Origin: an uncultured cyanobacterium
GTDB taxonomy: Bacteria; Cyanobacteriota; Cyanobacteriia; Cyanobacteriales; Cyanobacteriaceae
DNA length: 64,000 bases
NCBI GenBank assembly: GCA_963749915.1
Contig: CAVVOP010000021.1
Location: forward strand, 128,001 to 192,000
Direction: 5' to 3'
Every line of letters begins with the position of its first letter. Positions within the stretch are counted from its first letter, which is position 1. The position numbers and the translations under genes were made by a program. Positions 1-64,000 of the stretch are shown here, piece after piece. The notes under the pieces were generated by a model that did no database searches, had not been told where the DNA came from, and saw nothing but the letters and a program-made list of their open reading frames with translations.

Positions 1-461
1 TTACTACCCGCCGAGAGAAAACAGTCACCAGCCCGGTAAAAACAGCCCTTATAACGGACAAAATCATTTTTGAGGGGGGGACCCAAAATCGCAACTAGAT
101 CCCCTTCCTGCTTCGTATTCTCTTGAATGACAATGGTGTCAGCCCCTTGAGGTAAAATTGCCCCCGTAAAAATTCGGGAAGTTTCTCCCGCCGAAATGGC
201 TTTTTGTGGAGGGTATCCGGCAGGAATTTCTTCTATTATCTTTAAGAACACCGGATGATCCTTACTTGCCATCGCCACATCTTGAAATTTAACGGCATAA
301 CCATCCATCGCCGAATTATCATCATCAGGAAAATCGAAAACAGAGGTAATATTTTCCGCTAAAATACGATTAGTAGCTTGATATAAGGGGACAAATTCCT
401 TATCTGCTAGAGGCTTAACTAAATCGAGAATTATTTTTTCAACTTCCGTAACAGTGAACAT
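1..461 (-). CDS. moeA: Molybdopterin molybdotransferase MoeA, N-terminal part (runs off window start)
   Basis: Manual translation from ATG at 461: MFTVTEVEKIILDLVKPL...NRILAENITSVFDFPDDDNSAMDGYAV...SRIFTGAILPQGADTIVIQE. SAMDGYA and IFTGA..P.GAD..VIQE are MoeA motifs. Confidence 0.93.
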   Translation of the reverse strand, partial: MFTVTEVEKIILDLVKPLADKEFVPLYQATNRILAENITSVFDFPDDDNSAMDGYAVKFQDVAMASKDHPVFLKIIEEIPAGYPPQKAISAGETSRIFTGAILPQGADTIVIQENTKQEGDLVAILGPPLKNDFVRYKGCFYRAGDCFLSAGS

Positions 462-597
462 GGTATTAAATAATTGATAATGAATGATTGATATTTGATA
501 TTGTGCCACAGACACCTTGCCTGTAATTGTTAATATGATTGATTGTCAATATCATTCATGGCTAATCGACAAAAATGTACTTACAAAATTATAATCC

Positions 598-1845
598 GTG
601 AAACAAAATCAAAAACAGATACAAAAAGCAACTCTGAGTAACGGCATAACCCTGATAGTAATCGAAAATCTCACCACAGAAATCATTGCCGGAAGAATTT
701 TTTGTCGTCACGCTGGGAGTTTATGGGAATCAACTAATCAAGCAGGGATTTTCAACCTCTTAGCCAGTGTCATGTCAAAGGGCACTCACAACCTGTCTTC
801 CCTAGAAATCGCCGAAAAAGTAGAATCCATTGGTGCGGCATTAAGTACAGATACTTCTAATGATTATTTTTTAGTGAGTTTAAAAACCATTACGGCTGAT
901 TTTCTCGAAATTTTAGCCCTAGCGGCAGAAATTCTCCGTTTTCCGTCTTTTCCCGACCATGAAATTGAACTGGAAAAGGATATCATCTTAAAAAATATTT
1001 TATCTCAAAAAGAACAACCTTTTAATCTTGCTTTCAGTCAGCTTAGAGAAATGATTTACGGGCAACATCCTTACGGTTTTTCGGTATTAGGCACAGAAAA
1101 AACTGTGAGGGAGTTGACGGTAGATAATTTAAAACAGTGTCATCAAAAACATTTTAGTCCTGACAATTTAATTATTAGTCTAGCAGGAAAAATAAATCTG
1201 GCTGAAGCAATTCCAATGGTGGAAGAAATTTTTGGTGATTGGCAACCATCCAATATCAGAACCCCTCAAATTAACCCTTATCCCCTCTACCCTCAATCAA
1301 GCAATCGTAAAATTGAGCAAGCCACCCAACAGACTATTATCATGATGGGATACCTCGCACCAGAAATGAAAAACCCTGATTATCCTGTCATCAAATTATT
1401 GACTGCCTATCTAGGAAATGGACTTTCTAGCCGTTTATTTGTGGAATTGAGAGAAAAACGAGGATTAGCTTACGATGTTTCCGCTTTTTATCCCACTAGA
1501 ATAGATAAATCTCAATTTGTGGTATATATGGGAACTGCTCCTAATAATACAGAAATGGGTCAAGAAGGATTATACAATGAAATAAAGCACTTAAGAGAAG
1601 AAAAACTAAGTAGAGAAGAGTTAGAAACGGCAAAAAGTAAATTATTAGGACAATATGCCTTAGGAAAACAAACAAACGCAGAATTTGCCCAGATTTTCGG
1701 TTGGTATGAAACCCTCGGTTTAGGCGTTGAATATGACACTATTTTCCCTGAAGAAATAACCAACGTCACCCTAAAAGATATACAAAGAGTCGCCAATGAT
1801 TATTTTCAAGACGACTTTTTATGTACATCAATAGTGGGACAATAA
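598..1845 (+). CDS. M16 (pitrilysin/insulinase) family peptidase, probably the non-catalytic subunit
   Basis: LSNGITLIV N-terminus, GNGLSSRLFVELREKRGLAY motif. The HxxEH zinc motif is absent (NLLAS at that position). Confidence 0.88.
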   Translation: MKQNQKQIQKATLSNGITLIVIENLTTEIIAGRIFCRHAGSLWESTNQAGIFNLLASVMSKGTHNLSSLEIAEKVESIGAALSTDTSNDYFLVSLKTITADFLEILALAAEILRFPSFPDHEIELEKDIILKNILSQKEQPFNLAFSQLREMIYGQHPYGFSVLGTEKTVRELTVDNLKQCHQKHFSPDNLIISLAGKINLAEAIPMVEEIFGDWQPSNIRTPQINPYPLYPQSSNRKIEQATQQTIIMMGYLAPEMKNPDYPVIKLLTAYLGNGLSSRLFVELREKRGLAYDVSAFYPTRIDKSQFVVYMGTAPNNTEMGQEGLYNEIKHLREEKLSREELETAKSKLLGQYALGKQTNAEFAQIFGWYETLGLGVEYDTIFPEEITNVTLKDIQRVANDYFQDDFLCTSIVGQ

Positions 1846-1915
1846 ATCAACAATTAACAGATTAATTACCGAGATTACTTAAAAAATCTTCAAGGGATAC
1901 ATTACAAATTCAAGA

Positions 1916-2069
1916 GTGAACTACCTACACTGAACTCAGAGATTACAGTTTAGGCTTCCTGGCCAGAAACCAGCGCAGTAGTGGATTTTTTCCGTCCTCC
2001 CTTACTCCGTCTTACAGTTTGGCGACAGGCTTTTTCCCCCGTTCCAGAGGTCTTTAATATTCGTAGTCC
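1916..2069 (-). mobile_element. Orphan right end of an IS200/IS605 (tnpB) element, omegaRNA-like remnant
   Basis: Minus strand reads in frame GLRILKTSGTGEKACRQTVRRSKGGRKKSTTALVSGQEA*, resembling cyanobacterial TnpB C-terminal tails. It is followed by hairpin CCTAAACTG-N13-CAGTGTAGG and terminal TAGTTCAC. Confidence 0.72.
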
Positions 2070-2087
2070 TTTCTTATCTTACACTTT

Positions 2088-3206
2088 TTAGCCTCCAAAA
2101 GCAACGGGAAAAGCTAATTTTAAAGCAGCGGTTAATAATAAATTGACTAGGGAGACTGGTAACAAGAATTTCCAACCTAAATCTAATAATTGATCAATTC
2201 TGACACGGGGTACAGTCCAACGCAATAAAATGGCAATGAAGATGAGGAAATAGGCTTTTAACAACATCATGCTGATACCTAGAGAAGCTGTAATAACTTG
2301 TAACCAAGAGGTATTTTTACTTACGCCTATCCAATCAGCAAGGTTATTTAAAGGAATTGGAAATTCCCAACCACCAAGATATAACACAGCGAAAACGAGG
2401 GCTGATAACACTAGATTAACATAAGAGCCTACATAAAATAGACCAAATTTCATGCCAGTATATTCCGTTTGATAACCTGCCACTAATTCTTCTTCTGCTT
2501 CGGGTAAGTCAAAGGGTAAGCGCTCACATTCCGCTAAGGCCGCTATCCAAAATACAAGAAATCCAACGGGTTGCCTCCAAATATTCCATCCTAAAATACC
2601 ATAGCCTGATTGTTGATCAACTATATCTATAGTACTTAAACTATTAGACATCATGGCGACTGCCAACACAGATAAAGCAAGGGGTATTTCATAACTAATA
2701 GATTGTGCTGCCGCCCGTAATCCTCCCAATAAGGCATACTTATTATTAGAGGCATAGCCAGACATCAATAAACCGATGGGTGCAATGCTAGAAAGAGAAA
2801 TCCAGAGGAAAATACCCACGTTTAAGTCAGTAATAACCAAATTTTGCCCAAAGGGTACAATTAAATAAGAAAGGAAAACGGGTATTACTACGATAGCAGG
2901 GCCTAGGGTAAATAAGACACTATCGGCTTTTGCTGGTATGACATCCTCCTTAAAAACTAATTTGATACCATCAGCTACGGGTTGAAGTACTCCAAGAGGC
3001 CCTGCATATTCAGGGCCGATTCTTTGTTGTGCGGCGGCGGAAATTTTTCTTTCCAACCACACACTAACTAATACTCCTACCGTAGCACCGATAATCATTA
3101 AACCCAAGGGTAAGGGTATCCAGAGGGTTTTCGCTAATTCTGGTGATACTCCAAAGTCCGTAAGGGAGGTGATAAAACTTCCTTGTAAATCAATTCCTGA
3201 ATTCAT
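2088..3206 (-). CDS. ndhA: NAD(P)H-quinone oxidoreductase subunit 1
   Basis: [62 protein letters not shown]. Confidence 0.98.
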
Positions 3207-3567
3207 TGTCAGTTATTTTATAGATCTCAATGTTATTTTAGGCTTTTTTTGGTAATAATTGACAATGGACAACAGAGAATGGAGAATTAATAATTGGCAA
3301 TTATATAGATAAGATGTTTTTGCCAAAATCGATCCCAATTCTACAGGCAAGATGCCCATAGTAATCCTAAGTCCGTTGTGGTATTTGTTTCCCCTCCAAC
3401 CCCTGACAAGGGTAAGTTTTTTACAAACTGTTGATGGCAATACAAGGAGGACAAGGAGGGAAAGTAGACGTGGACAAGGGAGGTGATATTCGGAAAATAC
3501 CATATACTCAAGTCAATTATTTGATGTGATTTTGACTATAATCTAACAAGTAAAACTGATAATAAAA

Positions 3568-4302
3568 ATGTCTATTTATCGATCGAACTTTTTTCCTCAA
3601 AATACCATCCTAAATAGTAAAATTTTTAGGAGCTTAAATAATCGTAAAATTTATTTATTTATCCTAGGATTAACCTTGAGCATTGGTGATATAAAACTTA
3701 TTTTAGCCACTTCAATTTTTGCGGGGACAATGTTGTTTAGCTATCAAATAAAGAATGGATCATGGAGAAAATATAACCAATACTTAACTGAACTTTTAAC
3801 AAGTCAAAATAAGCAACTAATTTTGTCCGTAACTACCGCAGGAACTTTAGCAATTACAAGTTATATCATCTTAAATATTTGGGCAGAAATAGATAATAAA
3901 TGGCTAGCATTAGGTATTATTTTGCAAACCATGTTTTCAACGGCAGGCATAGGATTTATTAGTCATAAATTATGGGGAAAAAAACCTGCTGAAGATGAAC
4001 AATATTTTTTATCTTTTGCTGAATTTATTAATCAATTAAATGCCGATTCACCTCTACAGCGTTTATGGAGTATCAATCAAATTATGGATTTATGGCATAA
4101 TAATCAACTGACTTCTTCTCAAATTAATCAGGTCAAAGAATATTTTATTTTATTAAAGGATATTGAGATTGAATCGATAATAATAAATAAACTCAATAAA
4201 AGTTTGCAAAAGATATCTTCAACTTCTCTGCAACCTCTAAATTTTCCTCATAAAGTTAGTCAAAATTTAACAAGAAAAACTCATGTCATAATCAATAATT
4301 AA
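3568..4302 (+). CDS. Hypothetical membrane protein
   Basis: 244-aa ORF with 3-4 hydrophobic segments and a helical C-terminus (PLQRLWSI). Confidence 0.6.
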   Translation: MSIYRSNFFPQNTILNSKIFRSLNNRKIYLFILGLTLSIGDIKLILATSIFAGTMLFSYQIKNGSWRKYNQYLTELLTSQNKQLILSVTTAGTLAITSYIILNIWAEIDNKWLALGIILQTMFSTAGIGFISHKLWGKKPAEDEQYFLSFAEFINQLNADSPLQRLWSINQIMDLWHNNQLTSSQINQVKEYFILLKDIEIESIIINKLNKSLQKISSTSLQPLNFPHKVSQNLTRKTHVIINN

Positions 4303-4388
4303 GAATCAATAATTAAGAGTCAGTCCTCATGAAAAAAATTTAGTGATTTTCGCCAAAATGTTACATTTTATTAAGATTACTGATTTTG

Positions 4389-4402
4389 GTAACAAAATAT
4401 AC
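4389..4402 (+). promoter_or_regulatory. NtcA box upstream of gifA, in a repressor-type position
   Basis: GTA-ACAAAATA-TAC (GTA-N8-TAC), 11 nt upstream of a TAAGAT -10 at 4414-4419. NtcA repression of gifA is established in cyanobacteria. Confidence 0.8.
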
Positions 4403-4455
4403 AGAAAATAATTTAAGATGTAAGTGTATAGAGAGAAAATTAGGAGGAAAAAGAT

Positions 4456-4656
4456 ATGGATACTCAAAATCAAGCCCGTGCTTTAATGATGCGTCATCAT
4501 AAAATGGTTAAAAATCGTCAACAATCAATGTTAGGTCGTACTGCTTCCGAAATCGGTATGGACATTAACCCTTCTGAATATTGGAATCCAACCCAAGGCA
4601 GACCTAACCCCAGTTTCCGTGTTAGTTATGATCGTAGTCATGCTTCTCTAAGCTAG
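4456..4656 (+). CDS. gifA: Glutamine synthetase inactivating factor IF7
   Basis: QARALMMRHH..KNRQQSML.R.A.EIG...QG.P..SFR..YDRS.ASLS; AGGAGG RBS. Confidence 0.93.
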   Translation: MDTQNQARALMMRHHKMVKNRQQSMLGRTASEIGMDINPSEYWNPTQGRPNPSFRVSYDRSHASLS

Positions 4657-4785
4657 TTTTAATATGTGTTGCTTGAGAATGGGAAGCTGGATAATTGACA
4701 GTTGACAATGGGTGGTTGACGGTGATTGTTTTTGTGGTTCTGGGTTGGGGATCTAAATTAATTGCTGGTTGTTAATTGCTAATTG

Positions 4786-6159
4786 TTAATTGTTGATTAT
4801 TTCTTCGTACATTTTCAAATATTCGAGGGCAGATTTGTCCCAACTAAAATCTTGACTCATGGCCCGGGTTTGTAGTTTTTGCCATTCTTTTTTAAAACGA
4901 AAACCCTCATAGGCTCGAATCATACAAGTATATAAGTCTAAGGCCTCATAGCGATCGAAACTGTACCCAGTACCGGATTCGGCCGTGGGTTCAAAGAAAG
5001 AAACTGTATCCACTAAACCGCCAGTTTTACGCACAATGGGAATCGCACCATAACGCATTGCCAATAGTTGGCTGATGCCACAAGGCTCGAATCGGGAAGG
5101 CATTAAAAAGGCATCTATACCGCTATAAACTCGGCGAGAAATAGCCTCATTATGTAATAACTGTAGCGAAATTCGCCCCCGATGACGAGAAGACATTTCC
5201 CATAATTGTGTCTCATAAAAGCGATCGCCTGTACCAAGAATGATGAGTTGAGCATCGGTATAAGCTAAAACTCGATCAAGGGTTTGTAATACTAAATCAA
5301 TCCCTTTTTGTTCCACTAAACGAGTAACCATCCCTACTAAAAAAGCATTGCGGTTGACTTCTAAACCAGATTCTTCCTGAAGTTTAACCTTATTCATTCG
5401 CCGTTTATCAATGGTTTCCGCCGTGAAATTTTGATGAATTAACTTATCCGTGGCAGGATCATATTTATCTGTATCGATACCATTAACAATTCCCCGCAAT
5501 TTACCACTAATCCAAGACAATAAGCCATACAAATTTTCCCCGTATTCAGGTGTTTTAATTTGTGCGGCATAGGTCGGAGAAACGGTGTTAACTAAATTAG
5601 CAAATTGTAAAGCCGCCGACATCGTGTTGTCCCCCAGCATATACCAGGGACACCATGTCATCTGTTCTAATAAATTTCGTCCAGGTCCTTGATATGCTAA
5701 ATTATGAATCGTAAATATAGTACTGATATCAGGAGATTGGTGCATCCAGACAGGAATCATCCCTGTATGCCAATCATGGCAGTGAATAATCTCTGGTTTC
5801 CAATAATTCCAGACAAATTCCGCAGCACCATTGGAGAAAAAGGTAAAACGCCAATATTCATCATCGCCACCATAGATGTTACGCCCTCCAAAACAAGGAT
5901 GACCAAAAAGGTATAAAGGTACATCAGTCCCAGGTAATACTGTTTCATATACCGCAAACTTTTGAAACATGGCATCACCCCACCAAATTGGTTCACTGGG
6001 GACATCTAGCTTATCAGGTAAAAAGCCATAATAAGGCATAAAAATCCGTACATCATGACCCAATTTGCGTAAAATCTGAGGTAACGCACCCACAACATCC
6101 CCCATTCCCCCCACTTTAGCTACTGGTGCAGCCTCCGCTGCTACAAATAGAATTTGCAT
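4786..6159 (-). CDS. glgA: Glycogen synthase
   Basis: [53 protein letters not shown]. Confidence 0.97.
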
Positions 6160-6346
6160 AGTGATTTAGTTTAAGTGTGTTTTCTAAAGACTAGGGTGAT
6201 TGTGACATAATCTTAGTACTTATGCAAAATAAATTTTTCCGAGTCTTGTTATTACCTATTCCCTATTACCTATTCCCTAATTTCCGGCAGAAGTCCAACT
6301 ACTTATTGATTGTTTGTAGGGTTATTGTAAAAATACTAGTTTATTA

Positions 6347-9148
6347 CTAATTTTTCAGATACTTAGCTAAGTAAGATTTTTTAGATTGAGCGATTTTTTC
6401 TGGTGTGCCAATGGCGATTAATTCACCGCCTTTATCGCCACCTTCTAAGCCTAAATCGATAATCCAATCCCCACATTTTATTACATCTAAATTATGTTCA
6501 ATAACGACGATGGAATTGCCTTTGTCTGCTAATTTTTGCAAGACATTTAATAAGTGGTGAACATCATAAAATGATAGTCCTGTCGTTGGTTCGTCTATTA
6601 AGTATATCGTTTTTCCGGTAGCACGGCGGGACAATTCCGTGGCCAGTTTCACCCGTTGTGCTTCTCCTCCTGATAATGTAGTCGCCGATTGCCCTAATTT
6701 GATATAAGTTAAACCCACGTCAACTAAGGTTTGTAGGCGATTCACCGCCCGGGGGATATTTTCAAATACTTGTAAGGCTTCCTCCACTGTCATGTCCAAC
6801 ACGTCGGCGACAGAATATCCTTTATACTTAACTTGTAAGGTTTCCCTGTTATACCTTGCACCCTTGCAGATTTCACATTGTACATAAACATCGGGTAAAA
6901 AATTCATGGAGATGATATTAACCCCTTGCCCTCCACAGGCTTCACATCTTCCTCCCTTAACGTTGAAAGAAAATCGCCCTGGTTTATAACCCCTTGCTTT
7001 GGCTTCGATGGTTTGAGTAAACATTTCCCGAATTATATCAAAAACCCCCGTATAGGTCGCAGGATTCGATCGAGGGGTGCGCCCAATGGGGGATTGATCG
7101 ATGACAATAACTTTATCAACAGCTTCTATCCCCTCAAGAGATTCTAATTCTTTAGGGAAAGGTACGTTACGGTTAAGATGATGTTGTAGGGCAGGATATA
7201 ACAATTCATTGACGAGGGTAGATTTTCCTGAACCTGAGACCCCAGTGACACAGACGAATTTACCTAAAGGTATCTCGACGTCAATGTTTTTCAAGTTATT
7301 ACGGTGACAGTTTTTCAGAGTTAAAAATTTCCCGTTGCCTTTCCTTTTTGTTTCTGGTATCTCAATTTTTCTCCTACCTGATAAATAAGCCCCTGTTAAG
7401 GATTTGTCACATTGTAAAAGTTGCTGAAAATTCCCTTGAACGACGATTTCGCCCCCGTGTGTCCCTGCTTTAACCCCAATATCAACAATATAATCGGCGG
7501 TCTTGATTGTATCTTCATCATGTTCTACAATAATTAAAGTATTATCGAGATCCCGTAATTTTTTTAAGGTTTCCAATAGTCGATGGTTATCTCGTTGATG
7601 TAAACCGATACTAGGCTCGTCTAAAACATATAATACTCCAGTCAATCCTGATCCGATTTGAGTGGCTAATCTGATTCGTTGTGCTTCTCCTCCTGATAAA
7701 GTCATGGCAGTTCGATCTAAACTGAGATAGTCTAAACCGACATCAAGTAAAAATTTGAGACGTGCTTTGATTTCTCTTAATGCCAAGTCTGCGATAAGTG
7801 CTTGTTTGGGCGTTAACTGTATCCGGTTAATTCGGTTGGCACATTCTCCAATGGAGACGCTGGTTAAGTTATCGATATTGTATTGCCCTAATTTGACGGC
7901 AAGAGCTTCGGGTTTTAGCCGTTTTCCGTGACAAACTTCGCAGGGTTTATATTCCAAGTATTGCTCTAATTTTTGCTTGATAACCTCCGAGTTACTTTCT
8001 TGATAGGTTTTATCCAACATGGGAATCACGCCACGATAGTAACCATACTGGGTGTTTTGAATCTCCTTATCACCATATAACAAAATGTGCTTTTGTTGCT
8101 CTGTTAAAGTATGGTAGGGTTGGGTTAATTTAAACTTATATTCTTGAGAAACATATTCTAAAAGTGATTCATAGTAGGGGTTATCCTTTTCCGCCCAAGG
8201 TGCGATCGCTTTTATTACCATTGCAGTGGGATCCGGGACAATCAAATCAGGTGAAAATTGCCTTAAACTGCCCAACCCGTGACAATTTGGACAAGCACCA
8301 TAGGGTGAGTTAAAAGAAAAAAGGCGGGGTGACAATTCCTCCATTACTGCCCCATGAGTAGGACAAGCAAATTTTTCCGAAAACACCATTTCTCGATGCT
8401 CTCCTCTTATGGGAGGGGGATCGAAGACGGGGGTATTTTCCCCTATAATCTCGACAATGGCGATACCGTCAGCAATTTTTAAACAAGTAGAGAGAGAGTC
8501 GGCTAACCTTTCTTGAAGATTGGCCTTGATAATAAGGCGATCAATTAAAACACTGATATGGTGATGTTGTTGACTTTTGAGCTGAATATTGTCCGCTAAA
8601 TCTCGAATTTTCCCGTTAATCTTCGCCCTCACAAAGCCTTGGGATCTTAAACTGGATAATAGTTGATGATGATTACCTTTTTTTCCTCTAATAACGGGCG
8701 CTAATAAATGTATCTTGGTTTTTTCCGGTAACGATAAAACTCGATCGCACATCTCGTCAATGGTTTGCGGAGTGATAGAATGATCACATAGTGGACAATG
8801 GGGCGTTCCGGCCCTACCATAGAGTAATCGTAAATAATCGTAAATTTCGGTGACTGTACCTACCGTTGATCGAGGATTATGGGAAGTGGATTTTTGATCG
8901 ATAGAGATAGCAGGAGATAACCCCTCAATACTATCCACGTCAGGCTTGTCTAATTGCCCTAAAAATTGTCTTGCATAGGAACTCAAAGACTCTACATATC
9001 TGCGTTGTCCTTCAGCGAAAATAGTATCGAAGGCAAGAGAGGATTTGCCACTACCAGAAACTCCAGTAAAGACAATTAATTTATTACGGGGTAAATCTAA
9101 ATCAATATTTTTCAGATTGTGTTGTCTCGCACCACGAATACGAATCAT
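6347..9148 (-). CDS. uvrA: Excinuclease ABC subunit A
   Basis: GARQHNLKN, two GVSGSGKS Walker A, LSGGEAQR twice, zinc-binding CxxC motifs. Confidence 0.98.
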
Positions 9149-9206
9149 GAATTTTCAGTAATTAGTAAGGAATAAGTTAAGAAAAAGAGTTTTATTCTAG
9201 CTCAAA

Positions 9207-9995
9207 TTATATCTTTTTTCTATGCAAATCTAATACATAATAGTAGAGTGCAACTGGTTTATCAAAAGCTAAAAAATAATCAGGATCTTGGGGTGATAAA
9301 TAAATAGCAGTAACCTGTTGTCCTTGAATATAATCTTTATTAATCAGATGATATTTTGTTGTGGTTTCTACTAAGTTTAAATAAATGCTATTCGGACGAC
9401 GAAAAAATTGTCCAGTGACCTCGCTGGTGAGAAAATATGTATTGGAAAGTGTTTCTTGTTTCCTTCCTATTACTGTAGAAATTAGCTCATTTTCTCCCTC
9501 AAATTTGGTTATCTGTTCCGCAGAATTATCTTTACTAATTATAACATTTTTAATTTTTTTAGCCCCTAAATATGCCTGAGAGATCGATAATCCATTAAAA
9601 GCTCGATCAGGAATAATAACCTCTTCTTTGTTAATAACACTAGCAACAAAATTATCATTTTTAGGGGGTAAAATTATCGGTATGAATTGTACTTGAAAAT
9701 TGATTTCTCTATCTATATATTCAGCATTACTATCAAAACCGGGAGTTTTAAATCTGGGCGATAACGGTGCAATTTGTTCTTTTAAGGTGTTGCCAACATT
9801 CCATCTACCTTCAAACCATGACGGAAAAATTAATTCTTCTCTGGGGGTTGGCAGAGAAAGTTGATGATCCCAATGGGGATATTCTGTTATTCTTTGATCT
9901 AAAGTCTCACTATTAACCTGAGAAATATTGAATAAAAAACTGCCCAATATTGTTATAATAAAAAGAATATTTTTAACAATAAAATAATTATCCAT
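9207..9995 (-). CDS. Conserved cyanobacterial exported hypothetical protein (DUF6816-like)
   Basis: N-terminal hydrophobic signal; FPSWFEG.W, DRAFNG, YLSPQDPDYF motifs. Confidence 0.6.
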   Translation of the reverse strand: MDNYFIVKNILFIITILGSFLFNISQVNSETLDQRITEYPHWDHQLSLPTPREELIFPSWFEGRWNVGNTLKEQIAPLSPRFKTPGFDSNAEYIDREINFQVQFIPIILPPKNDNFVASVINKEEVIIPDRAFNGLSISQAYLGAKKIKNVIISKDNSAEQITKFEGENELISTVIGRKQETLSNTYFLTSEVTGQFFRRPNSIYLNLVETTTKYHLINKDYIQGQQVTAIYLSPQDPDYFLAFDKPVALYYYVLDLHRKKI

Positions 9996-10167
9996 AAATA
10001 TAAAAGCTCAAAAATATTTATAATAAATTTTCAAATTTTAAGGCTTATGGTGAAGGCTAAAGCCTTTTTATCCTTAACATATCAAGATTTTAACACCCGA
10101 AAGGGCTTCCCAAGAACTTAAACTAATTAGCTCCATTACTTACTATTTTATTATTAACTATAATTAC

Positions 10168-10584
10168 ATGGCACTAACACTAAATAACTTAATTTCAATG
10201 GCAGAAGATCAATTAACACAATATAGCACCGATGCCCTGAAAGTTGAAAAGTTGCGCCGTAAAATTGGGATCGCTTTAACTTTTAAAGAACAACAAAAAT
10301 TAAAGGAAGAATTATTGGCGAACATGCCTCGAGGATTTTGGGCAAAAAAGTTGGAAAAAGAGCGTCAAACTTTTGCTTTACCTTTTTGGGGTATTGCCGG
10401 ATTAGGTTTATTATTAGGCATTTCTTCTCAACAATATTTAGATTTCCTCGCCCCAGCGATCGCACTTCCTATTGCTATTAAAATTCAACAAATGGGATGG
10501 AAACTTCAAGCCCAAACTTTACTATTAAAAACTTTTGAAGACATCGAAAAAAGGTTAAAAAATGCCAATAATTCACCAGGGTAA
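10168..10584 (+). CDS. Conserved hypothetical membrane protein
   Basis: 138 aa with ALPFWGIAGLGLLLGIS transmembrane segment; host-like composition. Confidence 0.7.
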   Translation: MALTLNNLISMAEDQLTQYSTDALKVEKLRRKIGIALTFKEQQKLKEELLANMPRGFWAKKLEKERQTFALPFWGIAGLGLLLGISSQQYLDFLAPAIALPIAIKIQQMGWKLQAQTLLLKTFEDIEKRLKNANNSPG

Positions 10585-10694
10585 TCGTATTTTAATCGAC
10601 TGGCTGAATAAACATAAATTGAAATGAAAGGAAAAAGAGGTTAGGGTATGATTTTATTGGGACCGGAGCTAAAATTTATTGATATTGATCAGCA

Positions 10695-11588
10695 ATGACA
10701 GAAAAAGAAGTAATCGGCGTAGATTTAGGCGGAACTGCCATAAAATTAGGTAGATTCCTCGAAAATGGCACTTGTTTAGAATCCGTCACCATTCCTACTC
10801 CCCAACCTGCCATCCCCTCCGTTGTTATCGATGCGATCGCATCGATGGTGAATCAATTAAATGATCATAAAAAAGCTGTCGCCTTAGGCATTGGGACACC
10901 AGGGCCCACCGATGTGGAAAGCAGAATCGCTTTAGTAGCCATTAATTTAAGTGGTTGGCAGAATGTACCCCTAGCCGATGAATTAGAGCCAAAAACGGGG
11001 TTAAAAACTATTATCGCTAATGATGCTAACTGTGCAGGATTGGGGGAAGCATGGCTAGGAGCAGGGAAAAACTATCAAAATATGATACTACTAACTTTAG
11101 GCACAGGAGTAGGTGGTGCAATCATTCTCAATGGGAAACTATTTACGGGACGTTTAGGATCAGCAGGAGAACTTGGTTTAATCACCCTCAACCCCGATGG
11201 TCATAATTGCAATAGCGGTAATCAGGGATCTCTGGAACAATACGTATCCGCCACGGCAATTTATCGAGATACTGGAAAAAACCCCGCTGAACTGGGGCAA
11301 TTAGCTCAAAATAATGACACTGAAGCCTTGAGATTTTGGCAAAATTATGGTATGCAATTAGGGGCGGGATTAGCCAGTCTAATTTATATTCTCACCCCAG
11401 AAGTGATCGTCATTGGCGGTGGTGTTAGTGCTAGTAGTAAATTTTTTCTACCTGCAACAGAAGCAGAAATTAATCGTAGAGTGTTGCTGAGTTCTCGTGC
11501 CGGCTTAAAATTGATGGTGGCAGAATTGGGCAATCAAGCAGGAATGGTGGGTGCAGCAAAATTGGCATGGCAAAATTGGAGGATTTAG
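10695..11588 (+). CDS. ROK family sugar kinase (glucokinase-like)
   Basis: IGVDLGGT, NDANCAGLGE, LTLGTGVGG, CNSGNQGSLE. Confidence 0.92.
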   Translation: MTEKEVIGVDLGGTAIKLGRFLENGTCLESVTIPTPQPAIPSVVIDAIASMVNQLNDHKKAVALGIGTPGPTDVESRIALVAINLSGWQNVPLADELEPKTGLKTIIANDANCAGLGEAWLGAGKNYQNMILLTLGTGVGGAIILNGKLFTGRLGSAGELGLITLNPDGHNCNSGNQGSLEQYVSATAIYRDTGKNPAELGQLAQNNDTEALRFWQNYGMQLGAGLASLIYILTPEVIVIGGGVSASSKFFLPATEAEINRRVLLSSRAGLKLMVAELGNQAGMVGAAKLAWQNWRI

Positions 11589-11633
11589 GTCATTGGTGAG
11601 AAGTTAAGAAAATACAATTGCTGGTGAAGACAA

Positions 11634-11661
11634 AATTACGAATTACGAATTACGAATTACG
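11634..11661 (+). repeat. Heptamer short tandem repeat (AATTACG)x4
   Basis: Four perfect copies; typical cyanobacterial STRR. Confidence 0.9.
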
Positions 11662-11805
11662 AAGAAAAAATGCTTACCAATTCTGATTTCTGAATTCTCC
11701 CTCACTTATTACTTATTACTTATCCCTCGCAGCAACGTTTTCGGTACTAACCGAGCAGTGACCCCACCTCCCGCACGCCAAAATGTTTTCATTCTGAAGG
11801 CATTA

Positions 11806-14133
11806 TTAAACCACGAAAATGTCTTTGCTAGTCATAACCAATCCGGTATTTAAAGTAGCAATTCGTACCGCCGCCTTCGAACCACTACCATCAATATCAA
11901 AGAATAATCCACCATTACTAGAATTGTAGAAGAAACGATGATCTGAAGTAGTCGCCGAGGATCCCAGTTTAAATTTACTTGTTGGTAATGTACCAGCTAA
12001 TAAACCACTGCCAAAACCGCTACGAGAAACAAGAATAGTATCATTAGTTACATTAAAATCAGTAATGCGATCGATTCTTTCACTACTAGAATTAAAGCGG
12101 AAAAAATCATTACCAGCACCGCCAGTAAGAGTATCATTACCGGCACCGCCAGCAAGAGTATCATTACCATTCCCACCGATGAGGGTATCATTACCAGAGG
12201 AGCCTAGCAGGCTATCATTGCTGGCACCGCCATTGATCAAATCATCTCCAGCAAGTGCGACAAGAGTATCATTAAAGGGTGTACCGTTCAAAGTATCGGA
12301 GCTTGAAGTACCAAATTTAAATGGTGATGGTTTAGATAGTGACAATTCAAATGCTCCAATATCGACAATCTTTGAGCCATTCCCGTCGCCATCTTGTGGC
12401 CTCAACTGACCCCGTTGATCAGCTGCCGGAGCCCCATTGTTAACTCCTGCATCGATAGCCTTACTGCCAGATTGCAAAGGATGCACCAGAGTTCCATTAA
12501 CCTCCTTAATGGCTCCCAGATTAGGATTGGCAACCAGAATACCGGGAAGCAGCTTGGGACCATCAGGAAACTGAAGATTTCCACCGCCGTTCTTTATTGG
12601 ACGGTTGGTTTGTTGGTTCTTATTGAAAGATACCCCCGTATCAGTGGAAGTGTTGTTGGCAAAAATAGTGTTGCGCACAGTGGTCAAATTGTTACTGCCC
12701 TGGGCAAGTGCACCTGAAAATTTAGCACTATTATTCGCAATGGTTACGTTTGTTAGCTTCAGGGGACTGTAGGTAGTGAGGGCACCCCCAAAGTTGTTCG
12801 GTGCACTATTATTCGAGAACGTACTATTGGTAATTATGGAATTGGTATTAAAGACCCAGAGTCCGCCACCCTGACTATTCGCCACGTTATTCACAAAGCT
12901 GCTATTGCTAATCTTCAAACTACCCGCTGCATTTAAAGAATTGCGAACATGGTTGATTGCTCCACCGTTGCCTTTGTTGCCTCCCCCTGTGAGGGCAGCG
13001 ACTTGGTTATTCCGAAAGATAGTATTTTCGATGGTAACCTTATCCTCCGGATCTGCGAAGAGATAGGCTGCCCCACCTTCGCCTTCTGCCCGATTACCTT
13101 CAAACTTGCTATTGCGGATGATCAGATTATCATTGAGCCTATCGATGTAAAGTGCCCCCCCATGACCTCGTAAAAAGTCTCTGGGTTTACCCTTAGCAAA
13201 GAATGCGGCAGTGGTGTCATTATTGAGGAAGCGCGAACCTTCGATGGTTACTTTCCCGTTAATAACATTGATGGCAGCACCGTTAATTCCTTTATTACCA
13301 ATAAAATCGCTATTTTGTATCACTAAAGCACTACCGCTCGGGGCAAAGCCCACGAAAGCAATGCCGCCAGCCCCTCGCTCATTATTGCCACTGGTGGCTT
13401 TGTTATTCTCAAAGCGACTATCAATAACCGTAACCCCTCCAGAGCGAGAATTAGTCCAGATGGAAGCCCCTCCATTGGTCGCAACATTGTTCCTAAAAGT
13501 CACGTTTTTGACCGTCAGACTACCGAGATCTTCTGTTTGAATAGCACCACCTCGATCCTTGGAAAAGCCATTCACTAGGGTCAGATTCCGAATCGTGAGG
13601 TCGGTCTGAAAATCTACGTTGGAAAGGGCATGAAAAATACGTGACTTGTTGTTTCCGCTGACCTTGAGATTCGCTGCGTTAGCTCCATCGATAATCAAGT
13701 TTTTCCCCGCTGCGATGGTTATCTCTCCGCTGGTCAGGGTAATGGTTTTATTTGCCAAATTTGCAGCAAAGATAATCAGATCCCCCGATTGTGCTTTATC
13801 AATAACATCTCGCAGAGATCCCGTCCCACTGTTGTTAGTGTTCGTAACAACCTTTGATGACACGGTCGCAGCATTAATGGCTGCAAAAGAGGTCACATTT
13901 CCACCGAGAGCATCAGATCCGAACATGAAGTTATCAATATTGGGCAGACGGCGGCTTCCCAGGTTTTGGCGGATATTGTCGTCATCCCTAGCAAAGACAT
14001 TATTACTTCCATCGGTAGATCCTAGAGAATAAAGTCCCTCATTTTCATCGATAGTTATTGGGATGCTTCGACTATTGGCACTCAAGTTTTGTCCGTTGAT
14101 CTCAGAGACCGAAAAATCCCTGACATCCACCAT
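11806..14133 (-). CDS. Secreted beta-helix (Pmp/pectin-lyase-like, choice-of-anchor Q) protein with RTX Ca-binding C-terminus
   Basis: VTNTNNSGTGSLRD..I, repeated FxNNxA..GG motifs, DQRG..RPQDGDGNG...VDIGAFE, GGxGNDxL nonapeptides, DRITDF. The ORF is open to 14388, but the ATG at 14133 is the likelier start. Confidence 0.85.
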   Translation of the reverse strand: MVDVRDFSVSEINGQNLSANSRSIPITIDENEGLYSLGSTDGSNNVFARDDDNIRQNLGSRRLPNIDNFMFGSDALGGNVTSFAAINAATVSSKVVTNTNNSGTGSLRDVIDKAQSGDLIIFAANLANKTITLTSGEITIAAGKNLIIDGANAANLKVSGNNKSRIFHALSNVDFQTDLTIRNLTLVNGFSKDRGGAIQTEDLGSLTVKNVTFRNNVATNGGASIWTNSRSGGVTVIDSRFENNKATSGNNERGAGGIAFVGFAPSGSALVIQNSDFIGNKGINGAAINVINGKVTIEGSRFLNNDTTAAFFAKGKPRDFLRGHGGALYIDRLNDNLIIRNSKFEGNRAEGEGGAAYLFADPEDKVTIENTIFRNNQVAALTGGGNKGNGGAINHVRNSLNAAGSLKISNSSFVNNVANSQGGGLWVFNTNSIITNSTFSNNSAPNNFGGALTTYSPLKLTNVTIANNSAKFSGALAQGSNNLTTVRNTIFANNTSTDTGVSFNKNQQTNRPIKNGGGNLQFPDGPKLLPGILVANPNLGAIKEVNGTLVHPLQSGSKAIDAGVNNGAPAADQRGQLRPQDGDGNGSKIVDIGAFELSLSKPSPFKFGTSSSDTLNGTPFNDTLVALAGDDLINGGASNDSLLGSSGNDTLIGGNGNDTLAGGAGNDTLTGGAGNDFFRFNSSSERIDRITDFNVTNDTILVSRSGFGSGLLAGTLPTSKFKLGSSATTSDHRFFYNSSNGGLFFDIDGSGSKAAVRIATLNTGLVMTSKDIFVV

Positions 14134-14745
14134 TTTACCACCTAGTATGTTACAGTCATAACAAATACCTGTGCCTGAATTTATTTTGATGAAGGTACTG
14201 TAATTGTAAGGGTCAACCATTGTAGTTTTTGTCATGTCTTTTGTATTTATCAATATTTCTTCTCCTATTAATAAATCTTGATAGTGGGTCGGTTGTTTCA
14301 TTTTCGTCCTTCCTTTTAAAACTTGTGTTTTACCATTTGCAAATCCGATCACTTCTGAAAATATAAGAAACTGATTGGACGAGCCCATAAATTCTATTCA
14401 ATCAAACCTCAAAAGTCAATCTTCAGCTGATCGCCAGGGTAATCGCAGTTATTTTGGGCAAAATGTACTTGACAAAAGTTTACTTGATAAAAGTTCCCAG
14501 AGTGAGAGTCAATGCTCCTCGGAAGCGTGCCAAAAAGGTTACTGTGAGGGAAATTCAAAATTCAAAATTCAGAACAAAAATTTGGGCTAATTTATTTCCT
14601 TCTGCCTCCTGCCTTACCCTCGACCACATTGATATTTTCCAAAATCCTCGCAGTATTGGAGTGAGAGTAATTGTTAACAAAATCTGACTTCTACTAGGAT
14701 AAGCACCATTCATCTACAATCCTTAATGCTTTTTCATGAGTCAAA

Positions 14746-15423
14746 TTATTCCGATTCTTCCGCTAAATTCAAAGTTAATAAACCTTTGGGGGGATTAATC
14801 TCAATGATGCCTTTTTCCAGGTTAATGACTGGCACAATATCTTTCACGAAAGGAATTAAAACGGCAACAGCTTTGTGTTTTTTGATCTTAAATTTTTTCC
14901 TCTTGGATATTCGACTCACTTTATTCAAATCGGGAAGAATGTCTGGTTGTAATTCTGGCTGATGATGTAAAGTTACTTCCAAAATATCATTACCAGCACT
15001 AAAAACCTCCGTGATGATGCCAATATTTTCCCCTGTTTGTTGGTCATATACTTGTAAATTAATTAAGTCCCCAACGTGATACTCTTCTTTTTCTAAGTGC
15101 GGGCGATCGCTTTTTTCGATTAATAACCGACTACCGTACAAACTTTCGGCTTGAGTACGATCGTTAATACCAGCTAACTTAATAATAAAAATATTTTTGC
15201 CCGGAATTTGTTTCCCCCTCACTAATTCAACACATTGGGGTGACTGATGAGGTTGAATTTGTAACCATCGGTTGCCAGATTTTTCAAAACGTTCGGGAAA
15301 ATCAGAGTCAGTTTTTACTTTCAACTCTCCCCGTAATCCTTGTGCTGCAACAATTGTACCAATTTCAATTAAATCTTGAATCTCCAAATTATTTTGCTCT
15401 CCCTTAAAGTAAAACCTCAACAA
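14746..15423 (-). CDS. rimM: Ribosome maturation factor RimM (start may be ~13 codons downstream)
   Basis: IGTIVAAQGLRGELKV..DSDFPERF, EYHVGDLI, AGNDILEV, LIPFVKDIVP. Confidence 0.93.
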   Translation of the reverse strand: MLRFYFKGEQNNLEIQDLIEIGTIVAAQGLRGELKVKTDSDFPERFEKSGNRWLQIQPHQSPQCVELVRGKQIPGKNIFIIKLAGINDRTQAESLYGSRLLIEKSDRPHLEKEEYHVGDLINLQVYDQQTGENIGIITEVFSAGNDILEVTLHHQPELQPDILPDLNKVSRISKRKKFKIKKHKAVAVLIPFVKDIVPVINLEKGIIEINPPKGLLTLNLAEESE

Positions 15424-15619
15424 AAAATTACTTCTATTATTTTATCTTAAGTTTTGGCGAAGTTAGGAATCGGACAATCCTTACACTGTCGAGCTAAAAC
15501 ACTTATCTCAATTTCAGCCATAGCTCGAATTGCCCATTGCTAATTTTTTAATGATTTCTTAACCAAAAATAGACCTAAAGCTGGGACAATATACCCTTAG
15601 TACTTTATATGATTATCTT

Positions 15620-15997
15620 ATGTTAGAGCCCAGTGATGTTATTGATTTGTTTTTTAATCACCTCAAAACTCATCACTTTTCTGCCGGAGAGGTAATTTTC
15701 AGGGCGGCAGAAAAAGGAGATAAAATGTTTGCTTTGATGAAGGGTGAAGTAGAATTATGGCTAAATGATCAAGTGGTTGAGACAATTCATGAACATGATG
15801 TTTTTGGTGAAGGGGCTTTAGTACAATTAGATCACAGTAGAGTTACCACTGCCATTGCCAAAACTGACTGTCAATTAGCGGAATTAAACAAAGAAAGATT
15901 TTTATTTTTACTACAAGAAACTCCTTTATTTGCCCTTGAAATTGTCAGAAGTTTATCCACCCGTTTACGAAAAGTAAAACATAAAAACTCAATTTAA
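15620..15997 (+). CDS. Stand-alone cyclic-nucleotide-binding domain protein
   Basis: GEVIF..GD.MF..GEVE, VFGEGAL...R..TAIA; no HTH; 3 nt from ackA. Confidence 0.85.
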   Translation: MLEPSDVIDLFFNHLKTHHFSAGEVIFRAAEKGDKMFALMKGEVELWLNDQVVETIHEHDVFGEGALVQLDHSRVTTAIAKTDCQLAELNKERFLFLLQETPLFALEIVRSLSTRLRKVKHKNSI

Positions 15998-16000
15998 GCC

Positions 16001-17209
16001 ATGAAAATCTTAGTTCTTAATGCCGGTTCAAGTAGCCAAAAAAGTTGTTTATATGACATTAATTCCCTCGAAAATTTAACTAATCCCCCCCAACCTCTCT
16101 GGGAGGCAACCATCGATTGGACGGTGAATAGTAATTATGGACTACTAAAAGTAGAAGCCAATGAAGAAAAGATAACCGTTGAATTACCGGCTGATAGTCG
16201 TATAACTGGCATTAAGACTATGGTTGAAACCATGATAACGGGCAAGACGAGGGTTTTAGATCAATTAACAGATATAAATGTAGTTGGTCATAGAGTAGTA
16301 CATGGCGGAAATAAATATTCAGAGGCCACCTTAATTACTAGGGAAGTCAAGGAAACCATTAAACAATTAATACCCCTTGCACCTAATCATAATCCTGCCC
16401 ATTTAGAAGGAATTAATAGTATAGAAGGTATTTTAGGAGATATTCCACAATTAGCCGTTTTTGATACGGCTTTTCATGCTACTATTCCTGATTATGGCAA
16501 AATATATCCTATTCCTTACGAATGGTATCAAAAAGATATACAGCGTTATGGTTTTCACGGCATTTCCCATGAATATGTGTCCCAACGCACGGCAGAAATT
16601 CTCAATCAACCTTTAGATAGTTTAAAGTTGATTACCTGTCATTTAGGCAATGGTTGTTCCATAACTGCGATTAAAGAAGGAAAAAGTATTAATACCAGTA
16701 TGGGGTTTACCCCCCTTGAAGGGGTGATGATGGGTAGTCGTAGCGGTTCCATCGACCCTGCCATTTTAATCCATTTAATGAGAGAATATAACTATAATGC
16801 CGATCAATTAAACGAAATGCTCAACAAAAAGTCAGGCTTACTGGGTATTTCCGGCATTTCTGCGGATTTACGCACAGTTTTAACTGCCATGAATGAAGGA
16901 GAAAAACTAGCTAAATTAGCTGTGGATATTTATCTTCATCGTCTCCAAGAGGTAATTAGTAGTATGTTACCCTCTCTCGGAGGATTATCGGCTTTAGTTT
17001 TTACCGCAGGAGTTGGCGAAAATTCCGCTTTTATTAGAGAACAAATTTGTGACAAATTCAGTTTTTTAGGCTTAAAGTTGGATAACGAGAAAAATAATCA
17101 ACCCTGTCGAGATACCAATATCGCCGCCGATGATTCTTTAGTAAAAGTATTAGTAGTACATACTCAAGAAGATTGGGCGATCGCCAAACAATGTCTTAAG
17201 ATAATGTAA
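16001..17209 (+). CDS. ackA: Acetate kinase
   Basis: LVLNAGSSSQK, GHRVVHGG, AVFDTAFH, RYGFHGISH, CHLGNGCS, FTAGVGENS. Confidence 0.97.
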   Translation: MKILVLNAGSSSQKSCLYDINSLENLTNPPQPLWEATIDWTVNSNYGLLKVEANEEKITVELPADSRITGIKTMVETMITGKTRVLDQLTDINVVGHRVVHGGNKYSEATLITREVKETIKQLIPLAPNHNPAHLEGINSIEGILGDIPQLAVFDTAFHATIPDYGKIYPIPYEWYQKDIQRYGFHGISHEYVSQRTAEILNQPLDSLKLITCHLGNGCSITAIKEGKSINTSMGFTPLEGVMMGSRSGSIDPAILIHLMREYNYNADQLNEMLNKKSGLLGISGISADLRTVLTAMNEGEKLAKLAVDIYLHRLQEVISSMLPSLGGLSALVFTAGVGENSAFIREQICDKFSFLGLKLDNEKNNQPCRDTNIAADDSLVKVLVVHTQEDWAIAKQCLKIM

Positions 17210-17239
17210 CAGGTAAAATGCGCATTATCTATTTAAAAT

Positions 17240-17824
17240 ATGGTTTTTATTTTGACGAATGATGACGGTATCAATGCAAAAGGGATAAAAGCCTTAAAAC
17301 AAGCGGTAAAAGGGGATAAATTTATAGTGGCGCCTTGTGAACAATTGTCTGGTTGTGGTCATCAAATTACGGCGAGAAAACCTATCACTGTCACGGAAAA
17401 AACTCCTCAAAAATATGCCGTTGACGGGACCCCTGCTGATTGTGTTCGTATTGCTTTAGCCTCACTTTGTCCTCATGGTACCTATGTTTTATCAGGCATA
17501 AATGCTGGGGGTAATTTAGGAGTAGATATATATATTTCTGGTACCGTTGCCGCCGTGAGGGAAGCCGCTATTTTAGGGATTCCTGCCATTGCCATTTCCC
17601 ACGTGATTAAATCACCTTTAAAAATTGATTGGAATTTTGCCACTAAATTAACCGAAAAAGTGTTGAATATATTATTAGAACTCTTGCAAAAATAAAATGA
17701 ATATGATTATCCTAATTGTAATGGGCGATCGCCCAACACCGATGTTGATGTTTGTTTTTCCGGTAGTATTGCTATTAGTTTAATTAGTTTAAATTGTGGG
17801 ATTAATATTAATACTCATAACTAG
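17240..17824 (+). pseudogene. surE: 5'/3'-nucleotidase SurE with internal deletion
   Basis: LTNDDGI, DGTPADCV, SGINAGGNLG, SGTVAAVREA, then a stop at 17695. A SurE-like C-terminus (GRSPNTDVDVCFSGSIAIS) follows directly, so the middle segment is missing. Confidence 0.78.
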
Positions 17825-17939
17825 ATTTTATTTTTATTATTTTGGTGACAACTTCTGATAAATAATGATAAAAAATACGGCAGCTAAACCCATTACTATG
17901 AACTTTTTTAAAATAGATTATTATATCCTAACCTAAATT

Positions 17940-18980
17940 ATGAATATCGAAGGTAATTTAACCAATACTCAGACAAGAAAAGATGATCATATTAAAATTT
18001 GTTTAGATGAAAAAGTACAATTTAATCAAGTAAGAAATGGCCTAGAAAAATATACTTTTACTCATTGTTGTTTACCCGAATTAGATTATAATGAAACTGA
18101 TATTTCTACTAACTTTCTCGGCAAAAAATTAGACTCTCCCTTGTTAATTTCTTCCATGACAGGAGGTACAGAAAACGCTCAATTTATCAATATACGTCTG
18201 GCCGTTATCGCCCAAAAATACAGTTTAGCTATGGGCATCGGTTCAGGTCGTGTGATTATCGAAAAACCAGAAGTAGCAAAAACTTTTCAAGTGCGATCGT
18301 TTGCTCCTGATATATTATTATTAGCAAATATTGGGGCGGTACAATTAAATTATGGTTATACATGGCGAGAATGCTTAAAATTAGTCGAAATATTGTCGGC
18401 AGATGCATTAATTCTTCATCTCAACCCCCTCCAAGAATGTATCCAACCCGAGGGAGATTCCAACTTTAAAGATTTATTAGCAAAAATTGCTGTTTTATGT
18501 GCAAAAATGCCTGTGCCTATTATCGTGAAAGAAGTAGGTAACGGGATTTCAGCGACCATGGCAGAAAAATTAATCAATATCGGCGTAAAAGCTGTGGACG
18601 TAGCCGGTGCTGGTGGTACATCATGGGCAATGGTAGAAAGCGAGAGAAGCGACAATAAATTAAAACGGGAATTGGGAAAAACTTTTGCTAATTGGGGGAT
18701 TCCTACCGCCGACTGTGTAATAGACATCGCTAAAAAATACCCCGATATACCCTTAATCGCTTCCGGTGGCATTCGTAACGGTTTAGAGGTGGCAAAATTG
18801 TTGGCGTTGGGTGCCGATGTTGTTGGTTTAGCTTATCCTTTCTTAAAAGCGGCAATGACATCTATGGAGGCATTAGAGGAATTGGTAGAGTTATTAAACG
18901 CCGAAATCAAAACCGTGTTATTTTGCACGGGTAATAAGGATATAAAAAGTTTACAAAAATCTGACAATTTTACTTTGTAG
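17940..18980 (+). CDS. fni: Type 2 isopentenyl-diphosphate delta-isomerase
   Basis: [48 protein letters not shown]. Confidence 0.95.
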
Positions 18981-19119
18981 AATAGGTTGGGTAGAGATTG
19001 AAAACTAATAGTTTACAACTCAATTTTCTATAGTTTACATTTTAAAAATCTTATTAATTAAGCTGTTCAATCAGTATTTTTTAAAAGAAAGCCTTATAAA
19101 TTCATTTACACAAATTATT

Positions 19120-19830
19120 ATGTTATTTAAAAAATATAATATCTTGTTTAGCTTAATTTTTACTCATATAAACTTAACATCTATATTAACTCAAAATCAG
19201 AGAATCAATAACTTTAATCAACTTAACAACTATTTTATAAAATTAGGTTTAAGTACAGCTAGTAATATTTGTAAAAAATATACTAGATCAAATTTAAGAC
19301 AAACATGTAATAGCGTAGTTAATCAATCTAGCTATTTAGATTTTAATGCTGTTTTTCTATGTGAAAATATTTTTTTTATTTCGACCAACACTATTAACTG
19401 TTTAGACAGTATCAGTAATAAAAGCTATACAGACTCAGAATTATTAAAATGTGGTAATAGCACCAACAAGTTTAAAATTTATACCTGTTTAAAAAATAGT
19501 GGAAAAACTGTTAATCAAAATCAACTAAATTACGAATATGAAAATAAAATAGCCTTTAAGAATGCTCAAAATATTTGCAATTCTTTTACCAATTCTTCTA
19601 CAAAAACATATTGTAATAAAATTATTAATAATAGCTATTTCTTAGATGTTGATGCCGTTAGTTTGTGTCGCACAAAATTTAGCATATCTCCTAAAATTTT
19701 AAATTGTTTCCAAATTATCACTAATAAAACTTATACCTTTAGTAATCTTTTTGAGTGTAATCAACAATTAGGAGAAGCCAAAATATTAAGCTGTTTATCT
19801 ACCAACGGTTATTTGCTAAAAAATGAATAG
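19120..19830 (+). CDS. AT-rich Cys-repeat hypothetical protein (two ~95-aa repeats)
   Basis: NIC..(Y/F)T.S.....CN...N.S..LD..AV.LC.........NC...I.NK.YT.S.L..C occurs twice. Confidence 0.55.
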   Translation: MLFKKYNILFSLIFTHINLTSILTQNQRINNFNQLNNYFIKLGLSTASNICKKYTRSNLRQTCNSVVNQSSYLDFNAVFLCENIFFISTNTINCLDSISNKSYTDSELLKCGNSTNKFKIYTCLKNSGKTVNQNQLNYEYENKIAFKNAQNICNSFTNSSTKTYCNKIINNSYFLDVDAVSLCRTKFSISPKILNCFQIITNKTYTFSNLFECNQQLGEAKILSCLSTNGYLLKNE

Positions 19831-19948
19831 TGGGAGAAACTTAATAGTTGTTGGGTCACAGATAGTAATTAATCAATATTTTGGTTCAATCTCAAGTTAT
19901 ACTGAAATAAACAATAGAATTAAGTTTTATTAAAATTAGTTAAAATTC

Positions 19949-20431
19949 ATGAAAGAAGCCATCAGAGAGATTTTACAACCAGTAGCTGATATATTCTCAG
20001 GTTTCAATACCCCTGAACCAATTGTTCATTGGGGACATCCTTTTTTTATGGGGATTGTGATATTTGCCATGGGTAGTTTTGTGGGGATCACTGGCTGGCG
20101 TAGTCGCATTTCCGAAGATACAGAAGTTAAACAAGCCAATAAATTAGATCACCGTAAATTAGCACCATTTTTGTTCCTGTTCATTACTTTAGGTTATAGT
20201 GGTGGTGTATTATCTTTAATTATGCAAGGACAACCTATTTTTGAAAGTCCGCATTTTTGGACTGGCTCAACAGTTATCGGTTTGTTAGGTTTAAACGGGT
20301 TAATCTCTGTGACGGGTTTCGGGGGCAATAAAGAAGGTTTACGCACTGCTCACGCTTATCTAGGTAGTATAGCCTTGGTTATCATGGTTGTTCATGCTAT
20401 TTTAGGCTTAAAACTAGGACTATCAATTTAG
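19949..20431 (+). CDS. DUF4079 family membrane protein
   Basis: VHWGHP..M, GGVLSL.MQGQPIFESPHFWTG, RTAHAYLG; conserved His residues in TM helices. Confidence 0.8.
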   Translation: MKEAIREILQPVADIFSGFNTPEPIVHWGHPFFMGIVIFAMGSFVGITGWRSRISEDTEVKQANKLDHRKLAPFLFLFITLGYSGGVLSLIMQGQPIFESPHFWTGSTVIGLLGLNGLISVTGFGGNKEGLRTAHAYLGSIALVIMVVHAILGLKLGLSI

Positions 20432-20548
20432 GTTAATTGACCATGGCAAAGACAAAGACATTTAGTTTATTTTCACAAAACTGATTGCTATATAAGAAGG
20501 AGTGACAGTATCAGGGAAAATAAAAATATATCAGTTGCAGGTATAAAA

Positions 20549-23260
20549 ATGCAATGGCATCAGATCTCAGCTGCCGATGCGGCCAACTATCTTAGGGCAG
20601 ATTTAGTCACGGGACTGTCAGCCGTGCAAGTCTCTCAGCGACAGAAGTATTACGGATTTAATGAACTCAAGGGGAAAACAGGGAAAAGTCCTTTTATTCG
20701 TTTCTTAATGGAATTTGACCAACCCTTGATTTATATTCTTCTAGTAGCAGGGGTTGCGGCACTATTACTTCAGGATTGGGTGGATGCGGGGGTAATCTTT
20801 GGGGTGATATTGATTAATACAGTGATTGGCTTTGTCCAGGAGTCAAAAGCCGAAAATGCCATCGCGACCCTAGTACAATCGGTCACAGCGGAGGCAACGG
20901 TGATTCGAGATGGACAAAAAGTGCGGCTTAATTCCCGCGAACTGGTTCCTGGGGATCTGGTGTTGTTGACATCAGGTGATAAAGTGCCTGCGGACATGCG
21001 GTTGGTCAGCGTCCGGAATTTGCAAGTTAGTGAAGCGGCGTTGACCGGTGAATCCGTTCCTGTGCAAAAAGTAACTGAACCACTAGCTACTGAAACCGTC
21101 CTCGCCGATCGCACCAACATGGTGTATGCTGGCAGCTTAGTTACCTTTGGGCAGGCAAGGGGAATAGTAGTTGCGATCGCCAACCAAACCGAAACGGGAA
21201 AGATTTCGCAATTGATGGAGCAAAGCAATGGACTAGAAACACCCCTTACCCGAAAGATTGAACAATTTAGTAGGACGCTACTATACGTCATTTTAGGCTT
21301 GGCAGGGTTTTTGTTTGCAGTGGTGATCGGTCAACAAGGAAGTTGGGCTGAAGGGTTTAAGGCAGCCGTTGCATTGACAGTCAGTGCCATTCCTGAAGGA
21401 CTACCCGCCGTGGTGACGGTGACACTGGCCATTGGAGTCAATCGCATGGCACAACGACACGCCATTATCCGCAAACTTCCGGCAGTGGAAACCCTCGGCA
21501 GTACCACCGTGATTTGTTCTGACAAAACAGGTACTCTCACGGAAAATCAGATGACCGTTCAGGCCATTCACGCGGGGGGTGTTTCCTACATAGTCAGCGG
21601 TGTGGGCTACCATCCTCAGGGAGCAATTTTAGTCAACGAACAGCCGGTGGAGATGATTCAAACCCTGACGCTGTCTGAGTGTTTGCGGTGTGGTTTATTA
21701 TGCAATGATTCCCATCTTCAGGAACAGGATGGTAAACTGACTGTGGTTGGCAATCCCACGGAAGGAGCTCTAATTATCTCGGCACAAAAGGCAGGATTGA
21801 TATTACAAGCCCTAGAACAGGAACAGCCGCGACTGGATACGATTCCCTTTGAGTCGCAGTTCCAGTATATGGCCACTCTGCACAGTTCGCCAGAGAGCTG
21901 TAACACAATTTATCTCAAGGGTTCGGTAGAAGCAATTCTGAAGCGATGCCATCGCCAACTTGATGCTGATGGACAACCCATAGATTTGAATCGAGAGCAA
22001 ATTGAGCAGGTCATCCACGAGATGGCAACTCAGGGATTGCGAGTACTGGCATTTGCGAGAAAAAATATTGCAACCAATCGGCAACATATCGACCACGGGG
22101 ATATCGATGCTGATCTAATCTTTCTTGGACTTCAGGGCATGATTGACCCACCTAGATCTGAAGCCATCGCCGCGGTGCGGGCCTGTCAGGCGGCGGGAAT
22201 TCAAGTCAAGATGATTACGGGGGACCATGCACTGACGGCTCGTGCCATCGCCCATCAAATAGGCCTCAGCCGGGATGAAAATGCACTTGTATTCACTGGA
22301 AAACAACTAGCAGAAATGACGGATCAGGATCTGGGGAATGCGGTTGAAGTTAGCTCCGTGTTTGCACGGGTTGCCCCGGAACAAAAGCTACGACTGGTGG
22401 AAGCTTTGCAGTCAAAGGGTGAAATCGTCGCCATGACCGGAGATGGAGTCAATGATGCCCCCGCTCTGAAGCAGGCCGATATTGGGGTGGCCATGGGCAT
22501 TAGCGGCACCGAAGTTGCTAAAGAAGCGGCGGATATGGTCTTAACCAATGATAATTTTGCTTCCATTGAGGCGGCCGTAGAGGAGGGACGTACTGTTTAT
22601 CGCAATTTGTTGAAAACTATTGGGTTTATTCTGCCTGTCAACGGTGGCGAAGCAATGACGATCTTGATAGGTATCCTGGCCGCCGGAACCCTGCCCATTT
22701 TGCCTGTGCAGATTCTTTGGGTAAATATGGTGAGTTCCGTTGCTCTTAGTGCTACACTCGCATTTGAACCAAAATCCAGAGACACCATGCAGCGATCCCC
22801 TCGCCATCCCCATGAACCACTGTTAACAAGAAAACTGCTGTGGCGTATCCTGATTATTGCGACCTTCAATCTGGTGGCGGTTTTTGGCATGTTTGAATGG
22901 GCTGTGCAAGCCACAGGTAACATTAATCTGGCTCGCACAATAGCAGTTCACACCATAGTTTCCGCCGAAACCTTTTATCTGCTCAGCATTAGCCAGTTTA
23001 TTCCCTCTTTGTTCACTTATTTTCACGATTGCCTTCGGGCACTCCCAAAGGGCAAACCCCCTCAGGAAATGAACTATATACCTGGGATCGGCGTGTTTTG
23101 CGTTTTTATTTTTCAAATTTTCTTTAGTCAAGTGCCGAGCATCAATCCACTGTTTGAGACTCAACCCCTCAGTCCCACACAAGCCCTGATCTGCATCAGT
23201 GCAGGTATTCCGGTCATTGTCCCTGCTTTATTGCTAAAGCGGTTTGCCCCCCTTGCTTAA
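20549..23260 (+). CDS. Cation-transporting P-type ATPase (type II, PacL/Pma1-like)
   Basis: [40 protein letters not shown]; clearly more GC-rich than flanking host genes. Confidence 0.95.
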
Positions 23261-23325
23261 AGTTGAGTGTTATGCGATGTGACGATCGCCCATATTTTAA
23301 GAAGCTCGACCAAAATCATATCCAA

Positions 23326-23361
23326 ATATAGTTATTTCAATTAAGATTGAAATAACTATAT
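23326..23361. repeat. Perfect 16-bp inverted repeat with 4-nt loop
   Basis: ATATAGTTATTTCAAT-TAAG-ATTGAAATAACTATAT. Confidence 0.8.
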
Positions 23362-23423
23362 CTATTCAGTTCAGACATGCCGCAATACTGCTCGGTTAAG
23401 CTCAAAAACGCCCAAAATGGGAC

Positions 23424-23458
23424 AATTTAGAATTTAGAATTTAGAATTTAGAATTTAG
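23424..23458 (+). repeat. Heptamer tandem repeat (AATTTAG)x5
   Basis: Five perfect copies immediately after the four-helix-bundle stop codon. Confidence 0.9.
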
Positions 23459-23460
23459 AA

Positions 23461-24856
23461 TCAATTTTTAGCCTTAGTATTTTTAATAATTGCATGAATA
23501 ATAGAAATTAATTCATTAGATTCATTCAGTAAAGAAAGCAATCTTTGTTCTAAGTTTTTTTCAGTAGCAATTAAGATTTTTAACCAATAATTAGTCTCTC
23601 TAGCTTCCGATCGAGAAATAGTCCTTTAGGGGTGACAACAAGCTTAAATATCAGAAAAAATAGTACTTTCAAGGCACCTACAAGAATTTTTTTAATACAT
23701 TATACTTCAAAGCTTATTGAGAATGTAGATATACCAATATGCTTTCTGTAATCAAAAAAAGTGCACCGGTGGCTCACTTTTCTGAAAAAATCGATATTTG
23801 TAGTTAGAGAAAATAGCGATTATAATGATGTTATTAAATGAATTTGTCACACATTTTCACAAATATCTAACTCCTACTCAATTTCAAACTTTATCTATTC
23901 TAGTAGGATTGTTAAATCAATATAGACAAGTAAAAATAGAGAAATTAGCTGAATTTTTTCCCTTACCAATTCTTTTTGAAAGTCGAAGAAAACATATTCA
24001 AAGATTCTTAACTTTAATCAGTCTAAGTATTCCCCTTATTTGGTTTCCACTCATTCAACTGATTATTACTCAACAATTTCCCCAAGACTCATCTTTAATT
24101 ATTGTTCTGGATAGAACACAATGGCAAGACAAAAATATATTTATGATTAGCGTCCTAATTTTGCATAATCATGCTTTCCCAATTTATTGGAATATTTTAG
24201 AGAAAAAAGGTGCGAGCAATTTAAAAGAACAAAAAGCTTTAATAAAACCGGTATTAAAACTATTAAGACAACACCATATTATCCTCATTGGCGACCGAGA
24301 ATTTCATAGCGTTGAATTAGCTAGTTAGCTAAAAAAAGAGAAAAAAAAGAGAAAGCAAAAAATAGATTTTGCGTTTAGACAAAAAAAAGATACCTTAGGA
24401 TATAATCTAGAAGGAACAAAGGCAAATACAGCCAGATTAACTAGGATTATTTTATTAATAGCAATTGCTTACACGAATAAGGCCTTAAAAGGGGAAATTC
24501 TCAAGAAAAAAGCTAAGCAAAAATATATTGCCCGTCCCGAAGAAAAAAGAAGAAAAACAAGAAGACATAGTGAGTTTTGGCTAGGGCTATATGGTGAATT
24601 ATGGTGCAATAATTTTGAATTATATCTAGAAGAAATCAACCAAATAATGCTGTTAAATAGTCATTTTATGAATAAAATCAGGCTTACTTTCGGCATTTTG
24701 TGCTTCCTCAACATTAGCCCCGATGACTGTTCCAGAGCGTATTAATTGTTTACTCAAATCATATCCTGTTCCACCATTTTCTCTCAAAAACTTACAAAGA
24801 TTAACTATTCTTATGCTAAAATTTAGAGTTCTTTCTTGTATATCTTTTTTAGCCAT
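23461..24856 (-). pseudogene. Four-helix-bundle (23S rRNA IVS-like) protein split by an IS4 remnant
   Basis: 5' half MAKKDIQERTLNFSIRIV...QLIRSGTVIGANVEEAQNAESKPDFIHKMTI (24856-24655). 3' half TISRSEARETNYWLKILIAT...(23623-23461, one extra frameshift). AAATAGTC occurs at both junctions. Confidence 0.85.
23624..24654 (+). mobile_element. Decayed IS4-family element (stop codon, internal deletion, right IR missing)
   Basis: Left end CTTTAGGGGTGACAA. ORF 23825-24328 has FESRRKHIQRFL, LDRTQW, IGDREFHSVELA. A C-terminal piece (GYNLEGTKA, RRHSEFWLGLYG) follows. Confidence 0.82.
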
Positions 24857-24903
24857 TTTTAAGAAAATACAACATAAATTTTAGCCTTAACCGAGCAGTA
24901 TTG

Positions 24904-25599
24904 GTATGGTTGCCTTCTGGACAAAGAGTAAGAGCAAATAAGTGGAGAGAATTTGAGAGAATATTTTCCACAGGAAAGAGAGAAAAAAGATATATAAGAG
25001 AAATAATTTACGGCAAGAAAAGAGAAATAAGATATTGGCAGGTAACGAGTAACAAAGAAACATTACCAGAAAATTCAACTTAGTATATAATGAGCAAAAT
25101 ACCGGGAATAAAATATAAAGAAATAGGAAATTTATATGGGTTAAGAAATTGGGTAGAGTTAAGGATTAAAGCAAAGTAAAAATGAATTAGGATGGGCTGA
25201 TTTTCGAGTAACAGAGTATAGTAGAATTGAAAAGTGGTGGTCAATAGTAATGAGTGTGTACTTAATGGTAAGTTTACAATCAGAACAATTAAATAATTAA
25301 ATGAATCAAAGGAAGAAAGAGTAGAAAGAGAAAAAAATTTATAAGAAGAAATGAAAAAACATCCGTGGTGGGATGAGGGAAAAGGCTGGAAAAATATCCT
25401 CAATAAATTAAGGCTATTTCTGCAACCATTGTCTTGTTTTAACTTGCTAAAGCCTTGGTTATTAATGTTTTTTAAACCTAAGATAGTTCGCTCGTTTTGG
25501 CGATTATTTTCCCAAATAAATCAATTCATAAATTCTATGTTGGAGAAGTTTTTTTCCTATATTTTTTGTTTCTCTTTTACCTAAAGTTCCAGAAGAGCG
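24904..25599 (+). mobile_element. IS701-family 3' fragment (pseudogene)
   Basis: Near-identical inverted copy of 28343-29030 with added stops and indels; ends ...AAAGTTCCAGAAGAG. Confidence 0.85.
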
Positions 25600-25605
25600 T
25601 TATAA

Positions 25606-27703
25606 CCCACATTCCGCACGTCAAACTGTATAAATTCAGATTACGAGGTTAGAGGTTGAACAGTGATTGACTACGACAAGAAATACTCGGTGATTAGTTC
25701 TCTAGCTTATAAAGAGAACTCAGATAAATTAGTAGAAAAATGAGCAACGTTTAAGGGATAATTAAATTCAGTTTTTAATTTAATTTTGGAAATGATACTT
25801 TCAGAAGATATACAAGTTCAAACCATTAATCATTTAGGATTAATTGCTGGAGTTATAGATGAAATTGGCATTGAAGAAATTATTAATGATGCCCTCGGTA
25901 TTGACGAGAGGGAAATCGTGACAGCAGGTCAAATAGTCAAAGCAATTATTCTGAACGGATTAGGATTTATTTCTCGACCTCTTTATCTATTTCCACAGTT
26001 TTTTAAAGACAAAGCCACAGAACATTTAATCGGAAAAGGAATACTACCTGAGCATTTGAACGATGATAGAATTGGAAGAATAATGGATAAACTTTATGAA
26101 AAAGGATTATCTCCATTATTTTTAATTATTGCTTTAGCCACAGTAAAAAAATATAATATCAACATAGATTTTTCTCATTTAGATTCAACTTCTTTTGCAG
26201 TAGAGGGGAAATATAATCAAGAAAAAATCACCAAAAACTTGGTGAAAGAAAATGCAGAATTAGAGTTAATTAATCAAATTCCAATTAAGATAATTAAAGG
26301 TTATTCTCGTGACCATAGACCAGATTTAAAACAATTTATTTTGGATTTAATTGTGAGTAGTGATGGTGATATTCCACTATTTTTAAGAGTAGCAGATGGC
26401 AATGAAAATGATAGAGCAGTTTTCGGCAAAATAGCGAAAGAATACAAATCAATGATCGATTTTGAGACGATGATAGTAGGTGATAGTGCCTTATATACAG
26501 AAAATAACCTGAAATTAATGAGTGGAATAGAATGGTTATCGAGAGTTCCACTATCAATAAAAGAGGCAAAAAATTTAGTTTCAGAACTATCAGAATCTGA
26601 TTTGACTCCAAGTAGTTTAGAGGGATATTTATGGTATGAAGTAAGGAATAATTATGCAGAAATTGAGCAGAGATGGTTAATAGTAGAAAGTGAAAAAAGA
26701 AAGGCATCAGATTTAGAAAAACTAACTAAAAAAATAGAGAAAGAAAAAGAAAAAACCGAAGAAATATTAAAGAAATTGATGAAAGAAGAATTTAGCTCAT
26801 CAGAGGGAGCTTATGAAACAGTTTTGAGACTAAATAAGACTTTAAAATATCATCAAATAACCGATCTAAAAATGACAGAAAGTGAGTTAAATAATCACAA
26901 GAAAAAATCGAAAAAGAAAGAAGAAAAATCGGGAAAAACTTATCAAGTTACGGCTATTTTGAAATCAGATTTAACGAAAATAAACGAATCAAAAAAAAGA
27001 GCAGGAAGATTTGTGTTAGCTACAAATAGATTGGATAAAAGTAAATTTAATTCTGATGAAATTTTAATTAAGTATAAAGAGCAACAAGCCGCAGAAAGAG
27101 GTTTTAGTTTTCTGAAAGATCCATTATTTTTTGCCGATAGTGTGTTTTTAAAAACCCCAAAAAGAATCGAAACAATGGCAATGTTGATGGGGTTATGTCT
27201 GTTAGTCTATTCTTTGGGGCAAAGAGAAGTGCGTCGCTTATTAAAGGAGAGAAAAACGGGGATAAAAAATCAGCTGGGAAAACTAACGGAACGTCCAACG
27301 TTAAGATGGATATTTCAATGTTTTCAGGGGATTCATTTAGTAATAAATCAAGGAATAAAACAGATAGTAAATCTAACAAATGAACGAAAACTAATTTTAA
27401 GTTTTTTCCCAATTTCTTGTCATAATTATTATATTTTATCTGGATAACTTATGGGATTTAAGAGTCTAAATATTCTCAATTATAATACCATAAATAAAGA
27501 AGAGAAAACTGATAGATTTGCTCTGTTTATTTATTCTCATTAAAGGTGAAGTTATTGACAATGAGATTTTAATTTGAGCAAAGTTCGCAAGTACAAAACG
27601 CGAATAAAGAAGATATTGAGTATTATTACTTATATTTTGTCCAAAATAAGTTGCTTGGTTTTAATACTTTTATCATCTTACAAAGTGACGTGCGGAATGT
27701 GGG
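25606..27703 (+). mobile_element. IS1634-family insertion sequence, copy 1 (intact transposase 25786-27447)
   Basis: TIRs CCCACATTCCGCACGTCA / TGACGTGCGGAATGTGGG. 553-aa ORF has HLGLIAGVIDEIG, HLDSTSF, GYSRDHRPDLKQF, ERGFSFLKDP. Confidence 0.93.
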
Positions 27704-27854
27704 TTCCACTACCCCGAAGGGTAGCGACCTTTATGCTTTATGTATCATGGTGCCGAATGAAGACTTTGCTGAACTAATCCGCAGTGGAACTCCAGTAGAT
27801 TTAGATGAGGAAGATTTACAAGTTCTTAATCGCTCAGATTTCCCTAAATATTAA
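27704..27854 (+). pseudogene. 3' end of an unknown gene truncated by IS1634
   Basis: Open frame from the IS end to TAA 27854: STTPKGSDLYALCIMVPNEDFAELIRSGTPVDLDEEDLQVLNRSDFPKY. Confidence 0.4.
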
Positions 27855-28342
27855 TAAAACCAAACTAAAAGTCATAACAAAAATAGTTACAAGTCAGATA
27901 CAAGTAATCCAAGAATGGGGGTTTCTACACAACCCCTCGAAAAGGTATATTCCAGTGACCATGAGTCTTTTGTTGACTAGAAGGTATAAGTCTAGAAACT
28001 TTATGGGATAAAGTTTTCAGCCTATGCTCCCGTTGGAGCGAGACCATAAAAGTCTCAGATTTTGGGATGATTGCGTTTCCCAAAAGTGCGATCGCACTCT
28101 TCGGCTGAAAAGCGCATTATTTCGTTACTTTCTTCTCTACTGAGACTACCAGCTTATCTGAAATGTACCGTTTCGGGGCGTAGTGCAAAAAACCCCATAA
28201 TCATCCACCACAGAATTATTAATCTCTACCCTCTGCTGTAGATTGACATCAATGGTAAGTAAAGTCAGCTTAATCCTTCCTGATACTTCCTGAATGCTAT
28301 CTGAGATCGCCATAGGTTTATTAACCTTCTGAAGATTACTAT

Positions 28343-29743
28343 CACTCTTCTGGAACTTTAGGTAAAAGAGAAACAAAAACTATAGGAAAAAAACTTCTCC
28401 AACATAGAATTTATGAGTTGATTTATTTGGGAAAATAATCGCCAAAACGAGCGAACTATCTTCGGTTTAAAAAACATTAATAACCAAGGCTTTAGCAAGT
28501 TAAAACAAGACAATGGTTGCAGAAATAGCCTTAATTTGTTTAGGATATTTTTCCAGCCTTTTCCCTCATCCCACCACGGATGTTTTTTCATTTCTTCTTG
28601 TAAATTTTTTTCTCTTTCTACTCTTTCTTCCTTTGATTCATTTAATTGTTCTGATTGTAAACTTACCATTAAGTATACACTCATTACTATTGACCACCAT
28701 TTTTCAATTCTACTATATTCTGTTACTCGAAAATCAGCCCATTCTAATTCATTTTTACTTTGCTTTAATCCGTACTCTACCCAATTTCTTAAACCATATA
28801 AATTTCCTATTTCTTTATATTTTATTCCCGGTATTTTGCTCATTATATACCAAGTTGAATTTTCTGGTAATGTTTCTTTGTTACTCGTTACCTGCCAATA
28901 TCTTATTTCTCTTTTCTTGCCGTAAATTATTTCTCTTATATATCTTTTTTCTCTCTTTCCTGTGGAAAATATTCTCTCAAATTCTCTCCACTTATTTGCT
29001 CTTACTCTTTGTGCAGAAGGCAACCAGACCCCATGGTTACTTCTTATTGCCAATAGGAAGTTGAGTTTTTCTTTATTTAATATACTCACAAAATTTTCTT
29101 CACTTTCCCCATATTCACGCTTCTGCTAATACTAACTTAATTTTAAACCCTTTTTCTTGTAATTTTTTGATAATTTCTCCTCCTATTTTTGGCTTACTTT
29201 TGTATTGATCTCCTTTTTTTAATCTCTCTTTTGGTTTATACACTTCTTGGAGCAAAGGTAATGTCATTCCTCGAACTAATCCATAAGCTGTTACTGTTAC
29301 TATTCCATTTTCTACTTTGCCTAAATTTCCAATATATTGCCTTGTGACATAATCGGTTTTATTTCCTTTCTTTCTATCTCCTGTTTCATCTATTATTACG
29401 ATAATTTCTTCTCCATTTATTACTTGTAAAATTAACTCTAATCTTCTATTTTTTAGCTCTTCCACTGACCAAGGTGAATTCGGTTAAAAAGTGATTTAAT
29501 CCCTCGGCATTTTCTAATCCTAATACCTTGGCGATTGCTGGTAAACTTTTTCTTTTTATATCTGATATTAGTCCCAAATGAAGATACTTAAAACACTCAA
29601 ATGTCCTCACTTCGGGAAATAAATCTCGATAGATTTCGCAGTATTGATCAATGAATTTGATTGTTTTGTGAGCTGGACGTGGCTTAACCATAACTCACCT
29701 CCCGATTTCAAGCTTTTTTCTTAATTATAACTAACCCAGAGTC
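28343..29743 (-). mobile_element. IS701-family element with frameshifted transposase (ORFs 29446-29691, 29115-29465, 28358-29089)
   Basis: FIDQYCEIYRDLFPEVRTFECFK, IIDETGDRKKG.KTDYV.RQYIGNLGK, YGLRNWVEYGLKQSKNELEWADFR; ends flanked by nTAG. Confidence 0.9.
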
Positions 29744-29759
29744 CTAAAAAAGCGTTAGA

Positions 29760-30836
29760 TTACTTCATTTGTAAAAAAGCATTACACGACGATGCTTTTG
29801 GCGAAATCGGTTCAATGATTGTTGCCTCAAGTTTGCCGCTAGTAACCGTTTGTTTTTGAAGTAGGGCGATCGCCGCGTCAAGCGGGTGACTTTTTATGTC
29901 CAATTTTAACGGGTCATTTATATTTGGAGATATTGTGATTTTTGTGTTGCCTATTCCTTGTTTCTCTATTTCCTTTTTAATCTGATCGGCAAGAGATTTT
30001 TCTACCTTCAAAGAACCAGTTAGCCATATCGAAGCTGTTTCGTGTTCTTTTTTCAATTTTTTAAGCCACTCAATTCCAGATAACACCTCTGGTGATGAGG
30101 TTTTTTGATTTGGCGGATTAAATTCAATTGGTACATCTTGATTAACGTACAGGCATATGCTTGGCAATTGCGAGTTCGACCACACTTTCCAAACTATCCC
30201 AATCCCAGTCAACAATAGTGCTGTAATTGCAATCAAAACAAGTCTAAATAAACTTGTTTTTTTTCTCACAGGTTTGCTTGAAGGATGGTTTTTACGTCCT
30301 TGTTTTTCTAGTAATCGATGCTCTGGTAATTGAGGTCTTAGTGTAATCACCAATGGCTCTAGCACTCTAAACTTATTGTCTGGCTCAGATGTAACTTCTA
30401 CCAAATCAATCCCATGGGAAATACTGAGCTTATCCTCATGCCAAAACTCCCAATACTTCTCTTGTAGATATCGATGTGCTTGATCGAGATGACTTTCTCC
30501 AATTTTATACTGAATTTCCTGCGAATTTTTGCGAAAAACGAGTCCCTCCACCCAATAAATTTCTCTCCCAAATGGATCTTTTAATACTTCATTTCCATGC
30601 TCTCCTATGTCCTTCCTTCTGGCTTTAACCGAACGAAAAACAATCGTCAAGTTGCCAACTTCAGATCCCTTTACCTCACGAATAACTATTCGCCCACTTT
30701 CAGTAAAATCTTCTTCTGTAACTTTAGCGAGCAAACTGCGAATTTTAGCTTCAGAAATAAAATCAGGTGCGACCACAGGTTTGTAGTCAATTGACTGATT
30801 TCGGCTAATGAGAAAAGTCCAAGCTTGAATTGTCAT
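29760..30836 (-). CDS. Membrane-anchored partner of the GTPase pair (GAP1-like N-terminal domain, one TM, variable C-terminus)
   Basis: AWTFLISRNQSIDYK.VVAPDF...DPFGR.IYWVEGLV N-domain, TM LVLIAITALLLTGIGIVW; 8 nt from the upstream GTPase. Confidence 0.6.
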   Translation of the reverse strand: MTIQAWTFLISRNQSIDYKPVVAPDFISEAKIRSLLAKVTEEDFTESGRIVIREVKGSEVGNLTIVFRSVKARRKDIGEHGNEVLKDPFGREIYWVEGLVFRKNSQEIQYKIGESHLDQAHRYLQEKYWEFWHEDKLSISHGIDLVEVTSEPDNKFRVLEPLVITLRPQLPEHRLLEKQGRKNHPSSKPVRKKTSLFRLVLIAITALLLTGIGIVWKVWSNSQLPSICLYVNQDVPIEFNPPNQKTSSPEVLSGIEWLKKLKKEHETASIWLTGSLKVEKSLADQIKKEIEKQGIGNTKITISPNINDPLKLDIKSHPLDAAIALLQKQTVTSGKLEATIIEPISPKASSCNAFLQMK

Positions 30837-30844
30837 AATACCTA

Positions 30845-31937
30845 TTACCTAGATTTTAAAGAGGGTATTTTAGCAAGGTCAGAGTCAGGAAAGTTAGCAT
30901 TGAATTGGTTCTGAATTTCCCGACACTTACTCAGAATTTGTTCTAAGGCATCTTCACTAGGTGAAGTATTACTTGCTTTTTGCTTGCTGTTTTTCTTGTT
31001 ATTTGTCAATAGACGAAACCCAAAATAAACAATAGCAATAATCAGTCCTAATCCTTGAGCTAGAGTGAGAAGAATACAAAGTCCAATGACAAACCCATCT
31101 AATACTGTGAGTTTGAAAGGCTTTTGTTTCGAGCCACCAGTTTGATTTCGTAGCTTATCCGTCAAAGCAAAAGCTAGGGGAAACTCTACATTCATTGGAT
31201 GTGGATTGACTGCAAGCTTCTTCATTTGTCCATCGGATTGTAGGCTTGCAAAACCCTTACCTAGAGAACTGACAGGAATCAAACGTACCGGGCAGCCGAC
31301 TTTCCTCCTATTCTCAACTACGTCGTCAAACTCACGAACAGTATTCAGCAAGCGTTTTTTTACATCTGCTAGAGAGTAGCTACCTTCAAGTAAGTCCCAC
31401 TTGCTAATGATGAAATGAACGGCAGTATATTGATTGCAATTATCCACCATTTGCATGAGGTTCGGTAGGTCTTCATGTAGCCATCTTAAAACAACCTTAT
31501 TAGTTAAGTCGGGATTCTGCATAAAAGAAAGTAGCTTTTGACCGTCTAAGATTGCTAAAACTGCATCAGCTTCTTTAATGTAGGTTGCCAAACTATCGTA
31601 ACCGCCGTAAGTTCCTTCATCGTCTGATACATCTGTAATTAGACCTCCTTTATAATCAACATAGGTGATTTTACAGGCTGGAATTTTAGATGTTCCTGAG
31701 TTGTTCACATAGGCAGTTAATACCCATTCAGAAATATTTCTAGTGCCTAAAGGCCATTCTTCTCCTGTGGTCAAATCTGCATAGATCTTATTCAAAGTCA
31801 TTCTTTTAGTATGGTCTTGAACATCTAGGGAAAAGCCAAATCTCCCTTGGGTTGAAAATACCTTGAAAAGACTAGCCAAGAAGATGGTTTTACCGGAGTC
31901 CAGATGGTCCCAGAGTAATAATACTGTAGTTATTCAT
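30845..31937 (-). pseudogene. TRAFAC-clade GTPase 2, +1 frameshift in the P-loop
   Basis: ATG 31937 gives MNNYSIITLGPSG; removing one base near 31899 continues SGKTIFLASLF. DYKGG (G3), SKWD (G4) and a C-terminal TM are present. Confidence 0.82.
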
Positions 31938-31967
31938 TGTACCTCTACGAGATTTATTGATATAGGG

Positions 31968-33119
31968 CTAAACCAATTTCGACTCTGGAAAACGATCATT
32001 TAACTCCTGCTCAAAATCGTAAAAAACGTTGATTGCGTGTATTAGAGCAGATTGTTCGTCTTGAACGGATTTGAGAGTAGTTTCTTTCTTTTTTCGAGAT
32101 GCTTTACCTACTTTTTCATTAATTCCTTTTATTCCTCCTTTTAACAGAGAATTAACCATAGAAGTTCCTTTAAAAAAGAATCTAGCTTCTTTGATTCCAT
32201 CAACTTCCCCACCGAACTCCAACAGCAATCCAAGCCCCTCTAATCCGACACCTAAAATATCTAGACCACCAAGTAAAGCACCAACTACAGTATTGCCATT
32301 CTCTATCTTCTGAATTTGTTGTTCCAGTTTTTTTTCTTGTGCTTGTTTTTCATTATGCAATTGTTGTAGTTTATCTGGTAAAACACAGGACATAGGCACT
32401 TCAAGTAAAAAGGGAATTGGAACCTTCCCAGGATTCTTTTTCATACTTCCATCTGGTTGCAGAGTCGCAAATTCCAAACCGATAGCACTAACTGGAACAA
32501 TTCGGACAATAGAACCTGCTTCACCTCGATTTTTGATTAATTCTGCAAAAGCAGGGATAGTGAGAAGTTTTTCAAGTATCTGAGCTAGGGTAAACTTCCG
32601 ATCCAGAACATCCCACTTAGTAATAACAAAGTGAACTGGAACTGTAAGGTTCTGCATCCGTTTGAGAATACTGGCTAAATCCGTGTTTAAAAAGACATCG
32701 GCTCGTAGTTGATCACTGCCATTCAGCCAAGCATATATTTTGTGCCCATCTAGTAATCCTAAAATCGTATCAGCTTGCTGTATGACTTTTTCTAAATCCG
32801 GATCTTTTTCTGCATCAGTTAGACGACCTCCAGCGTAGTCAAAATAAGTAAATTGACAAGCATTGTACTTATCAAGATCTTCTGTCTGAACTTGACAAGT
32901 AAACGTCCATTCGGAAATATCTTTTGTTCCAGGGGGCCAAGTATCTCCAGTCAGTATCTGTGTATAGGTCGAGTTTAGTAATTTTCGGTTCTGTGGATCT
33001 TCAATATCAAGCTTAAAACTAGAGTTTTTCTGAGTTGATAATGCCTTAAATATACTAGCTAGGAATACAGTTTTTCCTGCGCCTGATGCTCCTAATGTCA
33101 TAACTTTGAAGTTCTTCAT
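31968..33119 (-). CDS. TRAFAC-clade GTPase 1 (double-GTPase type)
   Basis: GASGAGKT (G1), WPPGT (G2), DYAGG (G3), TKWD (G4), VSA (G5); coiled coil and Gly-rich hydrophobic C-terminal segment. Confidence 0.85.
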   Translation of the reverse strand: MKNFKVMTLGASGAGKTVFLASIFKALSTQKNSSFKLDIEDPQNRKLLNSTYTQILTGDTWPPGTKDISEWTFTCQVQTEDLDKYNACQFTYFDYAGGRLTDAEKDPDLEKVIQQADTILGLLDGHKIYAWLNGSDQLRADVFLNTDLASILKRMQNLTVPVHFVITKWDVLDRKFTLAQILEKLLTIPAFAELIKNRGEAGSIVRIVPVSAIGLEFATLQPDGSMKKNPGKVPIPFLLEVPMSCVLPDKLQQLHNEKQAQEKKLEQQIQKIENGNTVVGALLGGLDILGVGLEGLGLLLEFGGEVDGIKEARFFFKGTSMVNSLLKGGIKGINEKVGKASRKKKETTLKSVQDEQSALIHAINVFYDFEQELNDRFPESKLV

Positions 33120-33159
33120 GGTACGGTTCCTCTATTGCTTCTATTTGAAATGCTACGGG

Positions 33160-33393
33160 TTAGCTTGTTTGTTTTCCTTCTGCCTTGTTTTCAGAAACAG
33201 TCGATTCACTTTTGCTAGACTGGGCTAAACCGGCCGCACCAGCGATCGCTGTCCCAGCTAACCCCATTCCGGACGACCATTTGGCAGCATCGACACTATC
33301 TGTGACTAAGACAGTTACACCAATGATTCCGCCAATCATGGCGATAAAGATAGGGGTTAACGAGTAAATGAATTCAGGAGTGATAAGTTTCAT
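33160..33393 (-). CDS. Small two-TM membrane protein
   Basis: PIFIAMIGGIIGVTVLV and GMGLAGTAIAGAAGLA, charged tail; AAGGA RBS. Confidence 0.65.
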   Translation of the reverse strand: MKLITPEFIYSLTPIFIAMIGGIIGVTVLVTDSVDAAKWSSGMGLAGTAIAGAAGLAQSSKSESTVSENKAEGKQTS

Positions 33394-33681
33394 ATTTGGT
33401 AATCCTTTAGGTTAGGTTTGAGAGACTAGTTAACTAAGACTAGTTAGGGATGACTGGGCAAGCCTTGTGAGAATAAGCTTTGGGTTCTGTAGCTTTGTTG
33501 TCTCCTATATTGTTGATTGATCATTGGCTCAGGAGATTGCTTTTCTCGAAACACCAGGCGCGATGCCAGCGGAACTGACTTATTTCAAAGCAGTCGCTAA
33601 ATCCGGCGTGAATCGCCATCTGACAGAGTTCTGAAGCCATTTCCGGAAAGTCGTTATTTCTGATGTGGTCACAAATGGCGT

Positions 33682-33999
33682 CTAGCTCTTCTGGCTGCAT
33701 GGATTTCCATCTGTCAACTGAATTACCCCCGCACCTTTGTATTTTGGGCCATCTCCAGGGTGAGTATTGCCCAAATCTTTTCGGCCGTTGTAGGCTGAAC
33801 CATCAGCTAGTTCTTTCAACCATTTCAAGCCACCGCTTTCATGGGCAGTCTGGCTAAGGAAATGACGCATCCTGGCCGGGGTGTTAATTTGGAAACGATT
33901 CAAACAGTCTTTGAGGTCTTTGAGTTGATGGGGTTGGATGGCACGACCGTATATAGCCTCTGCCTGAGCCTTGGAAATCAATTCCCCACCTCCAGGCAA
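33682..33999 (-). pseudogene. Glycoside hydrolase family 19 (lysozyme/chitinase-like) fragment
   Basis: [47 protein letters not shown]; similarity ends abruptly before the expected GR.NY. Confidence 0.78.
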
Positions 34000-34066
34000 T
34001 TCCTACAGTTAAGAGTGCGAGGGTTAGTATTTCTCCTTTTTTCCTTTCCACCCCTACAGGCTAATT

Positions 34067-34828
34067 TCACCTGCGTTCGTCTTGAATAATTACCTCTGGC
34101 TTAGTTTCGGGGGGGACATCTGTTTTTGGCGGTTGATCTGGCAACGGGTTGACAATTGATGCGGTATCCCTTACGAGGTTGATCTCAAAGCATGGGCTTA
34201 GAGACGCAAATTCAGCGATTTTCTTAAATGATTCCTGATTTTCGTCGTTCAGAAATCCATTCGTTTTTAACCAATAGCACTGCTCGATCAAAACGAGTTG
34301 GGCATTTCGGTGGCTGTTTTCGTTGTCGAGCCGCTGGCGCTCCAGTCTCCCCGTGGCGAAGTCCTTACAGAATTGGCTAAGATTACCGCCGAATGGCACT
34401 GATATGCCAAGCGCCACTCCGTATTGATTGTTGTTCGAGCTGTTCAATAGATATGGCTCATTAAGAGTTGCTCTGTCATTGCCAGTCCCGACAAAACCGC
34501 CTATACTGAAGCTCGGAGAAGGACAGTCAACAGTAGTATCAATCTTGTAGTTATTATTGAGATTAGGAATTGCAGGATTTATATTAAGCCCGGCGGCCCT
34601 GCCATAGGTATAGGACTGAGCCATGCCAGGTGCAGCTGACCCTAAGCATAGGGTGAGAGGTAGGCACATATGCAAGGTGAAGCGTCCTAATGATGATCGC
34701 TTGCGGGAAACGGTACGAGATTTAGACATGGTTATGAGTGGGTTAAGTGACATGGGATTAAGCGAAATTGGGTAGGTAAACTCTAACTCTGCTCTGTGAG
34801 GAAAATTAGAGTTTAAGATGTTTGCCAC
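34067..34828 (-). CDS. Secreted hypothetical protein (start probably ~34730)
   Basis: Signal peptide LPLTLCLGSAAPGMA, beta-strand-like YGVALGISVPF, several Cys. Confidence 0.55.
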   Translation of the reverse strand: MANILNSNFPHRAELEFTYPISLNPMSLNPLITMSKSRTVSRKRSSLGRFTLHMCLPLTLCLGSAAPGMAQSYTYGRAAGLNINPAIPNLNNNYKIDTTVDCPSPSFSIGGFVGTGNDRATLNEPYLLNSSNNNQYGVALGISVPFGGNLSQFCKDFATGRLERQRLDNENSHRNAQLVLIEQCYWLKTNGFLNDENQESFKKIAEFASLSPCFEINLVRDTASIVNPLPDQPPKTDVPPETKPEVIIQDERR

Positions 34829-34898
34829 AACTAAAGAAAAATGGTATAAACTCCGCTGGCATCACGCAAAGAGCTTATGCGGAGCTTAAGTATTGGTT

Positions 34899-35087
34899 TT
34901 AGGTATCGGTTTTAGGGAGCCGAGTAAGTATGGGTACATTAACGTATTTACCGTTATTGCAATCGGCTTGGAATCCGGGTGGCACCGTGTGGGTTGTTCC
35001 ATCGTCCAGATGAAGAATCTTATTCTTCTGGAAATCGGTTTCTGTCTTTAATACTTGGGGACATGGTGGGAATTTCTTGGAAGACAT
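34899..35087 (-). CDS. Small hypothetical protein, first gene behind the left 99-bp module
   Basis: 62 aa, AGGAG RBS ~9 nt upstream, two Cys. Confidence 0.55.
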   Translation of the reverse strand: MSSKKFPPCPQVLKTETDFQKNKILHLDDGTTHTVPPGFQADCNNGKYVNVPILTRLPKTDT

Positions 35088-35126
35088 TTTGTCTAGCTCC
35101 TATATGCGTTGTATTGTTTCATCTTT

Positions 35127-35225
35127 TTGAACATCAAGTTCGACTTCTTTGAACCTGATATATTTAGTAAAACCTACTGCTAACTGAGTTCAAACCTGAG
35201 ATTTACTGACTTGTTTCTAACTTGT
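35127..35225 (-). promoter_or_regulatory. 99-bp non-coding module, left copy (inverted relative to 49714-49812)
   Basis: Reverse complement aligns to 49714-49812 without gaps, 8 mismatches; rich in AAGTC/AAGTT and TTGAAC/GTTCAA motifs. Confidence 0.75.
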
Positions 35226-35295
35226 GACTCCTTTTGTTCTGACTTTTACTTTGGTTATGACTTTGATGCTGTAGAATTTAGACAGTTGTGATGAG

Positions 35296-36603
35296 GTGCT
35301 TATGCCCAGATCCCTCAAAGTTAAAAGTAATTGCCTTGACAAAGTCAAACTGGCCCTCAGACGTAATGGCTTTCCCAGCCAACGCTCTTTGGCGGAGGAG
35401 GTAGGATATGCTCTAGCCACAGTCAGTAATTTCCTAACTGGTAAACCTGTTGACTATACAACTTTTACAGAACTCTGTCACAGATTGGCTCTGGAGTGGA
35501 AAGAAATCGCCGATCTAAATTTTGAGGTTTCATCCCCCACTAGAGATAAAAAGGCTGAATCCTCTGATTGGACAGATGCCAACCAGAACAAGTCTCCTTG
35601 CTACCCTAGTGGTTCAGTCCCGCTAGATTCTCCTTTTTATCTAGAACGCCCTTCTATTGAGGAAGAAATTTGTCAAGAAATCACGAAACCAGCATCCTTA
35701 GTACGGATTAAAGCACCGAGGGAAATGGGCAAGACTTCACTGCTGTTGAGGATTCTGGACTATGCTCAACACCAGGGCTACCGAACTGTCAGCCTGAACC
35801 TGGAACAAGTTGACCAGTCTATCTTGAAAGATTCGGATAAATTTTTACGCTGGCTGTGTACCAACATTGCCCACCAGCTTCAACTACAAGCGAGGCTAGA
35901 CGAGTATTGGGATGAAGATCTGGGGAGCAAAATTAGCTCCACTCTCTACCTCCAAGGCTATCTACTAGAGCAAATTGATACTCCCCTCGTCTTGGCGTTA
36001 GATGAGGTGAACCAGATTTTCGAGCATTCCCCAGTGGCGAAGGATTTTTTACCTCTGTTGCGTTCTTGGTACGAAGAAGGGAAAAGACTGGACATCTGGA
36101 AAAAGCTCCGCCTGATTGTGGTTCACTCGACGGAAATTTACGTTCCCCTTCAGTTAAATCAGTCACCCTTCAATGTGGGACTGCCAGTTCAGTTAAACCA
36201 CTTCAGTCTGGATGAGGTAGAGCAATTAGCCCAACGCTACGAAATCGAATGGGTAGATGCCTCCGAAGCCAGACAACTAATGGATCTCGTTGGAGGACAT
36301 CCCGCACTGGTGCATACAGCACTCTATCACCTGAGTCATGGGGAGATAAATCTGTCGCAACTGCTGGAAACTGCCCCTACAACTACAGGAATTTATTCTC
36401 ATCACTTGCAGCGCCATAGGGTAACTTTAGAAAAAGAACCGGAATTAGCCAGTGCCCTTCATACTGTCATGAATGCCACTGAGCCAGTGGAATTAGAACT
36501 GAACGCTGCTTATAAGTTAAATAGTATGGGGCTAATTAAACAGTTAGGGAATAAAGCGATCACAGGTTGTGAGTTGTATCGTCAGTATTTTAAGAACCCT
36601 TAA
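35296..36603 (+). CDS. N-terminal HTH + AAA_35 (STAND-like) ATPase, putative transcription regulator
   Basis: HTH SQRSLAEEVGYALATVSNFLTGKPVD; GSVPLDSPFYLERP, KAPREMGKTS (Walker A), LALDEV (Walker B), SPFNVG. Confidence 0.88.
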   Translation: MLMPRSLKVKSNCLDKVKLALRRNGFPSQRSLAEEVGYALATVSNFLTGKPVDYTTFTELCHRLALEWKEIADLNFEVSSPTRDKKAESSDWTDANQNKSPCYPSGSVPLDSPFYLERPSIEEEICQEITKPASLVRIKAPREMGKTSLLLRILDYAQHQGYRTVSLNLEQVDQSILKDSDKFLRWLCTNIAHQLQLQARLDEYWDEDLGSKISSTLYLQGYLLEQIDTPLVLALDEVNQIFEHSPVAKDFLPLLRSWYEEGKRLDIWKKLRLIVVHSTEIYVPLQLNQSPFNVGLPVQLNHFSLDEVEQLAQRYEIEWVDASEARQLMDLVGGHPALVHTALYHLSHGEINLSQLLETAPTTTGIYSHHLQRHRVTLEKEPELASALHTVMNATEPVELELNAAYKLNSMGLIKQLGNKAITGCELYRQYFKNP

Positions 36604-36642
36604 GTACAATTTTAGTTTTGAATTACAAAAGTTAATAAAGTA

Positions 36643-36758
36643 AGTGCTACTGATCTTGTAGAATCAGATTCTATCTGGGATTAAAAGTTGAGCAGTCTAG
36701 AGCTGATTAAAAATAAGGAAATGAAGCGATCGCAGGTTGTGAATTGTATCGGCAGTTT
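36643..36758 (+). pseudogene. Decayed duplicate of the AAA_35 gene 3' end
   Basis: AAGCGATCGCAGGTTGTGAATTGTATCGGCAGT closely matches AAGCGATCACAGGTTGTGAGTTGTATCGTCAGT at the end of the upstream gene. Confidence 0.6.
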
Positions 36759-36801
36759 GACCTAAAAGAATAACTAACTAGAGTGGGGTTTTGAGATTGA
36801 C

Positions 36802-39085
36802 GTGATTAAAAAGCCACGATTAAAAAATAGCTTCCGTTTTGAACAACTCGATTCAGAAGGTATCTTTTTACTGTCTGAAAAAGGAACAACATTCCTAAGC
36901 AATCCTTTGTTGCAAAAGTTGATCCCCTTGATTGATGGCAAGCTCACTGAGTCAGAAATTGTTGACCAACTCCGCCAGGAATTTCCAGAGGCTTATATTT
37001 TTTATGCTCTTATGGAGCTGGAGCAAAATGGGTTTATCGTTGAGAACGAGCAAGTTTTAGACCCGAACTTCGCTTTATTTTGCGAGTCTTTGTCTGTTGA
37101 TGCCAAAGATGCTTGTAAGCAATTGCAATCTACTCGAGTTGGACTTAGAGCTTTGGGGTCTTTATCCTGCGAGAATTTGAAAGAAAGTTTAGGGCGATCG
37201 CAGAATCCAGGTTGCTGATAGTGGAGAGGGAGAGATTGAAGTTATTTTAACGGACGACTATTTGCGAGGAGAATTAGAAGCAATTAATCGGGCTAATCTC
37301 GAAAAATCTCGGTCGTGGATGTTGGTTAAACCCGTCGGGACTTCCCTTTGGCTCACGATCTTCAATCCCGAGAAAACTGGATGTTGGGAATGTTTAGCAC
37401 AGCGATTGCGAAACAATAGACCCTCAGAAAGATTTATCCAGCGACGCAGAGATAGCGTTTCCCCTTTAACGCCACCCCAGGTTGATCTACCGACAACTCA
37501 ACAAACGGCTGTGGCAATGGCGACCAATGAAATTCTCAAATGGATTCTCCTAGGAACAAATAAACGACTGGAAGGGGTAATTGTAACCTATGACACCCTA
37601 TCTCTAGCAATTCAAAATCACGTCCTCATCAAACGTCCTCAATGTTCCTATTGTGGATACCTCAAACCTCAGCACGCCCCCCTTGAGGCATTCGCTGTGC
37701 GACCTCGCCCTTTACCAGTCATTCTCGGCAGCCGTCAGAAAAGGTTTACCAGCGATGGCGGACATCGTTGTATTTCCCCCGAGGAAACCCTAAAACGCTA
37801 TCAATACCATATCAGTCCCCTATCGGGCGTTGTGCGTTCTTTGGAAAAGCTGCCTGACGATTGTAAAGGTCTGGCTCATATCTATACGGCCAAGCATCAT
37901 TGGGCCTGCATGTTTGACGATTTAGATAATTTGCAAAAAAATATTGGCGGGAGAAGTTCTGGCAAAGGCAGAACGGAGTTTCAAGGCCAAGCCAGTGCTT
38001 TTTGTGAAGCGATCGAGCGCTACTCCGGTATTTTTCAAGGCGATGAAGTGAAGATCGAGAGTAGCTACCACCAGCTCGGCGATCGGGCAATTCATCCCAA
38101 TGCTTGCATGCACTTCAGTGAGGCTCAATATGACAATCGAGAGCCATGGAATGCCCAACATGCCGATCTGTTTCAGAAAGTCCCGGATCCTTTTGATCAA
38201 GCCAGAGAAATTGAGTGGACTCCACTTTGGTCTTTAACCCAGCAAGAGTTTAAATATTTACCCACAGCCTATTGTTTTTTTGGCTATCCCAAGCCAGTCA
38301 ATCCTGACTGTTGGGCGAATACCAATGGCTGTGCTGCAGGGAACACTCTGGAAGAGGCAATTTTACACGGTTTTTTGGAATTGGTGGAGCGAGATAGCGT
38401 GGCCTTGTGGTGGTACAATCGCCTTCAAAAGCCGAGAGTCGATTTAGAGAGCTTTGACGAAACTTATTTTCAAGCCATAACCAACTATTATCAGTCCATT
38501 GGGCGAGAACTTTGGGTGATCGATCTAACTGCGGATCTTAATATTCCGACGTTTGCCGCCATTTCTCGGCGGCGAGATCGCCAGGTAGAAGATATTATTT
38601 TCGGGTTTGGCGCTCATTTGGACTCCAAGTTAGCCATACAAAGAGCACTAACAGAAATCAGTCAAGTGCTTCCAGCAGTTTTTAGTGCGAATCCTGACGG
38701 TACGACTCGATATGCGATTTCGGCTGGATCTCATGTATTACAATGGTGGAAAACGGCAACATTAGAAAACCACCCTTACTTAGTCCCAGATCTCCGCGTT
38801 CCCCCTAAATGTAACTCTGACTATGGGAGTGTCTGGCATGAGGATTTCTTAGAAGATATAAAATACTGTCAGCAACTGGTGGAAGAAAAGGGCATGGAAA
38901 TGCTCGTTCTCGACCAAACGCGCCCCGATATCGGTCTAAATGTCGTTAAAGTCGTCGTGCCAGGTTTACGACATTTCTGGAAGCGGTGGGGTGCGGGACG
39001 GCTTTATAATGTTCCCGTCCAAATGGGTTGGCTTGAGAAACCCTTGACGGAGGAAGAAATGAACCCAATTCCGCTGTGGATGTAA
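36802..39085 (+). pseudogene. TOMM-type fused leader-binding/E1-like + YcaO cyclodehydratase (~760 aa), one +1 frameshift near 37204
   Basis: Removing one A in CAGAATCCAG joins the two ORFs (..RSQIQVADSGEGEIEVILTDDYL..). Motifs: TGCWECLAQRL, SDGGHR, SGKG..Q..ASAFCEAIERYSG, NGCAAGNTLEEAILHGFLELVERD, Pro-rich end NPIPLWM. Confidence 0.9.
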
Positions 39086-39245
39086 TAATTAGGGCGAGGT
39101 CGCTTCGCTCGTCCCCCAAGCACGGCGTATTGGGTTGAAATTAAAGACAAGGGCGATATTGATTCAACCAATGAACTTGCCCTAAGCAATCCTCTGATTG
39201 AGTCTATAAAATTGAACGGAACTCAAATTTTTAAAGCGAAACCAA

Positions 39246-39282
39246 ATATATCATTGACGATATATATTTTTTATGTTAGGTT
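39246..39282 (+). promoter_or_regulatory. TA promoter with operator palindrome
   Basis: TTGACG-17 nt-TAGGTT with TGn extension; ATATATC-N6-GATATAT straddles the -35. Confidence 0.55.
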
Positions 39283-39288
39283 TACATC

Positions 39289-39648
39289 ATGAGTTGGATA
39301 GTAGAATTTCACCCATCATTCAAAGAAGAGTTCAAGATGTTTTCAGAAAACGTCCAAGATGCTCTTTTAGAAGACTTGGAAGTTCTCGAAGAATTTGGAC
39401 CACATCTTGGTCGTCCGGCAGTTGATACACTTAAAAACTCTAAGCATAGTAATATGAAAGAGCTTAGATTCAATGCTGATGATGGAGTATGGAGAATGGC
39501 TTTTGCCTTCAATCCAGAAAGGAAAGCTATCTTATTAGTTGCAGGAGATAAATCAGGAACAAGTAGTCAAAGGTTTTATAAACAGCTTATCAAAAAGGCT
39601 GACCAGCGGTTTGAAGACCACTTGCAAAGATTAAAGGAGAACAAATAA
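39289..39648 (+). CDS. RelE/HigB-like toxin (Gp49/DUF891 type)
   Basis: GPHLGRPAVDTLKNSKHSNMKELRF, AILLVAGDKSG. Confidence 0.88.
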   Translation: MSWIVEFHPSFKEEFKMFSENVQDALLEDLEVLEEFGPHLGRPAVDTLKNSKHSNMKELRFNADDGVWRMAFAFNPERKAILLVAGDKSGTSSQRFYKQLIKKADQRFEDHLQRLKENK

Positions 39649-40004
39649 TGAGCAAAGGACCATTATTACAAGATGTTTGGGACGCACTACCTGAAGAGAG
39701 AAAAGCGAAAATTAAGGCTCGTGCCAAGACAAAGATACAAACGTATAGAAACTTAGAAGCTATCAGAAAAGCTGCCGGATTAACGCAAGCCAAAATCGCA
39801 CAAGAATTAGATATGCCTCAAGGGAATGTTTCTCGCTTGGAAAAAAACTCTGATATGCTTTTGTCAACGCTTCAACGATATATAGAAGCCGCTGGTGGCA
39901 AATTAAATCTAACAGTAGAATTACCGGGCAAACCCCCTATCCCTCTTTCAGGTTTGGGAGACTTAATTGAGAATGGTGATGGGGTAAAGCATCCCCATTT
40001 ATAA
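39648..40004 (+). CDS. XRE-family HTH antitoxin
   Basis: IRKAAGLTQAKIAQELDMPQGNVSRLEK..DMLLSTLQRYIEA; start overlaps the toxin stop. Confidence 0.88.
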   Translation: MSKGPLLQDVWDALPEERKAKIKARAKTKIQTYRNLEAIRKAAGLTQAKIAQELDMPQGNVSRLEKNSDMLLSTLQRYIEAAGGKLNLTVELPGKPPIPLSGLGDLIENGDGVKHPHL

Positions 40005-40071
40005 GTTTGCTAACTTGATTCAGAGAAATCACCTTATGAACTCATTCCACTAATCATTTTAGAAATTTCCC

Positions 40072-41154
40072 ATGCTAAACGGCTATAAAATCATTGATGC
40101 AGACTCCCATGTTTACGAACCTCATTCTCTGTGGACAACCTATCTTGAACCTGCATTTCGCCATTTGGCTCCCACTCGGGATCTAAAAATTCAAGGGGAA
40201 TCGGTGATGAACAAATCTTCCCAAATGCTTATTGATGAGGGCGTTAAGCAGGTTAAGCGATCGCACCCTCTCTCTTTTGTCCAAGAATTTAACTCGGAAT
40301 CTCAAGTGCAAGCGATGTACCGGATGGGAGTCGATATTGCCTTTGTTTATCCGACCTACCTCTCATGGATTACCGGTGTCGATGCTATGCCTGCCCCACA
40401 AGTCGGGGCTTATATCCGGGCCTACAATAGTTGGCTGTACGACTTTTGCAGCTATAACCCAGCCATCTTAAAAGGGGTCGGGGTCGTTAATCTACACGCC
40501 CCCGAAGAAATGATTCCCGAATTGCGACGCATTGCAAGTTTTGGCTGGAAAGCTGTTTATTTACGCCCCAATCCCGTCAAGGGAAGGTTGCTCAACGATC
40601 CGGCTTACGAACTGTTTTGGACAGAATGCGAGAAACTTGATATCGCTGTCAGTCTCCACGAGACAACCCACAGCCGAGTTCCCAGTGCAGGAGCCGATCG
40701 CTTTTCCTCTCGTTTTGCCCTCCACGCCTGTTCTCACCCCATGGAACAGATGATGGCATTACTGGCACTCATTGAAGGGGGAGTTTTGGAAAGACATCCT
40801 CAACTCAGGGTAGGATTTCTAGAGTCGGGGTGCGGTTGGTTGCCTTACTGGTTGTGGAGACTCGATCGCGAGTACGAAGACTTACAGTGGGAGGTGGGTG
40901 ATCGTGTCAAGATGAAACCGTCAGATTATTTTCGCCGCCAGTGCTTTATTGCTGTGGAACCATCGGAAACTTATCTTCCCAAACTGTTAGAGGAACTCGG
41001 TGCAGATAATCTTATCTTTGGTTCCGATTATCCCCACATGGATCATAAACCAAATGTTGTTGACGATATGGTGGCACTGGAAGAAGAATTATCTAAACCA
41101 GTTCTCCAGAAAATCCTCTGGGATAATCCCAAGAGATTCTATGGTTTGGAATAA
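40072..41154 (+). CDS. Amidohydrolase family 2 metal-dependent hydrolase/decarboxylase
   Basis: IIDADSHVYEP, LH, GVLERHPQLRVGFLESGCGWLP, IFGSDYPH. Confidence 0.9.
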   Translation: MLNGYKIIDADSHVYEPHSLWTTYLEPAFRHLAPTRDLKIQGESVMNKSSQMLIDEGVKQVKRSHPLSFVQEFNSESQVQAMYRMGVDIAFVYPTYLSWITGVDAMPAPQVGAYIRAYNSWLYDFCSYNPAILKGVGVVNLHAPEEMIPELRRIASFGWKAVYLRPNPVKGRLLNDPAYELFWTECEKLDIAVSLHETTHSRVPSAGADRFSSRFALHACSHPMEQMMALLALIEGGVLERHPQLRVGFLESGCGWLPYWLWRLDREYEDLQWEVGDRVKMKPSDYFRRQCFIAVEPSETYLPKLLEELGADNLIFGSDYPHMDHKPNVVDDMVALEEELSKPVLQKILWDNPKRFYGLE

Positions 41155-41302
41155 CTTGTATTTTACCATTTGCATCAACGCCCCCTGAACTCTGAACCCT
41201 GAACTCCAAACTATTGTAATAGTTCTTAATATAGTTCCGATTTCTAACTGATAGACTAAATATTATTATAGAAAATATAAATTTAGGAGTAAATTAAATG
41301 CA

Positions 41303-42885
41303 ATGAAGCATGGTAACGAAAGCTTTTAAATTGAAGGTGGATTAATTGATGCCCCGTTGTTCCCCGAAGTGTTATTTCATGGGGAGAATGGACGTAGTGG
41401 GGTCATTCCCCGTGACCTCAAACCCAAGTCTGGCGAGCTACTTCCAAAGCCAACTCGCAAGTTTTGTCGGCTGTTTGAGAAAGGCGAGCAGCCATGTGCG
41501 GAAGGTTTGATCAAGCTAGGACTGAGCATGGAAACTGAAACAACCCAGGATTCTAACGATAATCAAAATACTGAGATCCCAGCAGGTTATACTTACTTGG
41601 GACAGTTCATTGATCATGACATCACACTAGACCGCAAAACTGAGCTCACAGTGAACGGAAATGTCGAGCCAGGTTGTATAGAAAACTTCCGTACTCCGAG
41701 TCTTGACCTAGACAGTCTCTACGGGAACGGGCCAGGTTGCGAAAACCAAAGTACTATACAACGATGACAAGAGAACCTTCAAATTGGCAAGACCAGCCCT
41801 GTTGAAAAGTACATTTAGGTAAAGGTGATCTTAGCACCCAAACGATTTGCCACGTCAAGGTGATGGTGCTGACTCTGGGAATCCAGAATATTATGTTGCG
41901 ATTATTGGTGACCATCGCAATGACGAAAATCTTGCCGTTGCGCAGACGCATCTGGCTTTTCTAAAATTTCACAATGCTCTCGCTGATGCTAAGATCCTGA
42001 CGAAATCTTTCGAGGAACTTCGTCGTGAAGTGACTCTGCACTATCAGGCTATTATTTTGACTGACTTCCTACCTAAAATTCTGGATCAGGAAGTTCTTAA
42101 TGATGTCTTGCAAAACGGACGAAAGTTCTATACTGATGACAAAAAAGATTGTATGCCAATCGAATTCTCAGTTGCAGCCCATCGGCTGGGACACAGTATG
42201 GTACGACCCAGCTATCAATGGAATAGGATACATAATGAAGCCACTTTGAAAGAACTCTTCGAGTTTTCTGGAGGAAGTGGTTCCAGAGGTCCAGAAGATA
42301 AACCGTTTGCGGATCGCGACACGTTACCATCAGATTGGATTATCAACTGGAAACTATTCTATGACCTCAGTGAAGTAGGTAAAGACTGTGATGAACAGTT
42401 GAATTACGCCCGTAAGCTAGACACTAACATAGCAGTGCAATTGAAAAAATTACCAGAATTCCAAAAGATGGCCGAGAAAGTCCCAGCTCCTCTCCTCTCA
42501 TTGGCAACTCGTAATCTACTACGAGGTCGACTTGTCTCTTTACCGAGTGGGCAGGAAGTCGCCGCAGCAGTGGGAGAAACTGCTTTAACCCCAGAGGAAA
42601 TTCTGAAGAAACGTGACAGAAGATCAAGCCAAAATTCTAAAAGACAAAGACCATGATTTCGATGAAGTCACACCATTGTGGTACTACATTTTGCGAGAAG
42701 CTATGGTACAAGCCAACGGTAATCATTTGGGGAAAGTGGGTAGCCGCATCGTAGCTGAAACTTTTGTAGGCTTGATTGAAAACAGTCCTATCAATGTTAG
42801 GAGTGAACGGCCAGCCCTATCTTTTTCCATGCGTGAGTTGCTAATGGAACTCCCGTATAAAGATATCAATCCATTAGGTTGCTAA
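41303..42885 (+). pseudogene. Peroxidase-cyclooxygenase (animal heme peroxidase) superfamily protein, multiply disrupted
   Basis: YTYLGQFIDHDIT, LDLDSLYG, IGDHRNDENL.VAQTH, EFSVAAHRLGHSMVR, LPSGQEVA, TPLWYYILREA. Early stop at ~41327 and frameshifts at ~41745-41845 and ~42610. Confidence 0.85.
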
Positions 42886-42977
42886 AAGATTTTTGTGCTC
42901 TATAATTAAGCACATTGGATTGAAACATCATTCATACTCAGACTGACAAGAATTAAATTTTTCAAGGAGAATCTACG

Positions 42978-43673
42978 ATGTTTGATTTTTACCGTACTCT
43001 TCCTCCAAGGGAACTAATGAACCATTCCACCTGGGGCGTATTTAAAAATTTTGGCGTTCAATATTCCAAACTCATGGCTTGGACATGGTTGAACATAGAT
43101 TTGGAGAACCAACAAGATGAGCAAAAATTGAGAAAAGGGTTCGTTCGCCTCCTTCAAAAGCAAGCCACGAATGCACAGGCTTATAGTAAGTGTCAGACTC
43201 CACCAGATGTACTAGATAAGGCAAAGGAAGCTTCTAAGAATATTAAACAGTTGCTCCTTGGTAAAAAAATAGAAACATCTGATATAGAAACATCTGATGA
43301 AAAAATCATCGAGCTAGCACAAATCGATCTAACCTTGTCAGAGGTTCTTCGAAAGTACACTGAACAACCTCTTATGACATCCTCCGATGGGGACGAGCAT
43401 GTACACAAAATGTTTGATGAAATGTTTAATGTGCAAGTAATTACCGATTCATTTGTTGGTAGCATTATTTATGCACCAGGCAAGGATTCAACCAGTGAAG
43501 ATAAAGATAAGTATATCATAGAACTTGCTGCTCCACCTCGTCCTGTATCCAGTGAAGATCCTTTTGCTTTGGTGTCAAATCAAGTGTTAGAAACCTGGAT
43601 TAATACACCCGATGACAAGCCCATCAAGTATGCAGGGCCTCCTTCTGCTTATATTCCGTGGTCGGCAAGCTGA
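42978..43673 (+). CDS. Hypothetical protein; candidate large NHLP/BMA_0021-like RiPP precursor
   Basis: AAGGAG RBS; YSKLMAWTW, PPRP, C-terminal GPPSAYIPWSAS; 15-bp tandem duplication (IETSD)x2 at 43269-43298. Confidence 0.55.
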   Translation: MFDFYRTLPPRELMNHSTWGVFKNFGVQYSKLMAWTWLNIDLENQQDEQKLRKGFVRLLQKQATNAQAYSKCQTPPDVLDKAKEASKNIKQLLLGKKIETSDIETSDEKIIELAQIDLTLSEVLRKYTEQPLMTSSDGDEHVHKMFDEMFNVQVITDSFVGSIIYAPGKDSTSEDKDKYIIELAAPPRPVSSEDPFALVSNQVLETWINTPDDKPIKYAGPPSAYIPWSAS

Positions 43674-43787
43674 ATACGATCGCCAGACTCTCTTGAAGAG
43701 AATCGCTTTCTGACTTTAGAGATACGTGCATCATCGCCTCTCAAATTTGAGAAATGTATCAGGTTAAGATGTCTCGAAATATTGAAA

Positions 43788-43828
43788 AACCTTTCGGATA
43801 TTATTCAATGCCCGAAAGGTTATTTTTA
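43788..43828 (+). terminator. Probable intrinsic terminator after 42978-43673
   Basis: AACCTTTCGG...CCGAAAGGTT stem followed by ATTTTTA. Confidence 0.65.
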
Positions 43829-43884
43829 TCTATAATTTTGTAAGCATCTCTTGAGAAATTTAATCTACAATAGATGATGAGTTT

Positions 43885-46800
43885 GTGAAGCAGGATAGCA
43901 AACGCAAATGGGATAGTAGGATGAGTACGATCTTTGATTATCAAATTGTCACAAAAATTTACGAAAGCCCCAACTCCTTAGTTTATCGGGCTCTACCCTG
44001 TACTGATGAGCGTTCCGTAATTCTTAAAGTTCTCAAGAAAGATTATCCAAACCCGTCAGAGCTGACACGCTACAAACAAGAATACGAAATTACTCGCTCT
44101 CTCAAACTCGAAGGCGCGATCTCGGCTTCCGATCTATTTCCTTACGAAAATAGCCTCGCAATCGTTCTGGAAGATTTTGGGGCTCAATCTTTAGATATTT
44201 GGCTCAAATCTCGGGTTTTTACAATTTTAGAATTCTTGCAAATTGCCATACAAATTGCAGAAGCATTGGCTGGAATTCATGGGGCGAATATTATTCACAA
44301 AGATATTAATCCTTCGAACATTCTTTTTAATCCCAAAACTAGACAAGTAAAAATTATTGATTTTGGCATTTCTAGCATTTTTACGAAAGAAGCGCCTGTT
44401 CTGAAAAATCCCGATATTTTAGAAGGAACATTGGCCTATATGTCCCCAGAACAGACGGGAAGAATGAATCGTTCGCTTGACTATAGGACGGATTTTTATT
44501 CCTTGGGGGCAACGTTTTATACCATCTTGACCGAGCGACTGGTTTTTGAGGCTCGCGATGCGCTAGAGCTAGTTCACTGTCATATCGCCCGCGAACCCAC
44601 CCCTCCCCATGAAATTAACCCCTCTATCCCAGAAATCCTCTCTCGCATCGTGATGAAACTGCTTGCGAAAACAGCCGAGGAACGTTATCAAAGTGCCTTG
44701 GGTTTAAAGGTAGATTTAGAAGAATGCTTCGCACAGCTACAACAAACTGGAAAGATCTTAGAATTTCCGCTCGCTTGCCACGATTTGACCGAGCAATTTC
44801 AAATTCCGCAGAAACTTTACGGGCGAGAACCAGAGATTGAGGTTTTGCTTTCATCCTTCCAAAGAATTGTCGAGCCAGAAAACCAAGAACAGCCTCATGA
44901 GGGAGACAAAACAACGGGAGTTGATGCCCATCGAAAACGAGCTGAAGTCGCCCTTGTCGGCGGCTATTCCGGTATTGGTAAAACTTCCCTCATTCGGGAA
45001 CTCTACAAGCCTATCACCCAACAGCACGGCTACTTTATTGCGGGTAAATTCGACCAGTTTCAGCGCAATATTCCCTATTCGGCGGTCGTTGCAGCCTTCC
45101 AATCCCTCGCACGACAATTGCTTTCTGAAAGCCCGGCCCGGCTGGCTCAATGGCGCGAAAAATTGATCGCTTCTTTTGGCTCGAACGGTCAAGTCATCAT
45201 TGATGTTATTCCCGAGATTCAGCAAATCGTCGGGCCTCAGCCTCCCGTGCCGCCCATGGAACCCTCAGAGGCAAAAAACCGATTTAATCGTGTTTTCCAG
45301 AATTTTGTCCGAGTTTTTTGTCAGCGATCGCACCCTCTAGTCATTTTTCTAGACGATTTGCAATGGGCAGATTCGGCGAGCTTGCAGCTAATCGAACTAA
45401 TAATGACAGACAGCCAAATGGAGCATCTGCTTTTGCTCGGTGCCTATCGGGACAATGAGGTCAATCCCCATCATCCTGCCATGCTGTGGGTGGAGCGATT
45501 GAAAGAGCAGAATCAGATCGTTAACAGCATTATCCTCAAACCGCTTGAGCTTGAAGAAGTCGCTCAACTCCTTGCAGATGCATTCTATAGCGATCGAGAA
45601 ACCGTGCAAGCTTTAGCCAATTTAGTTTTGCAAAAGACTTCAGGGAATCCCTTCTTTATTAATGAATTTTTGAGAACGATCTACCAAACAAATCTATTAA
45701 CTCTCGATCGGAACCTTAGGTGTTGGCAGTGGGACGTAGATCGGATTCGAGCTGCAGACATTACAGATAATGTAGTGGACTTAATGCTAGGCAAGCTCAA
45801 AAAACTGATGCAGAAGACACAGATCGTACTTCGTCTAGCGGCCTGTGTTGGCAACCGCTTCGATCTCGGCACGCTCTCTATTATTTACGAAAAGCCTGCT
45901 GTTGAAGTTTTCAAAGAGCTTTTGCCTGCAATTCAGATGGGTTTCGTTCAGCCGACATCAGAGCTGGAAACGACCTCGGAAGATCCCATTGAATCTGACC
46001 TAGTCATTCAGGATTATGTATTTCGACACGATCGTATTCAACAGGCTGCTTACGCACTCATCGATCCCGATCAAAGGAAGGCAATTCACTTGCAAATTGG
46101 CAGATTATTAGTTACCAGTCTTGGGGAAAGCGAGCGAGAAGAGCAAATATTTACCTTGGTCGATCATCTCAATAAAGGAATAGACCTAGTCTCCGAAATA
46201 GACGAAAAAATAAAGCTAGTGGAGCTGAACTTGTATGCTGCGAAGAAGGCTAAAGAAGCAGTAGCCTACATGGCGGCTAGAGAATATTTAACTGTGGTGA
46301 GCAACGAATTCCCGGGAGAGATTTGGGAAGATCGCTACGACATGGCAATCGATCTTTACAGAGAACTTGCCGAAGTTGAATATCTTAACGGTGACTTCGA
46401 GAAATCCCAATCTCTAATTTCAATGTCTCTCGATCGAGTGCAAACGGATCTCGATAGCATAAGGTTTTACTTATTGAAAATCACGGTAAATGTTATGTTA
46501 GGACGCTACGTAGAAGCTCTTGCAGTGGGTCGAACTGCTTTGAAAATGCTAGGAACTGACTTACCCGATCAAGACCTTTCCTCAGCATTCGAGACGGAAC
46601 TTGTCAAGTGTAGAGAGGCTTTAGGCGATCGAGAAATCGACACTTTATACGATAATCCTGAAATGAGTTCTCCGAGAAAAGAAGCAGAGTTTGAACTCTT
46701 ATATAGGATGCTTCCTACTGCTTGGTCTACAGACCCAAAGTTAATAAATGTTGTAATCAGTAAAATAGCGAATATCAATATTGAATACGGACATACACCA

Positions 46801-49662
46801 TTCTCTCCATTAGCCTATGTTTTCTTTGGTATAATCAACAATCACGCTCTTGGCGAATATCATGTGGGTTCCCAATATAGCTCCCTTGCTTTGAGATTAT
46901 CTGATAAGTATGGAAATTTACAGTCTAAGGGAGTTGTGTTGTCTTATAGCGCGAATATGATAATGCTTTGGCTTCGACATATCAAGGATTCTGAGAAGGT
47001 TAACAACGAAGGCTTTAATTTTTGTTTGGAAGCTGGAGATATAGAATTTGCTGGATACTCATCTGTCTATAACCTATATAATTTAATTTATCAGGGGAAA
47101 AACTTGGAAATTCTTCTGAAAGAGGTGTCTCTCGGCCTGCAATTTAGTCAAAAGATCCAAAATCAATGGACTATTGATTGTCTGCTTGCTGCTAGGATTA
47201 TCATCAAAAATTTGCTTGGTGAAACCCCCAATAAGCACAGTTTCAATCTTGAAGAAGTTACTGAAGAGAATTTTATAGAAGCTTGCGGCAGCGAAAGAAC
47301 CCCAGCAGCACTTTGTTTTTATCAGATATTTAAAGCCCAAGTGCTTTACTTGTACGAACAACCCGCTCCATTAGCCTTATTAGAAGAATCAGCTAAATTA
47401 TTTGGCTACATTCCAGCAACGATATCAATTGCCAAGCATAATTTTTATTATTCGCTAACCCTGATTGCCCATTATCCAGAATCATCACTAGCAGAACAAC
47501 AAGAATACAGGCAACAATTAGAAACCAATCAAAAACAGATGAAAACGTGGGCAGATAACTGCGAGGCCAACTTCTTGCACAAATATCTCCTCGTCGCCGC
47601 AGAAATGGCTCGTATTTCTGACCAATGGACAGAAGCAATGGAACTCTACGATCGCGCCATTGAGTCCGGCAAAGAACACGAATTCATCCAAAACGAAGCA
47701 TTAGGCAACGAACTAGCCGCCAAATTCTGGCTGGCACGAGGGAAAGAAGACTTTGCCAAACTCTATATGAGAAAAGCACGTCAAGGCTATCAGCTCTGGG
47801 GCGCAAAACGTAAAGTCGAAGACTTAGAAGAAAGGTATCCACAATGGTTTACCTCGCAATCCTACGAGTCTGACGACGTAACCACAACTTCCACGGGACG
47901 AACTGCCAAGTCCTTAGACATTGAAACCGTTATTAAAGCCTCAGAAACCCTATCCAAAGAAATTGTCTTAAAAAACTTACTCGCCAAGTTGATGAAAATC
48001 GCCATTGAAAATGCAGGCGCACAAAAAGGTTTCTTGATTTTAGAGAAAGAAGAAAATTGGTTCATTGAAGCCGAAGGCAATGTCGATGAGAGTAAGACAA
48101 AATTATTACAATCCATTCCGATTGAAACTAAAGAAACAACAGAACCCCCTTTACTTTGCTCAGCCATTGTCAATTATGTTGCTCGCGCTAAAAAGAACAT
48201 TATTTTAGACGATGCTTGCCATGAAGGAGACTTTACCAACGACCCTTATATCCTCTCAACCCAAGCCAAATCCATCCTCTGCATCCCCTTAGTACACCAA
48301 AGTCACGTTAGCGGCATTCTCTACCTCGAAAATAACCTCAGCACCAACGCTTTTACCAGCGATCGCCTTGAACTCCTCAACATCCTTTCCAGTCAGGCGG
48401 CGATTTTGATCGAAAACTCCCGCCTCTACCAGACTCTAGAGCAAAAAGTCGAAGAACGCACCCTAGAACTCTCCCAAACCCTGGATATTCTCAAAGCCAC
48501 CCAAGCCGAACTGCTCTTTGAAAACGAGCTACTCAGAAGTACCGAAGAACCCTCCACCTTTGACTATCAAGTAGGTGGGAGCTTGCCCATGGATGCCCCC
48601 ACTTATGTAGTGCGCTCCGCAGACCGCTACCTCTACAAAGCCTTGAAGCGCGGGGAGTTTGGCTACGTCCTCAATCCCCGCCAAATGGGTAAATCCAGCC
48701 TGATGGTACGCATGATGTATCACCTCCAGCACGAGGGAGTAAGCTGTGCGGCGATTGATATGACTCGCATTGGCAGTGAAAACGTTACTCCTGACCAATG
48801 GTACAAGGGATTGGCATTCGAGCTATGGCGAAGTTTTGGTTTGCTAGGGAAGGTCAATCTCAAAGCTTGGTGGCAAGAGCGAGAAGATATTTCGACCGTT
48901 CAGCGGTTGAGTCAATTTATCGAAGAAGTGCTGCTGGTTGAAGTCGGCGGAGAAGATGGCACTCCCTCAAAACAACTGGTAATTCTTATCGATGAAATTG
49001 ATAGCGTCTTGGGTTTAGATTTCCCGATTAATGACTTTTTTGCCCTGATTCGCTCCTGCTACAACCAGCGCAGTCTCAATCCCGAGTATCGGCGTTTAAC
49101 CTTTGCTTTCTTTGGTGTCGCCACCCCCTCGGATTTAATTACCGACAACCAGACCACCCCTTTTAACATCGGTCAGGCTATTCAACTAGAGGGCTTTAAA
49201 GAGCATGAAGCCCAACCTTTACTGCAAGGATTAGCAGAGAAAGTGAGCAACCCGCAAACGGTGCTCAAAGAAGTCTTGGCCTGGACGAGTGGCCAGCCTT
49301 TTCTTACCCAAAAGCTCTGTAAGCTGATCCGCACTGCCTCTTCTCCTATTCCCCAGGGCGATGAAGCCGACTGGATTGAGAATTTAGTCCAAACTCAGAT
49401 AATCAAAAATTGGGAATCCCAGGATGAGCCAGAACATTTGCGAACCATCCGAGATCGCCTCCTCAGAAGCCAACAATCTGTTGAGCTACTAGAACTCTAC
49501 CGACAAATCTTACATCAGGGAGAAGTTGTCGCCACCGACAGTCCAGAAGAAAAGGAATTGCTCTTATCGGGGCTGGTGGTCAAGCAACAGGGGTCTCCCA
49601 AAGTCCATAACCGCATTTATGAATTAATCTTCGACCGCAGTTGGGTTGAGCAGCACATCTAA
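43885..49662 (+). CDS. Ser/Thr kinase - AAA ATPase - helical repeats - GAF - C-terminal AAA_35 multidomain sensor (start 43885 or 43921)
   Basis: [63 protein letters not shown]; then [33 protein letters not shown] instead of a His-kinase. Confidence 0.92.
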
Positions 49663-49672
49663 GGGCAACGGG

Positions 49673-49812
49673 AGTCAGAAACAAGTCAGTCAATCTCAAG
49701 CTTGAACTCAGTTACAAGTCAGAAACAAGTTAGTCAATCTCAAGTTTGAACTCAGTTACCAGTAGGTTTTACTGAATATATCAGGTTCAAACAAGTAGAA
49801 CTTGATGTTCAA
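49673..49812 (+). promoter_or_regulatory. Right copy of the 99-bp module (49714-49812) with a 44-bp tandem duplication (49673-49760)
   Basis: AGTCAGAAACAAGTYAGTCAATCTCAAGYTTGAACTCAGTTAC twice; inverted homolog at 35127-35225. Confidence 0.75.
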
Positions 49813-49840
49813 CAAATTCAAACTTGGAGACCTTTTTCTG

Positions 49841-50158
49841 ATGAACAGAACTAGATTGAATCAGCTATCTCAGAAGCTATCTGACTTGCAAGCAGCTTGT
49901 CAAGGAAAATTTTCTCTGGATAGTGAAACTGAAGCGGTATTTCAAGAGTTAGCAGCAGAAATTGCCAGCCATCATCAGCATCATGTTTGTGAACAAGATA
50001 ATCAATTGCTGTATCTGGAAATTTTGCGCTACTTCCATCAGATTCATACTTTCCTTGATAATCAGCTTTCCTCGGGTGAATTGCCAAAGATGGCTGAGGA
50101 ATTATTGGAGATTGTCTCCTGTCAGGAATTTGAAAAGATCGCCCAATATTTTGTCTAA
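49841..50158 (+). CDS. Small helical hypothetical protein
   Basis: GGAG upstream of ATG 49841 (ORF open from 49802); HHQHH motif. Confidence 0.55.
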   Translation: MNRTRLNQLSQKLSDLQAACQGKFSLDSETEAVFQELAAEIASHHQHHVCEQDNQLLYLEILRYFHQIHTFLDNQLSSGELPKMAEELLEIVSCQEFEKIAQYFV

Positions 50159-50243
50159 TCAGGATTTGTTAATTGTTACTTCAAATCAGCTTCAAACAAG
50201 TCCAATCTGAGGTTCAACCAAACTCAATCACAGGAGAAATCAA

Positions 50244-50420
50244 ATGCAATTAATCGAGAAATCTCACCCACAAGCTGAATTAAAGACCGTTAACTCACCC
50301 AGTAAACTGCCCCGGCGTAAGTTATCTGCCCAATGGAAAGTTGTTGAAGGAAAACTTCGTTGTTTTTGGGTAGCTGAAAATACATCTAATACATTTAATA
50401 CATCTAATCACAATCACTAA
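50244..50420 (+). CDS. 58-aa small protein not in the ORF track
   Basis: AGGAG RBS; MQLIEKSHPQ...RRKLSAQWKVVEGKLRCFW...; the KLxAxWxVVxGKLxCxW motif resembles small cyanobacterial proteins. Confidence 0.6.
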   Translation: MQLIEKSHPQAELKTVNSPSKLPRRKLSAQWKVVEGKLRCFWVAENTSNTFNTSNHNH

Positions 50421-50432
50421 GGAGAGAAGACC

Positions 50433-50687
50433 ATGGAACTTTGTTATCGCGGAGTGAGCTACGGTTATGAACCACCAGTTGTGGCAACAACAGTTGGGGA
50501 AGTTGGCGGCAAGTATCGGGGTCTAAATTGGCAATTACGTAACTTGAAGAACCCACCAGTGCTGCGGTCGACAGATAACCTGACTTATCGGGGTGTTAAG
50601 TATAATAAGCCTGGCACAATTACCGCAAGAACAATTGAGCCTGAGACGACACTGACTATATCTACTGAACAAAAAGCTTGCTTGTAA
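50433..50687 (+). CDS. DUF4278-like small protein
   Basis: Repeated L.YRGV.Y / GKYRG motifs; AAGGAG RBS. Confidence 0.75.
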   Translation: MELCYRGVSYGYEPPVVATTVGEVGGKYRGLNWQLRNLKNPPVLRSTDNLTYRGVKYNKPGTITARTIEPETTLTISTEQKACL

Positions 50688-50723
50688 ATTATAAATTGAT
50701 TTTATTGGGGGAGTATCTAAGAT

Positions 50724-52823
50724 CCCACATTCCGCACGTCAAACTGTATAAATTCAGATTACGAGGTTAGAGGTTGAACAGTGATTGACTACGACAAGAA
50801 ATACTCGGTGATTAGTTCTCTAGCTTATAAAGAGAACTCAGATAAATTAGTAGAAAAATGAGCAACGTTTAAGGGATAATTAAATTCAGTTTTTAATTTA
50901 ATTTTGGAAATGATACTTTCAGAAGATATACAAGTTCAAACCATTAATCATTTAGGATTAATTGCTGGAGTTATAGATGAAATTGGCATTGAAGAAATTA
51001 TTAATGATGCCCTCGGTATTGACGAGAGGGAAATCGTGACAGCAGGTCAAATAGTCAAAGCAATTATTCTGAACGGATTAGGATTTATTTCTCGACCTCT
51101 TTATCTATTTCCACAGTTTTTTAAAGACAAAGCCACAGAACATTTAATCGGAAAAGGAATACTACCTGAGCATTTGAACGATGATAGAATTGGAAGAATA
51201 ATGGATAAACTTTATGAAAAAGGATTATCTTCATTATTTTTAATTATTGCTTTAGCCACAGTAAAAAAATATAATATCAACATAGATTTTTCTCATTTAG
51301 ATTCAACTTCTTTTGCGGTAGAGGGGAAATATAGTCAGGAAAAAATCACCAAAAATTTGGTCAAAGAAAATGCAGAATTAGAGTTAATTAATCAAATTCC
51401 AATTAAGATAATTAAAGGTTATTCCCGTGACCATAGACCAGATTTAAAACAATTTATTTTGGATTTAATTGTGAGTGGTGATGGTGATATTCCACTATTT
51501 TTAAGAGTAGCAGATGGTAATGAAAATGATAGAGCAGTTTTCGGCAAAATAGCGAAAGAATACAAATCAATGATAGATTTTGAGACGATGATAGTGGGTG
51601 ATAGTGCCTTATATACAGAAAATAACCTGAAATTAATGAGTGGAATAGAATGGTTATCGAGAGTTCCACTATCAATAAAAGAGGCAAAAAATTTAGTTTC
51701 AGAACTATCAGAATCTGATTTGACTCCAAGTAGTTTAGAAGGATATTCATGGTGTGAAGTAAGGAATAATTATGCAGAAATTGAGCAAAGATGGTTAATA
51801 GTAGAAAGTGAAAAAAGAAAAGTATCAGAGCTAGAAAAACTAAGGGAAAAAATAGAGAAAGAAAAAGAAAAAACCGAAGAAATATTAAAGAAATTGATGA
51901 AAGAAGAATTTAGCTCATCAGAGGGAGCTTATGAAACAGTTGTGAGACTAAATAAGACTTTAAAATATCATCACATAACCGAGCTAAAAATGACAGAAAG
52001 TGAGTTAAATAATCACAAGAAAAAATCGAAAAAGAAAGAAGAAAAATCGGGAAAAACTTATCAAGTTACGGCTATTTTGAAATCAGATTTAACGAAAATA
52101 AACGAATCAAAAAAAAGAGCAGGAAGATTTGTGTTAGCTACAAATAGATTGGATAAAAGTAAATTTAATTCTGATGAAATTTTAATTAAGTATAAAGAGC
52201 AACAAGCCGCAGAAAGAGGTTTTAGTTTTCTGAAAGAGCCATTATTTTTTGCCGATAGTGTGTTTTTAAAAACCCCAAAAAGAATCGAAACAATGGCAAT
52301 GTGTTTTTGGGGTTATGTCTGTTAGTCTATTCTTTGGGGCAAAGAGAAGTGCGTCGCTTATTAGAGGAGAGAAAAACGGGGATAAAAAATCAGCTGGGAA
52401 AACTAACGGAACGTCCAACGTTAAGATGGATATTTCAATGTTTTCAGGGGATTCATTTAGTAATAAATCAAGGAATAAAACAGATAGTAAATCTAACAAA
52501 TGAACGAAAACTAATTTTAAGTTTTTTCCCGATTTCTTGTCATAATTATTATATTTTATCTGGATAACTTATGGGATTTAAGAGTCTAAACATTCTCAAT
52601 TATAATACCATAAATAAAGAAGAGAAAACTGATAGATTTGCTCTGTTTATTTATTCTCATTAAAGGTGAAGTTATTGACAATGAGATTTTAATTTGAGCA
52701 AAGTTCGCGAGTACAAAACGCGAATAAAGAAGATATTGAGTATTATTACTTATATTTTGTCCAAAATAAGTTGCTTGGTTTTAATACTTTTATCATCTTA
52801 CAAAGTGAAGTACGGAATGTGGG
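50724..52823 (+). mobile_element. IS1634-family element, copy 2 (transposase frameshifted near 52300)
   Basis: Near-identical to 25606-27703 and in the same orientation; right TIR has 2 substitutions (TGAAGTACGGAATGTGGG); +2 indel splits ORFs 50904-52325 and 52301-52567. Confidence 0.93.
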
Positions 52824-53601
52824 TTTTATCCCAGCCGAGGAAGGTTAATTATTCCCCGTAATCCTCATCTACGGTTAGGTACACGCAGTAGAGCAGAATG
52901 GTTTTTATTGATGGTGTTGGTAGCGATCACGAAGTGGCAGGCTACGCCTGATCGCCGTCATCTCCATTAATATTAACAGTGCTGGAGGAATTATTAGGGG
53001 ATTTAATCAAGCCTTGGGACTACCTTCAGGAGCAGTTGAAGCGGCTAGCGAAGATACCTCTAGATACTTACTCACTGCCCATATTAGGGGACGTAATGCC
53101 ATCACGGAAATGCCCGTTGACGCATCCTATGAAGTAATCGAACCCTTGACTGCCAGTGATTTGTTAGTCAAAGACTCTTCAGGAATGATTTATCGAGTAG
53201 GACAATCTCAAGAATGCCAGATTATTGCCAGCCAAATTCGGGTTGAACGAGTTAAACCTATCACAACTAAAGTAACCAATCTTATTTTAGATGATGAGGA
53301 TATTTATACCGCCTTGAGTCAATTCAACATTCTCAATTCTCGAACAGCGAATACCGATGTTGAGCCAATGCAAAGCCCAAAGCGAATTGATTTGTCTGGA
53401 ACGCTTACTATCTTTGATGCAGAGGATTTAACTTTACCTTCTCATCTAGACAGATTTGATACTATCACCCTACAACCAGGGAGCGATATTGCTTATGCTC
53501 GATTAGTTTCAGCCAATCCTCAAGAAGTCATGCAGCTTCTGGGAGATTACTATGCCTCTGGAAATTTGATTGTGAGGACGATCGTCTTGAATAGTGAATA
53601 A
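52824..53601 (+). pseudogene. 3' part of a plasmid-type membrane-bound metal-dependent hydrolase-like gene, truncated by the IS and frameshifted
   Basis: FYPSRGRLIIPRNPHLRLGTRSRAEWFLL joins ..SAGGIIRGFNQALGLPSGAVE once a 25-bp insert is removed. Confidence 0.55.
52929..52953 (+). repeat. 25-bp twin-hairpin insert in a HIP1 site
   Basis: GCGATC[ACGAAGTGGCAGGCTACGCCTGATC]GC. Confidence 0.8.
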
Positions 53602-53690
53602 TTACTGGGCTAATTTATAATTCATTGAGAGGATTATTATGGAAGTAGAAACCTAATCTTATATTTAATAATAAAAACTGGAGAAATTTT

Positions 53691-53957
53691 ATGAATAATG
53701 AGCAAATTCTTTTAGAAACATGGCATAGTTTAACACCTGATAAACAACAAGAAGTAATTGATTTTTTACAATTTTTAAAACAGAAATATCCACCGAAAAA
53801 TGAATTATTAAATAGAGAGAAAAAAGAGAGATTAGAAAAACTTCAAAAATTACAAAGTATTCGGGATAAAATCGTAGCCAGCGGAGAGCCTTTATTAACT
53901 GCTGATGAAATAGAAAAAGAAGTTTTAGAAAGACGTGGAGGAGTTCAGTACGATTAA
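53691..53957 (+). CDS. Antitoxin (DUF2281-like)
   Basis: W..LTPDKQQEVIDFLQFL; directly upstream of a PIN toxin. Confidence 0.75.
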   Translation: MNNEQILLETWHSLTPDKQQEVIDFLQFLKQKYPPKNELLNREKKERLEKLQKLQSIRDKIVASGEPLLTADEIEKEVLERRGGVQYD

Positions 53958-53959
53958 TT

Positions 53960-54367
53960 ATGACTATTTCTTTTATTGACTCAGGAGTATTAATTGCCGC
54001 AGCTAGAGGAGAAGGAATAATAGCGGAAAAAGCTTTAGATATTTTGAAAAATCCTGATTTAGAATTTGCCTCTAGTTTCTATGTCCAAATGGAAGTTTTA
54101 CCTAAAGCTATTTTCTATCAAAATGATAATGAAGTTAAATTTTATCAAACCTTTTTTAGTTTAGTTTCTCATTGGGCTAATGATGAGGAAAAAGTTAAAC
54201 AAATTGCTTATGAACAAGCAAGTCAGTTTGGTTTAAGTGCTATGGATGCTCTACATATTGCGGCGGCAATTTCTGTTAATGCTGATGACTTTATTACGAC
54301 AGAAAAACTCAATAAACCAATTCATCGTACTAAAAGTATTAAATTAATCTCTATTTATCCTGAATAA
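53960..54367 (+). CDS. PIN-domain (VapC) toxin
   Basis: FIDSGVLIAA, EVLPKA, LSAMDALHIAAA, FITTE. Confidence 0.85.
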   Translation: MTISFIDSGVLIAAARGEGIIAEKALDILKNPDLEFASSFYVQMEVLPKAIFYQNDNEVKFYQTFFSLVSHWANDEEKVKQIAYEQASQFGLSAMDALHIAAAISVNADDFITTEKLNKPIHRTKSIKLISIYPE

Positions 54368-54411
54368 AAAATAATTGAAGAATTCATAATTTATAATTCA
54401 TAATTTAACCC

Positions 54412-54702
54412 ATGTTTTCTCGGAAAGAAAAGCCATTACCACAACCTGTTTTTGCAGCAATCCCTCAATCCAAAATTAACGATAACGTTCGATCGTCAAC
54501 TGAAGGTATTTTCTTAGGGGAAGATTGCTATTGGAATCCTACCGCTCTCCCTAACGGTCATGTAGTCGCCATTGGTGCCAGTGGAAGTGGTAAAACCCAG
54601 ACTTTGAGCGATCGCTGTTACTTCTACCCTCAAAAAATCTCTGCAATTAGGCCCCAATCAAGAAGGTCTAATGCTCGACATCTTAGAACTATGTTATGCT
54701 AA
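54412..54702 (+). pseudogene. N-terminal fragment of a HerA/VirB4-like P-loop ATPase
   Basis: NGHVVAIGASGSGKTQTL, then similarity is lost at a HIP1 site (~54608). Confidence 0.6.
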
Positions 54703-54731
54703 CCGAGGCATAACTCAGTCAGAGGTTAATA

Positions 54732-54986
54732 CCCACATTCCGCATGTTCTTTTAGAAAACAATCATATTTTAATGATTTTTACGCAACTTTACTATAGGT
54801 AATACATATATTTATTGTCACTATGCGGGCAGCTTCGCTGTGCCTTTGGCATCGCCATATACAGATTTTTACAGTATTTATATTTGTTTAATCTCAATTT
54901 CGTTGTTTTATTACTTGGGGAATATTTTGTAAACAAGGCGTTAAGGTATTACATGACATAGTGCAAATTGACGTGCGGAATGTGGG
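54732..54986. mobile_element. 255-bp MITE with IS1634-type ends
   Basis: CCCACATTCCGCA ... TGACGTGCGGAATGTGGG, same termini as the two IS1634 copies; no ORF. Confidence 0.85.
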
Positions 54987-55180
54987 GTATAAGAGAGTCT
55001 CTGGCTGCATCTCAGAGTTGAATAACATCATCAGCATAAATAAATGGTCGGGTGAGCGAAAAAATGGTTGGGAAAGATGAAAGCAGCAGACAAGGTCAAG
55101 TTTTGTTGTGTTGTCAATACTCTGTTAATATATCTAAAATATCAGCGATCGCATTATCATTATAAAATAGACGATCACAT

Positions 55181-55612
55181 TTATTCTGTTAAACATTCTA
55201 AGAAAGAATTAACACCTAACAATTTGATGCTATATAATTGCATTGCTCTTCTTAATTCTTCATCAGCACGTAAATCATCATCTCCAGATACAATAATATT
55301 TGCTTCTCCATCAATAGCTGTAGATAAAATAGGTAAGTCTTTAGGATCTCGGCAATGAGGAGGAATCGTTTTGGTTTCAACCCAGATTGAGCGACTTCTT
55401 AACTGTTTTTCTAGTCGTAAAGCTTGATTGATGTCAATATATTTTTTGAGTCTAGGTCGATTCCAAACTTCATGAAATTCATCGAAAAGAACTTGACTGA
55501 TAATTAGTTGAAATTTGTTCTTATTAAATGCTTCTAGTATTGGTAGTGTAACTCGTCCTTTTAGCAAAATACGAATCCAAATATTCGTATCAATGACTAC
55601 TCGTAATGTCAT
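55181..55612 (-). CDS. PIN-family putative toxin
   Basis: RVVIDTNIWI, CRDPKDLPILSTAIDGEANIIVSGDDDL. Confidence 0.88.
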   Translation of the reverse strand: MTLRVVIDTNIWIRILLKGRVTLPILEAFNKNKFQLIISQVLFDEFHEVWNRPRLKKYIDINQALRLEKQLRSRSIWVETKTIPPHCRDPKDLPILSTAIDGEANIIVSGDDDLRADEELRRAMQLYSIKLLGVNSFLECLTE

Positions 55613-55614
55613 GT

Positions 55615-55881
55615 TTATTTAAGTTTTGATTGACGTACAGCTTGAATTTCTTGCATAATATCATTATCGGTAACTTCATCTACTGGATCTTGATTATAGA
55701 GTTCTGTAATTAAAGCTTTTAAATCTGACTGTAGCTCTACTTCAATTAAAGCTTTGGCTATTTTTGTACGCTCACTGGGCTGTAATTGTTGAATGACAGA
55801 AATGAGTTGTTCTAGGGTTATAGGTATTGTTATCATAGATTTCATGTCTCTTAGTTTAATAAAAACAGTCTGTAATCTCAT
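55615..55881 (-). CDS. Putative antitoxin (start probably ~55838-55847)
   Basis: IPITLEQLISVIQQL..SER; 2 nt from the PIN gene. Confidence 0.7.
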   Translation of the reverse strand: MRLQTVFIKLRDMKSMITIPITLEQLISVIQQLQPSERTKIAKALIEVELQSDLKALITELYNQDPVDEVTDNDIMQEIQAVRQSKLK

Positions 55882-55945
55882 TATATCAAGTATGATGAGG
55901 ATCTTGGTTATACGAAACTAGACGTTAAGTTCAATAGGCGGTAAT

Positions 55946-55976
55946 TGTTGGGTTAAGGAACGAAACCCAACCTACA
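55946..55976 (-). repeat. REP-like palindrome with GTAG foot
   Basis: Minus strand TGTAGGTTGGGTTTCGTTCCTTAACCCAACA. Confidence 0.6.
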
Positions 55977-56465
55977 AGATCAGCGATCGCTGAGAATTGT
56001 GATGAGGATACTACGATAATTATTCCTTTTGCAAACAGGTTGCCCACCAGTATTAGATATTGGTTGGAGGATTTGATGAACATTGGAGTAACTATTTGTG
56101 CTGTGGCGAATAATAATCCTTGTAAAGATATTTTCCTAGAAATGCTGGAGTTAGATTTACCCAAGGATAAGCAGATTCGGGAAATAATGAAGGATGAAGC
56201 CCAGAGGTTGGGTTTGGAGATAGGCGATCGTGCAGCGCCAGGCTTCGCCTGATCGCAAATTAGCTGAGTTACAATCTTACGTTGGTAAGAATCCTATGCT
56301 TGCAAGGAAGGCTATTCAGAATGAATATCTGGGACTAAACAAACAAAATCCTCAGCATACGAACTATGTGGTGATTATGCCGATAATTATTGCTATTTTG
56401 ATGGGTTTTGGCATCGTTAGATTTATCGGTCTGGGAACAGGGAATAAGTCACTTTATATCTATGG
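55977..56465 (+). pseudogene. Internal fragment of a plasmid-type ATP-binding/membrane protein gene
   Basis: ORFs 56040-56252 and 56230-56496 join (..GLEIGDRKLAELQ..) after removing a 25-bp insert; cut on the right by IS630. Confidence 0.55.
56230..56254 (+). repeat. 25-bp twin-hairpin insert in a HIP1 site
   Basis: GCGATC[GTGCAGCGCCAGGCTTCGCCTGATC]GC. Confidence 0.8.
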
Positions 56466-56960
56466 TTTCAATTCGTTTTTTTTAATGTTTTTCTGATGGT
56501 TTCTCGTGATATTTTTTCCACATATTGGAGTTCAATCATTTTATCCGCCAGCATTTGAAGTGTCCATTTTGCTCGTCCCGTTGGTGTTTCACTACAAGCG
56601 ATTGCAATCAGATATGCTTCCTTTTCCCCATCGATAATTTTGGCACGGCGATGTTCTTGCTTTTTTCGAGTTAATGCTGATTCAATTCCTGACTCGACAA
56701 ATCTTTGTCGTACTCTCTCAATGGTGGCTTGAGCAACATTTAAGGCTTCACTAATTTTCGAGTCAGTCCAACCACCTTCTTGTTGATTGATGTCTGCCAA
56801 AAGTAGTATTCTGGCATGGTTCATTTTGTAAGCTGCTATTTTTCCTTTCTTGGTTAGCTGCTCGAGTTCAGTTCTTTCGGAGTCTGTTAGATCTACAATA
56901 TATTTTTTCTTCGGCATTTTTTTGTCTGAAGTTGGATAACTTCTTCCAGATTAGCTCTTT
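56463..56960 (-). mobile_element. IS630-family remnant (orfA 56468-56917 only)
   Basis: KKYIVDLTDSER..L, ARILLLAD, IERVRQRFVE.G, P.GRAKWTLQMLA, ending at the A-run slippery site AAAAAAAACGAATTGAAACC; DDE half missing; left boundary approximate. Confidence 0.85.
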
Positions 56961-57070
56961 TTTTACCCCTCAAAGCCCAATTTCCTAAAACTCCGTTGAT
57001 AGTTTACAGTTAGTTATTGGGTAAGATTTGAAATATTGACTTATTTATATTTATTATTTTTCAAAAATAA

Positions 57071-57433
57071 ATGACCAAAATATTAGTAGTAGATGATTTA
57101 CAGTCAGAATTGGATCTAATTACCGAATATCTTACTTCCGCTGGTTATACGGTGACAACGGCAATCAATGGTAAAGAAGCCTTGACTAAAGTCTCAGAAA
57201 ATATTCCCGATGTGATCGTTACTGATTGGATGATGCCAGAAATGGGCGGATTAGACTTGTGCCGTAAACTTAAAAAAAATCCAGAGACAGCAAATATTCC
57301 CGTTGTTGCTTGTACGGCTAAAGATCGAGATGTTGATCGTGCTTGGGCAACTAAACAAGGGGTTAAAGGCTATGTAGTTAAACCCTGTACCAAAGAAGAG
57401 ATTGTTAACGCTGTCAAACAAGCGATGGAGTAG
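57071..57433 (+). CDS. CheY/PilH-like single-domain response regulator
   Basis: ILVVDD, VTDWMMPEMGG, CTAK, VKP. Confidence 0.92.
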   Translation: MTKILVVDDLQSELDLITEYLTSAGYTVTTAINGKEALTKVSENIPDVIVTDWMMPEMGGLDLCRKLKKNPETANIPVVACTAKDRDVDRAWATKQGVKGYVVKPCTKEEIVNAVKQAME

Positions 57434-57441
57434 TATAATTT

Positions 57442-57984
57442 ATGTCCACCACATCTTCTTCTCTATCGAGATTACAAGAATTACTCCCAGAGTTATTTCA
57501 AACAACTAATTTACTGGGAAAACTCTATCTCCGTTGTCAAATAACTTCGGTAATAACAGCCTTAATTCCTATGGAATACGTTCAGGAATCTTTATTAGTT
57601 CCCAGAGAAGAAATTACACCCATCCCCGAAATGTCGAGTTTTTTTATGGGTTTAATGAATTCCCGTGATCATGTTTTCTTTGCCCTTGACTTACCTCAAC
57701 TTCTAGGTTGTTCACCTTTATCACCATACTCAAGAGACTATCACACTATTGTCATTAATATTTCCCCATTTTTAGATCAATCATTAACTTCAGAAGGGGA
57801 AATTTTCTTAGGTTTCGCTGTTAATCAAATTCAAGGTATTACTAGGATTATATCCGATGAAATGCGATCGCCTCAAGAGAATTTCTCCTCCAGTTTAACT
57901 CCCTATTTACAAGGATGGGTAATGGATAAGGAACAGCAATTACCCGTACTAGATCTAGCGACCATTATAAAGCAAACTCTTTAA
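57442..57984 (+). CDS. CheW/PilI-like adaptor
   Basis: ITPIPEM...MGLMNSRDHV..LDLPQLLG, LPVLDL. Confidence 0.88.
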   Translation: MSTTSSSLSRLQELLPELFQTTNLLGKLYLRCQITSVITALIPMEYVQESLLVPREEITPIPEMSSFFMGLMNSRDHVFFALDLPQLLGCSPLSPYSRDYHTIVINISPFLDQSLTSEGEIFLGFAVNQIQGITRIISDEMRSPQENFSSSLTPYLQGWVMDKEQQLPVLDLATIIKQTL

Positions 57985-58068
57985 GTGAGGTGAGGAAAAT
58001 AAAATAAAATTTGCAGACATAGACAAATACTATCAATTCAATCATTAGTAATTCCATTAATAAAAAGA

Positions 58069-60318
58069 ATGACTACTCAATCAGAAAAATTCGTCGAAAT
58101 AAGTAAAAAAGTAGGAGCAGTAATTTCTCCCAAAAAAAAGCGTAAACCATCATTTATAGTCCCTTTGCTTCTTGTTGGCACGACAGTGTTGCCTCCCCTC
58201 CTACTGCCAGTTATCAGTTATTCAGAAATAGCAAGTGCTCAAACTACCAAGCAAAGCACCCCCAATGAAAACAAGCAAATTAAAATTGGAATATTAGCAA
58301 AACGAGGAGATGACAAAGCATCGGAACAATGGCAAGCAACGGCAGATTACTTAAGTAAAGAAATCCCCGGTTATACTTTTCAAATTGTGCCACTGGATTT
58401 TCAGCAAATTTATCAAGCCGTTGAAGAAGGAAGCATTGATTTTGTCATCCCCAACTCAGGAATGTATATCGATTTTGAAGGTCTTTATGACACTAATCGT
58501 ATTGCTACCCTCAAAAACCGAAGGCTAGGAAAACCATATACTGTTTTTGGGGGGGTTATTTTTCGCAAAAAAGATCGAGAAGATATTAAAGTTATCCAAG
58601 ATCTCAAAGGTAAAACAGTGATGGCGGTAGATGAAACATCATTAGGAGGATGGCAAACCCAGTGGGGAGAATTGAAAAAGGCTGGAATAGATCCATACCG
58701 AGATTTTAAAGAACTGAGCTTTGGTGGTACCCATGATGATGTAGTTTATGCAGTGCGAGATGGTAAAATCGATGTGGGAGCAGTGCGTACTGATACTCTT
58801 GAAAGAATGGCAGAAGAGGGAAAAATTAATCTTGATGATTTTGTAATTATTAATCAAAAAACTGAGTTACAAAAAGAATTTCCCTTCTTGCTGAGTACAG
58901 ATCTCTACCCAGAATGGCCTTTTGGGGCAACCAAAAATACTCCTAATCAATTGTCCGAACTGGTGGCTTCTGCTTTATTAAGAATGCCAAAAGAGAGCGA
59001 AGCCGCAAAAAAAGCAAAATCTGAAGGATGGACTGTACCTTTAAATTATCGTTCTGTAGATGATCTTTTCCTCGATCTTCAAATTGGTCGTTACGAATAT
59101 TTGAGAAAATTTGCTTTGGGAGAATTTATCCAAAAATATTGGTACTGGTTTTCTGGTGGCTTTATTATTTTGACTATTTCAGTCGCATCTATCATCATCT
59201 ATCAGCAAAAACGGACTGAAACTGCCCTTAAAGAAAGTGCTAAACAACAACAAATGGCTATTAATCAACAAAAAGAGGTAGAAACTACTTTAAAAACGAT
59301 TGCCCAAGAGCAACAAAAACAGAAAGAAACTCTCGAAAGGGAAATTTATCAACTTATCGAGGAGTTACAGGGTGCGGTGGATGGAGATTTAACCGTCAGA
59401 GCCAGTTTAACTTCCATGGAAATGAGTACTGTGGCTGATTTATTTAATGCCATCATTGATAGTCTTGGTGATATTGCTGTTCAAGTAAAGCAGTCTAGCA
59501 GTGAGGTTAGTTCTTCCTTGGGAGAAAATGAACAATCAATTCAACTTTTAGCAAAACAAGCGATTCAGGAAGCGGAAAACACTCGCAAAACCTTAGATTC
59601 CATCGAAGAAATGTCTCTTTCTATTGAGGGCGTTGCCGCTAATGCTAATCAAGCCGCCAACTTAGCCGATGACGCTTACAAAGAAACCCAAGAAGGCACA
59701 AATGCCATGGATGAAACTGTAACCAGTATTCTCAACACGCGCACAACAGTGGGAGAGACAGCGAAAAAAATAAAACGATTAGGGGAATCTTCCCAAAAGA
59801 TTTCTCAGGTTGTCTCACTCATCGAAGAAATTGCCTTAAAAACGAATTTATTGGCTATTAATGCCAGTGTGGAAGCTAGTCGTGCAGGGGAACAAGGACA
59901 AGGTTTTACGGTGGTAGCAGAGCAGGTAGGAGCTTTAGCCGAACAATCCGCTGCGGCAACCAAAGAAATAGCTCAAATTGTGGCGGCAATTCAGGCAGAA
60001 ACCCAAGAAGTAGCCCAAGCGATGGAATTAGGAACTTCTCAGGTGGTTGACACCACTCGCTTGGTAGAATCCACTAAAAAACGTTTAGGTCAAGTATTAG
60101 AACGCTCTCGCAGTATCAATGAGCTAATGAAAACAATTTCTGAATCTACCGTTTCTCAGGCTGATACATCTCGTGTTGTCAGAGAACTGATGCAGCAAAT
60201 TGCTCAACAGTCTGAGGCACGATTAAGTTCTTCTGAAAAAATTGCCAAATCTATGCAAGCTACAGCCGAAGTTGCCAAACAAATGGAGTCAACCGTGGAA
60301 CAGTTTAAAGTTAGTTAA
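58069..60318 (+). CDS. Methyl-accepting chemotaxis protein with PhnD/phosphonate-binding-like periplasmic domain
   Basis: IGILAKRG...[80 protein letters not shown]. Confidence 0.92.
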
Positions 60319-60435
60319 CTATTAACTTGCACTTTTAATAAAATTTGCTGATGAGGGAAGGAGACAGGAGATAGAGAATTTACTTAAATGTCTTTGAAAC
60401 TGAATAAATTAATCCTCTTTAAATGATAAAAAACA

Positions 60436-63400
60436 ATGGATCAACAACAAATTCGATTTAATTTTCTCGATGAAGCACAAGACTGTCTCCATCGAGTTGA
60501 ATCTGTCCTCCTTGAGTTAAGTTCAACGATTGCTGAACCTGAAAAACTAGATTTAGCACTGAGGGCAACTCATTCCGTTAAAGGTGGTGCTGGGATGATG
60601 GGATTTTTTCCTCTTAGTAATGTGGCTCACCGTTTAGAAGACTTTTTCAAAATCCTACGGCTTCGACACCATTCCACTCAAATTAGTACAGAAGTAGAAA
60701 GTTTATTGTTACTAGGAGTGGACTCTATGGGCAATATCATAGAATTACATCGTCAGGGTAAAGATGTTGAGGATACTTGGTTAAAAGATCATGTTGATCC
60801 TATTTTTGAACAGTTAGGTCAACTTTTAGGGAAACTACGAGCTGGGGATGAAAATTTACTTTTTAATCAAACTGAGGGAGCAAATGCTGAGTTATTAATG
60901 TTTGAGGAAGGAGTTGAACCCATTTTAGATGAGTTTGAAGCTCAATTAAGTGATATATCTTCTGAACAATTATCCTCTGCTTTGATGATGACCGCAGAAA
61001 AACTACTGGTTTTTGGTCGAATGGCGGATTTAGAACCTTTTGTGCAATTATGTGAATCGATTCAGCAACAAGCTATGATTGCAACGACGCAAAACATCAA
61101 TTCTTTGATTGAAGAAGCTTTAACTGTTTGGCGACGTTCCCAAGCTTTGGTAATGCGTGGTAGTCTTGATAAACTACCGTCAGAGTTGAAAAGAAATCGT
61201 TTATCAAGTCCGATTAGTGATGGTTTGGGAGTGGATAATCTTAACCTTGATAGGCAAAATAATGATCTTTTGTCTTTAGCCAATGCTTTAGATGATAATC
61301 TCAATTTGGATTTGTTCTCTAATGAGGATTTTGATTTTGAAGATCAATTCTCGGAGTCTGATTTTGATTTATTATCAGGGGAAAATATCGACATTGAGAA
61401 CTTAGAGGAGTTACAAAATGCTTTTGCACAAATTTCTGCTCCTGAACCTGAAAAACCTTTAATTTCTACCCCAAAAATTGCTCAAATTCCCTCAAAAACA
61501 GGGCAAATGGTACGGATTCCCGTAGAACAGTTAACTCAATTTAATACTTTGTTTGGGAAGCTGATTTTAGAACGTAATCGACTTAATTTGCGTTTGGAGC
61601 AATTGCGTAATGTCGCTCAACTCATGCAACGGCGGATGAGTCAATTAGAGCAATCTAACACCCAATTAAAAAACTGGTATGATCGCACTTCTACGCAGGA
61701 TTCTTTTGCTGTTACAGAGCAAACTATGGTTCAAATTCCTCTCTCTAGCACTATTGTTAATGGTGCAAAATCTTCAATTTCCCCAGAAAAAACTGCACAA
61801 GATAATGGAACTTCGACACAATTTGATACTTTAGAAATGGATAGTTATAGCGACTTACATTTAATTTCTCAAGAACAAATTGAAACCATTGTTCAGCTCA
61901 AGGAAGTAAGTACCGATATTGATTTAGGTTTAGAAGATCTCAATCAAGCAGTACGAGAATTGAATCATACTATGCGATCGCTGCAAAAAAAAGCCACCAG
62001 TATTCAAATGCGTCCTTTCGGGGATTTAGTCAAAAGTTTTCCTCGCCTTATCAGAGATTTAAGCATACAGTTCAATAAAAAAGTTAATCTCAAAATTGAA
62101 GGAGAAACAACTTTATTCGATCGTAGTTTAATCGAAACCCTTAATGCACCGTTAATGCACCTTATCCGCAACGCCTTTGATCATGGCATCGAAGATTCTG
62201 AAACTCGTAAAAATGCAGGAAAACCCTCCGAAGGAACAATTACCCTTAGTGCGATTAATCGAGGTACTCAAACTATTATCACTGTTAAAGACGACGGCAA
62301 AGGTATTTCTGTAGAGAAAATAGGTGATCGATTAAAACAAATGGGTATTACTTCCACCGAAATTGAGCAAATGTCCGAATCCCAAATCATCGACTATATT
62401 TTTCAGCCCGGATTTACTACCTCAGAAGAAGTTACCGAACTGTCAGGAAGAGGAGTTGGCATGGACGTAGTTCGCACTAATATCCAAGAAATTAGAGGAA
62501 ATGTTCAAGCTCAAAGCAAAGTGGGACAAGGATCAACCTTTACCATGACAGTTCCTTCCAATTTATCCATTTTACGGGTCATGATCGTACAAGCCAAAGG
62601 AATGGTATTTGCTGTGCCTGTAAACACTGTCCGAAAAATTTTACACTTAAAACTAGAAGAAAACTCCACTCCTCAAGATTTAAAACAATTTACCTGGCGA
62701 GATCAAACAATTCCCGTCATATATCTAGAAAACATTTTTACCTTTAACCGCCCTTCACAACCCTTTGAAATGTCGGGTAATCCCATTATTAATCAACCCA
62801 CAATCCTAGTGGTAGGAGATCAAGATAATGTCGGTGGAATTCACATTGATCAATTTTGGGGTGAACAAGAAGTCACCATTCGTCCCATTAATACTCATTT
62901 GCCTCTCCCTTTAGGGTTCATAAGTTCTCTAATTCTGGGAGATGGTCGAGTATTACCCTTGATCGAGCCTGTTCAAATTCTGCAAGAATCTCTCAAACAA
63001 AATGAGCAAACGAACAAAGATGATATTATCCCCGTCAAGACAAACCAAGATCTTCCCTTTGCCTCAGAAAAAATTAAGACAATCCTGATTATCGATGACT
63101 CCATTAACGTCCGCAATTATTTAGCCACAACCCTCGAAAAAGCAGGTTATAGAGTCGAACAAGCTAAAGATGGACGAGAAGGGGTGAACAAACTTTTTGG
63201 AGGTTTAACGGTAGAAGCGGCTATCTGTGATATTGAGATGCCTCGTCTTGATGGTTATGGTGTTTTAGAAGAAGTTAAAGGAAAACCTGAATTTCAATCC
63301 CTACCAATTATTATGCTCAGTTCTCGTAGTAATGAGAAACATCAAAAATTAGCTTTCAATTTAGGGGCATCTGCTTATTTTTCCAAACCTTATAATGAAC

Positions 63401-63438
63401 AAGAATTAATTGGTAAAATTGGCGATTTAACTAGATAA
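60436..63438 (+). CDS. CheA-like hybrid histidine kinase (Hpt-HATPase-CheW-REC)
   Basis: RATHSVKGGA, HLIRNAFDHGIE, DDGKG, SGRGVGMDVV, IIDDS..CDIEMPRLDG. Confidence 0.95.
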   Translation: MDQQQIRFNFLDEAQDCLHRVESVLLELSSTIAEPEKLDLALRATHSVKGGAGMMGFFPLSNVAHRLEDFFKILRLRHHSTQISTEVESLLLLGVDSMGNIIELHRQGKDVEDTWLKDHVDPIFEQLGQLLGKLRAGDENLLFNQTEGANAELLMFEEGVEPILDEFEAQLSDISSEQLSSALMMTAEKLLVFGRMADLEPFVQLCESIQQQAMIATTQNINSLIEEALTVWRRSQALVMRGSLDKLPSELKRNRLSSPISDGLGVDNLNLDRQNNDLLSLANALDDNLNLDLFSNEDFDFEDQFSESDFDLLSGENIDIENLEELQNAFAQISAPEPEKPLISTPKIAQIPSKTGQMVRIPVEQLTQFNTLFGKLILERNRLNLRLEQLRNVAQLMQRRMSQLEQSNTQLKNWYDRTSTQDSFAVTEQTMVQIPLSSTIVNGAKSSISPEKTAQDNGTSTQFDTLEMDSYSDLHLISQEQIETIVQLKEVSTDIDLGLEDLNQAVRELNHTMRSLQKKATSIQMRPFGDLVKSFPRLIRDLSIQFNKKVNLKIEGETTLFDRSLIETLNAPLMHLIRNAFDHGIEDSETRKNAGKPSEGTITLSAINRGTQTIITVKDDGKGISVEKIGDRLKQMGITSTEIEQMSESQIIDYIFQPGFTTSEEVTELSGRGVGMDVVRTNIQEIRGNVQAQSKVGQGSTFTMTVPSNLSILRVMIVQAKGMVFAVPVNTVRKILHLKLEENSTPQDLKQFTWRDQTIPVIYLENIFTFNRPSQPFEMSGNPIINQPTILVVGDQDNVGGIHIDQFWGEQEVTIRPINTHLPLPLGFISSLILGDGRVLPLIEPVQILQESLKQNEQTNKDDIIPVKTNQDLPFASEKIKTILIIDDSINVRNYLATTLEKAGYRVEQAKDGREGVNKLFGGLTVEAAICDIEMPRLDGYGVLEEVKGKPEFQSLPIIMLSSRSNEKHQKLAFNLGASAYFSKPYNEQELIGKIGDLTR

Positions 63439-63590
63439 AAATAATTAATATTTAGGCTAATTATGGAGCAGTTTTTATTAAATCTATGATACAAAATTGA
63501 CCAATAATATATACATGAATATTTATTATATATAGATATCCACTATTAAAAAAAATAAACAATTTAATTATCAATATTAGGTATAAAAAT

Positions 63591-64000
63591 ATGATTCGTG
63601 AATTTGATTCCTTAAATTTTCTTCAACATGGATTTGATACTGGGAAAACTGCACATCTTCACATAAAAGCTAATTCAGTTGACTGGGATATTTATTTAGT
63701 TAATGGTAAATTGCAATATGCCCAACATTCCTTACAGTCTTTAGAAACAATTCAATATTATTTAATGCGTTTAGCACCTCATGGGGGAGTGAAAATAACC
63801 TCAAATCAAGTTACAAATAACATAAATAATTTCCCACTATTGCAAGTCGTAAATCGATTATTTTCTAGCAATAATATTAACTCTAATGAAAGGATGATGT
63901 TGGTCAAGGAATTAAGCCAAGACGCTTTAGAGTCTTTCCTTTGTTTAAAAAGTGGAGATTATAAATGGAGTCAAACCGATGAGACTCAAGCCCTAAAAAT
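63591..64000 (+). CDS. PatA-family response regulator, N-terminal part (runs off window end)
   Basis: MIREFDSLNFL...TAHLHIKANSVDWDIYLVNGKLQYAQHS...LSQDALESFL....G.Y.W, PATAN-like; adjacent to the che genes. Confidence 0.7.
   Translation, partial: MIREFDSLNFLQHGFDTGKTAHLHIKANSVDWDIYLVNGKLQYAQHSLQSLETIQYYLMRLAPHGGVKITSNQVTNNINNFPLLQVVNRLFSSNNINSNERMMLVKELSQDALESFLCLKSGDYKWSQTDETQALK

Follow-up and report, generated by a model that had tools for sequence, protein, structure and literature searches.

Bottromycin is made with a YcaO enzyme, an amidohydrolase and a P450 oxidative decarboxylase, from a precursor with a follower peptide. Activators of the MalT/LAL type are composed of a DNA-binding domain and a STAND-like ATPase, and they are associated with direct-repeat boxes on one helix face. 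To our knowledge, AAA_35 regulators are an unstudied cyanobacterial family. The NHLP-Burk TOMM clusters encode TIGR03795 precursors, a fused cyclodehydratase (TIGR03882/TIGR03604) and a large Ser/Thr kinase (TIGR03903, a kinase/cyclase fusion), as reported by Haft, Basu & Mitchell (2010, PMC2887384), and the available part of that paper gives no characterised product for them. According to the available sections of the respective papers, the motifs D-x-H and D-x-P-H-x-D/E define the amidohydrolase-related dinuclear oxygenases, or AROs (PMC13154177), and LynB7 requires a free 4-carboxylate and was tested on thiazolines only (PMC10127204).

We analysed a window of 64,000 nucleotides from an uncultured cyanobacterium, part of which is a decayed copy of a cassette widespread in cyanobacterial relatives. 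The full explanation that we propose, azole-capping of a protein tail coupled to an AAA_35 relay that acts on a small regulon, has in our view about an even chance of being right.

Gene content, decay and distribution of the cassette

The earlier note, made from the sequence alone, had delimited a block at 35127..49812. All the genes that it named were found, co-oriented on the plus strand with the HTH-AAA_35 gene first and the kinase gene last (Table 1). Its list left out a HigB/HigA-type pair between the YcaO and 'amidohydrolase' genes, which is an insertion outside the conserved core; in genome G075, a MazF pair occupies the same gap. The partial decay that it suspected was borne out. A +1 frameshift near 37204 splits the YcaO gene, which thus has no single intact reading frame, and the extra base is absent from one near-identical environmental contig (depth 3). 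The An_peroxidase gene is interrupted by an in-frame stop close to its beginning and by two or more frameshifts, and its counterpart at locus L145 runs as a single uninterrupted ORF through the stretch that the contig covers. In the left operon, the second DO-GTPase gene is frameshifted at Walker A and an endolysin/GH19-like gene is truncated. Because of the YcaO frameshift, this copy probably makes no product.

Table 1. Features of the block and its surroundings (window positions)
Feature	Position	Strand	Remarks
Left output operon	29760..34828	-	253-aa ORF, endolysin/GH19-like gene (truncated, 33682-33999), 77-aa membrane protein, two DO-GTPases, 358-aa membrane protein
Third, truncated copy of upstream boxes	27858-27905	+	48 nt, E 2e-8; between IS remnants
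Left operator/promoter module (predicted)	35110..35263	-	points away from HTH gene, to left operon; phased AAGTCAG-like boxes at 35263, 35245, 35223, 35212, 35202, 35190
HTH-AAA_35 regulator	35296-36603	+	435 aa, intact; AAA_35 E 3e-149
Fused RRE/E1-like-YcaO cyclodehydratase (predicted)	36802..39085	+	TIGR03882 + TIGR03604; two pieces, 36802-37218 and 37193-39085
HigB/HigA-type toxin-antitoxin pair	39289..40004	+	Gp49 gene 39289-39648; HTH_37 gene 39648-40004
Amidohydro_2-fold protein	40072-41154	+	intact; ARO diiron signature
An_peroxidase pseudogene	41303-42885	+	accessory gene, slot upstream of precursor
231-aa NHLP-like protein	42978-43673	+	predicted substrate; ends PPSAYIPWSAS
Ser/Thr kinase-AAA_16(STAND)-TPR-GAF-AAA_35	43885-49662	+	1925 aa, intact
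Right operator/promoter module (predicted)	49673..49823	+	44-nt tandem duplication; points to right operon; boxes at 49683, 49693, 49705, 49716, 49727, 49737, 49749
Right output genes	49802..50687	+	118-aa ORF 49802-50158; 58-aa ORF 50244-50420; DUF4278 50433-50687
Half module	50185-50227		E 0.001; within right output genes

The oxygenase, as we call the Amidohydro_2-fold protein below, belongs to a subfamily present in 73 of 301 genomes of the order, nearly always beside YcaO, and the two genes and their neighbours co-occur across many families. At 60 loci picked by the oxygenase, in fetched stretches of at most 20 kb of which some were ended by contig ends, YcaO was present 54 times, the kinase 47 times (it was not found in the fetched stretch at the other 13), a precursor homologue 41 times and all three 32 times. 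The Fisher values for the co-occurrence and tail counts in these loci (2e-6, 2e-11 and 1e-4) are overstated, since related genomes are not independent. The proposed peroxidase-cyclooxygenase is indeed a peroxidase, but rather a short An_peroxidase with homologues of about 500 aa. Found at none of 75 genome loci and on one metagenome contig, it is accessory rather than a defining part of the core. Elsewhere, the same slot holds genes for a CxxCH protein, a DyP-like protein, a radical SAM protein or a methyltransferase.

Predicted capping enzymes and their substrate

The YcaO protein scores 282 bits with TIGR03604 (cut-off 219) and 148 bits with TIGR03882 (cut-off 37), and it ends in PIPLWM. By these profiles, its gene is predicted to code for an azoline-forming fused TOMM cyclodehydratase. 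For the oxygenase, the amidohydrolase fold first assigned was retained and the hydrolase role was revised: we predict that it is most likely an azoline-4-carboxylate oxidative decarboxylase of the LynB7/BarH type, which would explain the missing SagB dehydrogenase. It carries all seven diiron-site residues of the thiazoline oxidative decarboxylases LynB7/BarH (D11, H13, H196, E251, D319, H322 and D324), which lie at the LynB7 positions given in the available part of PMC10127204 or one before, as compared by position. D11-S-H13 and D319-Y-P-H322-M-D324 in the PF04909 fold correspond to the ARO motifs, and among full-length oxygenase ORFs D-x-H is present in 73/73 and D-x-P-H-x-D/E in 72/73. In the PDB, the diiron monooxygenase PtmU3 gave the best match (E 1e-33), and homologues at 67-72% carry the name 'BarH protein'. 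A 360-aa copy in genome G587 lies behind a C-A-MT-PCP-C-A-PCP-TE NRPS; in an unresolved tree, it is placed among copies linked to YcaO. The need of LynB7 for a free 4-carboxylate, which only a C-terminal residue offers, fits an azoline at the tail end. As the precursor here ends in Ser and the LynB7 data concern thiazolines, decarboxylation of an oxazoline is an extrapolation.

The 231-aa protein had been put forward as the YcaO substrate, and the Ser/Thr/Cys bias of its tail and its co-occurrence with the cassette make this likely; the predicted core is the last four residues. This protein heads an unnamed family of 136 clusters, in which 102 of 109 tails bearing the motif [YFWH][IVL][PA]x3-6 at the C-terminal end stop on Ser, Thr or Cys. 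Among the precursors found in the loci, 57 of 65 have such an end, compared with 20% of the 935 ORFs there. The other seven motif-bearing tails have F, L or V as their last residue, and in a DyP-linked subtype the tails end in R or L or are T-free (e.g. ETIYSR); these tails cannot give a terminal azole. TIGR03795 matches neither the 231-aa protein nor its 136 relatives at E 0.01, and it gives 21 bits (cut-off 41) for the short precursor of a sister locus. Short relatives reach 49.8 bits with TIGR03793, just under its cut-off of 50.9. The sole PDB match of the family profile, at a weak E of 0.46, is the NHLP leader 8tb1, and fold searches gave no clear match.

From what is known of its family, the RRE/E1-YcaO enzyme would bind the NHLP-like body and cyclodehydrate Ser, Thr or Cys among the last four residues, so that the last residue would become an azoline-4-carboxylate (-18 Da). 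By analogy with LynB7, the diiron enzyme would then convert this azoline by oxidative decarboxylation into a terminal azole (another -46 Da), an oxazole from Ser231 here and a thiazole in relatives with a Cys end. The gene in the accessory slot may tailor the tail further, which is speculative.

The capped protein would stay in the cell, either whole or as a short peptide cleaved off. Alternatively, an unlinked protease could release a small azole, a peptide of three to seven residues, as an autoinducer or toxin which the kinase senses as in quorum sensing, the body serving as a leader. The NHLP-like leader motifs with a very short, S/T/C-rich core are consistent with this possibility, as are a prolyl oligopeptidase at 5 of the 75 loci, which would cut after a conserved Pro, and a different enzyme in the same place at locus L199, as would be expected of a swappable synthase. 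In addition, terminal thiazoles of the LynB7 type end small cyanobacterial metabolites (available part of PMC10127204). Nevertheless, the oligopeptidase is absent from the other 70 loci, no conserved protease or exporter was found, and neither a Gly-Gly cleavage motif nor a peptidase-ABC exporter was detected in the precursor alignments or the window. Furthermore, the whole 231-aa precursor is confidently folded in structure prediction, its tail included (pLDDT 93), and a hydrophobic membrane segment was searched for in the kinase and not found. We thus regard a released azole as unlikely, although it is the strongest competitor of a capped protein.

The proposed regulatory pair, its predicted operators and its outputs

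With a Walker A motif PREMGKTS at 141 and a Walker B motif LALDE at 233, the HTH-AAA_35 protein is predicted to be both a transcription factor and the relay partner of the kinase, itself a predicted cytoplasmic receptor. A partner AAA_35 gene lies nearby at 19 of 29 loci where the kinase ends in AAA_35, compared with 1 of 25 where it ends in HisKA/HATPase or SpoIIE, and the two AAA_35 types are fused at three loci (L020, L093 and L100). The predicted AAA_35-AAA_35 complex scored 0.59, against 0.00 for the best control, with runs that agree in at least 89% of contacts and partner pLDDT values of at least 83. Among solved pairs, 116 of 157 attained the mark, as did 2 of 215 mismatched ones; 18 of the 157 solved pairs and both mismatches attained it with a score of 0.60 or below. 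Unless a complex is likely beforehand, scores in this range mislead more often than not, and the present one lends the pairing weak support.

The homologous inverted modules at the borders were confirmed, not as the 99-bp units reported at first but as a pair of 114 nt at 89% (35116-35229 and 49710-49823). In the left module, the boxes are followed by a conserved GGTTCAAA element; the right one extends over the initial codons of ORF 49802-50158 if this ORF is read from the earliest possible start. Across the 4.69-Mb genome, the modules match only each other (E 4e-36), 27858-27905 and 50185-50227, so that neither chance nor a dispersed repeat accounts for them. Homologues were found in 15 of 300 other genomes, 10 of which have a copy that lies just upstream of the same HTH gene and faces away from it. 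This position is also retained when NB-ARC/NACHT takes the place of AAA_35 in the fusion with the HTH. No such HTH lies beside the module in the other five, two of which are probably chance matches of 24 nt. Modules are present in 11 of 22 genomes with the closest HTH (at least 102 bits, a cut picked after the list was seen), compared with 4 of 278 others. Additional copies precede distal genes in five genomes (G062, G063, G069, G461 and G589); in G062, DUF4278 likewise follows the module. No module match was obtained in G514 and G601, although an AAA_35 regulator is linked to the same kind of outputs there. Genes related to the left operon adjoin AAA_35 regulators in G514, G601 and G062. A structured RNA was considered and rejected, with 0 pairs in a 20-row consensus and 0 Rfam matches in 27000-52000. 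Based on their co-distribution with, and position next to, the HTH gene, we predict the modules to be operators of HTH-AAA_35.

We propose that the capped protein would act on the kinase, as the genetic linkage suggests. The kinase AAA_35, which would replace the His-kinase or PP2C domains of sister loci, would pair with that of the regulator, given their co-variation, the natural fusions and the predicted complex. The regulator would then bind the AAGTCAG-like boxes and control the outward-facing operons, a regulon of cell-wall, membrane and conflict-type proteins. A more specific version strikes us as possible but, on balance, doubtful: the azole-capped protein would be the ligand of a cytoplasmic kinase-STAND receptor, an AAA_35-AAA_35 heterodimer would be the ATPase counterpart of a two-component phosphorelay and lead to an HTH activator with a defined operator and with wall-lytic, pore-forming and conflict genes as its regulon, and the NRPS BarH-type enzymes would have been recruited from this RiPP circuit.

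The kinase-AAA_35 and HTH-AAA_35 proteins might instead form an independent stress or immune sensor, with the YcaO genes as travelling cargo rather than input. Indeed, the pair occurs with only a YcaO remnant at L195, and at L199 it is accompanied by a flavin oxidoreductase, with no match to YcaO, the oxygenase or the precursor within 20 kb; it thus does not strictly need the capped protein, and the block is modular, not self-contained as the earlier note had it. Similarly, AAA_35 pairs are seen with other sensors at these loci, for example dCache-HAMP-AAA_35 at L015, and the outputs include MACPF proteins, wall hydrolases and DO-GTPases, the latter described as conflict systems (Kaur et al. 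2020, PMC7159879, available part). However, YcaO, oxygenase and precursor genes adjoin the kinase even when its output is a His-kinase or PP2C domain, which links the cassette to the sensing half of the kinase and not to the AAA_35 relay. The modules also point away from the YcaO genes and towards the flanking operons, so the modified product is more likely an input to the kinase than under the control of the pair. A regulatory unit of the AAA_35 pair and the modules, with outward-facing operons, is supported. We consider an independent sensor improbable.

Remaining alternatives and relation to known systems

In principle, the Amidohydro_2 protein could be a genuine hydrolase, opening the azoline or freeing the core like the bottromycin amidohydrolase, in keeping with its placement in PF04909 and with the lack of any other releasing enzyme in the loci. 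This is very improbable: it carries the ARO motifs, which according to the available part of PMC13154177 no characterised hydrolase or decarboxylase of the family has, and it shares 57% identity (77% positives) with the NRPS-linked copy, whereas LynB7 is only 14% identical to PurAH (PMC10127204, available part). A chance IS-assembled cluster with transposon ends as inverted border repeats is barely credible, since the same genes occur together across many families, as expected of the one conserved system proposed at the outset, the module is elsewhere single-copy beside the HTH gene and the IS on both sides of the block has many copies in the genome, even though the GC content (0.437, genome 0.375) differs and 16 other genomes of the host's family yielded no oxygenase, module or HTH. 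Horizontal acquisition of the block is likely.

As in bottromycin biosynthesis, a YcaO enzyme would form an azoline at the future C-terminus, with oxidative decarboxylation to a terminal azole. The differences are the follower peptide, true amidohydrolase and P450 there, and the native C-terminus and predicted diiron enzyme here. Like MalT/LAL activators, the regulator combines a DNA-binding domain with a STAND-like ATPase and has phased boxes, but its HTH is N-terminal and it is devoid of a sensor domain; sensing would occur in trans through the second AAA_35 on the kinase. The left operon, where a pair of DO-GTPase paralogues precedes a membrane protein, resembles the conflict systems of PMC7159879, in whose available text 'YcaO' and 'AAA_35' have 0 occurrences. 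Here, however, the 358-aa gene has no GAP1 family match and the genes lie downstream of a predicted operator.

The oxygenase shares its fold, length and seven metal-site residues with LynB7, BarH and DolJ (PMC10127204, PMC13154177 and PMC10811679, available parts). Those known members act on NRPS products, whereas this one belongs to a ribosomal YcaO pathway, and many predicted substrates of the YcaO-linked enzymes are oxazolines. In the available texts, 'RiPP' has 0 occurrences in PMC13154177 and PMC10127204, and 'YcaO' 0 in the former; the literature searched gave no published description of a YcaO and oxygenase pathway. This would be a first RiPP role for LynB7/BarH enzymes.

With the NHLP-Burk clusters described in 2010, the locus shares a fused cyclodehydratase, a large adjoining kinase and a putative NHLP-clan precursor without Gly-Gly and with a short S/T/C tail; in the available part of PMC2887384, that tail often ends in Cys. 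Unlike theirs, the precursor is single, has 231 aa and does not match TIGR03795, and the kinase scores 139 bits with TIGR03903 (cut-off 706) and carries GAF and AAA_35 domains but no cyclase. The available part of that paper, where 'amidohydrolase' has 0 occurrences, describes no diiron oxygenase, HTH-AAA_35 partner or operator boxes. The cassette yields a mass prediction for a RiPP relative of these clusters, -18 then -46 Da at the C-terminus, and its predicted operator gives the AAA_35 regulators a testable DNA target and a reporter for the function of the capped protein.

Gene content and decay of the block

An earlier note had described a co-oriented block running from an HTH-AAA_35 gene to a kinase-AAA_35 gene. 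All the genes it named were recovered on the plus strand within 35296-49662, as was a HigB/HigA-type pair missing from its title; every gene of the block has this orientation. The homologous border modules that it reported hold up as an inverted pair with 89% identity, at 114 nt rather than 99 bp. The partial decay it proposed was also found, in the YcaO gene, the peroxidase gene and the left neighbour operon. Relative to an intact orthologue with 86% identity, the YcaO gene carries a +1 frameshift near 37204. The An_peroxidase gene, at 41303-42885, has a stop close to its start plus at least two frameshifts, and the left operon is damaged by a frameshift in the second DO-GTPase gene and by truncation of an endolysin-like gene. 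One environmental contig (depth 3, one other base difference) lacks the extra YcaO base, and this lesion is thus either confined to the strain or an artefact of the assembly. None of the environmental contigs, all of them short, reaches the peroxidase breaks or the precursor.

Features of the block and its surroundings, with related genes on contigs C8, C17 and C21 of the same genome (G000)
Feature	Position	Strand	Remark
HTH-AAA_35 regulator	35296-36603	+	intact
Fused RRE/E1-like-YcaO		+	
HigB/HigA-type pair	39289-40004	+	within block
Amidohydro_2 protein (oxygenase)	40072-41154	+	
An_peroxidase		+	
231-aa ORF (predicted precursor)	42978-43673	+	
1925-aa kinase-AAA_16-TPR-GAF-AAA_35	43885-49662	+	
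Half module	50185-50227		
58-aa ORF	50244-50420		behind half module; absent from the earlier gene list
IS, left copy	25606-27705		
IS, right copy	50724-52825		transposase split
Kinase-type AAA_35 fragment	C8:552969-553394		
Kinase-type AAA_35 fragment	C17:17698-18402		
Kinase-AAA-GAF paralogue	C21:348307-352764		intact; without AAA_35

The island has a GC content of 0.437 versus 0.375 for the genome, and searches of 16 further genomes from the same family gave no oxygenase, module or HTH regulator, which together point to horizontal acquisition. Two copies of one IS, 98% identical and in direct orientation, flank the island. A composite transposon between them is unsupported, as this IS is multicopy in the genome. 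Genes of toxin-antitoxin type were independently inserted into the gap behind the YcaO or the oxygenase gene, in the window and in two fetched loci (L015:14339-15003; L009:14019-14669); they are HigBA-type in the window, a MazF pair in genome G075 and AbiEii in genome G046.

Conservation of the cassette and its accessory genes

Relatives of the 231-aa protein occur in 6 of 101 related genomes, the window's own included, and at 11 loci of the genome collection, under record titles that include Microcoleus, Desertifilum, Crinalium and Argonema. Across the order, 73 of 301 genomes gave a match to the oxygenase. We fetched 60 of about 90 oxygenase places, at most 20 kb each, namely the first in the match list that were new to the set. 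These loci hold YcaO in 54 cases, the kinase in 47, a precursor homologue in 41 and all three in 32, so that the co-occurrence in other genomes by which the earlier note proposed to check its module is indeed observed. The gene block is real, and of a kind that is known yet uncharacterised.

With 15 systems found via the precursor, and five named loci removed as duplicates, 75 systems were compared (oxygenase, 73; YcaO, 66; kinase, 60; precursor, 56). Their accessory genes code for a CxxCH signal-peptide protein (16), DyP-like proteins (12), O-methyltransferases (5), prolyl oligopeptidases (5), radical SAM/SPASM proteins (4) and ThcOx (1). The earlier note had counted the peroxidase in the system, and one 2.3-kb metagenome contig shows the window's order An_peroxidase - precursor - kinase (62-68% identity for the peroxidase, 81% for the kinase, precursor ending YIPWSAC). 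None of the 75 systems holds an An_peroxidase gene, however, so it is a genuine but rare accessory. As a core gene it was rejected, since homologues occur in 25 of 300 other genomes, none near an oxygenase match. Three unrelated haem-type families occupy the accessory position, which hints at candidate oxidative tailoring.

The CxxCH protein (L007:14290-16074 and 14 homologues) has 470-590 residues, an N-terminal hydrophobic signal, one C-terminal CxxCH and no Pfam family. Its ESM Atlas neighbours are unnamed Pseudomonadota clusters, the nearest named one being a mannan-binding lectin (0.91). In the DyP subtype (L096, L102, L111, L122, L123 and L189), tandem precursors of 107-122 residues ending in LLRVS, ILRVC or MRQS accompany a divergent DyP-like gene. 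Genes divergent from the cassette match the pore-former families Bacillus_HBL (L027:5409-6380) and MACPF (L177:525-1781).

Precursor tails and the putative oxygenase

The precursor family comprises 136 clusters at 50% identity, 109 of which carry a [YFWH][IVL][PA]x3-6 end motif. The last residue is Ser, Cys or Thr in 102 of these 109 members (39, 38 and 25, respectively); Ser, Thr and Cys together make up 14% of the body. Likewise, 57 of 65 precursors in the loci end in one of these residues, versus 20% of the 935 ORFs there. The precursor model is well folded (pLDDT 93). Foldseek returned no match at E 0.001 and VIA-align a best Z of 4.0, which implies neither a new fold nor absent kinship; an ESM Atlas search gave leads under 0.9 only. 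The family has no RiPP-precursor match in NCBIfam, and the precursor has no Gly-Gly site. The sole PDB match of the family is an NHLP leader (E 0.46), and the short precursors of sister loci score slightly below the TIGR03793 cut-off. These comparisons speak weakly, though consistently, for kinship with NHLP leaders.

The nearest solved relatives of the presumed amidohydrolase are PtmU3 and other dinuclear oxygenases. Amidohydrolase-related dinuclear oxygenases (AROs), among which LynB7 and DolJ are counted, are defined by D-x-H and D-x-P-H-x-D/E motifs in the accessible text of PMC13154177. We found these in 73/73 and 72/73 full-length ORFs, respectively, a few of them counted twice in overlapping fetches. 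The site residues that the available part of PMC10127204 lists for LynB7 (D11, H13, H197, E252, D320, H323 and D325) resemble D11, H13, H196, E251, D319, H322 and D324 of the window protein, a comparison of listed positions rather than a direct alignment. According to the same text, LynB7 converts thiazoline-4-carboxylic acids to thiazoles with Fe(II) and O2 and requires the free carboxylate. A C-terminal Ser, Thr or Cys would yield azoline-4-carboxylate, the very group that LynB7 needs, and the enzyme would thus fit the substrate. Nevertheless, oxazolines are not among the LynB7 substrates reported there as tested, which counts against the fit to oxazoline-forming tails, and 7 of the 109 tails end in other residues. 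In genome G587, a 360-aa oxygenase copy, 57% identical to the window protein, follows genes for a 2887-aa NRPS and a 504-aa MT-ACP protein; the sizes in this locus equal those of BarH and BarF in Table S2 of PMC10127204. The oxygenase tree has an open fork where this copy sits.

Regulatory genes, candidate operators and a proposed mechanism

The N-terminal 1500 residues of the kinase stay with the cassette, and the last domain varies between AAA_35, His-kinase and PP2C. Of the AAA_35-type loci, 19/29 contain a second AAA_35 gene within the fetched stretch, versus 1/25 of the His-kinase/PP2C-type loci; in G046, the His-kinase-type kinase is followed by response regulators. The regulator and kinase types of AAA_35 share ~24% identity and are fused together in three loci. 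Their predicted complex lends the pairing weak support: it scored 0.59, with three controls reaching at most 0.00 (contact agreement 89%, partner pLDDT 83), and its mark was reached by 116/157 solved and 2/215 mismatched pairs, 18 of the former and both mismatches at ≤0.60. In G023 (L007:12527-14188), GGDEF takes the place of the HTH in a fusion with a regulator-type AAA_35.

In the module (~35116-35229 and ~49710-49823), AAGTCAG/ATCTCAG/AACTCAG boxes recur every 10-12 bp, and GGTTCAAA comes after them. Apart from this pair, the genome has just a part copy and a half copy, which also lie within the island. The inverted look of the window modules arises because they face outward, each towards a separate operon. 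With two candidates scored per genome, the module was matched in 15 of 300 other genomes: 11 of 22 with the closest HTH (≥102 bits, a cut chosen after the list was seen) versus 4 of 278 others, or 11/77 versus 4/223 when all HTH matches are counted. In 10 of the 15, the copy lies just upstream of the HTH gene, facing away. Among them are two loci in which this HTH clade is joined to NB-ARC/NACHT (L157:1601-3106; L164:3-1448); thus, the module follows the HTH, not the ATPase. The other five comprise one copy ahead of another AAA_35 regulator, two without adjacent HTH and two 24-nt matches. In five genomes, additional copies stand ahead of distal genes. Genes downstream of the modules include those for DUF4278 and DO-GTPases (G062), MACPF (G063), a PatG-like S8 protease together with small genes (G069, three copies) and large Ig-repeat proteins (G589), as well as a di-haem peroxidase operon (G461). 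Similar output genes without a module match sit beside an AAA_35 regulator with a different N-terminus in G514 and G601. A non-coding RNA was rejected, as the modules share no consensus RNA structure and match nothing in Rfam; transposon ends were rejected too, the few copies being all in the island and those of other genomes mostly just upstream of the HTH gene. Sigma-70 promoter and terminator scans gave chance levels (31 versus 26.3 and 13 versus 15.2).

We propose that the precursor tail is capped, its C-terminal Ser, Thr or Cys being converted to azoline-4-carboxylate and then oxidatively decarboxylated by the oxygenase as in LynB7. The capped product would act on the receptor kinase, whose signal an AAA_35 relay would pass to the HTH regulator, which in turn would control a regulon via the modules. 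The capping chemistry is probable, and relay and operator together are rather likely; action of the product on the kinase is a tentative step, and for the whole chain the balance is even. A diffusible azole peptide might instead be released, which we consider unlikely. Less likely still, the sensor pair could be independent, with the YcaO genes as cargo. For this speaks that the AAA_35 pair is modular: it surrounds a flavin amine-oxidoreductase in L199 (G487; 10255-19999), with a module and no YcaO match in 20 kb, and in L195 (G069; 10487-20000) two tandem HTH-AAA_35 genes accompany a YcaO remnant and the kinase. The L199 oxidoreductase, a different enzyme, stands in the synthase position. That the oxygenase is a true hydrolase is highly improbable, as the accessible text of PMC13154177 reports the ARO motifs absent from characterised PF04909 hydrolases and decarboxylases. 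Chance assembly is negligible in view of the co-occurrence counts in the 60 loci.

The operator, its link to one HTH clade and the co-variation of the output domain form the regulatory layer seen here. A search of the open literature, outside which most subscription journals and bioRxiv supplements fall, turned up no publication that deals with a YcaO-ARO pathway or with AAA_35 regulators, and the accessible part of PMC4603692 has no word match to 'kinase', 'hydrolase' or 'peroxidase'. The cassette would work like the NHLP-Burk clusters described in the available text of PMC2887384, but the window proteins fail both the precursor and the kinase models given there. The layout of the DyP subtype is nearer to the NHLP-Burk pairs.
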